Translations under genes and position numbers: made by a program
Notes under the pieces: model-generated
Seen by the model: the letters and a program-made list of their open reading frames with translations, nothing else
Databases searched by the model: none
Told to the model about the DNA's origin: nothing
DNA from: an uncultured Bacteroidales bacterium
GTDB lineage: Bacteria; Bacteroidota; Bacteroidia; Bacteroidales; UBA3663
Assembly: GCA_902776605.1 (NCBI GenBank)
Contig: CACYQQ010000009.1
Span: 1 to 47,829 of the forward strand
Reading direction: 5' to 3'
Length of the DNA: 47,829 nucleotides
Shown: positions 1-47,829 of the stretch, piece after piece
How positions within the stretch are numbered: the stretch's first letter is position 1
Layout: each line of letters begins with the position of its first letter

Positions 1-533
1 TCGGCATCGGTCAAGAAGATGTCGATGCCGAAACGTGGTTGCTTCATGCCCACCTGTCGGGCAATCTCCAACAAGACACCGACGCCCGAGGCACCGTCGT
101 TGGCGGCAGGGACAGGTTGGTTGCGCTTGGAGGGATCGGGGTCCTCGTCGGCCACATGGCGGCTGTCCCAATGGGAGATGAGCAAGATGCGGTTCTGCAA
201 TTCGGTGTGGAACGAGCCGACTAGGTTGATGCAGGGGAGCGTGGTGCCGTCGTAGGCGGTGACGGAGGAACGCATCACGCTGACCGAAGCGCCGTAACGG
301 GTGAGTTCCGACTGCAACCATTGAGCACATTGCTCCTGCGCCTTCGACCCCGGGACGCGCGGACCGAATGCCAGTTGCTGTTCGATGGCGCGGTAGGCAG
401 AGTCTCCAACGAATTGAGGGACAATGCGTTGCGCTGCGGCTTGCTGGTCGGAAGAGGGTTGCGACGAATCGCCCGTTGAACTGCACTTGAGCAGCAACAG
501 GACGGAGAGAAGTATAGACAGAACGTGATTCAT
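1..533 (-). CDS. M28-family zinc peptidase / bacterial glutaminyl-cyclase-like lipoprotein, N-terminal 177 codons (gene continues past the left edge)
   Basis: Own reverse-strand translation from ATG 533-531: MNHVLSILLSVLLLLKCSSTGD (lipobox-like LLKC) ... NRILLISHWDSRHVADEDPD ... PAANDGASGVGVLLEIARQ. HWDS and DGASG match the metal-ligand blocks of the M28 aminopeptidase/glutaminyl cyclase fold. Open to position 1, so absent from the ORF track. Confidence 0.8.
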   Translation of the reverse strand, partial: MNHVLSILLSVLLLLKCSSTGDSSQPSSDQQAAAQRIVPQFVGDSAYRAIEQQLAFGPRVPGSKAQEQCAQWLQSELTRYGASVSVMRSSVTAYDGTTLPCINLVGSFHTELQNRILLISHWDSRHVADEDPDPSKRNQPVPAANDGASGVGVLLEIARQVGMKQPRFGIDIFLTDA

Positions 534-596
534 CTTTATTCGCAAAGGCTTAGACAGCCGATGTGTCTTAGCTGTCAACATGATTTGTTGCGGATG

Positions 597-604
597 CAAA
601 GGTA
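597..604 (-). promoter_or_regulatory. Bacteroidota -7 promoter box (TACCTTTG on minus strand) for the M28 peptidase gene
   Basis: Plus strand reads CAAAGGTA, which is TAnnTTTG on the minus strand, about 65 nt upstream of ATG 533. Confidence 0.4.
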
Positions 605-708
605 GTGAAAAATACCCACTTTTGAGCAAATAACTTGATTTTTTTATGTTAAGGAACATATTTTTTCACTTTTTTTGCAATAGATGGACATATATTGAGT
701 TTTTTTAT

Positions 709-716
709 TAATTTTG
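709..716 (+). promoter_or_regulatory. Bacteroidota -7 promoter box (TAATTTTG) for the rseC-like/rnf operon
   Basis: TAnnTTTG match 38 nt upstream of ATG 754, in an A+T-rich spacer. Confidence 0.45.
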
Positions 717-753
717 CGCCGTCAAAACAGAAAGAGCCTCAGGTTTTATAATA

Positions 754-1164
754 ATGATTAACCATATTACCCACAAAGGGGTAGTAAGTCATATTGATGG
801 TCGCAAGGTTACTGTGCTTTTCGTACAGCAATCTGCTTGTGCTGCTTGCAGCGCGAGGATGCTCTGCACCAGTGGCGAGTCGAAGCAGCGGTCCATTGTC
901 GCTGACAGTTATGGTCAGCATTTTGAGGTGGGCGAGGAGGTCACTGTCGAGGTGACCAGTCAGTTGGCATGGACAGCGATGTTCTTTGCTTTCGGGTTGC
1001 CCGCTTTAGTAGCTCTCATCGTGGTCTTCCCTGCCATCGGCTGGCTGGGCGAGATTTGGGCTCCCGTCGCAGCATTGGGGGCTTTAGTTTTGTATTATAC
1101 CATTCTCTATGGGTTTAGGAAGAAGTTGGACAGGCGCGTAGTGTTCCTGTTGCACAAAGTTTAA
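754..1164 (+). CDS. RseC/MucC-family (SoxR-reducing system) small membrane protein
   Basis: 136 aa. N-terminal soluble part has the Cys cluster QQSACAACSARMLC. Two C-terminal hydrophobic helices follow (AMFFAFGLPALVALIVVF, APVAALGALVLYYTILYGF). Sits directly upstream of rnfB, as is typical for RseC-like genes. Confidence 0.7.
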   Translation: MINHITHKGVVSHIDGRKVTVLFVQQSACAACSARMLCTSGESKQRSIVADSYGQHFEVGEEVTVEVTSQLAWTAMFFAFGLPALVALIVVFPAIGWLGEIWAPVAALGALVLYYTILYGFRKKLDRRVVFLLHKV

Positions 1165-1190
1165 GTTTATTTCAAATTACAATATTTAGT

Positions 1191-2177
1191 ATGACTAATG
1201 AAATTCTGATTGCTCTCGGCGCACTCGGCGCATTGGGTCTGCTGGCCTCATTGCTGCTTTGTCTGGTGGCCAAGAAATTCAATGTTTTCGAAGACCCACG
1301 TGTGGGTCAAGTGGAGGAAGTGTTGCCTGGAGCCAATTGTGGCGGCTGCGGTTTCCCTGGTTGTCATGGTATGGCAGATGCCTGTGTCAAGGCTAAAGAT
1401 GCTGCCAACTCGTTGGAAGGTTTGCTTTGCCCTGTCGGCGGAAACGAAGTGATGGGCAAGGTGGCAGGCATCCTCGGTTTGGAGGCAGGTGCCGCCGAGC
1501 CAAAGGTGGCTGTCGTTCGTTGTAACGGCAACATCTGTGCTCGTCCGAAAGTGGCTGTGTTTGACGGTGCTAAATCGTGTGCCGTGGCAGCTGCAACCTT
1601 TGCTGGCGAGACCGGTTGCGCCTTCGGTTGCCTCGGTTTGGGCGACTGCGTCAAGGCTTGCCAGTTTGATGCCATCCGCATCAACCCCGAGACGGGTCTG
1701 CCAGAGGTCGATGAGGAGAAGTGTGTTGCCTGTGGTGCTTGCGCCAAGGCTTGTCCGAAGTTCGTCATCGAGTTGCGCAAGAAGAGTGCCATGAAGAGCC
1801 CAATGCCTAAGCGCGTTTGGGTGGATTGTATCAACAAGGACAAGGGTGCTGCTGCCCGCAAGGCTTGTCAGAATGCCTGTATCGGTTGCGGTAAGTGCCA
1901 GAAAGTCTGCAAGTTCGAGGCTATCACCGTCGAGAATAACGTGGCCTTCATTGATAACGAGAAGTGCAAGGCTTGCGGTATGTGCGTAAGCGAGTGCCCA
2001 ACAGGTGCTATCCATGCTACCGAGCCTGTGATGATCGTCGTCGAGAAACTCAAAGCCAAGAAGGAGGCTGAGAAGAAAGCTGCTGCTGAGGCCGCTGCTG
2101 CTGCCAAGGCTGCTGCCGAAGCCGCTCCAAAGGCAGAGGCTGCTCCACAAACGGAAGCACCTAAGGCTGGTGAATGA
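1191..2177 (+). CDS. rnfB: Rnf electron-transport complex subunit B (Fe-S protein)
   Basis: N-terminal TM helix, CGGCGFPGC motif, and several ferredoxin-type CxxCxxCxxxCP motifs (CVACGACAKACP, CIGCGKCQKVC, CKACGMCVSECP). First gene of the rnfBCDGEA order. Has an Ala/Glu/Lys-rich C-terminal tail. Confidence 0.93.
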   Translation: MTNEILIALGALGALGLLASLLLCLVAKKFNVFEDPRVGQVEEVLPGANCGGCGFPGCHGMADACVKAKDAANSLEGLLCPVGGNEVMGKVAGILGLEAGAAEPKVAVVRCNGNICARPKVAVFDGAKSCAVAAATFAGETGCAFGCLGLGDCVKACQFDAIRINPETGLPEVDEEKCVACGACAKACPKFVIELRKKSAMKSPMPKRVWVDCINKDKGAAARKACQNACIGCGKCQKVCKFEAITVENNVAFIDNEKCKACGMCVSECPTGAIHATEPVMIVVEKLKAKKEAEKKAAAEAAAAAKAAAEAAPKAEAAPQTEAPKAGE

Positions 2178-2208
2178 TTGTCAAATTGTTAATAGTCAAA
2201 TTGAATAT

Positions 2209-3597
2209 ATGAAGACTTTTAAATTAGGCGGTGTTCATCCCGCTGCAAATAAACTCTCCGCAGGAGCTCCTATACAGGTGGCCGCCGTCCCTGACATGGT
2301 GGCTATTCCTATGGCGCAGAACCTCGGCGCTCCATCGAAGGCCATTGTCGCTAAGGGTGACAAGGTCAAGGTCGGTACCGTCATTGGTGAACCAGGCGGA
2401 TTCCTTTCTTCTTTTGTACACTCGTCTGTTTCGGGCACCGTTGATAAGGTAGATGTCGTCGAGGATGCTACCGGCAAGAAAGTGCCTGCCGTATTCATTA
2501 AGGTAGAAGGCGACGAGTGGGAAGAGACTATCGACCGCTCTAAAGATATTGTCCGCGACATCAAGTTGGACAAACAGCAGATTATTGATAAGGTGAAGGA
2601 GATGGGCATCGTCGGTATGGGTGGTGCTACCTTCCCAACTCAGGTCAAGTTGACCCCTCCTCCAACAGCCAAGCCTGAGTGCGTCATCATCAACGCCGTA
2701 GAGTGTGAGCCATATCTCACCTCCGACCACTCGTTGATGTTGGCTCATGCCGAGGAGATCTGCATCGGTGTGCAGATTCTGGAAAAGGCGATGGGCGTGA
2801 AGAAGGCATACATCGGCATCGAGGCCAACAAGCCAGATGCTATCGAATTGATGCGTAAGACCGCTGCCAACGGTTTCCCAGAGATTGAGATTGTACCTCT
2901 CCAGCTCAAGTACCCACAGGGTGGTGAGAAGCAGCTCATCAACGCCGTCATCGGCAAGGAGGTTCCTTCGGGCGGTCTGCCAATCGCCACAGGTGCCCTT
3001 GTGCAGAACGTCGGTACCGCCTTCGCTGTCTATGAGGCCGTACAGAAGAACAAACCACTCATCGAGCGTATTGTCACCGTGACCGGCAAGAGCGTTGCCA
3101 AGCCAGGTAACTTCCTGACCCGTATCGGTGTACCGGTTGCTAACCTCATTGAGGCTGTCGGCGGTGTGCCAGAGGATACCGGCAAGATCATTTCCGGTGG
3201 TCCAATGATGGGTAAGGCCATGCCCGATACCAACAGCTATGTCGTGAAGGGTTGTTCGGGCATTCTCATCATGAAGAATGCCGAGGCACGTCGCAAGGAG
3301 GCAGGACCATGTATCCGTTGCGGCAAGTGCGTACATGCTTGTCCTATGGGCTTGCAGCCAAACTTCCTGGCACGTTACAGCGAACTCAACCTGCTTGACG
3401 AGGCCGAGGAGGAGCGCATCTACGATTGTATCGAGTGCGGTTCCTGCCAGTTCTCTTGTCCAGCCAACCGTCCTTTGCTCGATTGGATCCGTCAGGGCAA
3501 ACCAAAGGTGATGGGCATCCTGCGTCAGCGTGCAGCCGAGGCCAAGGCTAAGGCCGATGCCGAGAAGGCTGCCAAAGAAGCCGCTGCGGCTAAGTAA
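2209..3597 (+). CDS. rnfC: Rnf electron-transport complex subunit C
   Basis: MKTFKLGGVHP N-terminus, GMGGATFPT NADH/FMN-binding block, and two 4Fe-4S motifs (CIRCGKCVHACP, CIECGSCQFSCP). I prefer ATG 2209 to the ORF-track start 2170, which overlaps the rnfB stop and adds a non-conserved 13 aa. Confidence 0.92.
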   Translation: MKTFKLGGVHPAANKLSAGAPIQVAAVPDMVAIPMAQNLGAPSKAIVAKGDKVKVGTVIGEPGGFLSSFVHSSVSGTVDKVDVVEDATGKKVPAVFIKVEGDEWEETIDRSKDIVRDIKLDKQQIIDKVKEMGIVGMGGATFPTQVKLTPPPTAKPECVIINAVECEPYLTSDHSLMLAHAEEICIGVQILEKAMGVKKAYIGIEANKPDAIELMRKTAANGFPEIEIVPLQLKYPQGGEKQLINAVIGKEVPSGGLPIATGALVQNVGTAFAVYEAVQKNKPLIERIVTVTGKSVAKPGNFLTRIGVPVANLIEAVGGVPEDTGKIISGGPMMGKAMPDTNSYVVKGCSGILIMKNAEARRKEAGPCIRCGKCVHACPMGLQPNFLARYSELNLLDEAEEERIYDCIECGSCQFSCPANRPLLDWIRQGKPKVMGILRQRAAEAKAKADAEKAAKEAAAAK

Positions 3598-3639
3598 TTT
3601 GTAATTCGTAATTTGTAATTTATTTATACAAAGAATATT

Positions 3640-4590
3640 ATGTTAAACGTATCTTTGTCGCCTCATGTGCACAGTGGCAACAGCACACAGAAGTGTATGC
3701 TTCAGGTGCTTATTGCCCTCTGTCCAGCACTGCTCTGGTCCTTCTACCAGTTCGGCTCGGGTGCAATCATCCTGACCTTGGCCTCGGTGGCATTCTGCCT
3801 CTTGTTTGAGTTCCTGATTACAAGGTTCCTGCTCCATACGCCTTCTACCCTCGGCGATCTTTCTGCCGTGGTGACAGGTGTGCTGTTGGCCTTCAACGTT
3901 CCATCCAACTTGCCTGTATGGGTCATTGCCATCGGTGCTTTGGTCGCTATCGGCGTAGGTAAGATGGTTTATGGTGGATTGGGTGCCAACATCTTCAATC
4001 CTGCTTTGGTAGGTCGTGTGTTCCTCCTCGTGGCCTATCCTGTACAGATGACCACTTGGCCATCGCAAGCAGGTTATGCAGATGTCGAGACGGGTGCCAC
4101 ACCACTCTCTATCATCAAGCGCATCGTCAATGGCGAGAGCACATTGGCAGCTCCCGACTTCATGGATAGCTTGCTCGGTGTAACGGGCGGTTCTTTGGGT
4201 GAGGTTTCGGCCCTGGCATTGCTCTTGGGCGGCATCTATCTCCTTGTCCGCAAGACCATTACCTGGCATATTCCAGTCAGCGTGCTGCTCAGTGCCTTCG
4301 TCTTCGGCTTCCTCTTCTACGGTTGCAACATGACCTTGGCTCTTGACCAGTTGGTATGTGGCGGTATGATGTTGGGTGCCATCTACATGGCTACCGACTA
4401 TGTCTCTTCGCCAATGAACAGTCGTGGTCAGTTGCTCTATGGTTGCTGCATCGGTTTCCTGACTATCGTCATCCGTCGTTATGGCGCTTATCCTGAGGGT
4501 ATGTCATTTGCCATTCTCATCATGAATGCATTCACTCCTCTCATTAATAAATATATCAAACCACAGCGTTTCGGCGTTGTAAAAAAGTAA
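3640..4590 (+). CDS. rnfD: Rnf electron-transport complex subunit D (polytopic membrane, FMN-attachment family)
   Basis: 316 aa and highly hydrophobic. NqrB/RnfD-type blocks are GANIFNPALVGRVFLL and YMATDYVSSP. Position in operon fits. Confidence 0.92.
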   Translation: MLNVSLSPHVHSGNSTQKCMLQVLIALCPALLWSFYQFGSGAIILTLASVAFCLLFEFLITRFLLHTPSTLGDLSAVVTGVLLAFNVPSNLPVWVIAIGALVAIGVGKMVYGGLGANIFNPALVGRVFLLVAYPVQMTTWPSQAGYADVETGATPLSIIKRIVNGESTLAAPDFMDSLLGVTGGSLGEVSALALLLGGIYLLVRKTITWHIPVSVLLSAFVFGFLFYGCNMTLALDQLVCGGMMLGAIYMATDYVSSPMNSRGQLLYGCCIGFLTIVIRRYGAYPEGMSFAILIMNAFTPLINKYIKPQRFGVVKK

Positions 4591-4596
4591 TCACCT

Positions 4597-5292
4597 ATGG
4601 CTAAGTTAGAAAATTCTACAAAAAATATGGTCCTGTCTTTGACAGCGATTACGCTTGTTGTGGGTGCATTGCTCGGCTTGGTCAATGCCGTTACCAAAGA
4701 GCCTATTGAACAGGCGAAAGCCAACAAGCAGTCAGCGGCCATCTCGGCTGTTGTTCCTGGAGAGGGTAACGAAATCAGCAAGGGAGAGATTGTTACTTCT
4801 TCCAACGGTGAAGAGGCAGTCGTCTTCTCGGTCACCAACAATGGTCAGTTGATTGGTAAGGCCATCCGCGCCGTGAGCAAGAATGGCTTTGGTGGTAAGA
4901 TTACCGTCATGTTCGGTTTCGATGCTGAGGGTAACATCCTGGGTTACAGCGTCCTGGATTGCAGCAACGAGACCCCAGGCCTTGGCGCCAAGATGCCTGA
5001 CTGGTTCCAGAAGGGCCAGAAGGGTGACGTCATCGGCAAGAACCCCGGTAAGAACAATATGCACGTCAGCAAGGATGGTGGCGAAGTGGATGCCATCACC
5101 GCAGCGACCATTTCATCGCGTGCCTTCCTCGACGCTTTGGCACAGGCCTATGGCGTATTCAGTGGAAGTGAGGTAGTAACAACCTCTGCCTCGCAGCAGG
5201 CTGTTGCAGAGGAGGTTGCAGCTCCTTGTGAAGAGGCTTGCGACGGCTGTCCTAAGGCCGAAAAGGAGGAGAGTTGTCACAACGAAAACTAA
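4597..5292 (+). CDS. rnfG: Rnf electron-transport complex subunit G (FMN-binding domain)
   Basis: Single N-terminal TM, ETPGLG block, and DAITAATISSRA flavinylation-type motif. Carries an unusual Cys-rich acidic C-terminal tail (CEEACDGCPKAEKEESC). Confidence 0.9.
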   Translation: MAKLENSTKNMVLSLTAITLVVGALLGLVNAVTKEPIEQAKANKQSAAISAVVPGEGNEISKGEIVTSSNGEEAVVFSVTNNGQLIGKAIRAVSKNGFGGKITVMFGFDAEGNILGYSVLDCSNETPGLGAKMPDWFQKGQKGDVIGKNPGKNNMHVSKDGGEVDAITAATISSRAFLDALAQAYGVFSGSEVVTTSASQQAVAEEVAAPCEEACDGCPKAEKEESCHNEN

Positions 5293-5316
5293 TCATAAAT
5301 GTAAGGAGATTTTATT

Positions 5317-5904
5317 ATGTCAAAACTTGGTATTATTATCAACGGTCTGATTAAGGAGAACCCTACATTTGTGTTGCTCCTTGGTATGTGCCCAACGTTG
5401 GGTACCACCTCTTCTGCCATCAACGGCATGAGCATGGGTTTGGCCACCATGGCGGTGCTCATCTGCTCTAACTTTGTTATTTCTTGTCTCAAGAACCTCA
5501 TCCCTGACAAGGTGCATATTCCTTGCTACATTGTAGTCATTGCAGGTTTCGTGACTGTCGTGCAGTTGTTGCTCAAGGCATACGCTCCTGCCGTTGACGA
5601 GAAGTTGGGTCTGTTCATTCCGCTCATCGTTGTGAACTGTATCGTGCTGGGTCGAGCAGAGTCTTTTGCTGCTAAGAACAGTCCAGTCGATTCGGCTTGT
5701 GATGGTATCGGTATCGGTCTTGGCTTCACCTGTGCATTGACTTTGATTGGTCTTTGCCGTGAGTTGCTGGGTGCAGGCACTGTTTTCGGTGCTTCTATCT
5801 ACCCCGAGCAGTTTGGTGCTTTGACCTTCGTCCTCGCCCCAGGTGCATTCATCACCCTCGGTTTCTTGGTTGCCATCTTCAACAAGTTAACTGCCAAAAA
5901 GTAA
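5317..5904 (+). CDS. rnfE: Rnf electron-transport complex subunit E
   Basis: 195 aa hydrophobic protein. NPTFVLLLGMCPTLGTTSSA and PLIVVNCIVLGRAE are RnfE/NqrD blocks. Confidence 0.92.
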   Translation: MSKLGIIINGLIKENPTFVLLLGMCPTLGTTSSAINGMSMGLATMAVLICSNFVISCLKNLIPDKVHIPCYIVVIAGFVTVVQLLLKAYAPAVDEKLGLFIPLIVVNCIVLGRAESFAAKNSPVDSACDGIGIGLGFTCALTLIGLCRELLGAGTVFGASIYPEQFGALTFVLAPGAFITLGFLVAIFNKLTAKK

Positions 5905-5906
5905 GA

Positions 5907-6064
5907 ATGAGGTTATGAGGTTGTAAGGTCGCTTCGCTTGTAAGGTCGCTTCGCTTGTAAGGTCGTTGCACTTGTAAGGTCGTTGCACTTGTAAGGTTAT
6001 TTTGCGAAACTTCCCTCAAAACCTTAAAACCTTAAAACCTCAAAACCTCAAAACCTAATAACCT
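5907..6064. repeat. Paired tandem-repeat arrays in the rnfE-rnfA spacer (8-mer x2, 17-mer x5, 8-mer x6)
   Basis: ATGAGGTT x2 (5907-5922). TTGTAAGGTCGCTTCGC x2, TTGTAAGGTCGTTGCAC x2 and one diverged copy (5921-6005). CAAAACCT/TAAAACCT/AATAACCT x6 (6017-6064). The left array contains TAAGGTT and the right array its complement AACCTTA. Confidence 0.9.
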
Positions 6065-6078
6065 AAAATAAGAAAGTT

Positions 6079-6678
6079 ATGAGTTACATTATAATGATTA
6101 TCACTGCGATATTTGTCAACAATATCGTATTGGCACAGTTCTTGGGTATCTGTCCATTCTTGGGAGTTTCTAAGAAGGTCGGTACCGCTGGTTGGATGGG
6201 CTTGGCAGTTCTCTTTGTCATGTTGATTGCTACCTTGGTGACCTATCCTATCTACTACGGACTTTTGGCACCTTATGGATTAGGCTACATGCAGACCATC
6301 ATCTACATCCTGGTCATTGCTGCTTTGGTTCAGATGGTCGAGATCATTCTCAAGAAGACCATGCCAGCGCTCTATAGCGCCCTCGGCGTGTTCCTTCCAT
6401 TGATTACCACCAACTGTACGATCCTTGGTGTTGCCATCAACGTCATCAACTTCGAGTACAACTTGGCTGAATCCATTGTCTATGCCATCGCTACAGCCCT
6501 TGGTTTTACCTTGGCCATGATCCTGTTTGCCGGTATCCGCGAGCAGTTGGCTATCACCGACAAACCAAAAGCCATGGAGGGTACACCAATCGCCCTCATT
6601 ACCGCTGGCCTCTTGGCCATGGCATTCATGGGCTTCTCGGGTGTTGATAAGGGTTTGAGTGCAGCTTTAGGACTCTAA
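6079..6678 (+). CDS. rnfA: Rnf electron-transport complex subunit A
   Basis: 199 aa hydrophobic protein. NNIVLAQFLGICPFLGVS and LPLITTNCTILGVA are RnfA/NqrE blocks. Last gene of the operon. Confidence 0.92.
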   Translation: MSYIIMIITAIFVNNIVLAQFLGICPFLGVSKKVGTAGWMGLAVLFVMLIATLVTYPIYYGLLAPYGLGYMQTIIYILVIAALVQMVEIILKKTMPALYSALGVFLPLITTNCTILGVAINVINFEYNLAESIVYAIATALGFTLAMILFAGIREQLAITDKPKAMEGTPIALITAGLLAMAFMGFSGVDKGLSAALGL

Positions 6679-6698
6679 TCCAACAATATAAAGTATTT

Positions 6699-6749
6699 GC
6701 CGCTAAGTAATGTCCCAAGATTCCTTGGGGTTACTTGGCGGCTTATTTT
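6699..6749 (+). terminator. Intrinsic terminator of the rnf operon
   Basis: Long hairpin GCCGCTAAGTAA-TGTCCCAAG-attc-CTTGGGG-TTACTTGGCGGC followed by TTATTTT, 20 nt after the rnfA stop. Confidence 0.7.
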
Positions 6750-6856
6750 GTGCCCTTTTAATCACTAATTGAGGTAAGAAACCCTTGTTTTGGAGTTATG
6801 TAACGAAATTGTAGGTATTTGTTACAATTCTATTTTTATAAGTAGTGCAAAAATAG

Positions 6857-6864
6857 TAACTTTG
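6857..6864 (+). promoter_or_regulatory. -7 promoter box (TAACTTTG) for the GH10 gene
   Basis: TAnnTTTG match 22 nt upstream of ATG 6886. It lies inside the ORF-track extension 6790..6885, which argues that extension is not translated. Confidence 0.5.
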
Positions 6865-6885
6865 CGAAAATTTTTAAGGATTGTT

Positions 6886-9800
6886 ATGAATTATACTAAC
6901 CGTATCTGTATGCTTATCCTTGCAGGAACACTGGCTCATGAAGCAGAGGCCAAGAAAGTGGTTCTGGAGGATTTTGAAAACTATCAATTGGGACAAGAAC
7001 TTTCCATGGTGAACCGTTGGGGGCAGAATCATAGCTCCCGTTGCGTGGTGGAGAAGGACCCCTCCAATGCCAACAACAAAGTGCTCCACATCTATCTCAA
7101 CGACTGGAATACCTATTTCCCAATCACCTTGCCCGACGAGTTTGCCGGGGAGGCGTGGAAAGCTTCACAGGACTATATTACTTTCGACTTGCGACGTTCG
7201 GCCAGTGACGAGAACGACTGGAAGAAGTTCATCATCTGCCAAGGGGAGAATACCTTGTGGGAGGATGACAGCTATCCCCATCAAGGCGACAAGAACGTTT
7301 GGCAGTCACGCACTTACGCATTGAACAAAGAGGTGCCGACCAAGGGCACCCAATGGGCGTTGGGACTGCACTCCGATAAGTCCGATTACTACTTGGACAA
7401 TATCGTGTTCCGTGGAGAGTACGACAACTATCTCTATATTGCCAACGACACCACCATCGACTTCAGCGGACAGAATTCTGCCGATGCCTATAAGACATTC
7501 AATACGCCACTCAATATCCCTGAGGGTAAGAGTGTTACCCTTCTCACGGCTCGATATGCCTATTTCAATTCGCCCGTGATGGGCGAGGGTACCCTCAATA
7601 TCTATGGCGGCGGCGAACGTGCTTTCTTGGGAACGTCTGACAAGTCTTATCCCGATTGGAAGGCCTACAGCGGCGACGTACATGTCTATCCTTACAAGAA
7701 ACTTTCGTCGGGCAACGGCTTCTACGGCTTGGTGTTGATGCACAAGGGCAAGACGATGACGCCCGAGAATGCACAGGCCGATGCCGACGATGGTAAGATG
7801 AATAACTGCTTGACTCACTCCACGTTAGTGTTGCACGAGGGAGCCACCTTGGCCATCGAGGGTAGTGACAAGAACCGTGGTGCCCGCATCGGCCGACTCC
7901 AGATGGAGCAGGGTAGTACACTGATGGGTTACTACAAGAACAAGGCTTCGGCCAACAGCTATTACCTGATAGGTGGAACCAACGACGATGCTGTCTTGGC
8001 TGGACGCATTGCACCGGCTTCGGACAACAAGCAGATGCTGCTCGGCCTCATCAAGGAAGGAGCTGGTACCTACCGCATTACGGGCAATACCAACCTCATC
8101 ACCGGTGGCGTTCGCGTCGTGCGTGGCAGGGTGTTGTTCAATAACGATGCCGGTGCAGCCAAAGCCAGCAAACTGTCAGGTAGTTTGGGTACACCCGCAT
8201 CGGCTTCGACCGCTTCGCTCGTTGTGCTCCAACAGGCCATCGCTGGTGGCACGGGTCATATCTCGGCCAGCGCCAATATCTATGGCATCCTCCAGCCGGG
8301 CGACGATGGCATCGGTCATCTTGCGGTGGCTGACTATGTTTCGGGTCAGAACCTGACGCTCATTGTCCGACCTTCCACACGCATCGAGTGCCAGATTGCC
8401 TCGGCCGACAATTACGACCAAGTCGAAGTGCAAGGAGCAGTCTCCTATTATAATATCATGCAGGACTACGAAGAGTCCGATATGATGCCGCGCCTCCGCA
8501 TCCAGTTGACCAACGATGCCCAACTCCGTGTGGGTGATACCTTTACACTCTTCTCGGCCAAGAGCAAGACCTCGTATAAGGAGGTGCCTTGGCAGTTCGA
8601 TGTCCGTTTCCCGAAGGCCTATACCTGGGAGGTGGAACAACAGGAGACCGCCGACGGCTTCCAAGTCGTAGCACGTGTCACGTCGTTGGAGTACAGCGGT
8701 CAAGGCGAAAAGGAGGATAGCGATATCTTGCCAGGCGACACAACAACCGACGATGGCACTTTCGACCTTGCTGCCGAGCAGAAGGAGAATACCACATTAC
8801 GTTCCTTCGCCGACCATTTGGGCAAGTTTGTAGGTACCTGTGTGCCTACCTGGAGAATCAACGTCGATAATGATAATGACGTCCGTACCAGCCTCATTGC
8901 CAATCAGTTCAATGCCGTGGTGTGCGAGAACGAAATGAAGTTCGATGCCACCGAACCCAGTCGTGGAGAGTTCTCCTACGGCTCGGGCGACCAACTCATC
9001 CACTTGGCGCAGCGCCACCATCTGTATGTGCGTGGTCACGCTTTGGCTTGGCATTCACAAGTGCCGACTTGGTTGACCTCCGACGGCACGAAGAACAGCA
9101 ACAACCTGTCGCGCCAGGAACTCCTTGCCATCCTCAAGAACCACATTTTCAACGTCGTAGGTCACTGGAAGGGCAAGATCCAGGAGTGGGACGTCGCCAA
9201 CGAAGTGCTCGATGACAACCAGACCAGCATCAACTCCAATCCGAAGGCCTACGACCTCCGTCCCTCCGTTTGGGCAACCGGCATTGGCGAGGATTTCCTC
9301 GATTCGGCATTCGTTTGGGCGCATCAAGCCGACCCCGATGCCAAGTTGATTCTCAACGACTATGGCGTTGAAGGCAAGGGTTGGGGCAAGACCGAGGCAC
9401 TCTACAACTTGGCCTCTCGTCTGCGCAAAAGCGGCATCCCGATTGACGGCGTGGGTCTCCAATGTCACATGGATGCCGGTTTGAACTACATCAGTAGCAT
9501 CGAACAGAACATTGCCCGTTACCAGAAGGCCAACTTCCTGTGCCGCATCACCGAGTTGGATTTGGGTATCGACAACAACACCGCCGCTGCCCTCCAGCAA
9601 CAGGGAGAGGACTTCTACCGACTGGCACGCATCGCCATGAAATATGACAACTGCGGCATGCTCATGATTTGGGGCTTGACCGACGACCTCACTTGGCGCT
9701 CAGGCCGCCGTCCTTTACTCTACGATGCCAACAATCAACCCAAACCAGCCTATTACGGAGTGCATGCTGCTCTCCGTCAGGCCGATGGTCAGGAACTGAC

Positions 9801-9936
9801 CGCCATCGAGGAAATCTCGGCCGAGGTTGGCATGGGCATTTCTGGACTTTTTGACCTCCAAGGTCGTTCCGTGACTCAAAAACAGCCCGGAAAACTCTAT
9901 TTGGAGGACGGAAAGAAGATTTTCTACCTCCCTTGA
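6886..9936 (+). CDS. Secreted multidomain endo-1,4-beta-xylanase (glycoside hydrolase family 10) with N-terminal CBM-like and beta-helix repeat regions and a T9SS-like C-terminal tail
   Basis: Signal peptide MNYTNRICMLILAGTLAHEAEA. GH10 blocks lie in the last ~350 aa: NAVVCENEMKFD, RGHALAWHSQVPTW, EWDVANEV (acid/base Glu), ILNDYG, GLQCHMD and ITELDLG (nucleophile Glu). The middle region has Gly-rich autotransporter-type beta-strand repeats (GTLNIYGGGERAF, GAGTYRITGNTNLITGGVRVVRGRVLFNND). The C-terminus GLFDLQGRSVTQKQPGKLYLEDGKKIFYLP resembles T9SS sorting domains. Confidence 0.9.
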   Translation: MNYTNRICMLILAGTLAHEAEAKKVVLEDFENYQLGQELSMVNRWGQNHSSRCVVEKDPSNANNKVLHIYLNDWNTYFPITLPDEFAGEAWKASQDYITFDLRRSASDENDWKKFIICQGENTLWEDDSYPHQGDKNVWQSRTYALNKEVPTKGTQWALGLHSDKSDYYLDNIVFRGEYDNYLYIANDTTIDFSGQNSADAYKTFNTPLNIPEGKSVTLLTARYAYFNSPVMGEGTLNIYGGGERAFLGTSDKSYPDWKAYSGDVHVYPYKKLSSGNGFYGLVLMHKGKTMTPENAQADADDGKMNNCLTHSTLVLHEGATLAIEGSDKNRGARIGRLQMEQGSTLMGYYKNKASANSYYLIGGTNDDAVLAGRIAPASDNKQMLLGLIKEGAGTYRITGNTNLITGGVRVVRGRVLFNNDAGAAKASKLSGSLGTPASASTASLVVLQQAIAGGTGHISASANIYGILQPGDDGIGHLAVADYVSGQNLTLIVRPSTRIECQIASADNYDQVEVQGAVSYYNIMQDYEESDMMPRLRIQLTNDAQLRVGDTFTLFSAKSKTSYKEVPWQFDVRFPKAYTWEVEQQETADGFQVVARVTSLEYSGQGEKEDSDILPGDTTTDDGTFDLAAEQKENTTLRSFADHLGKFVGTCVPTWRINVDNDNDVRTSLIANQFNAVVCENEMKFDATEPSRGEFSYGSGDQLIHLAQRHHLYVRGHALAWHSQVPTWLTSDGTKNSNNLSRQELLAILKNHIFNVVGHWKGKIQEWDVANEVLDDNQTSINSNPKAYDLRPSVWATGIGEDFLDSAFVWAHQADPDAKLILNDYGVEGKGWGKTEALYNLASRLRKSGIPIDGVGLQCHMDAGLNYISSIEQNIARYQKANFLCRITELDLGIDNNTAAALQQQGEDFYRLARIAMKYDNCGMLMIWGLTDDLTWRSGRRPLLYDANNQPKPAYYGVHAALRQADGQELTAIEEISAEVGMGISGLFDLQGRSVTQKQPGKLYLEDGKKIFYLP

Positions 9937-10016
9937 GGAAAAAATCTGTTCAAAAAGAGCACTTTTGAGCCGGTGGAAGTTCTTACCGCCGTGCCAATAG
10001 AATATCCCAGAACAGG

Positions 10017-10053
10017 GTCGTCTGTCCCAATTATTTGGAGCAGACGACTTTTT
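10017..10053 (+). terminator. Intrinsic terminator after the GH10 gene
   Basis: GTCGTCTG ... CAGACGAC stem (16-nt loop) followed by TTTTT. Confidence 0.55.
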
Positions 10054-10057
10054 GCTG

Positions 10058-10065
10058 TACCTTTG
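10058..10065 (+). promoter_or_regulatory. -7 promoter box (TACCTTTG)
   Basis: TAnnTTTG match 28 nt upstream of ATG 10093. Confidence 0.5.
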
Positions 10066-10092
10066 CACTCGTAATTCAGAATCGCGTACGGC

Positions 10093-10674
10093 ATGAAACG
10101 AACCTTTTTTGCAATATTCTTGCTGGTCATCGGCACTATGATGCTTTTGCGCGTCACGGGCGTTGCGACCTTCGACTGGTTGTTCAGTCAAGATTGGCAT
10201 CGCTTTATAGTACCCGTGTGCATCATGCTGGTGGGATTCTGGTTATTGGTCAATCGCAATCATGCCCGATATATCAGTGGCGATTGCTGCGGAAAAGAGA
10301 AAGATAGCTATAAAGAGGCAGAGGTGTCTGAGGTAATGGACGAACATGCTTTTATCAATGCCAACGTGCTGATGGCAAGCGACTTTTATGATTTGGAGGG
10401 AGAGAGATTAGCAGGTGGGAATGTATCGGTTTGCATCGGAAAAGTGAAATTAGACTTGCGTAAAGCCACGATCCAACCTAACTGCATCCTAAAACTGACG
10501 GCTTGCATGGGCAAGATTCAGTTGCTCGTTCCTCAGCAGGTTCGATTGGAAGTTTATTCGTCCAACCTCATGGCACACGCCGACAACCGTACGGTGCAAT
10601 GCACCAACCAAGAAGCACCTCTTCTCCGTCTCCGCGTCAGCAATTGCATGGGACATCTGCAAATCCAAAATTGA
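10093..10674 (+). CDS. LiaF/DUF2154-like membrane protein (cell-envelope stress family)
   Basis: Two or three N-terminal TM helices (FFAIFLLVIGTMMLL, FIVPVCIMLVGFWLLV). The C-terminal beta-rich part has GKVKLDLRKA ... GKIQLLVPQQVRLEV, the pattern I associate with the LiaF C-terminal domain. Confidence 0.5.
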   Translation: MKRTFFAIFLLVIGTMMLLRVTGVATFDWLFSQDWHRFIVPVCIMLVGFWLLVNRNHARYISGDCCGKEKDSYKEAEVSEVMDEHAFINANVLMASDFYDLEGERLAGGNVSVCIGKVKLDLRKATIQPNCILKLTACMGKIQLLVPQQVRLEVYSSNLMAHADNRTVQCTNQEAPLLRLRVSNCMGHLQIQN

Positions 10675-10726
10675 CAAATCTATACCACGTGTTGACTTGA
10701 CGGCCAACGAATACATAATCTTTTTC

Positions 10727-10761
10727 GCGTGCCTCGGAGATGTCCGGGGCACGTCGTTTTT
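10727..10761 (+). terminator. Intrinsic terminator
   Basis: GCGTGCCTCGG-agatgt-CCGGGGCACGTC hairpin followed by GTTTTT. Confidence 0.65.
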
Positions 10762-10796
10762 CATGCCGAATGTTTGGAGGGAAAGCGAAAACTCCT

Positions 10797-10804
10797 TATC
10801 TTTG
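10797..10804 (+). promoter_or_regulatory. -7 promoter box (TATCTTTG) about 275 nt upstream of the HD-domain gene
   Basis: Perfect TATCTTTG, the commonest form of the box in this window. No ORF lies between it and ATG 11078. Confidence 0.45.
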
Positions 10805-10820
10805 CGGACGAAATTTATAA

Positions 10821-10990
10821 GGAGTTAATCGTAACTTAGAAGGAGTTAATGGGAGTTAACCGGAGTTATCGCTTCGCTTAGGGAGTTAACAGACGTTACT
10901 ACAGAGGGGCGGAACTTGGAGTAACAGAAGTTATCGCTTTGCTTAGGGAGTTAACGGACGTTACTGCTGAGGGGCGGAACTTGGAGTTAT
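10821..10990 (+). repeat. GGAGTTAAC-word repeats: one copy of a dispersed ~50-bp element plus a 65/61-bp tandem duplication
   Basis: 10842-10890 reads GGAGTTAATGGGAGTTAACCGGAGTTATCGCTTCGCTTAGGGAGTTAAC. Unit GTTATCGCTT(C/T)GCTTAGGGAGTTAAC(A/G)GACGTTACT..GAGGGGCGGAACTTGGAGT occurs at 10865-10929 and 10930-10990. Confidence 0.9.
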
Positions 10991-10993
10991 TTT

Positions 10994-11078
10994 TCAACTT
11001 TCAACTTTCAATTTTCAATTTCCCTCTTCCCCTTTTTTAATTTTCAATTATCAATTATCAATTTCCAATTTCCAATCA
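10994..11078 (+). repeat. Paired heptamer arrays running into the HD-gene start codon
   Basis: TCAACTT x2 and TCAATTT x2 (10994-11021). TCAATTA x2, TCAATTT, CCAATTT and CCAATCA (11044-11078, the last unit overlapping the ATG). Confidence 0.9.
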
Positions 11079-11650
11079 TGTTTTCCAGAGAATTTCTTGA
11101 AATACTGCATGTGGCCGAACGGCTCAAGGATACACCTCGTCATTGCACCACTTCGCAGGGGCGTGTAGAGAGTGTGGCAGAACACAGTTGGCGTATCTCC
11201 TTGATGGCTATGCTTTTGAAGGACGTATTTCCCGAGGCCGACAACAACAAGGTAATCTGCATGTGCCTCATTCATGACCTCGGCGAGTGCTTCACAGGCG
11301 ATATTCCTACCTTCCGCAAGACCGACCACGACCGTGATGTCGAAGACTCTTTGCTCCACCAATGGGTCAAAACGCTCCCCTCGGAGGTGTCCGAAAGGAT
11401 GCTCCAACTCTATGCCGAGATGGATGCCCAACAGACCTTGGAGGCGCGTCTCTACAAGGCATTGGACAAACTGGAGGCCTTGATTCAGCACAACGAGTCG
11501 CCTATTTCCACTTGGTCTCCCAACGAGTACGACCTCAACAAGACCTATGCTTTCGATGCTGTCGCTTTCTCCGCGTGGCTCCAGGATTTGCGTCAGGAGA
11601 TACTCCAGGACACGCTCGACAAGATAGAGCGCGAAGGCGCAAACAAGTAA
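11078..11650 (+). CDS. HD-domain phosphohydrolase (YfbR-like 5'-deoxynucleotidase family)
   Basis: ESVAEHSWRISLMAMLL (H of HD) and CLIHDLGECFTGDIP (HD...D metal ligands). 190 aa. Confidence 0.8.
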   Translation: MFSREFLEILHVAERLKDTPRHCTTSQGRVESVAEHSWRISLMAMLLKDVFPEADNNKVICMCLIHDLGECFTGDIPTFRKTDHDRDVEDSLLHQWVKTLPSEVSERMLQLYAEMDAQQTLEARLYKALDKLEALIQHNESPISTWSPNEYDLNKTYAFDAVAFSAWLQDLRQEILQDTLDKIEREGANK

Positions 11651-11656
11651 CCCGTT

Positions 11657-12022
11657 ATGCGCAACAAGCTATTGTATTCCCTCCTCGGCCTCGTCGTGCT
11701 GATTCCCTTGGGGCTGCTGTCACGACGAGTCCATGCCCTTCCCAACGAGACCGGCGATGCCCTTTGGGCGATGATGGTGTTCTGCTTTTGGCGTATTCTG
11801 TTGGTCAATAGGCCGTTGAAGGTAGTCGCCGCCATCGCTTTGCTGCATTCCTTCGTCGTGGAGTTTTCGCAACTGCTTACCTTCCCCTGGCTCGTCTCGT
11901 TCCGTCGTACCTTCATCGGCCACATGATGCTGGGGCAAGGATTTCTCTGGATAGACCTCATTGCCTATACCATCGGTGTTCTTATCATCTATAGTCTTTA
12001 TCGCCTTATTGAAAGGAAATAA
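11657..12022 (+). CDS. Small polytopic membrane protein, DUF2809-like
   Basis: 121 aa with 3-4 hydrophobic helices. The ending FIGHMMLGQGFLWIDLIAYTIGVLIIY resembles the DUF2809 C-terminal block as I recall it. 6-nt gap to the HD gene suggests co-transcription. Confidence 0.45.
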   Translation: MRNKLLYSLLGLVVLIPLGLLSRRVHALPNETGDALWAMMVFCFWRILLVNRPLKVVAAIALLHSFVVEFSQLLTFPWLVSFRRTFIGHMMLGQGFLWIDLIAYTIGVLIIYSLYRLIERK

Positions 12023-12030
12023 ACATCATC

Positions 12031-12062
12031 AAGCCCGCCTGTCGTTGTCGATTGGCGGGCTT
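12031..12062. terminator. Bidirectional terminator hairpin between convergent genes
   Basis: AAGCCCGCC ... GGCGGGCTT (9-bp stem, 14-nt loop) between the stop at 12022 (+) and the stop at 12086 (-). Confidence 0.6.
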
Positions 12063-12085
12063 GATGTGTGTAGCAGGTGACATGA

Positions 12086-14350
12086 TTAATTCACCGATAT
12101 ATGTCCATCCTCATCGCATTCCACTTCCAGTTCAACGACACCGTTTTTGGAACGCGGATTGTCCGACATCGGGCGTTTGGGGTCATCGCCACGATAAGAG
12201 GTGCGGCTCTTGTAACGTTTCGTCTGTGACAAGAAACTCTCCACGTCATTGTCGCGGAGTACGAACCGGCTGTCGATTGCCTCACCCGTCTTTTTGATTT
12301 TGCCCACGACATGAATGACGTAGAGCGAGTCGTTGGCATGTTTCAATGCCTCGGCTGCCTCGCGTTCCTTTCGGATTTGTTCGAGGTCGATTTCGCCGTA
12401 AGCGCTGCGCAGCGGGTCAAGCAGGTAGTTGTTGAAGTCGGAGGTTCTGCTGAAATGGCCGAATTCGTTGTAGTCGCGCAATACGCGGCCCTCGCGGTCC
12501 AATGCTTCGTAGTGAGGAATGCCGCTGAACTGGAACAGGTTCATGTATTTATCGAACTCAATCTGAGGCACGCGATAGACATCTTCGTCGGCCAGATATT
12601 GGGCTACGAACTTGTCGTAGGCCTCTTTCGGCGACTGGCGGTCGCCCGTGATGAAGATGAACTTGATGTCTGGATTGTTGTGCAACTCTTTTCGCATCTG
12701 GAGGGAATTCCGTATGGCCTGAACGCAAGGACCACAGCTGGTTGCCCAGAAGTCGATGAAGAGATACTTGCCTTTGTATTGGTCCGCAATGCGGTAGAAC
12801 ATCTCGGAGGCCTCATTCTCGGGCAGGTCGTAGGCCAGGTGGGTCTGCTCAATGTAGTTGCGGAAGATTCGCTTTGCCTTTTCCCGCAGGAATGGAATGA
12901 CCAGTAAACCAAGGCGTTGGCTGAATTTCTTTTCCCAGGCAGCGACGGCTTTCTGTTCGGCAATGCTGTCTTTGTTGACGAGACGTACTCTCTGACCATA
13001 GTCTCTATAGAGGATGTTGAGCAAGTCCACTTGGTTCAGCAATGATGGAGAGGCCGCACCAAAGAGGCGGGCATCTTCTTCATGACGGGCACTGTCGGAT
13101 GAAAATTTATCTCTATAGCGATAAGCAAGATGGGTTATGTTGTCGGCAAACGAATAGCGGTTCTGCAAGTGCGTGAAGTCGGACGAACTAAGTTGCAGTA
13201 CGTCGTTATTAACCCACTGGGTGATAGGGCGGTAAGTGTCAGTCTTGACGAGCAATGAGTCATCTTTGTGCTTCCTCTCATTGCCGAAGATATCGAAGTA
13301 CATGAAGTAGGTCATGTAGTACTCTGCAAGGCGGATGTGACTCTCCTGCATGGCAAACTTATAGTCGTAGTCGTTGAAGCCAAGTCTTGGCGCTATATAG
13401 TTGACGATACTGTCGCTCAGGGCAGCACGAGTCTGCATGCGTTGTAGGAACTCGGCCACACTGGTCTCTTTCACTTCGTCCTCCATCTTGGCGTAAGGCA
13501 GGACACCTCTGGTCAGGCTATATGGATTGATGTCCCAAAGTTTGTTCAGTTCATATCCGTGGCCCGAGAGGTCTTTCACTTGGGTCGTTCCGTTCTGCAA
13601 CAGAGTGACGTCGAGCGTCTGTCCTGGTTTGATATAGAACCAGAAATCTTTGCCAATGTCCTGGCACGCGGCGCAGTGTCTGATGGGGTAGTCCAGGTCA
13701 ATTTTCTGCGAGAAGGTGCCGTCGGCCTCGATGTCGATGCTCAATGGCTGTGACTGATTGATGAGTACGTTGTTATTATAGACTGTGAAGGCGCGTCGTT
13801 CTCCCTTCGGGTCGTACCCCTCGACGCGGCCTTGCAGGGTGGCGGTGGCGGAGTGGAAGAAGTTGCGTCGCAGGTCGTCAAACTGGCTCTCGTCCAGCGC
13901 GCGGGGCTTTACTTGAAGTGGCTTTTTGCCGTCGTAGATGCCCAGGATGAGGAAATCATTTATGCCTGGACCCTCGATGAGGTCGATGCTCTTTGTCTTG
14001 CGTGGGACGGGGTCAAAGACCAATGTCACCACAGTGTCCTTTGCATGGCATTGGATGAATTTCCCCAGGTGGATGCCCTTGCCCCAACGGATGGGGTAGT
14101 GCTTGCCGTCGTCGGCCAGGAGGTAGGTCCTTTGGGAAAAGGTGAAAGCGCTGTTGTGCTGCAAGACGTGAATAGAGACCTCGGTGGCTGTGTCGCTCAA
14201 CAGGACAGACTGCACCTTCAGGTAGTCTTGGTTGGCTATCAGTACGGAGGGATGTTCCCACAGGGTGGATTTGATTCGTGCGCCATAGGCGTTGGCTGCC
14301 GACAGCAGGAGCAGCGGCAGGGCAAGTCGAGTCAGGTACTTGTTTGTCAT
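12086..14350 (-). CDS. Large secreted TlpA-like thioredoxin-fold protein (thiol-disulfide oxidoreductase domain with long N-terminal region and extra C-terminal domain)
   Basis: Signal peptide MTNKYLTRLALPLLLLSAANAYG. Thioredoxin motif YLFIDFWATSCGPCVQAI (CGPC) lies about 520 aa in. 754 aa. Confidence 0.8.
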   Translation of the reverse strand: MTNKYLTRLALPLLLLSAANAYGARIKSTLWEHPSVLIANQDYLKVQSVLLSDTATEVSIHVLQHNSAFTFSQRTYLLADDGKHYPIRWGKGIHLGKFIQCHAKDTVVTLVFDPVPRKTKSIDLIEGPGINDFLILGIYDGKKPLQVKPRALDESQFDDLRRNFFHSATATLQGRVEGYDPKGERRAFTVYNNNVLINQSQPLSIDIEADGTFSQKIDLDYPIRHCAACQDIGKDFWFYIKPGQTLDVTLLQNGTTQVKDLSGHGYELNKLWDINPYSLTRGVLPYAKMEDEVKETSVAEFLQRMQTRAALSDSIVNYIAPRLGFNDYDYKFAMQESHIRLAEYYMTYFMYFDIFGNERKHKDDSLLVKTDTYRPITQWVNNDVLQLSSSDFTHLQNRYSFADNITHLAYRYRDKFSSDSARHEEDARLFGAASPSLLNQVDLLNILYRDYGQRVRLVNKDSIAEQKAVAAWEKKFSQRLGLLVIPFLREKAKRIFRNYIEQTHLAYDLPENEASEMFYRIADQYKGKYLFIDFWATSCGPCVQAIRNSLQMRKELHNNPDIKFIFITGDRQSPKEAYDKFVAQYLADEDVYRVPQIEFDKYMNLFQFSGIPHYEALDREGRVLRDYNEFGHFSRTSDFNNYLLDPLRSAYGEIDLEQIRKEREAAEALKHANDSLYVIHVVGKIKKTGEAIDSRFVLRDNDVESFLSQTKRYKSRTSYRGDDPKRPMSDNPRSKNGVVELEVECDEDGHISVN

Positions 14351-14500
14351 AAGTGTTTTTTATTAAGTGTGTATGAATGTTTTGTCTGTGTTCTGCTCCA
14401 AGTCGGTTTTTCGTTTCCCTGTTTCGTCTGCATAGGTTTGTAGGGTGCATCTTCAACGAGTGTCGTTTCTTTGTCCGATATGGTTTTGGATTAGACGCTG

Positions 14501-14508
14501 CAAATATA
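14501..14508 (-). promoter_or_regulatory. Candidate -7 box (TATATTTG on minus strand) for the TlpA-like gene
   Basis: Plus strand reads CAAATATA, about 150 nt upstream of ATG 14350. Confidence 0.3.
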
Positions 14509-14952
14509 ATCATTATTTTGTTATTCCGAACACTTTCTGCCCAGAAAAAACGCGAAAACAGAAAAATGTCAATTTATAATGGGGGACAAAAGTCCAATGC
14601 ACCACTTCCTTCAGTCCTCTGTCCTCATCCTGATAGTATCCTGCGGTAATGGTCGGGTAACTATCGGGTAACGATTGGGTATCGATTGGCGTTCGATTGA
14701 ATCGACTGAAATTAATCACCGAATTTAGACTAAATATAGACCAAAATTTGACCCAATCAAAACCGCGAGGTGGGGGCAAGGTATTCAGCGGATTCTATCA
14801 AAAGTTCAATAAGAATGAGGGCAGAAGTAAAAAAAGGCGATAAATTTGCGAAAATTCTCAAAAAGGTGTGAAATTGGAGCTCTAAAAATCTCAAAAAGGT
14901 GCGAGAAGGTCAAAAAAACGACACAAAATGGCTATTTGTTCAGATTCTTCGC

Positions 14953-15443
14953 GTTGCTCTGAATGACATACGACTGAAAAGAAAATAATCCTTACTGTCC
15001 AGTTGAAATAATAAAAAAGCAAGCCTGAAGGGCTGGCAAGAATACAGGCAGGTGGTAAGCGAAGCGCGACCCCTGCTATAAGGTATATCACAGAGAAAGC
15101 CCAGAAGGGGCGGCAGAATCCTCCAGCAATGCTCCACCTTTCCCTCTTTCTGCCACCCCTTCGGGGTTTTGGATGCTCTCGTTCCTCAACGCCGGGGTTG
15201 TACCCCTGCCTGTGGTCTACCACCCCTTCGGGGTTTTGGATGCTCTCGTTCCTCGTTCCTCAACGCCGGGGTTGTACCCCTGCCTGTGGTCTACCACCCC
15301 TTCGGGGTTTTGGATGCTCTCGTTCCTCAACACAGGGGTTGTACCCCTGCCTGTGTTCTGCCACCCCTTTGGGGTTTTGGATGCTCTCGTTCCTCAACGC
15401 AGGGGTTGTACCCCTGCCTGTGGTCTACCACCCCTTTGGGGTT
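14953..15443. repeat. Structured non-coding element, copy A: ~197-bp conserved module (14953-15149) plus 4.3 tandem 67-bp hairpin units (15150-15443)
   Basis: Near-identical to 17683-17969. Units start at 15150, 15217 (74 bp, with an internal CGTTCCT duplication), 15291, 15358 and 15425 (partial). Confidence 0.9.
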
Positions 15444-15465
15444 AAGCTATCACGTGAAAAAAAGC

Positions 15466-15510
15466 TCCAGATTGTCGAACTGATGGACAGATAATCTGGA
15501 GTTTTCTTTT
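15466..15510. terminator. A-tract/hairpin/T-tract terminator (bidirectional by sequence) closing repeat copy A
   Basis: GAAAAAAAG-CTCCAGATT ... AATCTGGAG-TTTTCTTTT. Confidence 0.55.
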
Positions 15511-15582
15511 GTTCCCTGCATTTTTTTGGGGCACAAAAGTCAAAAAATCGGGTATAAATTTGGCAAATTGAAAAAGAAGCCG

Positions 15583-15590
15583 TACCTTTG
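15583..15590 (+). promoter_or_regulatory. -7 promoter box (TACCTTTG); a second match TAAATTTG lies at 15555-15562
   Basis: TAnnTTTG matches upstream of the orphan gene starting at 15739. Confidence 0.4.
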
Positions 15591-15738
15591 CAGCAGAATG
15601 AAAAACAAGTGTATGTCGAAATAGCCTAAATCGCTAAGCAGCAAGTGTAACAATTTGGGTTCTCCGGAACCTGGATCACCTTTCGAAAGAGAGGTGCGTG
15701 ATGTTCTTTTATCTATTGTTACACAAAACTGCATTAGT

Positions 15739-16380
15739 ATGAGAAAGCGATTGAAGCATTTTCATGTGTGTTCCTGTTCGCCCGAAAGGGGAGTGACGTA
15801 TTTGGATGCCCGTCTGTTGAAGGACATCGTAAATCGCGGAATTCATCCTATCCGCTGCGCTTCCACGTGTGGTCACAAGGCATTGCGAGGCCTGCTGTTG
15901 GGCGACCTTTGTGCCGAAACGAATCACCTAGGGTGGGCACTCAGAATCTGGAAGTTTACGCTCAAACAGATTCATGAAAAGGACTATGACGACTGGATTG
16001 ACGTCCACTGGTTCAACACCAAGTATGTCAGCTTTCAGGATGTGATTCCCGATGGTTGGTGCGAAATTATCGGACGGCGCATGGATGAGGCTGAACGGAA
16101 GTTGGGCATCTCGAATGCCCGAGGCAGAGACAGCTGGGAGTACCGCGCAGGTGACGGTTGGTATAATTCATTTTTTGCAGAGAAATTCGACTTCAATTGG
16201 GATGAATGGCGCGAGGAGTATCTCGCAATGCGCAATGAATTGCTGGCCAGACAGAACACAGAGCGGATATTCCGCGACGGACAGGCCAACACCGTCCACC
16301 CTTCCGACTATTTCGACTATTGGAACGACTACGATCCCTCCAAAGAGGATCTGTACTTCAAAATCGACGACTGGGATTGA
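15739..16380 (+). CDS. Hypothetical cytoplasmic protein, Cys/His-rich N-terminus and Trp/Asp-rich C-terminus (213 aa)
   Basis: First ATG of ORF 15655..16380, whose listed start is TTG. Begins MRKRLKHFHVCSCSPERG. No signal peptide or TM. C-terminal half is DYDDWIDVHWFN ... FDFNWDEWREEY ... DYFDYWNDYDPSKEDLYFKIDDWD. No family recognised. Confidence 0.6.
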   Translation: MRKRLKHFHVCSCSPERGVTYLDARLLKDIVNRGIHPIRCASTCGHKALRGLLLGDLCAETNHLGWALRIWKFTLKQIHEKDYDDWIDVHWFNTKYVSFQDVIPDGWCEIIGRRMDEAERKLGISNARGRDSWEYRAGDGWYNSFFAEKFDFNWDEWREEYLAMRNELLARQNTERIFRDGQANTVHPSDYFDYWNDYDPSKEDLYFKIDDWD

Positions 16381-16588
16381 TTTCCCAGTCGTCGGTTTTA
16401 TTATGAATGATCCTTCCTGACCACATTTGTAGAACCACAAAAATAGCATTTTTTAAGCATATCAATGATGATTTCTGCAAATATGTGGATTTCAATGGAT
16501 TACAAGGATTTCATCCCTCAAAATGTCTATTAGGCCGCTTTTCGTAAAAAAGTTAGAACAAAACGCGAATACCGCAAAACTAATGTCG

Positions 16589-16596
16589 TATCTTTG
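16589..16596 (+). promoter_or_regulatory. -7 promoter box (TATCTTTG) with no protein gene downstream
   Basis: Perfect TATCTTTG in the convergent spacer. It points at the 3' end of the minus-strand gene 16746..17555. Confidence 0.4.
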
Positions 16597-16745
16597 CACC
16601 ACAATCTTTGAAATGCTGATAGAAGGAAGTCTTCGTGACGAAGAGGATTGATTGCGTGCACCTTAAATCAGGAAAGGGGATATGAAACAAACAGAGGCTC
16701 ACGACGCGAATCGCGAACCTCCGTTATATGGCGATGAGTTTTTTG

Positions 16746-17555
16746 TTAGTAGAAGTGAGGGTAGGATTGCTTCTTTTCTTTTCGGACGTATCGCCCGATT
16801 CGGCGCAGTTTGTAGTATCCGTCTTGTCGTTCCGTGCTGTAGATGTACTTGCCGCAGACCAGATGTTTTATCTTATCGTTCATCGGAACTACGTTGTTGT
16901 TCTTGTTGAATACGCCTGCCTTGACTTTGATGAAAAGCGTGTCGCCCTGGATGTCGGTCTGCTTGACGCTTACCTTCAGGGCCGAATTGAAGAAGTCGGA
17001 AATGACAAGCTTTCCGTTATCGTTGTGCAGGACAAGGGGTTGTCTTTCGCGCCTTTCAGTCACGACGGGTAAGAAGCATAGTTTCTCGTCCACATTGACG
17101 TCGATGGATAGTAAGGTGTAGACGTCATTGATGCCAATCTCGGGTTCAATGAGGACGGGAGTGGTCTTATATATCATGCCAATAGGTAGGTCTGTCCAGT
17201 CGGGCAGAATGGTCTGTCCCTTTTCGTCGCAGGGAAAGAGGGAGCGGAAAGAGGCCAGATAGATGTCGCCGCGCTTCAGGCAGGAGACTTCCGGGTCGAG
17301 GTCGGTGGCAATCTTGAACACTTCGTCGCCCATGGTGGCATAGATGATGTAGAAGTCGTTGCACCATCCGATCTCCTGGATTTGGATGAACCCCGTCCTT
17401 TTCCTGAAATTCAGGTACTTGTCGGCGGAATAAATGTCAGGGTCCACGATAGATGATTCTTCGGCAGAAGTGAGGTCTGTCTCGTCATTCTGATTGTCGG
17501 CAAAAAGTGCGCTCGTGCTCAACCATAGGAAGCAAAGCCATAATAAATGTCTCAT
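16746..17555 (-). CDS. Hypothetical secreted protein (269 aa)
   Basis: I start at ATG 17555 (MRHLLWLCFLWLSTSALFADNQND, a signal peptide). The 105 codons the ORF track adds upstream lie in repeat copy B and are frame-inconsistent with copy A. No family recognised. Confidence 0.65.
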   Translation of the reverse strand: MRHLLWLCFLWLSTSALFADNQNDETDLTSAEESSIVDPDIYSADKYLNFRKRTGFIQIQEIGWCNDFYIIYATMGDEVFKIATDLDPEVSCLKRGDIYLASFRSLFPCDEKGQTILPDWTDLPIGMIYKTTPVLIEPEIGINDVYTLLSIDVNVDEKLCFLPVVTERRERQPLVLHNDNGKLVISDFFNSALKVSVKQTDIQGDTLFIKVKAGVFNKNNNVVPMNDKIKHLVCGKYIYSTERQDGYYKLRRIGRYVRKEKKQSYPHFY

Positions 17556-17682
17556 ATTGGATAAAGAGTGTAAGTAATGAAGTGTGGCAAGAAGGATGTC
17601 CGCTTCTCGCTGAGTGAATAACGAATGAGGTTGAGAATTATTGTTGAAGAGGGGTGGAAAAGGTTTTGTAAGGACCCATCTT

Positions 17683-17969
17683 GTTGCCCTGAATGACATA
17701 CGACTGAAAAAAAAAATCCTTACTGTCCGGTTGAAATGATAAAAAAACAAGCCTGAAGGGCTGGCAAGAATACAGGCAGGTGGTAAGCGAAGCGCGACCC
17801 CTGCTATAAGGTATATATCACAGAGAAAGCCCCAGAGAATGGGCGGCAGAATCCTCCAGCAATGCTCCACCTTTCCCTCTTTCTGCCACCCCTTCGGGGT
17901 TTTGGATGCTCTCGTTCCTCAACGCAGGGGTTTTACCCCTGCCTGTGGTCTGCCAGCCCTTCGGGCTTT
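17683..17969. repeat. Structured non-coding element, copy B: conserved module (17683-17882) plus 1.3 hairpin units (17883-17969)
   Basis: Aligns with 14953-15236 apart from small indels. The partial second unit carries AGCCC-TTC-GGGCT in place of ACCCC-TTC-GGGGT. Confidence 0.9.
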
Positions 17970-17993
17970 ATTGGGACAACCGGATGGTAAGAA

Positions 17994-18031
17994 AAAATCC
18001 TGCGCAAAACAATTCTGCGCAGGATTTTGTG
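17994..18031. terminator. Bidirectional intrinsic terminator (probably the ssrA terminator; also closes repeat copy B)
   Basis: AAAATCCTGCGCA-aaacaattc-TGCGCAGGATTTT. The minus-strand reading is followed by TTTTTTC. Confidence 0.65.
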
Positions 18032-18093
18032 GTAGTTGGGTTAATAACTAATAACTATTAACTATTAACTGCGACGAGCAGAGCTCGTCGCTT

Positions 18094-18491
18094 GTGGAGC
18101 TGGAGGGGTTCGAACCCTCGTCCAAACGGGGAACATCTGTGCTTTCTACATGCTTATTCTGGCCTTCATTGTCGGGAGGGACCAAGACCCAGACCACCAA
18201 GTCACTCCGTATCCTCTAAGGTTTCATTTGTGGCACGAGGCTGCCGACAAACTATTCCCGATTTATCTGCACCACCGGTTCCTTGGTCTCGGGATTACGA
18301 CCTTGGGGTGATGTCTTGTCTCCACTACCTTGAGCGGAGATTAAGCCAGTAATCTACTGTACTTCGATTAGGCAGCAAGAGCGTAGTTATTCTCGCCAAT
18401 TATATTTTGCCACCGTGGATTATAGAGATAGATGACATCTCTCTGCATGCTTACACAAAGGCTCATCTCGCTGTCAAAGCCAGTCAGCCCC
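18094..18491 (-). ncRNA. ssrA: tmRNA (transfer-messenger RNA)
   Basis: Minus-strand 5' end is GGGGCTGACTGGCTTTGACAGCGAG. Tag reading frame GGCGAGAATAACTACGCTCTTGCTGCCTAA encodes GENNYALAA-stop (18397..18368). 3' end is GGACGAGGGTTCGAACCCCTCCAGCTCCAC (T-arm plus acceptor). CCA is only partly encoded. A GCGACGAGC-aga-GCTCGTCGC hairpin lies at 18071-18091 just downstream. Confidence 0.95.
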
Positions 18492-18515
18492 ATGTATTTC
18501 CTTTTTAGGGGAGTG

Positions 18516-18523
18516 CAAAGATA
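18516..18523 (-). promoter_or_regulatory. -7 promoter box (TATCTTTG on minus strand) for ssrA
   Basis: Plus strand reads CAAAGATA, 25 nt upstream of the mature tmRNA 5' end. Confidence 0.5.
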
Positions 18524-18648
18524 ATGTTTAATTTTCAAAATGCAAAACAAACTTTCTAAAAACGTTGATTTCCTTTGAAAAAAATGCTGTTTCGTTTAAA
18601 AAGGAGATAAATTTTGCAGAAAATTAAGGTTTTAAGAAAAAATTTCGT

Positions 18649-18656
18649 TATCTTTG
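18649..18656 (+). promoter_or_regulatory. -7 promoter box (TATCTTTG) for the lipid biosynthesis locus
   Basis: 29 nt upstream of ATG 18685. Confidence 0.5.
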
Positions 18657-18684
18657 CACCGCAAATAATGTCTATAAACGAAAT

Positions 18685-19917
18685 ATGAACAATAATAAAA
18701 GAGTAGTTATTACAGGTATGGGCATCTGGTCCTGCCTTGGTACCGATCTCGAAACCGTTAAGGATTCTCTCTATAATGGCAAGTCTGGTATTGTGTTTGA
18801 TCAAGCGCGTAAGGATTTAGGTTTCCGCTCTGCGTTGACCTCGTACGTCGAAAAGCCGGATTTGAAGAAACTCATACCTCGTAACCAACGTCAGTTCATG
18901 CCTGAGGAGGCGCAATATGCCTATATGTCCACATTGCAGGCTCTCCAGCAGGCAGGCATCGACCAGGACTTCCTGGATGCCCATGAGGTTGGATTGTTGT
19001 TTGGCAATGACTCGGTGGCTCAGGCTACCTATCAAGCTGTCTCCAAGATATATGAATATAAGGATACTGCTGCCTGTGGTTCAGGAAGTATCTTCCAGTC
19101 GATGAACTCGACCGTGACCATGAACCTCGCTACGCTGTTCCGCCTGCGTGGCATCAACTTGACCACTTCGGGCGCTTGTGCCTCGGGTAGTCACGCCCTC
19201 GGATTGGCCTGGTTGCTCATCAAGAATGGATTGCAGGATTGCATCGTAGCCGGTGGTGCACAGGAGGTTAACTTGGAGTGCGTCGGTTCGTTCGATGGCA
19301 TTCAGGCGTTCTCGACCCGCGAGGATGAACCAACCAAGGCCAGCCGTCCATTCGACCGTGACCGCGATGGTCTCGTCCCAGGCGGTGGTGCTGCCACCCT
19401 CATCATCGAGAGTCTGGATCATGCTTTGGCCCGTGGCGCCAAGCCTATTGCCGAAATCATCGGTTGGGGCTTCTCGGGCAACGGCGACCATATCTCTACG
19501 CCTAACGTAGCAGGTCCACAACGTTCTTTGGAATTGGCTATTGAGCACGCTGGTGTAGATATTCACGAGATTGGCTACGTCAATGCACATGCCACTTCGA
19601 CCCACGCCGGAGATGGTCGTGAGGCCATGGCGATTGCCAACGTCTTTGGCGACTACAAGGTGCCCGTCACTTCGACCAAGGGTCAGACTGGTCACGAGAT
19701 GTGGATGGCAGGTGCCAGCGAGGCTATCTACAGCATCCTGATGATGAAGAACAACTTCATCGCCGGTTCGTTGAACTTCGAGAACCCCGACGAGGAGACC
19801 GCTTGCATCAACGTCATCGCCAAGACCCAGGAGGCACACTTCGACATGTTCCTGAGCAACTCCTTCGGCTTCGGCGGTACCAACTCGACGCTGATTGTCA
19901 AGGACTACAAGGAATGA
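18685..19917 (+). CDS. Beta-ketoacyl-ACP synthase (KAS I/II type, FabB/FabF-like)
   Basis: RVVITGMGIWSCLG N-terminus. Active-site Cys is in TTSGACASGSHALG, and the His-His pair in NAHATSTHAGD and GQTGHEMWMAGA. C-terminal SNSFGFGGTNSTLIV. Confidence 0.9.
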   Translation: MNNNKRVVITGMGIWSCLGTDLETVKDSLYNGKSGIVFDQARKDLGFRSALTSYVEKPDLKKLIPRNQRQFMPEEAQYAYMSTLQALQQAGIDQDFLDAHEVGLLFGNDSVAQATYQAVSKIYEYKDTAACGSGSIFQSMNSTVTMNLATLFRLRGINLTTSGACASGSHALGLAWLLIKNGLQDCIVAGGAQEVNLECVGSFDGIQAFSTREDEPTKASRPFDRDRDGLVPGGGAATLIIESLDHALARGAKPIAEIIGWGFSGNGDHISTPNVAGPQRSLELAIEHAGVDIHEIGYVNAHATSTHAGDGREAMAIANVFGDYKVPVTSTKGQTGHEMWMAGASEAIYSILMMKNNFIAGSLNFENPDEETACINVIAKTQEAHFDMFLSNSFGFGGTNSTLIVKDYKE

Positions 19918-19961
19918 AAAGTATAGAATAAAAATTGAATCACAAATAGATTTTCGTAACA

Positions 19962-20204
19962 ATGACAAAAGAAGAAATCATTGAGAAGGTTAATCCACTT
20001 CTCGCCGAGGAGTTTGAGGTAGAAGAGAGTGAGATCACTCCAGATGCTGTAATCAAGGATGCCTTGGAGCTGGACAGCTTGAGTCTTGTTGACTTGGTTG
20101 CTGTAATCGAGCACACTTTCAAGGTTAAGATTCCTGCTGCCGATCTGCCTACCGTAAAGACCTTTGAGGATCTTTACAACTACATCGAGAGCCACCAGGC
20201 TTAA
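19962..20204 (+). CDS. Acyl carrier protein
   Basis: 80 aa and acidic, with an LELDSLSLVDLVAVIE phosphopantetheine-attachment (DSL) motif. Confidence 0.9.
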   Translation: MTKEEIIEKVNPLLAEEFEVEESEITPDAVIKDALELDSLSLVDLVAVIEHTFKVKIPAADLPTVKTFEDLYNYIESHQA

Positions 20205-20220
20205 ATGTTATCCGCTATAT

Positions 20221-20263
20221 CAATGGACGATGCACGGGAAGGAATATTGTGCATTGTCCATTG
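20221..20263 (+). promoter_or_regulatory. Strong intra-operon stem-loop after the ACP gene (attenuator/processing or stability element candidate)
   Basis: CAATGGACGATGCAC-gggaaggaatatt-GTGCATTGTCCATTG (15-bp stem with one G-T pair), followed by the weak T-tract TCGTTGTTT. Confidence 0.5.
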
Positions 20264-20310
20264 TCGTTGTTTAAACGAGGCCGTTACAGGCCCTCTCTAT
20301 CGTTTCCGTC

Positions 20311-20730
20311 ATGCTCTATCAAAACGAAGAACTCTTTAAGTTGATGCCCCAGCGCGATCCCATCGTCATGGTCGATAAGATATATGATGCTGAGGGCGAT
20401 ACCGCACATACAGGACTGACTGTCAAGGCCCAGAACTACTTTATCGAGGAGGATGGCCGTATGGCAGAACCTGGTCTGATTGAACATATTGCTCAGTCCG
20501 CCAGCGCCTTCAAAGGTCACCAGGCACTCGTTGCCGGCGAACCCTTGCCGATAGGTTACATCGGCGAGGTCAAGAAGTTCCACTGCTATGTGCGCCCCGC
20601 CGTGGGAGACGAGTTGACCACCACCATCGTGCTGGGTGCCGAGGTGAATGGCGTGACCCTGATGACGGGCGAAGTCCACTGTGGCGAGACGTTGGTGGCC
20701 GACACCCAGATGAAGATTTTTGTAGAATAA
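20311..20730 (+). CDS. Hotdog-fold 3-hydroxyacyl-ACP dehydratase-like protein
   Basis: 139 aa. LMPQRDPIVMVDKIY resembles the FabZ LPHRYPFLLVD entry motif. GLIEHIAQSAS block. Context is next to KAS/ACP. Confidence 0.65.
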   Translation: MLYQNEELFKLMPQRDPIVMVDKIYDAEGDTAHTGLTVKAQNYFIEEDGRMAEPGLIEHIAQSASAFKGHQALVAGEPLPIGYIGEVKKFHCYVRPAVGDELTTTIVLGAEVNGVTLMTGEVHCGETLVADTQMKIFVE

Positions 20731-20743
20731 GAAGCTTTTGTCT

Positions 20744-21130
20744 ATGTTGTTGAAAGATAAGTTCTTTGCGGTCTTGCACGAAGAGAAGATCAGTGCCAAC
20801 GAGGCCGTCTATCTGTGTGAACTCAAGCCCGATTGTGATGTCTATCAGGGACACTTCCCTGGCAAGCCAGTTTCTCCGGGTGTCTGCAATATTGAAATGA
20901 TCCGTGAGTGTGCCGAACTTCTGACCGGCGAGAACCTGCTCATCGACACCATCAAGCAATGTCGCCTGACGGCGGTAGCCTCGCCTTCGGTCTGCCCCAA
21001 GGTGGATGTCAAGGTGACCGTGGCGCGCGTGGAGGGAACCGACAACTTCAATGTCATTGCCACCATCGCCGATGCCCAGACCTCGTACATGGAGCTGAAA
21101 GGGACGTTGGCAATTGGGAAAAGGGTTTGA
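20744..21130 (+). CDS. FabZ/FabA-like 3-hydroxyacyl-ACP dehydratase
   Basis: YQGHFPGKPVSPGVCNIEMIRECAEL matches the FabZ HFPxxPxxPGV active-site block. I use ATG 20744, because the ORF-track start 20738 is a TTG two codons earlier. Confidence 0.75.
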   Translation: MLLKDKFFAVLHEEKISANEAVYLCELKPDCDVYQGHFPGKPVSPGVCNIEMIRECAELLTGENLLIDTIKQCRLTAVASPSVCPKVDVKVTVARVEGTDNFNVIATIADAQTSYMELKGTLAIGKRV

Positions 21131-21290
21131 CGGAAGTTAAAGAAGATAAAGAAGTACAAGAAGATAAAGACGTTTGAATCAATGACGAATTACTGATTAC
21201 GGATTGCGTTTTCCGTGTAAAAGAGTGTCGGAAGTAAAAAAACAATCGTCTTTAACTTCCTTATCTCCCTTAACTTCTTTATCTCCTCCG
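21131..21290. repeat. Imperfect ~42-bp inverted repeat made of AAGA/TAAAG words flanking a 74-bp spacer
   Basis: Left arm is CGGAAGTTAAAGAAGATAAAGAAGTACAAGAAGATAAAGACG (21131-21172). Right arm is CGTCTTTAACTTCCTTATCTCCCTTAACTTCTTTATCTCCTCCG (21247-21290). Confidence 0.8.
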
Positions 21291-21318
21291 AAACCGCATA
21301 CATAACTTGAATATTTAC

Positions 21319-21326
21319 TATTTTTG
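21319..21326 (+). promoter_or_regulatory. -7 promoter box (TATTTTTG) for the exporter gene
   Basis: TAnnTTTG match 15 nt upstream of ATG 21341. Confidence 0.4.
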
Positions 21327-21340
21327 CGAATAGCAACTAT

Positions 21341-21967
21341 ATGACCAATCTCTGTATTGCCATATATCACTACTTCCGCCGGCACAGGGCTATCTATGGA
21401 ACACTGATGACGTTGTTGTTTGTGTTCTTTGGCTATTTTGCAGCCCAGATTCATCTGGAGGAAGATATCTCGAAATTGCTGCCATCGTCGAAGAACGAGG
21501 ACGGCAGCACCAAACTGGCGTTTGCCGACTTGCGCATCAAGGACAAGACCTTCCTGGTCTTTGAGGCCAGTCCCGAGATGAGTGCCGACGACCGTCGTGA
21601 CTCGCTCATTGCCGTGAGCGACCGGTTTGTGGCCGAGTTGGAAACGACTCTGGACAGCTTGCGTCAACGCGGCGACACTTTGTTGGAGGATGTCTTTGCA
21701 CAATTCAACATGCAGGACTTGGCCTTCGACGCCATCGACTATGTGGAGTCGCAGTTGCCTTGCTATATTGACACTTCGTTCTACGCTTCGTTCGATACCC
21801 TCTTCACTCCGCAGCACATGGAGTGGCAGATGGCACAGAACCGTCAGCAGGGAATGAGTCCGATTGGACAGATGTTTCCGGAGTTGATTGCCATGGACCC
21901 GTTGGGCATCCGCAACGTCATAGGCAGTCAGTTGAAGGAGATGGCTGGCGGCATGGGCGGCCAATAG
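21341..21967 (+). CDS. MMPL/RND-superfamily exporter, N-terminal fragment (208 aa) ending at an in-frame TAG
   Basis: N-terminal TM (LMTLLFVFFGYFAAQIH) then EEDISKLLP and a soluble loop. Same reading frame as 21977..23797. Stop TAG at 21965-21967. Confidence 0.7.
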   Translation: MTNLCIAIYHYFRRHRAIYGTLMTLLFVFFGYFAAQIHLEEDISKLLPSSKNEDGSTKLAFADLRIKDKTFLVFEASPEMSADDRRDSLIAVSDRFVAELETTLDSLRQRGDTLLEDVFAQFNMQDLAFDAIDYVESQLPCYIDTSFYASFDTLFTPQHMEWQMAQNRQQGMSPIGQMFPELIAMDPLGIRNVIGSQLKEMAGGMGGQ

Positions 21968-21976
21968 CTCAACAAC

Positions 21977-23797
21977 ATGCAACAGAAGTATTGGGGTTCG
22001 TCGGGTGACGTGCCACAAACCTCGCCCAAGGGTACTCAGGTCAAGGTTTGTTATCATGGCAGTCCGGCGCGAGGCGCTTACAACAGTTGGCAGACCAAGG
22101 CCGACCTCCGCAACACGATTGTGGGGTCGTTGATTGTGGTTTTGATATTCATTTTCATCTGTTTTCGCAACTGGAACACCATTCCGCTGTTGTTGTTGCC
22201 TGTTGCCTTCGGTACGTTGTTTGGCCTGGCCATGATGTACTTCATCAAGGGTCAGTTCTCGCTCCTGGCGTTGGGCATCGGTGCTATCGTGCTGGGAGTG
22301 GCATTGAGTTATGTGTTGCACGTCATCACGCACTATAAATATGTGAGCGATCCGGTCCAGGTGTTGCGCGACCAGGTGACACCCGTCTTCCTGGGGTGTC
22401 TGACCACCATCGGTTCCTTTATGGGCTTGATTTTCATCAACACAGAGTTGTTGCAGGACTTCGGACTCTTTGCCTCGTTTGCCATTGTCGGCACGACGGC
22501 ATTCAGCCTTATCTTCCTGCCCCAGTTCTTCAATCCCGTCAAGAACAAGCGCAATCGTCGCGCCTTTGCCATCATCGACCGCGTCAACGCCTATCCGTTT
22601 GACCGCAAGAAGCCGTTGCTGATTGTCATCGGTCTCATCGTGGCAGTCTGTGTGGCATTCTACTTCAAGGATGGTGTTGATTTTGATGCAGATATGCGCA
22701 ATATCGGCTACTTCTCGGAGAACATCACCTACTCGGAGGAGTTGGTTCGCGCCAAGACCCACACGGGCGACAAGCAACAATATTTTGCCTCGTCGGGAGC
22801 GACGATGGAGGAGGCGTTAGACAACTTCGCTTTGTTGTCGGCCAAGTTGGACACCTTGCAACAGCAGGGATTGGTCAAGAGCTATACACCTACCAGTACC
22901 CTCTTCGTACCGCAAAGTGTTCAGCAGCAGCGTATTGACGCCTGGCACAACTTCTGGACCGAAGAGCGCCTCAACCAGGCGCGAGAACTCATCCGACGCA
23001 GTGCGCCGAAGCAGGATATCGTACCGTCGTTCTTTGAGCCTTTCTTTGATGCCGCTACGCAGGACTACAGTCCTTCGCCTCTTTATGAGCAGGGCATCGT
23101 CCCTTATGGTCTGCAATCGACCATGATGGAGCAGTCGGCCGATGGCAAGTATCTCTGTTTCACCTCGGTACGCTGCACCAACGACTCGGTGCGTAGCGAC
23201 ACTACGGCCTATCAGCAGATCTGCCGTGCCATCAGTACGATGCCCAACATGATGGTGCTCGACACCTATTTCTATACGCAGGACACGTTGCTCGAACTCA
23301 ATGACGACTTCAATGTCCTCCAGTGGGTGAGCATGGCATTTGTCTTCCTGGTGTTGTTGGTGTCGTTCCATTTCAAGTTGAGTCACACCTTGTTGGGCTT
23401 CCTGCCTATCTTGGCAAGTTGGGTCATCGTGTTGGGTGCCATGAACATCTTCGACCGCGAGTTCAACCTCATCAACATCATCATATCGACCTTCATCTTC
23501 GGTATTGGCGTCGATTATTCTATCTTCGTGATGAATGGTCTATTGGCCGGACAATCAGACACTTGCGCTGAGACCGACCGCGAGAAGCGCGACATCCAGT
23601 TGTTGTCGTACCACAAGACGGCCATCCTCTTCTCGGCAGTGGTACTCATTGTGACGGTGTCGTCGATGCTCTTTGCCCGCCACCCATCTATTACCAGTGT
23701 CGGCTTCGCCACATTGGTGGGTATGGTGAGTGCCGTGGTGTTGAGTTATGTGGTTCAACCCTTCCTGTTTAAGTTGTTGACTAGAAAGAAGAAATGA
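21977..23797 (+). CDS. MMPL/RND-superfamily exporter, C-terminal fragment (606 aa)
   Basis: Two 5-6-helix bundles (IVGSLIVVLIFIFICF ... LGIGAIVLGVALSYVLHV, and WVSMAFVFLVLLVSF ... IISTFIFGIGVDYSIFVMNG) separated by a soluble domain. Together with 21341..21967 it makes an 818-codon frame. Confidence 0.75.
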   Translation: MQQKYWGSSGDVPQTSPKGTQVKVCYHGSPARGAYNSWQTKADLRNTIVGSLIVVLIFIFICFRNWNTIPLLLLPVAFGTLFGLAMMYFIKGQFSLLALGIGAIVLGVALSYVLHVITHYKYVSDPVQVLRDQVTPVFLGCLTTIGSFMGLIFINTELLQDFGLFASFAIVGTTAFSLIFLPQFFNPVKNKRNRRAFAIIDRVNAYPFDRKKPLLIVIGLIVAVCVAFYFKDGVDFDADMRNIGYFSENITYSEELVRAKTHTGDKQQYFASSGATMEEALDNFALLSAKLDTLQQQGLVKSYTPTSTLFVPQSVQQQRIDAWHNFWTEERLNQARELIRRSAPKQDIVPSFFEPFFDAATQDYSPSPLYEQGIVPYGLQSTMMEQSADGKYLCFTSVRCTNDSVRSDTTAYQQICRAISTMPNMMVLDTYFYTQDTLLELNDDFNVLQWVSMAFVFLVLLVSFHFKLSHTLLGFLPILASWVIVLGAMNIFDREFNLINIIISTFIFGIGVDYSIFVMNGLLAGQSDTCAETDREKRDIQLLSYHKTAILFSAVVLIVTVSSMLFARHPSITSVGFATLVGMVSAVVLSYVVQPFLFKLLTRKKK

Positions 23798-23905
23798 TCG
23801 GAGTAGTCGGAGTGATCGGAATAATCTGAGTAATCCGAAAACTCTGAGTAATCCGAGTACTCTGAATAATCGGAGTAATCCGAAAACTCCGAAAAATCGG
23901 ATAAA
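23798..23905. repeat. Twelve degenerate tandem 9-bp repeats, TC(C/G/T)GA(A/G)(A/T)A(A/C/G)
   Basis: TCGGAGTAG TCGGAGTGA TCGGAATAA TCTGAGTAA TCCGAAAAC TCTGAGTAA TCCGAGTAC TCTGAATAA TCGGAGTAA TCCGAAAAC TCCGAAAAA TCGGATAAA. Fills the spacer from the exporter stop up to 10 nt before the next ATG. Confidence 0.9.
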
Positions 23906-23915
23906 ATTGTACACA

Positions 23916-25397
23916 ATGTCCAAATACGATATAGTAATCATAGGTTCCGGACTGGGCGGTTTGCAGTGTGCCTATATCCTTGGTAAAAAGGGATATAAGG
24001 TGCTGTTGTTGGAGCGCCAAGTGCAGCCAGGTGGTTGTATGCAGAGCTACAAACGTCATGGCGAGTGGTTGGATACCGGCATGCACTACGTGGGTGGCCT
24101 CGGCGAAGGCAATTGTCTGCATTCCACCTTCAAGTACCTGGGATTGACCGACCTGCCGTGGCAGCACCTAGATCCGACCGGTTTTGACCGCGTCACCATC
24201 GGCGACCGGACCTTCAAGTATGCGCAGGGGCATGAGGCCTTTGTCGAAACGCTGGCGCGGGAGTTTCCGCAGGAGCGCAAGGGATTGGAAAGCTATGCCA
24301 AGACCATGAAGGAGGTTGGTAATCACCTCTTTGACGCTATCAAGCCACGCGATGAGGTGGACTTCTTTACGACATCTCTCTTTGCGTCAAGCACTTACGA
24401 CTACCTGCACGAGACATTCAAAGATGATTTGCTCATCAATGTGTTGTGTGGTTCGTCGTTGAAGATGGAGTTGGCCAAAGAGACCTTGCCTCTCTACAAT
24501 TTCGCCCAAGCCAACAACAGTTTTGTGCAAGGCAGTTACCGACTGAAGGGCGATGGCAACTTGATTGTTAACAAGTTGCTGGATAGTATCCGTTCCTTCG
24601 GCGGTGAGTTGATATGCAATGCCGAGGTGGAGGAACTCATTGAGAAAGAGGGTCGGCTGGTGGCCGCCCGTTGCTCCAATGGCGAAACCTATGAGGGCAA
24701 CATCTTCATCAGCAATGCCCATCCCGCTGTGACTTGCGACTTGGTGAAGGAAAGCACCAAACTCAAGAAGGTGTATCGCAACCGCATTGCCCGATTGGAG
24801 AACACATACGGTATGTACACGGTGAGCGTGGTGCTCAAACCGGGCCAGTTGAAGTATTTCAATTGGAACCAGTATATCTACAAGGAACCCAACGTGTGGG
24901 ACTATTACAAGGCCGATGGACCGGTGAGTGGTATCCTGATTTCTTGTCGCGTACCCGAGTCGGGCGACGATGCACGTATCCTCGACATCCTGACTCCGCT
25001 GCCTTGGGAGCGTATCGAACAATGGTCGGACACGAAAGTGGGCCATCGCGGTGATGACTATCGCGCTATGAAGGAGCGGTTGGCCGAAGAGTGTATTGCG
25101 TTGGCCGAGACCTTCATCCCTGGTTTGCACCATATGGTTGAGGCACATTATAGCACGACACCATTGACCTACCGTGACTACACTTTGACCCCTAACGGTT
25201 CGGCATACGGTGTCCGCAAGGACTATCACAACCCGATGATGACACTCTTGTCGGCCAAGACGCCTATCCCGAATCTCTATCTGACAGGGCAGAGTCTCAC
25301 GCTGCACGGACTGTTGGGCGTCACGATGACTTCGCTCTTCACGGTGTCCGAAATCATCGGCAAAGAAGAGGCTTGGAAGATTACGCAGACGGTTTAA
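23916..25397 (+). CDS. FAD-dependent oxidoreductase, phytoene-desaturase (CrtI/CrtD-like) family
   Basis: MSKYDIVIIGSGLGGLQCAYILGKKGYKVLLLERQVQPGGC is the Rossmann dinucleotide-binding fold. 493 aa. C-terminal LYLTGQSLTLHGLLGV. The ORF-track start 23907 is a TTG. Confidence 0.8.
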   Translation: MSKYDIVIIGSGLGGLQCAYILGKKGYKVLLLERQVQPGGCMQSYKRHGEWLDTGMHYVGGLGEGNCLHSTFKYLGLTDLPWQHLDPTGFDRVTIGDRTFKYAQGHEAFVETLAREFPQERKGLESYAKTMKEVGNHLFDAIKPRDEVDFFTTSLFASSTYDYLHETFKDDLLINVLCGSSLKMELAKETLPLYNFAQANNSFVQGSYRLKGDGNLIVNKLLDSIRSFGGELICNAEVEELIEKEGRLVAARCSNGETYEGNIFISNAHPAVTCDLVKESTKLKKVYRNRIARLENTYGMYTVSVVLKPGQLKYFNWNQYIYKEPNVWDYYKADGPVSGILISCRVPESGDDARILDILTPLPWERIEQWSDTKVGHRGDDYRAMKERLAEECIALAETFIPGLHHMVEAHYSTTPLTYRDYTLTPNGSAYGVRKDYHNPMMTLLSAKTPIPNLYLTGQSLTLHGLLGVTMTSLFTVSEIIGKEEAWKITQTV

Positions 25398-25461
25398 ACT
25401 ATGTGATGCTTCGCGCGTCTAAAAAGTAATTGATAATTGAGAGTTGATGTTTGTATTGTCC

Positions 25462-25509
25462 GTTAACTACTGAAGTGAAGCGATAACTCCTGTTAACTCC
25501 CATTAACTT
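25462..25509 (-). repeat. Dispersed ~50-bp GGAGTTAAC/GTTATCGCTTC element, inverted copy upstream of fabG
   Basis: GTTAACTACTGAAGTGAAGCGATAACTCCTGTTAACTCCCATTAACTT is the reverse complement of the 10842-10890 element with a few substitutions. Its end supplies a TAACTTTG -7 box at 25504-25511. Confidence 0.85.
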
Positions 25510-25533
25510 TGAAAATAATTATAAACGAATTAT

Positions 25534-26268
25534 ATGAAATATGCATTAGTTACCGGCGGTAGCCGTGGCATTGGCCGCGCAGTGAGCATCAAGTTGGCTC
25601 AGATGGGTTACCGCATTATTATCAACTATGTAAATAATACAACCGCTGCAGAAGAGACCCTTCAGTTGGTGCGCGAGGCCGGTTCGGATGGCGAGATGCT
25701 GAAGTTCAACGTGGGCGATGCAGCTCAGGTGAAAGAGGCTATCGAGACTTGGCAGGCAGCACATGCCGACAATGACGAATACATCGAAGTCGTTGTGAAT
25801 AATGCCGGTATCCGTCGTGACAACCTCATGGCCCTCATGCCAGGTGAAGACTGGTTGTCGGTCATCAACACCACGCTCAATGGTTTCTTCAATGTCACCG
25901 CTCCTCTCATCTCTCAGATGCAGTTCCACAAGTTCGGCCGTATCATCAACATGGCCAGCGTGAGCGGTATCATGGGTATGCAGGGCCAGACCAACTACTC
26001 GGCTGCCAAGGGCGGACTCATCTCTGCCACCAAGGCATTGGCCAAGGAGGTTGCCCGTAAGAACATCACGGTCAACGCTGTAGCTCCTGGTTTCATCAAG
26101 ACCGACATGGTGGAGGGCCTCGACGAGAAGGAACTCAAGAAGACTATCCCTGCCAACCGTTTCGGTCAGCCGGAGGAGGTCGCTGCTTTGGTCGGTTTCC
26201 TCGCTTCGCCCGAGGCAGGTTACATCACCGGCAACGTCATCAGCATCAACGGCGGATTGTACACCTAA
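25534..26268 (+). CDS. fabG: 3-oxoacyl-ACP reductase (SDR family)
   Basis: ALVTGGSRGIGRA cofactor motif, NNAGI, and catalytic S...YSAAKGG. 244 aa. Confidence 0.9.
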   Translation: MKYALVTGGSRGIGRAVSIKLAQMGYRIIINYVNNTTAAEETLQLVREAGSDGEMLKFNVGDAAQVKEAIETWQAAHADNDEYIEVVVNNAGIRRDNLMALMPGEDWLSVINTTLNGFFNVTAPLISQMQFHKFGRIINMASVSGIMGMQGQTNYSAAKGGLISATKALAKEVARKNITVNAVAPGFIKTDMVEGLDEKELKKTIPANRFGQPEEVAALVGFLASPEAGYITGNVISINGGLYT

Positions 26269-26272
26269 AAAA

Positions 26273-26310
26273 GACCCTCTCCCTAACCCTCCCCCGTAAT
26301 GGGGAGGGGA
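26273..26310. repeat. CCCTCCCC/GGGGAGGG hairpin element (copy 1)
   Basis: GACCCTCTCCCTAACCCTCCCCCGTAATGGGGAGGGGA. Related to 41896-41930. Confidence 0.8.
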
Positions 26311-26405
26311 GTAAGATACATAAGTTCGATGAGGGAGTAATGTTGGTTCTATTGGCGGACGTGTTTCCTGTCTAATAACCTATTGTATAGCAGTTCGTTT
26401 CGTCA

Positions 26406-26455
26406 GTTAACTCCTTGAGCGAAGCGATAACTTCTGTTAACTCCCCATTAACTCC
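26406..26455 (-). repeat. Dispersed ~50-bp GGAGTTAAC/GTTATCGCTTC element, inverted copy upstream of the LolA-like gene
   Basis: GTTAACTCCTTGAGCGAAGCGATAACTTCTGTTAACTCCCCATTAACTCC. Confidence 0.85.
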
Positions 26456-26472
26456 AAAGACATTACAAAATT

Positions 26473-27102
26473 ATGAAGAAAGTTTTATTTATACTCACAC
26501 TTATATTCTGCCAATGTTCCCTGTTCTTGGCCTCAGCACAGGATGACGAGATGATGCAGAAGGCACAGGAGCGTTTCAAGAACATGCAGACGCTTCAAGC
26601 GGATGTCACGGTGACCAAACATAACACGATGGTTACCAAGGATATCGTCTCGAAGGGTAAGTTCTATTTCAAGAAGCCTTCGCGCATGTGCCTTACCGCC
26701 GGTACCGATGTCCTCCTGATGGATGGCGAGAAGTTCACGATGGTGATGGACGGCAAGTCGCAGACCATGAGCGGCAAGGGCAATAGCCAGATGGAGGCGC
26801 TCAAGACCATGATGCAGAACTTCAGCGCTGGTCAGGAGAGCGACATCGACCTCTCCGAGATTGCTGACGTGGATGTCGAGAAGTCGGGCAACACCATGAC
26901 GCTCACCATCACACCTATTGTCACCGACCCCAAGCAGAAGCGCAAGCAACTGTTCCAATCCTTCGTCGTGGTCATCGACCAACAGAAAGCTGAACTCAAG
27001 TCGGTGCGCCTCAACGAAAAGGGCAAGAATTATACCCAGTATGATTTCTCCAACTTCAAGCAGAATGGCACCATCGATGATGCGGTGTTCTCTGCCAAAT
27101 AA
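26473..27102 (+). CDS. LolA-like outer-membrane lipoprotein carrier family protein
   Basis: Signal peptide MKKVLFILTLIFCQCSLFLASA. FKNMQTLQADVTVTK ... GKFYFKKPSRM resembles the LolA N-terminal strands. 209 aa. Recurrent partner of MMPL exporters in aryl-polyene-type loci. Confidence 0.7.
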   Translation: MKKVLFILTLIFCQCSLFLASAQDDEMMQKAQERFKNMQTLQADVTVTKHNTMVTKDIVSKGKFYFKKPSRMCLTAGTDVLLMDGEKFTMVMDGKSQTMSGKGNSQMEALKTMMQNFSAGQESDIDLSEIADVDVEKSGNTMTLTITPIVTDPKQKRKQLFQSFVVVIDQQKAELKSVRLNEKGKNYTQYDFSNFKQNGTIDDAVFSAK

Positions 27103-27242
27103 GAATTTCCAAATCGGGAATGGTATCAGAGTGAAAAAGTAAATTCTCAATAGGGAGAGTTATATTGAGACAATTTGTAGCGACTTTCAACAAATGTCCC
27201 TTTCACTTCCTTTTCACTCCCCTTCCATTCCTTTGTCGTATT

Positions 27243-27683
27243 ATGAAAGCCGAACAGAAAGTAATCCTGGAAGATTTTGTCGAGATTCGGGTCAAATTCA
27301 GTGAGATAGACTCCATGCGCCGAGCTTGGCACGGCAGTTATGTCACCTATATGGAGGATGGACGTGAGTCGTTCGGCCTCCATTATCCTGGTATCGGATA
27401 TGCCGATATCACGGCCTCGGGCATCTATGCTCCCATCGTAGATATCCATGTCAAGTACTATGGTCCCCTTGAACTCAACGACATCGTGGTCATCCGTACC
27501 CGTTATGTCTATCATCCAGGTGCCCGACTCGACTACAACTACGAGATGCGCCGCAAGAGTGACGGCGCCCTCTGTTGTCGAGCCACTACCACCCAACTCT
27601 TCATTGACCCCGAGGGAAAACTCCTCACCGACAAGCCCCAGTATTATGAAGACTGGCAAAAGAAATATGGGGTGATAGAATAA
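27243..27683 (+). CDS. 4HBT/YbgC-like acyl-CoA (acyl-ACP) thioesterase
   Basis: IRVKFSEIDSMRRAWHGSYVTYMEDGRESF matches the hotdog thioesterase N-terminal block (V.y.D.D..g.v.h..Y). ATG 27243 is preferred to the alternative-codon start 27165. Confidence 0.75.
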   Translation: MKAEQKVILEDFVEIRVKFSEIDSMRRAWHGSYVTYMEDGRESFGLHYPGIGYADITASGIYAPIVDIHVKYYGPLELNDIVVIRTRYVYHPGARLDYNYEMRRKSDGALCCRATTTQLFIDPEGKLLTDKPQYYEDWQKKYGVIE

Positions 27684-27702
27684 ACATACACATCTACTCG
27701 AC

Positions 27703-27742
27703 AAGCCGCAGAAATATCCTCACAAAGATATTTCTGCGGCTT
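27703..27742. terminator. Strong terminator hairpin at the end of the lipid locus (probably bidirectional)
   Basis: AAGCCGCAGAAATATC-ctcacaaa-GATATTTCTGCGGCTT, a perfect 16-bp stem 20 nt after the thioesterase stop. Confidence 0.75.
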
Positions 27743-27843
27743 GCTTATTGATTAACGCTACCAATTTTTCGTCAAATTGATGAGCAAAATACAAAACTAT
27801 ACACATTTATGATAAGGGTATAGTTGTCACTATACTGGCCATA

Positions 27844-27939
27844 TCACTTCTTCGGAGGATTATTGCCCCGCCCATTTCCAGAAGGTCTACCAGTTGTGCT
27901 TGGACCATTTGCAGGTCTTGGATTTGAACCTTTTGCCAT
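27844..27939 (-). CDS. Candidate 31-aa Gly/Pro/Asn/Arg-rich small ORF, third cistron of the A+T-rich islet
   Basis: Own translation: MAKGSNPRPANGPSTTGRPSGNGRGNNPPKK-stop. The ATG lies 4 nt after the TPR gene stop. Below the ORF-track size cut-off. No independent support. Confidence 0.3.
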   Translation of the reverse strand: MAKGSNPRPANGPSTTGRPSGNGRGNNPPKK

Positions 27940-27943
27940 ATTG

Positions 27944-28780
27944 TTACATCTCCTTTCTTTGTTTGATTAAAGCAGATTGAGCTTCTGCATATATTTGTTT
28001 CAATATTTTTATCTCTTTTCCAGCTATATCACAGAATCCGTTTGCACGGAGCCAATTCATAGTTTCTTCTATAAAACTAAGGCATTGTTCAAAATCCGTA
28101 TGAAGTAATTGCAGTCGAGCAATTCGTGGATAGTTGGCAAAATATCGAGGGTTAAGAATGCTTGATTTTCTAAAGAAATCATAAGACTTTTCATATAAAT
28201 ATTGTTTCTCGTTGTCTCCTTCCTGTGATATTTTTAACAAATCCTCCAATTGTTGCAAATATACCAAGCCTAAATCATGATAAGCTTCATACATGTATCC
28301 ATCAATCTTTACACATTGTTCGAAACAAGATTTTGCCTCATCATACTTTTTATAAATATCAAGGTATAATCTGCCTTTGTGTAACCAAGCCAATGTATTA
28401 CTGCTATCACAATCGATGGCGATTTCAATATCTTTCAACGACTCATCATAATTGCCCAATTGACCTGAAATATAGCTTTTCAGTCTATAGGCTTCACTAT
28501 ATCTGGGATGTGCAGTCAGCACGTTGTTCACAATGAGCTGTGCATCTTGTATATTGTTAGATTGAAGCGCTTGAACGCCACTTAACAGAGACATTAAACC
28601 TTCTTGATCAATATCTCCTACAGTTTCAATTATCGTATTGTCATCTTTTAGAGTATATATATAGTTGAAACCTATAGCGCTTTTATTGAAATTCAACCAT
28701 TTCAAGGCCTCATCAATATTTTTAGCTCCCAGCAATCTTGAGTCACCTAACTTAAAAATATTGGTTGTTAAAGTTGCCAT
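27944..28780 (-). CDS. Tetratricopeptide-repeat (TPR) protein, 278 aa, cytoplasmic
   Basis: TPR-like 34-aa helical pairs (SEAYRLKSYISGQLGNYDESLKDIEIAIDCDSSN, TLAWLHKGRLYLDIYKKYDEAKSCFEQCVKID, YEAYHDLGLVYLQ). No signal peptide. A+T-rich codon usage unlike the neighbours. Confidence 0.75.
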   Translation of the reverse strand: MATLTTNIFKLGDSRLLGAKNIDEALKWLNFNKSAIGFNYIYTLKDDNTIIETVGDIDQEGLMSLLSGVQALQSNNIQDAQLIVNNVLTAHPRYSEAYRLKSYISGQLGNYDESLKDIEIAIDCDSSNTLAWLHKGRLYLDIYKKYDEAKSCFEQCVKIDGYMYEAYHDLGLVYLQQLEDLLKISQEGDNEKQYLYEKSYDFFRKSSILNPRYFANYPRIARLQLLHTDFEQCLSFIEETMNWLRANGFCDIAGKEIKILKQIYAEAQSALIKQRKEM

Positions 28781-28782
28781 AT

Positions 28783-29634
28783 TTATTTAATTTTGGAGAA
28801 TACATAATCTATACTACTAGTGTCAGTGTCACCAAACTTATTCTTTGTCCCTTTATTATGCTCCGTACGAATTGAGTCCGGTGAAATGTCTTTCATTTTG
28901 CAAGAAAAACAGTGTGCAACGGTATCCCAATCTTTCTTTCCGGGTTGAAGAGGCTTTAGAATCATCTTTATAAACAAAGATAATTGCTTCAATGTTCCAC
29001 ACCAATTAAAACGCTCAAAATGCTCATTTTTGCGTAGAGGGACATTGAACATATGAACAAAGTCGTACATTGCACTTGGGCCAGAGTCAATCAACATCCT
29101 TTCATTACACCAATAGTATATTTGACGTAACTGATCCTCATTAAATTTTGTGACCAAAATGGGCAAACAGTCTTCTGTCGCGCTCAGATATCCTCTATTA
29201 TTGATTTGTGACGAGAGTAAATCTAAACGCTCAAAGATAAAATCCGCAAACTTCATCCAATCGTTCCAATATACAGACATGTCTTTGCGCTCAAATACAT
29301 GAAACCTTGGCACATTCAATAAAGTATCAAATACACTCTTTAATGTGTATGTACTATTTGAGACATGAAAAGACTCCTCAATATCAGTCCAAGGTATCTC
29401 ATTGACGGTATTCCATCCAACTATACGAAGAATGATACAAAGTATAATGGGCATCTTATCTTGTGTGCCCTCAAACTCAAAATGTATTTCATTTTGATTA
29501 TCTGCATTATAAAAAAGACTCAAGAAATCTTCTGGCCTTGGTTTTGTTTCCGAATTAAGAAACTTGTAAGAGATAAGCCGAAAATAGATTTCGCGCAATT
29601 GGTCTTTTGTCCATGGGGTAGGTAGCTTGTTCAT
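28783..29634 (-). CDS. Hypothetical protein, 283 aa, with an internal two-fold domain duplication
   Basis: Repeat 1 is WTKDQLREIYFRL...EDFLSLF...FEFEGTQDKMPIILCIILRI...WTDIEESF. Repeat 2 is FNEDQLRQIYYWC...YDFVHMF...FERFNWCGTLKQLSLFIKMIL...WDTVAHCF. No motif I can assign. 2-nt gap to the TPR gene. Confidence 0.7.
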   Translation of the reverse strand: MNKLPTPWTKDQLREIYFRLISYKFLNSETKPRPEDFLSLFYNADNQNEIHFEFEGTQDKMPIILCIILRIVGWNTVNEIPWTDIEESFHVSNSTYTLKSVFDTLLNVPRFHVFERKDMSVYWNDWMKFADFIFERLDLLSSQINNRGYLSATEDCLPILVTKFNEDQLRQIYYWCNERMLIDSGPSAMYDFVHMFNVPLRKNEHFERFNWCGTLKQLSLFIKMILKPLQPGKKDWDTVAHCFSCKMKDISPDSIRTEHNKGTKNKFGDTDTSSIDYVFSKIK

Positions 29635-29653
29635 ATTTTTTTTATTTTGGGTG

Positions 29654-29661
29654 CAAAGATA
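29654..29661 (-). promoter_or_regulatory. -7 promoter box (TATCTTTG on minus strand) for the A+T-rich islet operon
   Basis: Plus strand reads CAAAGATA, 20 nt upstream of ATG 29634. Confidence 0.5.
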
Positions 29662-29816
29662 TAGTATTTTTAGGACATAATCTCCGAAAAAAGTTTCAAA
29701 AAAGTTTCAAACTTAAAAAAGTGATTTTTGTGCCAAAAATCTATGCCCCTCATCAATAAATATGTCTAATCAATCATAAATTTATCATTTCTTGCGCTCT
29801 TTTTCAAAATATTTAT

Positions 29817-29824
29817 TATCTTTG
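29817..29824 (+). promoter_or_regulatory. -7 promoter box (TATCTTTG)
   Basis: 47 nt upstream of ATG 29871. Confidence 0.5.
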
Positions 29825-29870
29825 CCGCGTAAACACAGTTTGAAAAATACTAAAACTCTTAAAAAATATC

Positions 29871-30548
29871 ATGCTTATGAAAAAGACTTTACTCCTTGCA
29901 GCCTTGGCATTGACCAGTATGGCTGCTGTGGCACAAGAGACATTTACCCGCGAGATGCCTTGTAAGAATGACTTTGGTCAGGTGATTGCCAACAAGATGG
30001 GCACCATCTGTCTGCCTTATGCAGCCGAGCCATCGGATTGCTCGGTATATAAACTGGTGTCGGCTTCGGCTCAGGAATGGGTGTTCCAGCAGGTGACCAG
30101 CATGGAGGCCAATACACCATACGTCTTCGTCGTCGATAACAACACTACGCTCGAAGCCTCCTTCACCAAGGTGGGCGAAGAGGTGGCTTGCCAGAATCCA
30201 GTAGCCGATGCAGCTGGTGTAGAGGGCGCTTTTGTTGGAACCTATCAGCGCAAGATGCTTCGTGGCCAGAAGATGTATTTCCTGTCGCACGACAAGATCA
30301 ACTTCAACAATGGACAGCCCATCGTCGCTACTCCTTATCGCGCCTATTTCTCGGCCGACGTGATGCCAGCCGGTGAAACTATCTCCGACAACCTGAAGTT
30401 GACTTTCCTCTCAGCCAACGATGAGGGTACGACTGCCATCGACGCTACTGCCCTGAAGGAGGAAGCTGAAACTGCAGTTGGCAGCCAGAACATCGGTTTG
30501 AAGCAGGGCCGTTACAACATCAACGGCAAGAAGGTCGTCGTGAAGTAA
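29871..30548 (+). CDS. Small secreted protein of unknown function with T9SS-like C-terminal tail
   Basis: Signal peptide MLMKKTLLLAALALTSMAAVAQE (alternative start at 29877). The C-terminus GTTAIDATAL...GLKQGRYNINGKKVVVK resembles the end of T9SS sorting domains. Confidence 0.6.
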   Translation: MLMKKTLLLAALALTSMAAVAQETFTREMPCKNDFGQVIANKMGTICLPYAAEPSDCSVYKLVSASAQEWVFQQVTSMEANTPYVFVVDNNTTLEASFTKVGEEVACQNPVADAAGVEGAFVGTYQRKMLRGQKMYFLSHDKINFNNGQPIVATPYRAYFSADVMPAGETISDNLKLTFLSANDEGTTAIDATALKEEAETAVGSQNIGLKQGRYNINGKKVVVK

Positions 30549-30736
30549 TCGCTTCCAGAGACGATATCATATATGAGCAATGCCAAGTAGTAGTTGATAC
30601 TGCTTGGCATTGCTCTTTTTTTCATAGCATTCGGAATCTATCCACTTTTGTCCAACCGGCCGTTGGCTATCTATAAATAAGCCCGACTGTGCGTTGTGGC
30701 GACAGTCGGGCTCAAAAAGATATCTGTGGTCGAGGA

Positions 30737-32320
30737 TTATCTCTGTACGTAGTTCTTGTACGCCTCATCGACGATGCCGTTGAGGTAGGTGCGGAGATAA
30801 TTTTCGATGAGCTGCGTGTCCATCATCTGGTCGTTGACAATGAGTTTGCCGTTGGTGAGCATACCGTTGCAACCGCCCTTGAGCAAGATGAAGTCGATGG
30901 AAGAGATGGTGTATTTGCCATCGGGCTTGATGGGTTCATATTGTTGCGTCTTGCGGTTGAGCACGCGGATGTTAGTGGCACGCCGGGGACCTTCGCCAAT
31001 GCCGATGAAGGCGCCGGTGGCATCCGTCAAGATATTCGACTTGATGTTCGTGTTGAGGGTGTAGTCAAGGCCAGAGACTTGTGGAAAACTGGGGTTGTCC
31101 AATGGAGCACGCGATACGCCATATTCCAGCGCATCCATGATTTGTTGGCCGGAGAACTCGCAAACGCAAATTTGGTTCTCGAAGGGGAAGGCATCGAGCA
31201 ACTCCTTGTAGGTGATGTTGCCGGCATGAATCGAGTTGCGGATGCCTCCAGCATTGATCCACCCGATGTCGGCACGCCCCATGATGCGGAAGGCATCGGC
31301 ACAGAGTTTGCCGAGGTTGGTTTCACAGTTGCGGTCGTAGGTGTTGTGCTCCTCGTCGAAGCCCGCCAAGTCGTATTCGCTCTGGGCGATGACGGGTAGT
31401 TTGGTGAGCGACTCGCGGAACTGCTGGATGGCGGCAAGGAGGGTGGGGTCGTCTTTCCGGTATTCCTTGACAGGAATGAGGTCGGTCTTGCACTTCCGCT
31501 CGGTGGTGATGATGAGTCGTCCCATATTGGCGAAATGTGCACCTGTGGAAGAGAGCAGAACCAACTCGCCACGGTCGTTCGGAACATAACGTTCGGGGAT
31601 GACGTGGTGGGCATGACCGTCCAGGAAGATGTCGATGCCATGCGTCTTGTGAATGGCCTCTTCGGAGGTCTCGTAACTGCTATCGACGTCGCCCAGGTGG
31701 GAGAGTACGATGACCATGTCCACCCCTTTGGCGCGGACCTCATCTATATAATGTTGCAACAAGGTATAGAAAGAGCCGTGGCAGAAGTCGTACAGGTCGT
31801 TGCCGTCCGCATCGACGAAACTGTCTGGCGCATCGCTGAACTTCGTGACAGGGGTGACGCACCCGATGAAACCGATCTTCAGGGTGCTCAACTTACGGAT
31901 AACGTAGGGTTGGAAGATAGGCTTGCGGGTCTTGGCATCGCAGAAGTTGAAGGTGAGAGTTTTGGCAGTCAGCGAATTGGTGAGTTGGTGCAGTTGCTCA
32001 ATGCCGTAGTCAAACTCGTGGTTGCCAAGAGCGATGTAGTCGTAGCCGACCAAGTTCATGGCGTCCACAGCATATTGTCCATGGGAAATAGAGGTCAAGG
32101 CACCGCCCTGTGAGAAGTCGCCCAAAGACACCAGACAGACATGTGGGGTCTTGCGGAGCATCTCTTTGCGCAGTTCCGCCATTTTGGCATAGCCTTCCAT
32201 GTGGCCATGTACGTCGTTGTCGAAAAGAATGACTATATCATCGTCGTATATTTTCTGCGCCATGAGGGAACCTCCACTCACGACAAGCAGTGTAACGATC
32301 AAGAATAAGAGGTGTTTCAT
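30737..32320 (-). CDS. Bifunctional metallophosphatase / 5'-nucleotidase (UshA-like)
   Basis: Signal peptide. Calcineurin-like motifs are FDNDVHGH, SLGDFSQGG, GNHEFD and SHLG...GHAH. C-terminal 5'-nucleotidase substrate-binding half follows. 527 aa. Confidence 0.88.
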   Translation of the reverse strand: MKHLLFLIVTLLVVSGGSLMAQKIYDDDIVILFDNDVHGHMEGYAKMAELRKEMLRKTPHVCLVSLGDFSQGGALTSISHGQYAVDAMNLVGYDYIALGNHEFDYGIEQLHQLTNSLTAKTLTFNFCDAKTRKPIFQPYVIRKLSTLKIGFIGCVTPVTKFSDAPDSFVDADGNDLYDFCHGSFYTLLQHYIDEVRAKGVDMVIVLSHLGDVDSSYETSEEAIHKTHGIDIFLDGHAHHVIPERYVPNDRGELVLLSSTGAHFANMGRLIITTERKCKTDLIPVKEYRKDDPTLLAAIQQFRESLTKLPVIAQSEYDLAGFDEEHNTYDRNCETNLGKLCADAFRIMGRADIGWINAGGIRNSIHAGNITYKELLDAFPFENQICVCEFSGQQIMDALEYGVSRAPLDNPSFPQVSGLDYTLNTNIKSNILTDATGAFIGIGEGPRRATNIRVLNRKTQQYEPIKPDGKYTISSIDFILLKGGCNGMLTNGKLIVNDQMMDTQLIENYLRTYLNGIVDEAYKNYVQR

Positions 32321-32336
32321 CCTATTATATTTTCCG

Positions 32337-32344
32337 CAAAGATA
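32337..32344 (-). promoter_or_regulatory. -7 promoter box (TATCTTTG on minus strand) for the 5'-nucleotidase gene
   Basis: Plus strand reads CAAAGATA, 17 nt upstream of ATG 32320. Confidence 0.5.
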
Positions 32345-32460
32345 GTTTTTTTTTGTTAATTGGAAAGTCGAAATTGGTAAAAAATACAGGATTGCACTGA
32401 AAATTGCTCTTTTTTTGAAAAAATAGAGGGTGGAACGAGCGATTTACGACAAAAAAGAAC

Positions 32461-32468
32461 TATCTTTG
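32461..32468 (+). promoter_or_regulatory. -7 promoter box (TATCTTTG) for the sugar-activation cassette
   Basis: About 100 nt upstream of ATG 32572. Confidence 0.45.
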
Positions 32469-32571
32469 CATGCCAATCGAAATGCCTGTTGCGCAGAAAA
32501 TTGCTCTCCCTGGTGGGAAGAAGTTCGGTTGGCAAAGAATCCAGTTTTTTCACCTGTAAAACTAATATTCC

Positions 32572-33519
32572 ATGCAGTATCAAGAGATAGGAGACACGGG
32601 CATGAAAGTTTCCGCCCTGTCATTTGGCGCTTCGTCATTAGGCGGCGTTTTTCATCAGATCAAGGAGAAAGAGGCTATTGAAGCTGTCTTCGCTGCCATT
32701 GATGGAGGAATGAACTTCATCGATGTCTCACCTTATTATGGTCATTATAAGGCAGAAACGGTGTTGGGCAAGGCACTCCAACAGATTGACCACAAGAAAT
32801 ATTATCTGAGCACCAAGGTGGGCCGTTATGGCAAGGATGGTGTCAACACGTGGGACTATTCTGCCAAGCGTGCCAAGGAGAGTGTCTATGAGAGTCTGGA
32901 TCGTCTGCACATCGACCATATCGACTTGATCAATGTGCACGATATCGAGTTCCAGGCGGGTTTGCCTGGCGGATTGCAGAAAGTGGTCGATGAGACGTTG
33001 CCTGCTTTGGTCGAACTCAAGCAGGAGGGTGTTGTCGGCCATGTCGGCATCACCGACTTGCAGCCCGAGAACATCAAGTGGGTCATTGAACATGTACCTG
33101 CAGGGACTGTCGAAGCCACTCTCTGTTTCTGCCATTATTCGCTCAACGACGAGTTGCTGAATGATTATTTCGACTTCTTTGAGCAGCACAAGGTTGGTAT
33201 TATCAATGCCTCACCTTTGTCGATGGGCCTTCTTTCTACCCGTGGCGTGCCGGATTGGCATCCTGCCCCCAAGGCGTTGGTAGAGGCTTGCCGCAAGGCT
33301 GTCGAGTATGCCAACGGCAAGGGTTATCCTATTGAAAAACTGGCCATTCAATATGCCGTCAGCAATCCGCGCATTGCTACGACTTTGTTCAGCTCGGCCA
33401 ATCCCGATAATGTCCGCAAGAATATTGCCTATGCCGAAGCCCCTATTGACTGGCAATTGGTCAAGGAGGTTCAGGCAATCATCGGCGACCAAATGCGTGT
33501 GCGTTGGAAGAATAGTTAA
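32572..33519 (+). CDS. Aldo/keto reductase, L-galactose / L-fucose (D-threo-aldose) 1-dehydrogenase-like
   Basis: MQYQEIGDTGMKVSALSFGASSLGGVF, FIDVSPYYG, STKVGRY, LINVHDIEF and CHYSLND. The layout is as I recall for plant L-galactose dehydrogenase-type AKRs. Specificity is inferred, not shown. Confidence 0.75.
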   Translation: MQYQEIGDTGMKVSALSFGASSLGGVFHQIKEKEAIEAVFAAIDGGMNFIDVSPYYGHYKAETVLGKALQQIDHKKYYLSTKVGRYGKDGVNTWDYSAKRAKESVYESLDRLHIDHIDLINVHDIEFQAGLPGGLQKVVDETLPALVELKQEGVVGHVGITDLQPENIKWVIEHVPAGTVEATLCFCHYSLNDELLNDYFDFFEQHKVGIINASPLSMGLLSTRGVPDWHPAPKALVEACRKAVEYANGKGYPIEKLAIQYAVSNPRIATTLFSSANPDNVRKNIAYAEAPIDWQLVKEVQAIIGDQMRVRWKNS

Positions 33520-33529
33520 AATTGGGCGT

Positions 33530-34693
33530 ATGGATTATCAGTATCATATTTTTTCACCTTATCGAGTTTGCCCGTTGGGCGCGCATGTAGATCATCAACA
33601 TGGTTTGGTGACCGGTTTCGCTATAGACAAAGGTGTTGACCTGTGGTTCAATGTCCGGTCCGATAGCATGGTCAACCTGACTTCAGGTTCATTCGAAGGT
33701 GCCGTTTCGTTCGACTTGGCAAAACCTGTTCAGGTGCGCGAGAAACATTGGGGTGATTATGCACGAGGTGCGAAGTATGCCTTGCGCAAACGTTTTGAAT
33801 TGAAATACGGTATAGACGGTCATTTGCAAGGTTCTTTGCCTGTGGGCGGTTTGTCTTCCAGTGCAGCAGTGCTCATTGCTTATGTCATGGCATTTGCCAA
33901 GGCCAACGGCGTAGAACTGAATCCTTTTGAGGTAGTTCTGATTGCCAGTGAGGCAGAGCGTGAGTATATCGGCTTGAACAACGGTTTGCTTGATCAGGCT
34001 TGTATCGCATTGGGCCGAAAGAATGAATTGCTTTTCTTGGATTGCGACAATAACGAGTATCGCCATATCAAGTTCGGCGGGGAGACGGGAGAAGGCAATA
34101 CGGATATAAACAACCTTTTTGAGATAGGTATTTTCTTCTCGGGCTTGACCCGTAGTCTGGTGAACTCCGATTACAACCTCCGCGTCTTTGAGTGTAAAAC
34201 GGCAGCATGGAACATGTTGGCCTATACCGACCAACCTTTGAAGCCGTTCGACAAGACCTTCTTGCGCGACATACCGAAGTCCACTTTCGACAAGACGCGT
34301 GACGCCATGCCAGCACGTTTCGCCCGTCGTGCCGAGCATTTCTATAGTGAGTATCGTCGTGTGCGCCAAGGCGTTACGGCGTGGGAAACAGGTAACCTGC
34401 CTCTCTTTGGCCAACTCTCTTTCGACAGTTGTGAGTCGTCCATCCACAACTATGAATGTGGCAGTACCGAACTGATTGCTATCTACAATATCATGCGTCA
34501 GTTGCCAGGTGTATATGGTGGTCGATTCTCGGGCGCAGGCTTCAAGGGCGCCGTCATTGCTCTCATCGACCCAGCCCACAAGGCAGAGATAGAGAAGGCT
34601 GTAACGGAACAATATCTTGCTCAGTTCCCCGAGTACGAGAAGACCTTCAAGTGTTATTTCGTCAAGACCGACGATGGTGCCCGTTTCGTATAA
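33530..34693 (+). CDS. GHMP-family sugar-1-kinase (galactokinase superfamily, galacturonokinase-like signature)
   Basis: SPYRVCPLGAHVDHQHG replaces the galactokinase GEHxDY motif. GHMP ATP loop is PVGGLSSSAAV. C-terminal GGRFSGAGFKGAVIALI. ATG 33530 is preferred to the ORF-track start 33308, which overlaps the AKR gene. Confidence 0.8.
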   Translation: MDYQYHIFSPYRVCPLGAHVDHQHGLVTGFAIDKGVDLWFNVRSDSMVNLTSGSFEGAVSFDLAKPVQVREKHWGDYARGAKYALRKRFELKYGIDGHLQGSLPVGGLSSSAAVLIAYVMAFAKANGVELNPFEVVLIASEAEREYIGLNNGLLDQACIALGRKNELLFLDCDNNEYRHIKFGGETGEGNTDINNLFEIGIFFSGLTRSLVNSDYNLRVFECKTAAWNMLAYTDQPLKPFDKTFLRDIPKSTFDKTRDAMPARFARRAEHFYSEYRRVRQGVTAWETGNLPLFGQLSFDSCESSIHNYECGSTELIAIYNIMRQLPGVYGGRFSGAGFKGAVIALIDPAHKAEIEKAVTEQYLAQFPEYEKTFKCYFVKTDDGARFV

Positions 34694-34745
34694 CTTCGGA
34701 CGCCGCCGTCGTGAATCAATCTAATCAGTTAAGCAACACGTTTTT

Positions 34746-35483
34746 ATGAAGAATATAGTCATTGCAGCCGGTTATGCTACCCGATTGGGTGAATTGACCA
34801 AAAATTTCCCGAAACCGCTCTTGAAGATTGGCGAACGTTCCATCTTGGACCGCATGTTGGACGACATTGATACTATTGCCGACATCGACGAGCACATAGT
34901 CATCACCAACCACAAGTTCGCTCCGCACTTCGAAGCTTGGCGCAAGGAGGTGGCAAGCAAATACAAGAAACCCATCACCATTGTCGATGATGGAACAGAG
35001 ACCAACGAAACCCGTTTGGGAGCCGTCTGCGACCTGCTTTTCGCTTTGGACAAACTGTCGGTGAACGATGACCTGCTTGTCGTGGCTGCCGACAATATTC
35101 TGTTCTTCTCTTTCCAGGAGTTTGTCGATTTTGCCAAGCAGAAAGGTACGTCGTGCATCATGTGTCACGAACAACCTTCCATCGAAAAACTGCAACGCAC
35201 TGGCGTTGTCGAGTTGGATGCCAATGGCAAAGTGCTCGGCATGGAGGAAAAACCTGCTGTACCTAAGAGTCATTGGGCCGTGCCGCCATTCTATATCTAT
35301 TTGAAGAAAGACCTCGACTTGGTGCGTAACAGCGTTGCCCAGGGGTGTGGCAAAGATGCTCCCGGCAACTTGGCCCATTACATGGTGGACCACACCGAGA
35401 TACATGCTTGGCCAATGTCGGCAGGACGTTTCGATATAGGCAGCCTCGATACATATAAGGAGGCATGTGAGAGGTTCAAGTAA
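34746..35483 (+). CDS. Sugar-1-phosphate nucleotidyltransferase (short NTP-transferase family)
   Basis: MKNIVIAAGYATRLGELTKNFPKPLL is the G-x-G-T-R-L-type pyrophosphorylase signature. 245 aa. Confidence 0.8.
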   Translation: MKNIVIAAGYATRLGELTKNFPKPLLKIGERSILDRMLDDIDTIADIDEHIVITNHKFAPHFEAWRKEVASKYKKPITIVDDGTETNETRLGAVCDLLFALDKLSVNDDLLVVAADNILFFSFQEFVDFAKQKGTSCIMCHEQPSIEKLQRTGVVELDANGKVLGMEEKPAVPKSHWAVPPFYIYLKKDLDLVRNSVAQGCGKDAPGNLAHYMVDHTEIHAWPMSAGRFDIGSLDTYKEACERFK

Positions 35484-35590
35484 CCTTCTCTACCATAATA
35501 AACTTGCGAGCCCACGTTGCGAAATGCAACGTGGGCTCTTCGAATATTTAAATGACTTTCTTATTGATAAATGAGAGAAAGGCAAAAAGA

Positions 35591-37822
35591 TTATTTCCAA
35601 CTCAGTTTGACCTGCTTGATGAGGCTTGCGCTCGGACCGGTCGTGCCGGTGTGCTGAATGTAGAAGCCCTTCAAGTTGGAGTTGTTGATACCCGTGGCGG
35701 CCAGGGTGACATCCTGTTGCTTGGTGCCATTTCCGATTCGTGCCGTGAGGATATTACCCTTGATGGCAATGGCGATTTCAACATTACCGCGATAGCAACT
35801 GCTGTACTGAGGTTCGTTCAACGGTGTGACCTTACCATTCTTGTATTCCACCAAGAAGAAGGCGCACTGGTTGTCGAACTTAGCCGAACGCTGGATGCGC
35901 AGGGCATAACCTGTCAGCGTATGGGGGTCGAACTTGATGCCGACGTCCATGTATTGACCAGTCGGGCTGCCGAATCCCTGACCTTTATTCTTGGCAGGAA
36001 TGACCGAAATGTGGGCCTCCATGTCGGAGCATTTCTTGCGTGCCGGCATATAGAAACAGCGGGCGCCGCGCGTGCCTTGCAAGAGTCCGAGACTGTCGGC
36101 GGCACCATTCACACCTAAACCGTAGTACCAACAACGCTCCTGAATCGGTGACCAGAAATACATCTGAGTATCAATCGGTTTGTAGGAGTCGAAAGTCCAA
36201 GCACCGTCCTGAATGATAGGCTGATGCAAGACAGGAACGTCGTGGAAGTCGGTCGCATATATCGACTCTTCGCCCTTCTCCTTCAACATGTTAGACTTGA
36301 TGACGTCGGGGAAGATGGCTTCCGTCGGTTCGCCAACGTGCGAGCCCAAGTATTTCGGTATCACGACCGCTTTGATGCGATATCCGACATCGCCCGCCGT
36401 GAGGTGATGGTGCTTGTCGGTCGGTTCCCATTCCATTTGAATCGGAACCGCATCCGAGCCATCCGCTTTCTTGTATCGATACCAACAGATCTGCGAAGTC
36501 TCATACGTGTCGACCGGCAAGAGGTAGTCGAGGTCCAACGAGCCGGACGCTTTTTCCAACTTGAGCGTAGGTTTCTCGGTAAACTTGGGTGCCGGACGCA
36601 GGTGCGCATCCAACGCGAGTCGGGTGTGCCCTTGGATACCGGCTGGTAATGAGGCAGTTACCAACAGACTTGATGCCAAGCGCTGGTCGGCCAATTCGCC
36701 GTTCCAGCAATAGTACTTGAACTGCAAAGTCTTGCTGTCCTCATCCTCCTTGATGACGTCGCCGCCCACAGGAATGATCTTGATGTAGGTGGGATAGGGG
36801 CCATGTAACAGGTTGTCCAACGTCATACCGCCATAGACTCGCTTGTCGGTAATGTCGATGGCACCAGGAATGTGGAGCGGTTTGCCGTTGAGGGTCACGT
36901 CCGAATAGTAACATGGGGCATCGTTCGGACCGAAACATGGCAGGACGACCAGGTCCTCGCCATCCACCTGACGTAACGCAGTGCGTATCAGGGTCAACGG
37001 ACCGTTGGTCTTGATGAAGTATTGCACATTCTTGGTGTGGCAGTCAATCTGACAATCCAGGAAGACAGGACCGCATTCGGGAGTAGCCCAGAACGGCTTG
37101 TTGGAGTAGAAGTCCAAGTGGCACTTGTTGTAGATGGCGGCACCCTCCAGGGCATCGTCGGTGCACTCGAAGTGACACTCCGTAAACAAGGCGCGACGCA
37201 CACCGTGGAACGGGCAGAGGTTCAGGCGGCTGATGAAACGACAATTGACCGCCTCGACAAACTTGGCCGACGTATGAATCAACTGCGCTTGCGTGATGAC
37301 CGATGAACGGCGGGCGCGGTTCTTCGACGGGTCACGTGGATAGACCAGATCGACCGAGCAGTAGTTGCCGAAAGTGATGTTACGCGCCTTGATGGTGGGG
37401 CAGTCCAGTCGCAACATAGTGAAGTTGCCGATGGCTCCTTGCATCTGACCTCGGTTACAGGCCAACACCACATCCTGGGCATCGGTGCAGAGGCCATTCA
37501 GGTGCAGGTTCGGACCCTGGAGTTTGAATCCGTAGGGCACCGTGCTACCCGTGTTGTTGCCTCGGCGTATTTCCGGGTCGTCGGGATCGTCCACCCAATA
37601 AACGCCAGGCGCAATGTCGAGCGTGATGGTGTCCGAATAGGGGTATTGCAGATGATTGATAGCATTGAGCACATCCCTGACATCGCTGAAGAGGTAAGGC
37701 GACTGGTCGGTCTGTTCCTTGCTCAGCGACTGGTCAAGCAGGAAGTGGTGGTCGTCGTATGTGGCTCCGAACGCTTGACTAATCAGGAGAGCCAGAGTTG
37801 TCAGTAGGGGGAACGTTTTCAT
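35591..37822 (-). CDS. Secreted right-handed beta-helix protein with pectinesterase (CE8)-like motif spacing but substituted catalytic positions, plus a large C-terminal beta-rich region
   Basis: Signal peptide MKTFPLLTTLALLISQAFG. NITFGNY ... ITQAQLIH ... CRFISRLNLCPF ... CHFECTDDALEG ... CHLDF echoes the CE8 order NITF / QAVAL / QDTL / DFIFG. Function is uncertain. Confidence 0.5.
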   Translation of the reverse strand: MKTFPLLTTLALLISQAFGATYDDHHFLLDQSLSKEQTDQSPYLFSDVRDVLNAINHLQYPYSDTITLDIAPGVYWVDDPDDPEIRRGNNTGSTVPYGFKLQGPNLHLNGLCTDAQDVVLACNRGQMQGAIGNFTMLRLDCPTIKARNITFGNYCSVDLVYPRDPSKNRARRSSVITQAQLIHTSAKFVEAVNCRFISRLNLCPFHGVRRALFTECHFECTDDALEGAAIYNKCHLDFYSNKPFWATPECGPVFLDCQIDCHTKNVQYFIKTNGPLTLIRTALRQVDGEDLVVLPCFGPNDAPCYYSDVTLNGKPLHIPGAIDITDKRVYGGMTLDNLLHGPYPTYIKIIPVGGDVIKEDEDSKTLQFKYYCWNGELADQRLASSLLVTASLPAGIQGHTRLALDAHLRPAPKFTEKPTLKLEKASGSLDLDYLLPVDTYETSQICWYRYKKADGSDAVPIQMEWEPTDKHHHLTAGDVGYRIKAVVIPKYLGSHVGEPTEAIFPDVIKSNMLKEKGEESIYATDFHDVPVLHQPIIQDGAWTFDSYKPIDTQMYFWSPIQERCWYYGLGVNGAADSLGLLQGTRGARCFYMPARKKCSDMEAHISVIPAKNKGQGFGSPTGQYMDVGIKFDPHTLTGYALRIQRSAKFDNQCAFFLVEYKNGKVTPLNEPQYSSCYRGNVEIAIAIKGNILTARIGNGTKQQDVTLAATGINNSNLKGFYIQHTGTTGPSASLIKQVKLSWK

Positions 37823-38162
37823 TTTGAGATGGGTTTTTTAGAAGTTCAAATTGGTCGACGAATATCTCGGTAACATAGTGGCGTGAATTGTTCTGGTCGG
37901 TCCACTGACGGGTGCGGAGTTTGCCTTCCAGATAGACGAGAGAACCCTTGTGCACTTGTCGTTCGATGCGCTCGGCGATACCCTGCCAAGCCACGATGTT
38001 GTGCCATTCGGTCTTTTCCGGGACCTCTTCGCCGGAACGTTTGTGATAAGCGCGTTCGGAGGTGGCCAATGGGAAACATGCACAGACATTGCCATCGTCT
38101 GTACGTCTAACATCGGGCTCACGTCCCACATTTCCTAAGAGAATTACTTTGTTAACTGCCAT
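37779..38162 (-). CDS. ssb: Single-stranded DNA-binding protein (short form, no acidic tip)
   Basis: MAVNKVILLGNVGREPDVR ... TEWHNIVAWQGIAE ... KGSLVYLEGKLRTRQWTDQNNSRHYVTEIFVD is the OB-fold SSB signature. The last 44 nt overlap the downstream gene. Confidence 0.88.
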   Translation of the reverse strand: MAVNKVILLGNVGREPDVRRTDDGNVCACFPLATSERAYHKRSGEEVPEKTEWHNIVAWQGIAERIERQVHKGSLVYLEGKLRTRQWTDQNNSRHYVTEIFVDQFELLKNPSQNENVPPTDNSGSPD

Positions 38163-38535
38163 AGTATAAGTTTAAGATGATTGAAATTTGTTGATATTAA
38201 ATCGGTTTTTAGTTGTTTTATGTGAATAATGCAACTCTCCGCGTTGTTGCCTTCCTGCCGTGTGCCAGTTATGATCCTATTATGACCCTATTATGTTCCC
38301 CTTATGCTTCCGTTGACCTTCGGTTGAGTTTCTCCTGAGTTGCTGCCTTTTTGCTACCTTTAAAAGGGAGAAAAAAGGGAGAAGGTCTATCGCGACTCCT
38401 TCGCGGCTCAACAGCAAGAGCGGTGGATGGAGGGGACGGGGAGCAATCGTTCGGGGGGCATGGTATGTGTGAGTATCATGGACGCTGGTTTTAGCATCTG
38501 ACAGTAGTAACAACCTACCTGGTAGGATTGCGCTA

Positions 38536-38543
38536 CAAAGATA
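38536..38543 (-). promoter_or_regulatory. -7 promoter box (TATCTTTG on minus strand), about 370 nt upstream of ssb
   Basis: Plus strand reads CAAAGATA. It is the only TAnnTTTG match I see between mutY and ssb. Confidence 0.35.
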
Positions 38544-38597
38544 GGTTGTTTTTTGTTAGAGTGCAACATTTTAGGGACTTTTTCTCCAAAAATTGCG

Positions 38598-39620
38598 CTA
38601 TTTTGCAGAAAACAGCGCTGAAAAACGGCGGTTGGCATCAAAAATGGGTTTCGCAACCGCTTTTTTCTGCCATTCTTCCCACGAAAGGAGGACATAATCG
38701 GAGGGGAGCGAGGTCAACGTCCGGTCGATGTGGACGATGTGGAAGTCGCAGGTCAGACGCTGGTGCGAGAGGAGGTGACGGAGGGTGAAAGCGGCTTTGT
38801 CGGCAGGCAGTTTCAGACGCGTGGCGGCATCATCCTCGATGCCCTCCTCCACGAGGTAGAACTCCCACAGCCCTTGCCAGATGTCGCCGGCGCCCCGCTG
38901 GTGCACCCAGAGGCGGTCGCCCTCTTTTAATAAATAATAATGTAGGTGCCGGTCGCGCACCTTGGTCTTGCCCGCCTTGACGGGGCGTTGGGCGATGGTG
39001 CCGCGTTGCAGGGCAAGGCACTTGTCGGCCAATGGACAAGTCGGACAGAGGGGGGAGGTGGGGGTGCATTGCAAGGCGCCGAACTCCATGATGGCCTGGT
39101 TGTGCAGGGCGGGGTGACGTCGGTCTAACAACTCCGTGGCCAGTTGCTGGAAATATTTCTGCCCCGAGGTGCTGTCGATGGGCAGGTCGAGGTCAAAGAG
39201 GCGGGACAGGACGCGATAGACATTGCCATCCACCACGGCGACTGCCTCGTCGGCCGAGAAACTGGCAATGGCGGCAGCGGTGTAGGGGCCGATGCCAGGC
39301 AGGCGGAGCAGGTCGGCGTAGGCGGTGGGGAAGGGGCGGTCGCCGACGGCGCGTGCCGTCTTGTGCAGGTTGCGGGCGCGGCTGTAGTAACCCAACCCCT
39401 GCCAGAGTTTGAGGACATCGTCTTCCGACGCTGCTGCCAGCGCCTGCACCGTGGGGTAGTTTTGGACAAAGCGGTTGTAGTAGTCCAACCCCTGCGCCAC
39501 GCGTGTCTGTTGGAGAATGATTTCGGAAAGCCAGATTCGGTAGGCATCACGCGTCTCGCGCCAGGGCAGAAGACGTCGGTTTTCGGAGTACCAAACCTGG
39601 AGGAATTGGCTAATGTCCAT
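38598..39620 (-). CDS. mutY: A/G-specific adenine DNA glycosylase
   Basis: LPWRETRDAYRIWLSEIILQQTRV, the HhH-GPD block LPGIGPYTAAAIASF, the 4Fe-4S loop CTPTSPLCPTCPLADKC, and a NUDIX-like C-terminal domain. Confidence 0.92.
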   Translation of the reverse strand: MDISQFLQVWYSENRRLLPWRETRDAYRIWLSEIILQQTRVAQGLDYYNRFVQNYPTVQALAAASEDDVLKLWQGLGYYSRARNLHKTARAVGDRPFPTAYADLLRLPGIGPYTAAAIASFSADEAVAVVDGNVYRVLSRLFDLDLPIDSTSGQKYFQQLATELLDRRHPALHNQAIMEFGALQCTPTSPLCPTCPLADKCLALQRGTIAQRPVKAGKTKVRDRHLHYYLLKEGDRLWVHQRGAGDIWQGLWEFYLVEEGIEDDAATRLKLPADKAAFTLRHLLSHQRLTCDFHIVHIDRTLTSLPSDYVLLSWEEWQKKAVAKPIFDANRRFSALFSAK

Positions 39621-39663
39621 TGGATTATTGATTTTGAGTTGGCAATTTGACCATTTTCAGACG

Positions 39664-39671
39664 CAAAGATA
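39664..39671 (-). promoter_or_regulatory. -7 promoter box (TATCTTTG on minus strand) for mutY
   Basis: Plus strand reads CAAAGATA, 44 nt upstream of ATG 39620. Confidence 0.5.
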
Positions 39672-39724
39672 AGTTTTTTTTGAAAAAAATACAAGGAAAT
39701 AGTTGTAAATTCGAAAAATAGCAG

Positions 39725-39732
39725 TATCTTTG
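39725..39732 (+). promoter_or_regulatory. -7 promoter box (TATCTTTG) for the HU gene
   Basis: 47 nt upstream of ATG 39779. Confidence 0.5.
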
Positions 39733-39778
39733 CAAGCCGAATTAAAAAATCTGGATATTAATTAAGTACTATATAATT

Positions 39779-40081
39779 ATGACAAAAGCAGAAATTGTAG
39801 CCAAGATCGCTAAAGAAACTGGACTTGATAAAGAGACCGTTTTGACTGTAGTTGAGCAGTTTATGTTGAAGGTTAAAGATTCTTTGGTTGATGGCCAGCC
39901 TGTATTCTTGCGTGGCTTCGGTAGCTTCATCATCAAGGAGCGTGCCACCAAGACCGCTCGTAACATCAAGGAAGAGCGTTCAATCATTATCCCTGCTCAC
40001 AATATCCCTGCGTTCAAGCCAGCTAAGAGCTTCATGGGTCGCGTGAGTGGTGATCTTGACATACAGGATGATGAGGATTAA
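39779..40081 (+). CDS. HU/IHF-family DNA-binding protein
   Basis: MTKAEIVAKIAKETGL ... FLRGFGSFIIKERATKTARNI ... IPAHNIPAFKPAKSF, the HU arm signature, with a short acidic tail. Confidence 0.9.
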   Translation: MTKAEIVAKIAKETGLDKETVLTVVEQFMLKVKDSLVDGQPVFLRGFGSFIIKERATKTARNIKEERSIIIPAHNIPAFKPAKSFMGRVSGDLDIQDDED

Positions 40082-40126
40082 AAAGTAAAAAATATCGTTT
40101 AACCATTTTTAAATTAACGTACAGCT

Positions 40127-40213
40127 ATGCCAAACGGTAAAAAGCACAAGCGTCATAAGATGGCAGTGCACAAGCGTAAAAAGCGTTTGCGCAAGAATCG
40201 CCATAAGCATTGA
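40127..40213 (+). CDS. 28-aa hyperbasic small protein, bS22-like (AURKAIP1/COX24-type) ribosomal protein candidate
   Basis: Own translation: MPNGKKHKRHKMAVHKRKKRLRKNRHKH-stop. Below the ORF-track cut-off. Lies between HU and a terminator hairpin. The K/R/H pattern KRxKMxxHKRKKRLRKxR resembles the small subunit protein bS22 as I recall it. Confidence 0.6.
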   Translation: MPNGKKHKRHKMAVHKRKKRLRKNRHKH

Positions 40214-40219
40214 TCTTAG

Positions 40220-40250
40220 ACAGGGGTGCACGTGTGTACCCCTGTTTCGT
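40220..40250 (+). terminator. Intrinsic terminator after the HU/small-basic-protein unit
   Basis: ACAGGGGT-gcacgtgtgt-ACCCCTGT followed by TTCGT. Confidence 0.55.
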
Positions 40251-40272
40251 TAATCCCTAATTTTGAACACGC

Positions 40273-41850
40273 ATGACAAGAGAAGTCGTCATCGATGTGC
40301 AACCGAAGGAGATTACTATCGGTCTCCTGGAGGACGGGCGATTGGCTGAATACCAGCGCGAGTCGCAGAACGCCTCTTTCTCGGTGGGTAACATCTATCT
40401 GGCTAAGGTTCGAAAACTGATGCCGGGACTGAACGCCGCTTTCGTCGATGTGGGATATGAAAAGGAGGGATTTATTCACTATCAGGACCTTGGCCCTCAC
40501 TTCAAGACGATGGCCAAGTTCGTCAAGCAGCAGCTCTCTGACCGGAAACATCTGCTCCCGATAGACAAGGTAAAGGCCGAGCCGGACCTCGAAAAGGATG
40601 GCACCGTCTCGGACGTCTTGCAACAAGGGCAGGAGATATTGGTACAGATAGCCAAAGAGCCTATTTCGACAAAGGGACCACGCCTGACAAGCGAGATCAG
40701 TCTTCCTGGTCGCTTCATGGTGCTGATGCCTTTCCAGAACAAGGTTTCGGTGTCCGCGAAAATCAAATCGAGCGAAGAGAAGAACCGCCTCAAGCAGATC
40801 ATCAATGGGATACGACCTAAGAGTTTCGGCGTAATCATCCGTACTTCCGCACAGGGAGCCGCCGCCGAAGACCTCGAACAGGAAATGTCCGCGCTCATGC
40901 ACCGATGGGAAGAGTCGATGCAAAAATTCATGAAAGGCCAGCTGCCGTCACTCATCTATGAGGAGACCAGCCGTGCTGTGGCATTACTTCGCGACATCTT
41001 CAACCCATCGTTCGAGAACATCTGGGTTAACGACCCAGCCACGTTCACTCAGATAAAGGAGTATGTCCATCTGATAGCCCCTGAAAAGGCAAACGTGGTT
41101 CACCTCTACGAGGGTGAATTACCCATTCTGGATAAGTTCGATGTGACCCGACAGATCAAGTCGTCGTTGGGTAAGACCGTCTCCTGCAAGGCAGGCGCCT
41201 ACATCATCATCGAACATACCGAGGCACTTCACGTCATCGACGTCAACAGTGGTCACCGCAGCCGTCAGGCCGACGATCAGGAGGAGAATGCCCTGGCTGT
41301 GGACTTGGCTGCCGCCGACGAGATTGCCCGTCAGATGCGACTCCGCGATATGGGAGGTATCGTCGTCATCGACTTTATCGACCTGGGTACCGCCGAGCAT
41401 CGTGAGCAACTCTTTCAGCACATGAAGACGCTGATGCAGTCGGACCGAGCCAAGCACAACATCCTGCCACTCAGTAAGTTCTGTCTGATGCAGATCACGC
41501 GTCAGCGTGTCCGTCCTGTGATGGATGTCCAGACGGCAGAGTCTTGCCCTGTGTGTGGCGGTAAGCATGTGGTCAAGCCCTCTATTCTCTTCCCCGAGAT
41601 GTTGGAGTCGAAGCTCGACTACTTGACTAACGAATTGAAAGTGAAGAAATTCTACCTGCACGTCCACCCGTTCGTTGCAGCGTTCCTGAAGAAGGGAGGC
41701 CTGTTCTCTCAGCTTTGGAAATGGAAATGGCGTTTCGGCTTCGGTCTGCACCTGGTGCCCGACCAAAGCATGGAACTCTTACAGTACAAGGTCAAGGATG
41801 CCGACCATGGCGAAGTTGACCTCAAACAACCTATAGACAATCATGTCTGA
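40273..41850 (+). CDS. rng: Rne/Rng-family ribonuclease (RNase G/E catalytic domain)
   Basis: S1 domain GNIYLAKVRKLMPGLNAAFVDVGYEKEGFIHYQDL. DNase-I-like/5'-sensor region follows, then TEALHVIDVNSG and GGIVVIDFID blocks, and a CPVCGG zinc link. 525 aa. Confidence 0.88.
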   Translation: MTREVVIDVQPKEITIGLLEDGRLAEYQRESQNASFSVGNIYLAKVRKLMPGLNAAFVDVGYEKEGFIHYQDLGPHFKTMAKFVKQQLSDRKHLLPIDKVKAEPDLEKDGTVSDVLQQGQEILVQIAKEPISTKGPRLTSEISLPGRFMVLMPFQNKVSVSAKIKSSEEKNRLKQIINGIRPKSFGVIIRTSAQGAAAEDLEQEMSALMHRWEESMQKFMKGQLPSLIYEETSRAVALLRDIFNPSFENIWVNDPATFTQIKEYVHLIAPEKANVVHLYEGELPILDKFDVTRQIKSSLGKTVSCKAGAYIIIEHTEALHVIDVNSGHRSRQADDQEENALAVDLAAADEIARQMRLRDMGGIVVIDFIDLGTAEHREQLFQHMKTLMQSDRAKHNILPLSKFCLMQITRQRVRPVMDVQTAESCPVCGGKHVVKPSILFPEMLESKLDYLTNELKVKKFYLHVHPFVAAFLKKGGLFSQLWKWKWRFGFGLHLVPDQSMELLQYKVKDADHGEVDLKQPIDNHV

Positions 41851-41854
41851 ATAT

Positions 41855-41891
41855 AAAATGCCCTCTATTGAATGAATAGGGGGCATTTTTT
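41855..41891 (+). terminator. Intrinsic terminator after rng
   Basis: AAAATGCCCTCTATT-gaatg-AATAGGGGGCATTTTTT. Confidence 0.75.
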
Positions 41892-41895
41892 GAAG

Positions 41896-41930
41896 GACCC
41901 CCTCCCAGCCTCCCCAAAAAGGGGAGGGGA
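41896..41930. repeat. CCCTCCCC/GGGGAGGG hairpin element (copy 2)
   Basis: GGACCCCCTCCCAGCCTCCCCAAAAAGGGGAGGGGA. Related to 26273-26310. Confidence 0.8.
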
Positions 41931-41994
41931 TTGGACGGTTGCTGGAAGACTTCAACCGAACCTCACAGAGGGGAGAAATTTAGTGTCGTAGGAA

Positions 41995-42052
41995 TAGTAA
42001 GTAATTTGTAATTAGTAATTTGTAATTGTTATCTAATAACTAATAACTTTAA
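41995..42052. repeat. Paired word repeats (GTAATTTGTAATT x2; TAATAAC x2)
   Basis: GTAAGTAATTTGTAATTAGTAATTTGTAATTGTTATCTAATAACTAATAACTTTAACC. TAATAACTAATAACT also occurs at 18044-18058, and GTAATT words at 3598-3625. Confidence 0.85.
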
Positions 42053-42066
42053 CCTCTTGGTTAACC

Positions 42067-43641
42067 ATGTCGAAGATTTTATTGACCGATGCGTTGGGCA
42101 GAATGCCACAGACGCGGATGAAGCAACCCGTCAACTTCTGTCTCGGGGAGGGCGAACATATTGCCATCATGGGACCGAACGGAGGGGGCAAGAGTTGCCT
42201 CGTTGACTTGTTGACAGGTAAGAACCTGTTGATGCAGGGTACGTTGACTTATGATTTTGGCCCGGGCGTCAAGCCGTCGGCGTATGGCAACATCGTCCAG
42301 CTGACATTCGAGGATGCCTTGGGGTCGGTCGAGAAACCCTATTATTTCCAGCAGCGTTTCAACTCGCAGGACCGAGATGAGTCGCCACTGGTGTCGGCGG
42401 TGTTGAAACGCGCCTTGGCATCGGGAAATGTCTCAGCCTCAGGACTTTCGGCCGACGAGGCACGTGCCGCAGGACATGGTTTGACCGAAGAAGAGGCGCG
42501 GGAGGCGGGTGCCGAGGATGATGCAGAATTCCTGGCCAATCCGTTGTTGGACACTTTCCAGATGCGTCCGTTGCTCCAGAAGCGTATGGTGCTGCTGTCG
42601 AGCGGCGAAATGCGTCGTTATCAGTTGTTTAAGTACCTGATCAAGCAGCCCAAGGTGCTCATTGTCGATAACCCATTCATCGGGTTGGATGCCCCGATGC
42701 GCGAGCAGTTGGATGGATTCTTCAGCCGATTGGTCGAAGAACATCAGGTGCAGATTATCATGGTATTGTCGATGCTGGACAGCGTGCCCGAGTACATCAC
42801 GCATGTGGTGCAGGTGGCCGATATGCAAGTGGGTGAGAAACAGACACGTACGGAGTATCTCGCAACGTTGCCCGACTTCAAGAAAGCGCCGGCAAGTCTG
42901 CTGACTGATGAATTGCGAAAAGCGATACTCGACTTGCCGGTTCATCCGATGGCGAACCTGACGGAAGACGGCAGTGAGACCGACGAGATTATCTCTATCC
43001 GAAACCTGAGTTTGCCTTTGCCCGATACCGACCGGGTGCTTTATAACGGGTTGAATTGGACGGTACGGCGAGGCGAGAAATGGGCCTTGCAGGGTCGAAA
43101 TGGTGCCGGCAAATCGACCTTGTTAAGTTTGATATGTGCCGATCATCCAGCCGCTTACGCTTGCGACATCAGTCTGTTCGGCCGTCGTCGTGGTACGGGC
43201 GAGAGCATCTGGGAAATCAAGAAACACATCGGTTTCGTGTCGCCCGAGTTCCATCGAGCCTACAAAGAGAACCGCCCGGCCATCGACATCGTGGCATCGG
43301 GTCTGCACGATTCGGTCGGCCTATACAAGAAACCGCGTCCCGAACAGGTGGATGTGTGCCGATTGTGGATGCGCGTGTTTGGCATCGAGCACTTACAGGA
43401 CCGACTCTTCCTGACGCTGTCGGCCGGCGAGCAACGCCTCTGTCTGTTGGCGCGCGCCTTTGTCAAAGACCCCGCCCTCTTGATATTGGACGAACCGTTG
43501 CACGGTCTGGATACCTATCGCCGAAATCTGGTACGGGCCGTGATAGGTGCATTCTGTCAGCGACCGGACAAGACCCTCATCATGGTGACGCATTACGTGG
43601 AAGAACTGCCAACCGATATTGCACAAAAATTGATGCTATAG
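42067..43641 (+). CDS. Tandem-ATPase ABC protein without membrane domain (ModF-like)
   Basis: Two Walker A sites (GPNGGGKS, GRNGAGKST), two signature motifs (LSSGEMRR, LSAGEQRL) and Walker B sites (VLIVDNP, LLILDEP). An acidic insert ...EEAREAGAEDDAEF lies in the first domain. Confidence 0.85.
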   Translation: MSKILLTDALGRMPQTRMKQPVNFCLGEGEHIAIMGPNGGGKSCLVDLLTGKNLLMQGTLTYDFGPGVKPSAYGNIVQLTFEDALGSVEKPYYFQQRFNSQDRDESPLVSAVLKRALASGNVSASGLSADEARAAGHGLTEEEAREAGAEDDAEFLANPLLDTFQMRPLLQKRMVLLSSGEMRRYQLFKYLIKQPKVLIVDNPFIGLDAPMREQLDGFFSRLVEEHQVQIIMVLSMLDSVPEYITHVVQVADMQVGEKQTRTEYLATLPDFKKAPASLLTDELRKAILDLPVHPMANLTEDGSETDEIISIRNLSLPLPDTDRVLYNGLNWTVRRGEKWALQGRNGAGKSTLLSLICADHPAAYACDISLFGRRRGTGESIWEIKKHIGFVSPEFHRAYKENRPAIDIVASGLHDSVGLYKKPRPEQVDVCRLWMRVFGIEHLQDRLFLTLSAGEQRLCLLARAFVKDPALLILDEPLHGLDTYRRNLVRAVIGAFCQRPDKTLIMVTHYVEELPTDIAQKLML

Positions 43642-43748
43642 GGAAGAATTAGTCGCATTTTGATGGTCTTTTGTAGCAAAATAAAAGAAAAATGTCGGGA
43701 AAAGTTATTTTTCTGACATTTTTTTGTCAGTTATTGAAATATAATTGT

Positions 43749-43756
43749 TATCTTTG
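43749..43756 (+). promoter_or_regulatory. -7 promoter box (TATCTTTG) for the ilv genes
   Basis: About 130 nt upstream of ATG 43885. Confidence 0.45.
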
Positions 43757-43884
43757 CGAACTGCATCACAAATGGGTGAGCGAATAAAAAGTGAATAATA
43801 ATTAGAGGCATATAGCCGACGGTTGCCATTGCGTTATTAAATTAAGTGTCTTGGTGCAATCTGTCGGCCCTAAATTATCCTGAA

Positions 43885-45690
43885 ATGAAGATACAACTCC
43901 GTAGTGCCCAGACCACAGAAGGTCGTCGTATGGCTGGCGCCCGCGCCTTGTGGGTAGCCAATGGTATGAAGAGAGAGCAGTTCGGCAAACCTATTATTGC
44001 CATTGTCAATTCCTTTACACAGTTTGTTCCAGGACATACCCACCTGCACGAAATCGGTCAGATTGTCAAGGCCGAGATCGAGAAACTTGGTTGCTATGCC
44101 GCTGAGTTTAATACCATTGCCGTGGACGATGGTATTGCCATGGGTCATGACGGTATGCTCTATAGTTTGCCGTCGCGCGACGTGATTGCCGACTCGGTGG
44201 AGTATATGGTCAATGCCCACAAGGCCGATGCCATGATCTGTATCTCCAACTGCGACAAGGTGACTCCCGGTATGTTGATGGCCGCCATGCGACTCAACAT
44301 TCCTGCCGTGTTCTGTAGCGGTGGCCCGATGGAGGCAGGTAAGGTGAATGGCGAAAATGCCGACCTCATCACCGCCATGATCAAAGGCGGTGACCCAACC
44401 GTCAGCGACGAGGAGTTGGACATTGTGGAGCACTCGGCTTGTCCGGGTTGCGGTGCCTGCTCGGGTATGTTTACCGCCAACTCGATGAACTCCCTGACCG
44501 AGGCTATCGGACTATCGTTGCCTGGCAACGGTTCCATTCTTGCCACCCATGCCAACCGCATCCAGCTCTTCAAGGATGCGGCCAAACTGATTGTCAAGAA
44601 CGCCTTTAAATATTATGAGGAGGGCGACGCAAGTGTCCTGCCTCGCAGCATCGCTACCCGTCAGGCATTCCTCAATGCCATGACATTGGATATTGCCATG
44701 GGTGCATCGACCAACACCGTGCTGCACCTTTTGGCTGTGGCACAGGAGGCAGAGGTCGATTTCAAGATGTCGGACATTGATGCCCTGAGCCGTAAGGTGC
44801 CTTTCCTCTGTAAGTTGGCCCCTAATTGGCAGAAATACAGCATTCAGGAGGAGAACCGCGCCGGCGGTATCCTCGGCATCTTGGGTGAGTTGGCCAAAGG
44901 CAATTTGCTCGACCTCTCTTGCAAGCGCGTCAACGGTGCTACCCTTGGCGAAGATATCAAGAAATACAGCATCACGGGTGCCACTATCGACCCCGAAGCC
45001 AAGCGTATCTACTCTTCGGCACCGGGCGGAAAGTTCTCGACCGTCATGGGTAGTCAGAATACCCAGTGGCCAAGCCTCGACACCGACCGCGTGAATGGTT
45101 GTATCCGCGACATCGAACATGCCTACACCAAGGACGGCGGTATGGCGGTACTCTTCGGCAACATCGCACAAGACGGTTGTGTGGTCAAGACGGCCGGCGT
45201 TGCACCTGAACTCTGGCACTTCGAGGGTCCTGCCGTAGTCTTTGACAGTCAGGAAGATGCTTGCGAGGGTATCCTGGGTGGTAAGGTCAAGAAAGGCGAC
45301 TGCGTAGTCATCACTCACGAGGGTCCAAAGGGCGGTCCGGGTATGCAGGAGATGCTCTATCCAACCTCTTATATCAAGTCCATGCACATGGGCAAGGAGT
45401 GTGCCTTGATTACTGATGGCCGCTTCTCTGGCGGTACGTCGGGTCTCTCTATCGGCCACATCAGTCCAGAAGCTGCTTCCGGTGGCAATATCGGCAAGAT
45501 CAAGGACGGCGACATCATCGTCATCGACATCCCATCGCGCAGCATCAACGTCAAACTCTCGGACGAGGAATTGGCTGCCCGTCCACAGCAACCACTCAAA
45601 CGCAAGCGCGTGGTCAGCAAGGCTTTACGTGCCTATGCCCAAAGCGTGAGCAGCGCCGACAAGGGAGGAGTGAGAATTATTGCTGAGTAA
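43885..45690 (+). CDS. ilvD: Dihydroxy-acid dehydratase
   Basis: [27 protein letters not shown] (cluster Cys), [15 protein letters not shown] and [17 protein letters not shown] 43885 is preferred to the upstream GTG 43846. Confidence 0.93.
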
Positions 45691-45805
45691 AAAGCCTTGA
45701 ACAGATCTCGGTTCAAGACTCTTTACTCAGGCAAAAATATTAAATACTAAATAATAAATATTAGCCGACTCACGGTTTTTAACCATAGCCCATATTAGAT
45801 TTATA

Positions 45806-47500
45806 ATGGAAAAAATCAGCGGAGCAGAAGCTTTGATGCGTAGTTTGGAGCATGAGGGCGTCGATGTCCTTTTCGGATATCCTGGCGGATCGATCATGCC
45901 AACCTACGATGCACTCTATGATCACAAGAAGACATTGAACCACATCTTGGTGCGCCATGAGCAGGCAGCAGTACATGCCGCTCAGGGTTATGCCCGAGTG
46001 AGTGGCAAGGTGGGTTGCTGCATCGTCACCTCGGGTCCTGGTGCCATGAACACCATCACGGGTGTGGCCGATGCGATGATTGACTCTACTCCTTTGGTAG
46101 TCATTTGCGGTCAGGTAGGCGCTTCTGTGTTGGGTACCGATGCCTTTCAGGAGGTCGATGTGGTGGGTGTTACCCAACCAATCACGAAGTGGAACTTCCA
46201 GATTCGTCGCGCCGAAGATATAGCTTGGGCCGTGGCGCGTGCTTTCTATATCGCCAAGTCGGGTCGCCCTGGTCCGGTCGTGCTCGACTTTGCCAAGAAC
46301 GCACAGACCGCCCTCATCGAGTATGAGCCACAGAAGGTCAACTTCATCCGTTCGTATGTGCCTGTGCCTGAGCCTGCTGAGGGTGTCATCGAACAGGCTG
46401 CCAAGATGATCAACGAGAGCGTCAAACCGTTCATGTTGGTGGGTCAAGGTGTTGAGTTGGCCAATGCGCAACCCGAACTTTTGGCCTTGTGCGAGAAGGC
46501 GCAGATTCCTTTCGGAACAACGTTCCTCGGACTCTCGGCTGCCCCTACCGACCATCCGTTGAACATGGGTCGTTTGGGTATGCACGGTAACCTCGGTCCG
46601 AACGTGATGACCAACCAGTGTGACTTGCTCATCGCGGTGGGTATGCGTTTCGACGACCGCGTGACGGGCAACTTGACCACCTATGCCAAGCAAGCCAAGA
46701 TCATTCATTTCGAGATTGACCCCTCGGAGATCAACAAGAACGTCAAAGTCAACCTGGCGGTGTTGGGCGATTGCAAACAGACCCTTGCTGCCGTCAATAA
46801 GTTGGTCGATGCCACCAAGCACGAACAGTGGATTGCTGGCTTCAAGCCATATGCCGAGAAGGAATATAATAAGGTTATCGAACCAGCCCTTTTTCCGAAG
46901 GAGGGACCCCTCTTGATGGGTGAGATTGTGCGCAAGGTGAGTGAAGCCGCCAATAACGAGGCTATCCTCGTCACCGATGTCGGACAGAATCAGATGTTTG
47001 GTTGCCGTTACTTCAAGTTCACCAAGCCCCATTCGGTAGTTACCAGTGGTGGTTGCGGTACGATGGGATTCGGCATTCCAGCAGCCATCGGAGCTACTTT
47101 CGGTGCACCCGACCGCACGGTCTGCATGTTCTGTGGCGATGGTGGTTTCCAGATGACCATCCAGGAGTTGGGCACCATCATGGAACAGCAGTGTCCCGTC
47201 AAGATGATCTTGCTCAATAACAACTACTTGGGCAACGTCCGTCAGTGGCAATATATGTTCTTCAACAAGCGCTATTCGTTCACACCGATGTGCAACCCCG
47301 ACTTCGAGAAGATTGCCGAGGGCTACAATATCCCTTGTCGTACTGTCGTGGAACGCAAGGACTTGGATGCTGCCATCCGCGAGATGTTGGACACCAAGGG
47401 TCCGTTCCTGTTGCAGTGTGCCGTCATGGAAGAGGACAATGTCCTGCCAATGACCCCTCCAGGCGGTAATGTTGATGAAATGTTGTTAGAGGTTAAGTAA
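45806..47500 (+). CDS. ilvB: Acetolactate synthase (biosynthetic type), large catalytic subunit
   Basis: GAEALMRSLEHEGVDVLFGYPGG, and the ThDP motif GDGGFQM...NN. Confidence 0.93.
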   Translation: MEKISGAEALMRSLEHEGVDVLFGYPGGSIMPTYDALYDHKKTLNHILVRHEQAAVHAAQGYARVSGKVGCCIVTSGPGAMNTITGVADAMIDSTPLVVICGQVGASVLGTDAFQEVDVVGVTQPITKWNFQIRRAEDIAWAVARAFYIAKSGRPGPVVLDFAKNAQTALIEYEPQKVNFIRSYVPVPEPAEGVIEQAAKMINESVKPFMLVGQGVELANAQPELLALCEKAQIPFGTTFLGLSAAPTDHPLNMGRLGMHGNLGPNVMTNQCDLLIAVGMRFDDRVTGNLTTYAKQAKIIHFEIDPSEINKNVKVNLAVLGDCKQTLAAVNKLVDATKHEQWIAGFKPYAEKEYNKVIEPALFPKEGPLLMGEIVRKVSEAANNEAILVTDVGQNQMFGCRYFKFTKPHSVVTSGGCGTMGFGIPAAIGATFGAPDRTVCMFCGDGGFQMTIQELGTIMEQQCPVKMILLNNNYLGNVRQWQYMFFNKRYSFTPMCNPDFEKIAEGYNIPCRTVVERKDLDAAIREMLDTKGPFLLQCAVMEEDNVLPMTPPGGNVDEMLLEVK

Positions 47501-47509
47501 GAGTATATT

Positions 47510-47829
47510 ATGGAACAAGAAAAGAAATATGGAGCTGCCGAGTGCGGCGATTGCAATACTTGTCCGCGTAATTGCAACGGTCAGAATGACAATGAGATAG
47601 ACCCAGCTCAGGAGGCTCTCGATGCTGCTGTGTTGGCTGCCGCTGCCGTTGACCGTAACTCTTACGAGAAGAACCTCTATCGCGAGCGTGCTGCCACTCT
47701 GGCCGAGGACGAGAAAGCCAGTGGTTATCATGAGCGTTTCTCCAAGAATGCTGTCGTGGCTCCTGCCACACCAGGCAAGGAGGGTTCTTTGCTCAACCAG
47801 AGTCATGCCGGTCTGACGCTCTACACCTT
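47510..47829 (+). CDS. Partial ORF (106 codons, open to window end): probable acetolactate synthase small subunit with a Cys-rich N-terminal extension
   Basis: Own translation: MEQEKKYGAAECGDCNTCPRNCNGQNDNEIDPAQEALDAAVLAAAAVDRNSYEKNLYRERAATLAEDEKASGYHERFSKNAVVAPATPGKEGSLLNQSHAGLTLYT. 9 nt after the ilvB stop, and no stop before the edge. The ilvN call rests on position only (the ACT domain would start about where the window ends). Confidence 0.5.
   Translation, partial: MEQEKKYGAAECGDCNTCPRNCNGQNDNEIDPAQEALDAAVLAAAAVDRNSYEKNLYRERAATLAEDEKASGYHERFSKNAVVAPATPGKEGSLLNQSHAGLTLYT

Follow-up and report, generated by a model that had tools for sequence, protein, structure and literature searches.

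Two genuine copies of an uncatalogued mosaic intergenic repeat beside ssrA in a rumen Bacteroidales bacterium

Background

BOX elements of Streptococcus pneumoniae are intergenic, non-coding repeats in which a module A is followed by a variable number of tandem B units (boxB, 45 nt) and a module C, with complementary ends that give a long stem-loop, and they tend to break assemblies. We know of no REP-type hairpin described in BOX. Within the Bacteroidales, the MITE BrickBuilt places a tandem array between a leader and a tail, with unit numbers from 1 to 22.8 (PMC4596501). BrickBuilt/MITEPgRS of Porphyromonas gingivalis, pneumococcal BOX and BIME/REPIN are the closest known systems to the element described here, which was identified in a 47,829-nt stretch of DNA (referred to as the window) from an uncultured Bacteroidales bacterium. 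Its two copies, E1 and E2, are genuine non-coding modules and belong to an uncatalogued, selfish-type intergenic repeat of rumen Bacteroidales.

Results

Two copies in the window

E1 and E2 are in direct orientation, enclose two ORFan genes and have ssrA next to them (Table 1). Global alignment of 14953-15236 (E1) with 17683-17969 (E2) gave 272 identical columns out of 289, with 7 gap columns, and the direct-repeat families D1-D3 showed 93-96% identity, which bears out the original prediction, made from the letters alone, that the copies align almost base for base. The shared strings quoted there were all located in the sequence, and the core strings had zero matches in shuffles of the window. 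The homology is real, while the right limit given for the module was too short, as the similarity reaches through the first 67-nt unit. Since the measured indels are 2, 2 and 3 nt, the ORFs drawn across E1 and E2 change frame between the copies and are no genes, as had been predicted; the only homologues of ORFs across copies are other copies.

An assembly artefact, named in the original prediction as one of the cases that would speak against it, could explain such a duplication, and contigs from two other samples do break within E1, a sign that the region is hard for assemblers. However, E2 is intact with unique flanks in both of these further assemblies, a contig of a fourth sample (L076) fully spans E1 with the identical four full units and terminal half-unit, and E1 differs from E2 at 17 alignment columns. 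Both copies are thus present in independent assemblies, and we regard an artefact as hardly conceivable.

Table 1 Features of the two element copies and of their neighbourhood in the window
Feature	Position	Strand	Remarks
E1, element copy	14953..15444	+	Leader, four full 67-nt units (one is 74 nt) and terminal half-unit
E2, element copy	17683..17991	+	Partial S module, leader, one full unit, terminal hairpin and right inverted repeat
Left flanking "S" module of E1	14941..14990	+	cagattcttcgcgttgctctgaatgacatacgactgaaaag...; 3' part recurs left of E2
Left terminal inverted repeat of E1	14991..15005	+	CTTACTGTCCAGTTG
Left terminal inverted repeat of E2	17719..17733	+	CTTACTGTCCGGTTG
Right terminal inverted repeat of E2	17977..17991	+	CAACCGGATGGTAAG; 13/15 complementary to the left one
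REP-type imperfect hairpin of E1	15048..15076	+	GCAGGTGG-TAAGCGAAGCGCGA-CCCCTGC
Tip of E1 REP-type hairpin (18 nt)	15054-15071		GGTAAGCGAAGCGCGACC; contains GCGAAGC mini-hairpin
REP-type hairpin of E2	17776..17804	+	Tip at 17782-17799
Central hairpin of E1	15112..15154	+	GGCAGAA...TTCTGCC
Central hairpin of E2	17845..17887	+	
67-nt minisatellite of E1	15153..15444	+	Unit: CCCCTTCGGGG hairpin, linker, CAGGGGTTGTACCCCTG hairpin and CCTGTGGTCT
One 67-nt unit and terminal hairpin of E2	17886..17968	+	Terminal hairpin CCAGCCCTTCGGGCTT
Bidirectional terminator-like hairpin	15457..15509	.	A-tract, 20-nt arms, T-tract; inverted-repeat pair I2
Gene 1, ORFan, 213 aa	15739..16380	+	Also in sibling strain L072, without gene 2
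Gene 2, ORFan, 269 aa	16746..17555	-	Signal-peptide-like N-terminus
Terminator hairpin of tmRNA	17992..18033	.	A-tract AAAAAATC at 17992-17999
tmRNA (ssrA)	18092..18491	-	Tag GENNYALAA

Element anatomy

Complete copies measure 260-570 bp and form an imperfect palindrome; the copies of the family are small (<~600 bp) and non-coding. Their two ends are 15-nt terminal inverted repeats (CTTACTGTCCGGTTG / CAACCGGAyrGTAAG), and the complementarity carries on into arms of ~70 nt. The pair CTTACTGTCCGGTTG / CAACCGGACAGTAAG is complementary at 15/15 positions in element A of the sibling strain contig L072 and at 13/15 in E2. The right inverted repeat of E2 is an addition to the original description, and its counterpart in E1 is missing by deletion relative to the L072 and L074 alleles. 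Both hairpins that had been proposed, GCAGGtGG...CCCCTGC and GGCAGAA...TTCTGCC, were found; the former has the very stable GCGAAGC mini-hairpin in its tip, and the stem of the latter (central) hairpin is retained in every copy with a loop of variable length, 29 nt in E1 versus 13 nt in L073.

The units of the minisatellite start at 15153, 15220, 15294, 15361 and 15428 in E1 (spacings of 67, 74, 67 and 67) and at 17886 and 17953 in E2, where the terminal hairpin is complementary to the left-arm sequence AAGCCTGAAGGGCTGG. Across the family the array holds 1-6 full units arranged head-to-tail, each with two hairpins, of which the stems are invariant and the loops and linker vary; the L073 array is a mixture of two unit variants. 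Each copy had been described as followed by 67-bp hairpin units and a terminator. The units and their hairpins are there, and an A-tract/hairpin/T-tract structure does follow either copy, but these terminators lie outside the repeat family; L072, L074 and L076 also have the one after E1, which closes no protein gene.

Different loci have the S module and a second left module in common, at differing positions; in L075 and L077, a segment homologous to the S module follows the element on its right side. The E2 core has a perfect 8/8 flanking repeat, AAAAAATC, with its left copy at 17711-17718 and its right copy in the A-tract of the tmRNA terminator, compared with 4-6/8 for the other copies, and all flanks are A-rich. 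As the flank containing the left copy is conserved at E1 too, this 8-bp repeat may be microhomology or chance.

The family in metagenome contigs

The element is a palindromic mosaic of modules and was detected at no fewer than five unrelated loci between genes, where the number of units varies and the flanking modules are rearranged, in agreement with the BIME-like mosaic repeat put forward as one option in the original prediction. These are the spacer between a 754-aa gene and gene 1 (E1), the ssrA spacer (E2), the spacer between a gene ending in ...KKLLVK and a convergent gene (L053, L059 and L079), a DUF4957-gene spacer (L073) and a Fer4-gene spacer (L075 and L077); the position relative to the neighbouring genes is convergent, divergent or tandem. 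At the E1 locus, five structural alleles occur in sibling strains (the window and L076, L072, L074, L078), and at the third locus L059 carries two copies versus one in L053. Truncated or half copies were seen in L074 and L075. Several dispersed copies thus go together with presence or absence between strains, as E2 is missing in the sibling strain L072, whose ssrA has a different gene beside it, and in a related species (L069), where gene 2 adjoins ssrA with neither element nor gene 1.

The family is therefore dispersed to unrelated loci, and its unit array grows and shrinks; copies are duplicated in tandem, shortened at an end or removed altogether, and the sequence to their right is replaceable. 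Element number and neighbour genes consequently vary from one sibling strain to another. The carriers are a narrow group, or few genomes, of rumen Bacteroidales. Other copies were mostly on contigs of <2 kb, and the family appears to be rare, since only 17 spurious ORF clusters derived from the arrays were found among 1.84 billion representatives. Searches of plasmids, phages and viruses found nothing.

Neighbour genes and the cassette

Gene 1 had no match in Pfam, NCBIfam or PADLOC, and the sole homologue of gene 2 (75% identity) is the one adjoining the tmRNA in L069. Neither the window nor the flanks in related contigs contained a transposase, RAYT, Y1 transposase, integrase or recombinase, and no full-length IS with matching terminal repeats was seen in the window or flanks. 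In L069, 18 nt of the tmRNA 3' end occur in duplicate; therefore, islands do target this ssrA.

The original prediction had also suggested that the 2.2 kb between the two copies could be the cargo of a mobile cassette with the copies as its ends. They would then be recombination sites (attL/attR or attC-like) of a two-gene cassette or of an ssrA-targeted island. Direct repeats around a 2.2-kb stretch of ORFan genes in which G+C is slightly lower, the adjoining ssrA as a classic integration site, and the duplicate in L069 are what such an explanation would lead one to expect. On the other hand, the "cassette" is not a unit, because L069 has gene 2 at ssrA without the element or gene 1, and in L072 gene 1 is accompanied by one or two elements, solely to its left, and by another gene to its right, with no copy at ssrA. 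Moreover, the repeats lie outside the tmRNA, the 3' end of which is single in the window, no integrase or recombinase was found in the window or flanks, and the same element is found at four other loci without the cassette. We consider this explanation highly improbable. An integron cassette or ssrA-targeted island was accordingly rejected as an assignment: the window contains neither a recombinase nor a further tmRNA 3' end, and the cargo genes are found separately without repeats.

Folding of the element

The element matches its own reverse strand at E = 2.9e-20, and folding gave z-scores between -5.3 and -8.6 for the two strands. In the consensus fold, 79 pairs make up a single long hairpin and 97.8% of cells are paired, compared to 38-52% in a control with the partners slid; the energy of this fold is -103 kcal/mol for the plus strand versus -89 kcal/mol for the minus strand.

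A transcribed RNA, too, would be compatible with this advantage of the plus strand and with the terminator after E1, which closes no protein gene. The element would then be a multi-copy gene for a large structured ncRNA, whose double hairpins bind or sponge a protein and whose unit number tunes the dose. The very stable folds (z down to -8.6), unit stems that stay invariant as loops vary, conserved G-U pairs on the plus strand, a Bacteroidetes-type -7 box (TAAATTTG) at 14841-14848, ~105 nt upstream of E1, and a sub-threshold match of every 67-nt unit to Rfam Acido-Lenti-1 (22-28 bits) are all consistent with such a gene. However, a compensatory change was found in only 1 of the 79 pairs, with 58 that never vary, and in single copies the minus strand is nearly as foldable. 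The -7 box is absent upstream of E2, no plus-strand terminator follows the element in L053 and L073, so that the terminator link is not conserved, and both the truncated and half copies and the varying orientation of the neighbour genes argue against a gene. The Rfam scan that had been proposed for the module found, on both strands of the window, no family at its gathering score except tmRNA, matching the failure of the original prediction to recognise any named RNA. Overall, an ncRNA gene seems unlikely to us.

The REP-type hairpin and its tip

Unrelated stems in other phyla bear exactly the same 18-nt hairpin tip. In 25 of 42 distinct metagenome contexts, this 18-mer, GGTAAGCGAAGCGCGACC, sits on a hairpin that has at least 4 further pairs (control mean 8, maximum 17); the contexts include GTAG- and CGTC-tagged stems (PMC3733652) as well as a TIR-MITE with the terminal repeats of P. 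gingivalis MITE239 (PMC4596501, Table 2). Read on the minus strand, the tetranucleotide beside the REP-type hairpin (15048-15076 in E1) is ATAG for the window; L053 and L059 have GTAG there.

It may be asked whether this is a true REP/REPIN system, in which the GCGAAGC-tip hairpin is the unit recognised by a RAYT elsewhere in the genome and the rest is hitch-hiking. The identity of the tip to that of GTAG- and CGTC-tagged REP hairpins, the GTAG directly beside the stem in L053 and L059 and the two arms, which resemble a REPIN doublet, point in this direction. Nevertheless, the majority of copies carry ATAG instead of GTAG, the tag strand is opposite to the tip orientation of classic GTAG matches, no RAYT gene was found in the window or in the flanks of related contigs, the family looks rare instead of having hundreds of copies, and the conserved unit is ~270 nt long compared to 20-40 nt. 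Such a system seems unlikely here.

The same tip is found in GTAG-tagged REPs, CGTC-tagged REPs, a cloverleaf-like repeat of Acidobacteriota/Verrucomicrobiota, an IS5-type MITE and the Bacteroidales element. Perhaps, and we propose this only tentatively, it is a portable, functionally selected cap common to otherwise unrelated repeat families. One conserved machinery, such as a HUH/RAYT-like enzyme or a host single-strand-DNA factor, might recognise it across phyla; alternatively, it could be selected since the GCGAAGC mini-hairpin nucleates hairpin extrusion. If true, many "species-specific" intergenic repeats would be joined in one mechanistic superfamily. We find the tip identity the more interesting lead, as shared recognition or extrusion would make the spread of REP-like repeats, a long-open question, more testable.

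Discussion

E1 and E2 are probably both members of a mosaic, non-autonomous family of intergenic repeats, MITE/BIME/BOX-like, in a narrow group of rumen Bacteroidales. Against this stand the lack of a transposase, RAYT or integrase in the window or flanks, unconvincing target-site duplications (the 8/8 match of E2 having its left copy in the flank shared with E1), flanking modules common to several loci, and the apparently low abundance of the family. Dispersal of the mobile repeat would depend on an enzyme acting in trans, possibly a HUH/Y1 (RAYT-like) enzyme on single-stranded hairpins, which is proposed because of the REP-type hairpin, or else a DDE transposase recognising the inverted repeats. 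Unit number may change by replication slippage or unequal exchange, and recombination between copies might account for the deletions and swaps. E2 could be a recent arrival in its place between gene 2 and the terminator of the tmRNA, with the AAAAAATC microhomology as the possible point of joining. For the host, the copies may act as a recombination hot spot driving gene turnover beside ssrA and, if transcribed, their hairpins could block read-through or exonucleases. The repeat explains the assembly breaks beside ssrA, the mis-drawn ORFs and the differences in gene content between sibling strains there.

Among the known families, the Rfam family Acido-Lenti-1 (RF01687) aligns with the unit over the full 46-nt model (a hairpin, a 12-nt linker with CU..U.UGCC and a CCUUCGG hairpin). 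The 67-nt units are not members, because the five matches scored 22.4-27.7 bits, below the gathering score of 37, and Acido-Lenti-1 is not described as a tandem array.

With REP/BIME/REPIN and RAYT systems, the element shares an imperfect GC-rich hairpin whose tip is that of GTAG/CGTC-tagged REPs (PMC3733652), a pair of inverted arms able to form a larger hairpin, and a mosaic with other repeat modules. It differs in a conserved unit that is ~10 times longer, a degenerate tag (ATAG) on the other strand, an apparently low abundance and the absence of a RAYT from the window and flanks. BOX, compared by layout only, is likewise intergenic, with a modular leader/array/end arrangement folding as a long stem-loop, but it comes from another phylum with another sequence, and boxB is 45 nt as opposed to the 67-nt unit.

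The likeness to BrickBuilt and MITEPgRS/MITE464 extends to the host order, Bacteroidales, an always intergenic position, a leader followed by tandem direct repeats without spacers and a tail, small inverted repeats at the ends, variable unit number, many copies without one end, unclear target duplications and spurious ORFs called across the copies. In contrast, the rumen unit is 67 nt with two GC hairpins compared to 23 or 41 nt in BrickBuilt/MITEPgRS (PMC4596501), the terminal repeats are unrelated (CTTACTGTCCGGTTG versus the IS5-like GAGACCTTCGCA of BrickBuilt; PMC4596501, Table 2), and the rumen element is one long palindrome with a REP-type hairpin, for which no parent IS was seen. Membership in BrickBuilt was therefore rejected on its 23-nt unit and GAGACCTTCGCA ends: the architecture is the same and the family is different. 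After BrickBuilt/MITEPgRS, this is a second, unrelated palindromic repeat of mobile type with an internal minisatellite in the Bacteroidales, which suggests a recurrent design.

Anatomy of the two copies

E1 and E2 align over 14953-15236 and 17683-17969 with 272 of 289 columns identical and 7 gap columns (global alignment), and a repeat search of the window returned direct-repeat families of 93-96% identity, in keeping with the original prediction of two direct, non-coding copies. The indels between E1 and E2 are 2, 2 and 3 nt long, so the long ORFs across the copies shift frame, which supports the earlier view that the ORFs drawn over the modules are not genes. The 67-nt hairpin units, the A-tract/hairpin/T-tract behind each copy and the neighbouring ssrA, all previously proposed, were likewise located.

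Positions of the element, its neighbours and other features of the window
Feature	Position	Strand	Remark
E1	14953-15444		no right inverted repeat
E2	17683-17991
E2 terminal inverted repeats, CTTACTGTCCGGTTG and CAACCGGATGGTAAG	17719-17733; 17977-17991
Imperfect hairpin GCAGGTGG-TAAGCGAAGCGCGA-CCCCTGC	15048-15076; 17776-17804		inside the palindrome
18-nt hairpin tip	15054-15071; 17782-17799
Central hairpin GGCAGAA...TTCTGCC	15112-15154; 17845-17887		inside the palindrome
E1 unit starts	15153, 15220, 15294, 15361, 15428		one unit of 74 nt
E2 unit starts	17886, 17953
A-tract/hairpin/T-tract	15457-15509 (after E1); ~17992-18033 (after E2)		repeat search, sequence reading
Loop GTCGAACTGATGGACAGATAA	15474-15494		terminator-like hairpin behind E1
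AAAAAATC	17711-17718; 17992-17999		both sides of the E2 core
Spurious ORFs over copies	14940-15137; first 105 codons of 16746-17870	minus	frame differs between copies
Gene 1	15739-16380	plus	213 aa
Gene 2	16746-17555	minus	269 aa
tmRNA (ssrA)	18092-18491	minus	tag GENNYALAA
-7 box TAAATTTG	14841-14848		~105 nt upstream of E1
-7 box TATCTTTG	16589-16596		followed by the 75-codon ORF
75-codon ORF	16682-16909		antisense overlap with gene 2 3′ end
GGGTAwCGATT array	14645-14699		~four tandem copies, 11 nt
Tandem repeat	5921-5997		17 nt x 4.5, intergenic
Tandem repeat	10852-10987		65 nt x 2.1, intergenic
ATCGGAGTA array	23797-23901		9/18/27-nt periodicity, intergenic
MMPL-family gene	21341-23797		in-frame TAG at 21965-21967
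Low-G+C block	28000-30000		34% vs ~50% elsewhere
TPR protein	27944-28780	minus
ORFan	28783-29634	minus

E2 folds as a single long imperfect hairpin, in which the left arm AAGCCTGAAGGGCTGGCAAGAATACAGGCAGG pairs with the right-hand CCTGCCTGTGGTCTGCCAGCCCTTCGGGCTT; fold z-scores for the two strands of E1 were -6.2 and -5.3, and those for E2 -8.6 and -7.5, and a profile built from the element aligns with the reverse strand of the element (E = 2.9e-20). Each unit consists of a CCCC-TTCG-GGGG hairpin, a 20-nt linker and a CAGGGG-TTGTA-CCCCTG hairpin, and the right-arm sequence is repeated in the 3′ flank of every unit. The GTCGAACTGATGGACAGATAA loop behind E1 resembles the right inverted repeat and may be an older remnant; the same loop occurs in the sibling strain L072, where copy B keeps its own right end.

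An assembly artefact was ruled out, as E2 is intact between gene 2 and the tmRNA in contigs from two other samples and L076, which comes from a fourth sample, crosses E1 and agrees with it in having 4 full units and a terminal half-unit. The first two contigs end within E1, at about 15045-15192 in window positions.

Relatives at other loci

The true relatives L053 and L059 were recovered by a metagenome scan with the hairpin tip, and further copies were reached through spurious plus-strand ORFs over the unit arrays.

Loci of the element and their alleles
Locus	Spacer	Contig	State
A	754-aa gene to gene 1	window, L076	one copy, right end deleted
A		L072	two copies ~100 nt apart, 3 and 5 full units, right ends on both
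A		L074	almost wholly deleted, junction ggcaaggta|ggatgctctc
A		L078	one copy, 1 unit, then entirely different DNA
B	ssrA spacer	window type only	element present
C	gene ending ...KKLLVK to convergent gene	L053, L079	one copy
C		L059	two copies
D	following DUF4957-family gene	L073	6 units
E	beside Fer4 gene	L077	one copy
E		L075	one copy and duplicated right half

Across loci, variation lies in the centre, where the loop has 29 nt in the window vs 13 nt in L073 (locus D); hardly any is seen in the left arm or in the REP-type hairpin. The stems are constant in all 27 full units while loops and linker differ, and two unit variants are mixed in L073. Flanking modules are common to several loci but shuffled: 14941-14975, left of E1, has its homologue on the right-hand side of the element in L075 and L077 (locus E), and a module of 65 nt lies left of both L072 copy B and the L077 copy. 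These alleles show an element that has dispersed, whose unit array grows and shrinks, and whose copies double in tandem, lose an end or are deleted, with the adjoining DNA replaced; a mobilising enzyme, slippage and recombination are putative mechanisms, and any effect on transcription is equally putative. These scattered, rearranged copies at loci A-E, with their shuffled flanks, favour the BIME-like mosaic repeat among the readings offered originally.

Only 17 array-derived ORF clusters in total were found among 1.84 billion representative proteins, which indicates a rare, narrow family; some of them are more distant arrays with a PCLxSxTPSGF-type translation. Against Rfam, at gathering and E-value thresholds, the element gave no match above threshold, every unit matching Acido-Lenti-1 at 22-28 bits vs a gathering score of 37, in line with the original remark that the module was not recognised as any named RNA family. 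No match to E2 was found in plasmids and phages (blastn), two viral-contig scans gave 0 matches, and a protein search with the module 2-gene 2 fusion ORF, seeking spurious leader ORFs, returned gene 2 homologues only.

The bracketed genes and the origin of E2

Neither gene 1 nor gene 2, whose start resembles a signal peptide, had a match in Pfam, NCBIfam or PADLOC. One homologue of gene 2, with 75% identity, was detected by protein database search in the related species L069, where ~210 nt and no element separate it from the tmRNA and another gene comes after it. In L072, gene 1 is present, a 127-aa membrane-protein-like gene takes the place of gene 2, and ssrA is without the element. The tmRNA 3′ end is not duplicated in the window, which also lacks an integrase, a transposase and a RAYT. 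Thus, the two genes are not a unit moved between the repeats, and the suggestion that the copies are the ends of a cassette carrying the 2.2 kb was abandoned.

In L069, an 18-nt duplicate of the tmRNA 3′ end, AACCCCTCCAGCTCCACA (327-345), lies ~35 nt past the tmRNA and looks like the att scar of an ssrA-targeted island. L072 carries at 2923-6298, between the DUF2809 and 754-aa genes, a YoeB toxin/antitoxin pair, two ORFans and a 56-aa ORF, all missing from the window. In the window, a Bacteroidetes -7 box precedes a 75-codon ORF.

E2 is best read as a recent gain. The AAAAAATC pair around its core was considered as a target-site duplication and downgraded: the left copy is within the flank also kept at locus A alleles and the right one is the tmRNA terminator A-tract, which reads AAAATAAAATCC in L072, so that microhomology or chance is as likely. 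Two other readings were rejected: IS608-type for the CTTAC end (TTAC target), as conserved sequence of the element continues beyond that end, and IS66-type for the tip (GTAAGCG end), on position. A GTTCGAT core is common to ISPg3/MITE239 ends and the L053-type left end only, a weak likeness.

RNA or DNA

Seven single-unit versions of the element were aligned, giving a consensus of one long hairpin with 79 pairs and a covariation term of -0.26 kcal/mol (RNAalifold). Since 97.8% of the cells are paired vs 38-52% with partners slid by 1-3 columns, the palindrome is real and conserved. Of the 79 pairs, 58 are the same in every version and a single one is changed on both sides; the copies are too alike to reveal selection on RNA pairing. 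The consensus energy is -103 kcal/mol on the plus strand vs -89 on the minus, and the plus strand is essentially as stable or more stable in five of the seven copies. This advantage could point to a preference for one single strand, whether as RNA or as the top-strand DNA that HUH enzymes use.

A Bacteroidetes-type -7 box is present upstream of E1 and none upstream of E2. The tmRNA, gene 1, the 754-aa gene and the gene at 18685 have the motif upstream as well, which makes it informative here. A simple sigma-70 and terminator scan was uninformative for this organism. A plus-strand terminator after the element is absent at other loci, and the predicted promoters and terminators are mixed evidence for transcription of the element.

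The hairpin tip across phyla

The part of this work worth following is the cross-phylum hairpin tip. A genome-collection scan with the 20-mer GGTGGTAAGCGAAGCGCGAC from the hairpin yielded no Bacteroidales copy and found it in Verrucomicrobiota, Pyrinomonadaceae and Planctomycetota MAGs. At seven of these loci the tip caps a hairpin with a different stem, GCGGTG...CACCGC, six of them inside a cloverleaf-like intergenic repeat. This repeat (~100-130 nt), common to Acidobacteriota and Verrucomicrobiota MAGs (L001, L002, L005, L006, L007, L010), can be drawn as a four-way junction, GGAGTGC | GGTG-tip-CACC | GCTTTGG..CCAAAGC | GCCG..CGGC | GCACTCC, and its loci gave nothing at threshold in Rfam. 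By eye, neither the hairpin nor the cloverleaf fitted a hammerhead, K-turn or tRNA-like consensus.

Of 42 distinct metagenome contexts of the 18-mer GGTAAGCGAAGCGCGACC, 25 extend the hairpin by 4 or more pairs (mean 8 and maximum 17 when the flanks were re-paired), the search being exact-match, so that identity may partly reflect the picking of matching variants from a very large pool of REPs with a GCGAAGC tip. Some 15 of these contexts look like chance matches in coding DNA, as expected for an 18-mer. The stems include GTAG-tagged (cGTAGGATGgg...ccCATC; GTAGGGTGgg...ccCACC) and CGTC-tagged ones (CGTCATTCCGgg...ccCGGAATCC; CGTCATCCCGgg...ccCGGGAC), the latter often with an inverted partner nearby, and these correspond to both REP super-families described by Di Nocera et al. 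(PMC3733652). The tip contains GCGAAGC, a mini-hairpin of DNA whose Tm is 76.5 °C (PMC13037366). On metagenome contig L030 (6180-6400, minus), a ~220-bp MITE with two inverted CCGTAGG-tip-CCTGCGG hairpins has the 18-nt tip in both orientations; its terminal repeats ACGTGAGTTCGATATAAA are those listed for P. gingivalis MITE239 (PMC4596501 Table 2).

Other features of the window and its host

The MMPL-family gene of an aryl-polyene-like cluster is interrupted; on L011, a contig of the same species, the gene is intact with 855 aa, and the two sequences differ past the TAG. The cause may be pseudogenisation, strain variation or an error of assembly. The GGGTAwCGATT array, ahead of the 754-aa thioredoxin-like gene and its promoter, is kept in L072, L074 and L076, with an inverted copy in L078 at ~640-690, and could be a regulator binding array. 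The low-G+C block, with a TPR protein and an ORFan, is probably acquired DNA. None of the three other intergenic repeats is related to the element.

We infer that the host is a rumen Bacteroidales from the TAnnTTTG promoter boxes, the sample names of matching contigs and the tag GENNYALAA, which is typical of the group.

Comparison with known repeat families

The best-supported reading is that the element is a mosaic, palindromic, non-autonomous intergenic repeat. It works like BrickBuilt/MITEPgRS, like BOX and like BIME/REPIN, but by sequence it is not a member of any of these.

Follow-up and report, generated by a model that had tools for sequence, protein, structure and literature searches.

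We tentatively regard the low-GC islet of this window (the whole 47,829-nucleotide stretch of DNA that was analysed) as a horizontally exchanged Bacteroidales operon, whose role may, on our best reading of the sequence, lie in biological conflict, probably in anti-phage defence or an abortive, toxin-like response. The islet carries three genes, A, B and C, and the features referred to below are as follows.

27844-29634, minus strand: three-gene operon, in the order promoter-A-B-C-terminator
29654-29661, minus strand: TATCTTTG, a putative Bacteroidetes-type -7 box (TAnnTTTG), 19-20 nt before the ATG of gene A at 29634
28783-29634, minus strand: gene A, an ORF for an orphan protein of 283 aa
27944-28780, minus strand: gene B, a TPR protein of 278 aa (ORF and Pfam)
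27844-27939, minus strand: gene C, a polycationic microprotein of 31 aa, MAKGSNPRPANGPSTTGRPSGNGRGNNPPKK (ORF and family conservation)
27702-27743, unstranded: bidirectional intrinsic terminator with a perfect 17-bp stem and an 8-nt loop, common to the cassette and the convergent thioesterase gene
about 27600-29870, unstranded: low-GC islet including the AT-rich promoter region (200-nt GC profile)
28150-28250, unstranded: approximate recombination breakpoint in gene B between allele classes (identity profiles against L006/L008 and L009)

Three genes in a low-GC islet

The three minus-strand ORFs lie exactly where a first-pass annotation of this DNA had placed them, with gaps of 2 nt (A-B) and 4 nt (B-C), and the TATCTTTG box and the strong terminator that it had reported beside the islet were both recovered. 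Its by-eye estimate of one third G+C against one half is borne out by a windowed computation, which gives 35.5% for the cassette vs 50.8 ± 2.4% for the remaining 1.8-kb tiles of the window (z = -6.5), the lowest of these tiles having 44.8%. The same check on codon composition yielded GC3 values of 0.30 for B and 0.37 for A vs 0.54-0.76 in the window's other 25 long ORFs. The low-GC islet thus exists as claimed, but the extent first given for it (27743-29700) was slightly narrow against the GC profile. The cassette is intrinsically low in GC regardless of its host: its GC is 30-38% across lineages, and that of the hosts is 34-51%.

A TAnnTTTG box, which we take from established knowledge of Bacteroidetes promoters to act as the promoter, lies 5' of gene A in 6/6 cassette loci examined, and in each lineage that has C a strong hairpin follows 3' of C and never directly after B. 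As these signals and the short gaps show, A-B-C is one conserved transcription-unit architecture. An Rfam search of the islet matched no family, and a hidden RNA gene was ruled out on that ground. In line with the first-pass annotation, no integrase, transposase or flanking direct repeat was found in or around the islet, nor were insertion scars.

Protein A is built from two copies of an alpha/beta domain of roughly 90-130 aa, a duplication that had been proposed from the sequence and that is clear in hhalign (residues 3-93 vs 159-247, probability 95%, E = 2.9e-8). Only 4-6 relatives of A were found in a search of 5.8 billion clusters and 1.84 billion representatives, and nothing matched it among the Pfam, NCBIfam, PADLOC and PHROG profiles. 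Its AF2 model (pLDDT 80.5) has no Foldseek match in the PDB (best E 1.8) or in BFVD (best E 0.15). An LRR assignment, from a PDB sequence-profile search with a best E of 0.054, was judged spurious.

Protein B is indeed a TPR protein, as had been claimed, with three Pfam matches above cut-off: PF13431 (TPR_17; 30.8 bits, cut-off 24.4), PF13181 (TPR_8; 27.8 bits, cut-off 25.7) and PF07719 (TPR_2; 27.2 bits, cut-off 27.0). The AF2 model (pLDDT 93.5, pTM 0.88) places a beta-alpha-beta-beta domain at residues 1-55, followed at residues 59-277 by a superhelix of 11 antiparallel TPR helices, about 5.5 TPRs. Foldseek returned 437 PDB matches at E ≤ 0.001, topped by consensus TPRs and OGT TPR domains; SPY TPR domains, MamA and PilF/PilW are further neighbours. 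No HTH or known output domain was found in B with profiles or in the model. Because B matches generic TPRs only, the functional clue probably goes no further than peptide or protein binding. B is acidic in all cassette lineages (pI 5.1-5.5), and its net charge is -6 to -13 vs +5 to +10 for C. The models of both A and B are soluble folds, and the earlier statement that neither has a recognisable catalytic or nucleotide-binding domain holds, as no nuclease, NTPase, protease, pore or other effector was found in either.

Substitution patterns show that A, B and C are all under purifying selection. For A, dN/dS is 0.09-0.29 in unsaturated between-lineage comparisons and 0.48 in one 91%-identical pair; for B it is 0.11-0.30. 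The higher values, up to 0.48, come from the closest A/B pairs, where changes are few. Between cassette lineages C has pS of 0.40-0.89 vs pN of 0.06-0.20 (near-identical L009 left out). The 31-aa ORF of the first-pass annotation can therefore be taken as a real gene on the strength of this purifying selection and of Ser and Arg residues that are kept through switches of codon family.

Allele exchange and cassettes at other sites

At the window's own site the cassette is flanked by a lipid (aryl-polyene-like) locus and a 5'-nucleotidase gene, with no defence genes. Related MAGs hold divergent alleles at this same site. Against L006/L008 the window is 97-100% identical at 27700-28150 and 63-74% identical at 28200-29800; with L006, the flanks share 94-98% (about 96%) and A plus the 5' part of B 63-74%. 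The pattern is reversed against L009, with 98-100% at 28289-28889 and 81-90% at 27989-28189, and with flanks at 82-90%. The dS of A reaches about 1.6 even where the flanks of the two genomes are some 4% apart. Since dN/dS stays below 1, alleles this divergent could have come in as horizontally transferred replacements, with no diversifying selection involved. Decayed copies were also seen: A is truncated in L005, and in L165 it is frameshifted and carries an IS1595 insertion, an element that was inserted into the cassette and is not part of it. Taken together, these alignments show an accessory unit that is swapped between related strains by recombination, rather than an insertion that is recent and private to this genome.

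The cassette is rare. None of the 24 species representatives of the same genus carries it, gene A occurs in 0/40 relatives and has 5 hits among 1.84 billion representatives, and a JGI metagenome search for cassette loci added only two short contigs. A check for prophage carriage of A and B homologues came out negative, both genes being absent from 2.9 million IMG/VR contigs; the cassette thus has no integrase, transposase, bounding repeats or viral-contig carriage of A/B by which it would be recognised as an integrative island, transposon or prophage.

Elsewhere the genes recur in the same order at four unrelated sites, as A-B-C at L002, L003 and L015 and as A-B at L011. At L003, MkoA (5.8e-125) and MkoB (1.2e-27) lie directly downstream. 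At L002, PDC-S01 (1.8e-178) lies upstream, and an MkoA-like helicase (1.5e-75) and an IetA-like ATPase (3.9e-21) lie downstream; a small radical-SAM gene is also present there, convergent and just downstream. The cassette adjoins PDC-S27 (5.4e-178) at L015 and a HepT/MNT pair at L011. Of these neighbours, Mokosh is an experimentally validated system (10.1101/2025.07.10.664194), whereas PDC-S01 and PDC-S27 are candidates only (10.1101/2024.07.25.605194). The co-occurrence check that had been proposed for the homologues thus found the A-B(-C) order beside defence or toxin-antitoxin genes at 4/4 non-window sites and not at the window's site, a sample too small for statistics. Neither pattern that would have spoken against the first-pass reading was seen: the cassette is not a family-wide feature of normal composition, and its homologues do not occur as scattered single genes. 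AAA_14/DUF4143 ATPases were seen in L002 and L164; such ATPases are presumably common in these genomes. C is present after B in 4/5 cassette lineages, and in the remaining one (L011-L014 and L165) a coiled-coil ORF of 158 or 126 aa stands in its place.

A widespread microprotein family

C is the most conserved and most widespread part of the cassette, and most members of its family have neither A nor B with them. We defined a family member as an ORF of 23-72 aa that ends in N-x-P-S-T-T-G-[NKR]-P-S-G-x-G-R-G-N plus a short basic tail; the window's C, which reads NGPSTTGRPSGNGRGN, then NPPKK and a stop, falls within this definition. At least 1,654 protein clusters belong to the family, which was found in more than 120 genomes of many bacterial phyla and on 21 viral contigs; archaea (one lineage or more, seen in an archaeal MAG) and prophage contigs are among its sources. 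The 16-residue core is kept in 140/140 sampled members, with Ser and Arg retained despite codon-family switches in 140/140 cases, and the motif stands at the C-terminal end in 134/140 ORFs; in some members it is duplicated in tandem or appended to other small domains. C is Gly-rich and highly hydrophilic, has no acidic or hydrophobic residues and is predicted to be disordered, and some family members bear an N-terminal extension like those of LEA/seed-maturation proteins (Pfam SMP 0.0042, Ifi-6-16 1.6e-5). Gene callers missed C in most loci examined. Antisense coding of the region was considered and ruled out by codon-level analysis of the family.

No model in Pfam, NCBIfam, PHROGs or PADLOC matches C, and no description of its motif strings was found in the full-text literature searched. 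A tblastn search of annotated phages and plasmids with C-type peptides gave no match, probably because of the low-complexity filter, and does not count as evidence that they are absent there. Most family members stand alone among heterogeneous neighbours, and A/B profiles run on their loci matched nothing. Clustering of about 1,000 neighbouring ORFs, together with Pfam and PADLOC censuses of the 70 nearest neighbours, yielded no universal neighbour, and the synteny around C is lineage-specific only. In marine Gammaproteobacteria, C loci have a convergent gene for a 134-aa zinc-ribbon protein. Some same-strand neighbours of C are of a conflict type: pVip (4e-79) at L022, a SLOG-type LDcluster4 protein at L164, and elsewhere bpMoxR, AAA ATPases, and ankyrin and TPR proteins.

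Possible function of the cassette

In the mechanism that we propose, acidic B would act as a scaffold with a TPR groove for a peptide in extended form, the strongest candidate for this ligand being the co-encoded, polycationic C. B is taken as a peptide binder because its superhelix is closest to the peptide-binding TPR domains of OGT and SPY and because B is acidic and C basic, although an acidic pI is common among cytosolic proteins. Structurally, B comes closest to OGT/SPINDLY TPR domains, MamA and PilF/PilW (Foldseek E 1e-7 to 1e-6), which either recognise extended Ser/Thr/Pro-rich peptides or serve in assembly; however, the likeness is one of fold only (12-17% identity), B lacks a catalytic domain, and these proteins do not have its beta-alpha-beta-beta domain. 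The N-x-PSTTG-x-PSG-x-GRGN of C would be a modular short linear motif, as its C-terminal position, tandem duplication and fusion to other small domains suggest, and conservation as strict as this, in a peptide that is disordered, implies that its binding partner is conserved too, perhaps widely, and is probably anionic. A may be a lineage-specific partner, either sensor or adaptor, that would travel with the 5' two-thirds of gene B, the part encoding the N-terminal portion of the protein. The output would be the release or sequestration of C upon infection.

The accessory conflict system suggested by the first-pass annotation agrees with a self-contained, foreign operon whose order is kept at four sites beside defence or toxin-antitoxin genes; the checks for defence identity, in contrast, gave no PADLOC match (0 families at E ≤ 1 for A, B and C in PADLOC-DB v2.0.0), no effector domain and, for A, no Foldseek match. 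Also against a conflict role, only four independent contexts support guilt by association, PDC-S01 and PDC-S27 among them are candidates and AAA_14/DUF4143 ATPases seem common in such genomes, the window's site has no defence neighbours, one lineage lacks C, and most members of the C family occur alone. The cassette resembles the PDC and other small systems found by co-localisation in being a compact operon whose proteins show no recognised enzymatic domain, in its rarity, patchiness and foreign composition, in being gained, swapped and lost, and in adjoining validated Mokosh, the candidates PDC-S01 and PDC-S27 and a HepT/MNT pair. It differs from them in having no sequence or profile similarity to the PADLOC v2.0.0 models, in lying outside any defence island in the window and in a microprotein family that extends far beyond the cassette.

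Another explanation, which we consider unlikely but worth weighing, is a stress or housekeeping-accessory module, in which C is a hydrophilin-like, intrinsically disordered microprotein with a protective or regulatory role and a ligand such as nucleic acid or the ribosome, and A-B is its lineage-specific chaperone or regulator. Such a role would suit a peptide without hydrophobic or acidic residues whose family spans many phyla, mostly alone among ordinary genes and sometimes with an LEA/SMP-like extension, and it would suit a window site free of defence neighbours. Hydrophilins, LEA and SMP proteins are likewise Gly-rich, hydrophilic and disordered. Unlike them, however, C has no Pfam membership and has a near-invariant 16-residue motif with strict C-terminal placement, and this motif suggests a specific partner rather than bulk protection. 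Moreover, A-B is extremely rare, patchy, low in GC, allele-swapped and decaying, which is unlike a housekeeping helper, and defence or toxin-antitoxin genes abut 4/4 of the other sites. It is rather unlikely, though conceivable, that the C motif docks on a universally conserved target (nucleic acid or a core machine such as the ribosome) and that conflict systems (A-B, and those with viperin, SLOG, MoxR-VWA or ankyrin/TPR proteins) independently recruited it as effector, trigger or decoy. In that case A and B would form a TPR receptor-adaptor pair devoted to this microprotein, with a fold in A that is absent from PDB and BFVD. We give still less credence to an addiction or toxin-antitoxin-like selfish module with C (or A) as toxin and B as neutraliser, which would be maintained through post-segregational killing, would hitch-hike in variable islands and would play no part against phages. 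The tight operon with its small basic terminal gene, the acidic partner of C, the HepT/MNT and other island genes nearby, the patchy distribution and the frequent decay would all fit; but A, B and C match no toxin or antitoxin family in Pfam, NCBIfam or PADLOC, one lineage keeps A-B without C, and C homologues occur by the thousand without B, which is hard to square with an unneutralised toxin.

The position of a small peptide gene directly 3' of a TPR gene in the same operon, together with the confirmed TPR fold, recalls RRNPP/arbitrium (AimR-AimP) signalling, in which B would sense processed C and regulate A or its neighbours. This is already disfavoured and very improbable: C has no export signal or hydrophobic signal-like stretch and, far from diversifying into pherotypes, hardly varies between phyla, B lacks an HTH or output domain and starts with a 55-residue beta-alpha-beta-beta domain, a third, orphan protein (A) is obligatorily linked, and the host belongs to Bacteroidales and not to Firmicutes or their phages. 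Just as remote is a RiPP cluster with C as a precursor modified by A and B as the recognition scaffold; a small Ser/Thr/Gly-rich peptide beside two uncharacterised proteins could be so read, as could the radical-SAM gene found at L002 only, yet A and B have no modifying-enzyme, protease or transporter domain, no enzyme gene recurs as a neighbour within the C family, and the conserved part of C is its C-terminal core, not a leader. Broken copies do exist, but for the window's copy a non-functional remnant or a set of chance ORFs in an AT-rich spacer is refuted by the purifying selection on all three genes, the conserved operon signals, the confident AF2 folds and, in C, the codon-family switches under which Ser and Arg stay unchanged.

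Should the cassette prove to be a defence or abortive module, as we tentatively favour, it would be a new system made from two protein families without described relatives, one of them with an unmatched fold, and with no recognisable enzyme its mechanism would be unusual, namely a TPR scaffold that sequesters or releases a peptide. In gut Bacteroidales, the locus also offers an example of alleles being swapped while the chromosomal site stays the same. Irrespective of what the cassette does, the C family is a concrete, testable lead, and the identity of its partner could bring to light a new small protein that regulates or inhibits a core process.

One operon of foreign composition

The low-GC islet of the window is occupied by a minus-strand cassette of three ORFs, here called A, B and C, whose coordinates, as proposed in the first-pass annotation, were confirmed exactly. 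The box upstream of A and the hairpin terminator claimed there were likewise both found.

Gene A, 29634..28783, minus strand, 283-aa ORF
Gene B, 28780..27944, minus strand, 278-aa ORF
Gene C, 27939..27844, minus strand, 31-aa ORF, MAKGSNPRPANGPSTTGRPSGNGRGNNPPKK
TATCTTTG box, 29654-29661, upstream of A
Perfect 17-bp hairpin, 27702-27743, terminator after C

The genes are separated by 2 nt (A-B) and 4 nt (B-C). Computation of windowed GC bore out the supposed A+T-richness: the cassette has 35.5% GC versus a mean of 50.8 +/- 2.4% in the remaining 1.8-kb tiles of the window (z = -6.5), the lowest tile outside it having 44.8%, and GC3 is 0.30 in B and 0.37 in A versus 0.54-0.76 in the window's 25 other long ORFs. 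This anomaly is large, and low GC extends from ~27600 to ~29870. As had been stated, the islet has neither an integrase or transposase nor direct repeats at its bounds; no Rfam family matched within it.

The cassette is a single conserved operon whose three genes are all under selection; it is foreign in composition, rare, exchanged and decaying. At the unrelated sites L002, L003 and L015 the same gene order, A-B-C, is found again. A TAnnTTTG box lies upstream of A in all cassette lineages, A and B lie close together or overlap (+7 to -14 nt), and a strong hairpin terminator follows C in every C-bearing lineage and never separates B from C. Cassette GC stays at 30-38% across hosts of 34% to 51% GC. 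Purifying selection acts on all three genes, dN/dS in unsaturated between-lineage comparisons being 0.09-0.29 (A), 0.11-0.30 (B) and 0.11-0.16 (C), and up to 0.48 in the most similar pairs, which differ by few changes; for C, pS between lineages is 0.40-0.89 versus a pN of 0.06-0.20. Neither A nor B was found in 2.9 million viral contigs, and JGI metagenomes yielded only two further short cassette contigs.

At L011-L014, A-B is followed by a 158-aa coiled-coil ORF where C would be; the coiled-coil protein of this C-less lineage (158 aa at L011:2918-3394, 126 aa at L165:9847-10227) may stand in functionally for the microprotein. L015, the most divergent lineage, carries an additional, strongly acidic 33-aa ORF between B and C (L015:3392-3493, MSWNSDADHSQYDYDNHANQMNPNNDEYWHSRE), which puts C 273 nt from B. 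It was seen in no other cassette lineage and could encode a counter-charged partner of C.

Allele exchange, decay and neighbouring genes

The cassette lies between the same flanking genes in the metagenome-assembled genomes L006-L008, one of them an NCBI "Bacteroidales bacterium", and L009-L010. Relative to the window, L006 and L008 are 94-98% identical in the flanks and 97-100% at 27700-28150 (3' end of B, C and terminator), with 63-74% across A and the 5' two-thirds of B (28200-29800). L009 shows 82-90% in the flanks, 81-90% in the 3' part of B at 27989-28189, and 98-100% at 28289-28889 (the A/5' B portion). The alleles are mosaic and do not track the genomic background. The breakpoint falls within B, near 28150-28250, and A travels with the 5' two-thirds of B, which encodes the N-terminal part. 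Between the window and L006, dS of A is ~1.6 although the flanks diverge by only ~4%, and the alleles are therefore much older than the genome split. The 225-aa signal-peptide protein beside the islet (29871-30548, plus strand) is 84-89% identical to its L006/L008 orthologue, surrounding genes being at 94-98%, and L006 has ~350 extra bases with a 62-aa ORF between the signal-peptide gene and A; the variable zone therefore reaches slightly past the cassette.

A was found in none of 24 same-genus species representatives and in none of 16 genomes drawn from the order's other families. Two decayed copies were observed: in L005, A is truncated after ~155 codons, and in L165 it is frameshifted, with a 2.8-kb insertion containing IS1595 between A and B. 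The cassette behaves as a dispensable, horizontally exchanged accessory locus; we found neither family-wide conservation with normal composition nor singly scattered homologues, the two patterns that the first-pass annotation had set against its proposal.

Defence-type genes adjoin the cassette at 4/4 non-window sites, a small sample, like all context statistics here, because the public data searched hold only five independent cassette lineages.

L003, MkoA (5.8e-125) and MkoB (1.2e-27), immediately downstream of the cassette
L002, PDC-S01 (1.8e-178), upstream of the cassette
L002, MkoA-like helicase (1.5e-75) and IetA-like ATPase (3.9e-21), downstream of the cassette
L015, PDC-S27 (5.4e-178), adjoining the cassette
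L011-L013, HepT/MNT pair, adjoining the cassette

Mokosh is a nuclease-NTPase system validated by experiment (10.1101/2025.07.10.664194), and the PDC entries of PADLOC are candidates only (10.1101/2024.07.25.605194). A small radical-SAM gene downstream of the L002 cassette weakly matches pVip. It belongs to a seven-gene minus-strand block adjoining the cassette (L002:11992-20879), which encodes this 184-aa protein, family-less ORFs of 158, 68, 527 and 497 aa, the 1046-aa MkoA-like helicase and the IetA-like AAA ATPase, and has the look of a composite, or else undescribed, defence system.

Proteins A and B and the family of microprotein C

Protein A matched nothing in Pfam, NCBIfam, PADLOC or PHROGs. 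Only four relatives were found among 5.8 billion protein clusters, and HMMER run in full over 1.84 billion representatives gave five matches, the window's own protein included. Its two halves are homologous to each other (hhalign probability 95%, E = 2.9e-8), in keeping with the duplicated domain proposed earlier, and its AF2 model (pLDDT 80.5, pTM 0.58) comprises two alpha/beta modules. Searched with Foldseek, this model gave no significant match in either PDB (best E 1.8) or BFVD (best E 0.15). The fold may be novel, provisionally so because the input alignment was so shallow (7 sequences). Protein B, already taken for a TPR protein, clears three Pfam TPR cut-offs. Its model, of very high confidence (pLDDT 93.5, pTM 0.88), opens at the N terminus with a small beta-alpha-beta-beta domain, after which come 11 TPR helices; structurally it is nearest to consensus TPRs, to the peptide-binding TPR domains of OGT/SPINDLY, and to MamA and PilF/PilW. 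B is acidic in all lineages (pI 5.1-5.5).

Within the cassette, conservation is highest in C, at 74-90% identity between lineages in which A reaches only 33-65%. Its core was back-translated to a degenerate DNA pattern and scanned against a 596-Gb genome collection, where we estimate ~0.02 chance matches from pattern specificity, and IMG/VR. Matches were obtained at no fewer than 120 genome loci, that is at least 120, and in 21 IMG/VR contigs; hosts include Bacteroidota, Alpha-, Beta- and Gammaproteobacteria, Campylobacterota, Chloroflexota, Myxococcota, Planctomycetota, Acidobacteriota, Gemmatimonadota, a Ruminococcus MAG and Thermoplasmata archaea. The motif is in frame in 141/141 loci, in ORFs with a median of 41 aa (<=70 aa in 125/126). 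A stop codon comes no more than 15 codons later in 134/140, and Asn occupies position -2 in 133/142, though unspecified by the pattern. In the two Ser columns the pattern would equally have accepted Thr, Cys, Trp or Arg, and in the Arg column Ser. The residues Ser, Ser and Arg are nonetheless kept in 140/140 cases, written with both unrelated codon families (AGY/TCN; AGR/CGN), which settles the coding strand. An antisense frame, whose wobble positions are the same as those of the sense frame, was ruled out on this ground. A profile search gave at least 1,654 protein clusters, all named "hypothetical"; the family has no Pfam, NCBIfam or PHROG model, and its motif strings had no match in ~8.4 million full texts.

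The motif acts like a module. It occurs twice in tandem in some members and is appended to other small domains in some; others, certain marine gammaproteobacterial microproteins among them, begin with an extension that resembles LEA/SMP proteins. Two protein clusters (P0063 and P0097) fuse it to an unrelated ~60-aa domain. On the minus strand of IMG/VR contig L148 it forms the C-terminal tail of a ~96-aa open frame (~3933-4223 on the reverse complement; motif at 8608-8649 in plus coordinates), whose N-terminal part looks, by eye, like a small beta-grasp/ubiquitin-like domain (...TVEQLVIQENLHGRDIIVDG...).

None of the other C-family loci contains A or B, and no gene is a universal neighbour of the family. 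Same-strand neighbours include pVip (4e-79), bpMoxR and AAA ATPases, a 752-aa ankyrin protein, an 875-aa TPR protein, an integrase, a Replic_Relax protein and a Panacea antitoxin. At L164, a peptide nearly identical to cassette C lies beside, and on one strand with, a SLOG-type LDcluster4 protein adjoining an AAA_14/DUF4143 ATPase. Ordinary genes surround other members, and any enrichment near conflict genes would be suggestive only. On the Bacteroidales-like L164 contig (432-5853), a 1625-aa GT2 and methyltransferase protein precedes the LDcluster4 protein, which stands directly before the C-type gene, the ATPase being downstream and convergent. In marine Gammaproteobacteria (Neptunomonas, Pseudoalteromonas, Vibrio), the C-type gene is followed, after 1-64 nt, by a convergent gene for a conserved ~134-aa protein with an N-terminal zinc-ribbon-like CxxC...CxxC motif (9 loci, among them L025, L027, L038, L094, L095, L103 and L104).

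Possible function of the cassette

The conflict system envisaged in the first-pass annotation gains from the defence-type genes at every other site; it is not helped by PADLOC, whose models match none of A, B and C, or by the window site, where the cassette has an aryl-polyene-like lipid locus and a 5'-nucleotidase as neighbours, and the case for it therefore rests on context. A microprotein module for stress or regulation, with no part in defence, is unlikely, and a purely selfish module of toxin-antitoxin type is slightly less likely still. RRNPP-like signalling and a RiPP cluster are both very improbable; defining features of each were sought in the cassette and not found. That the cassette is junk is just as improbable.

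We tentatively favour an accessory conflict or defence module built around the TPR-microprotein pair. The acidic protein B would bind the co-encoded polycationic C, or a phage ligand resembling it; A would act as the specific partner, and the output may be control of C.
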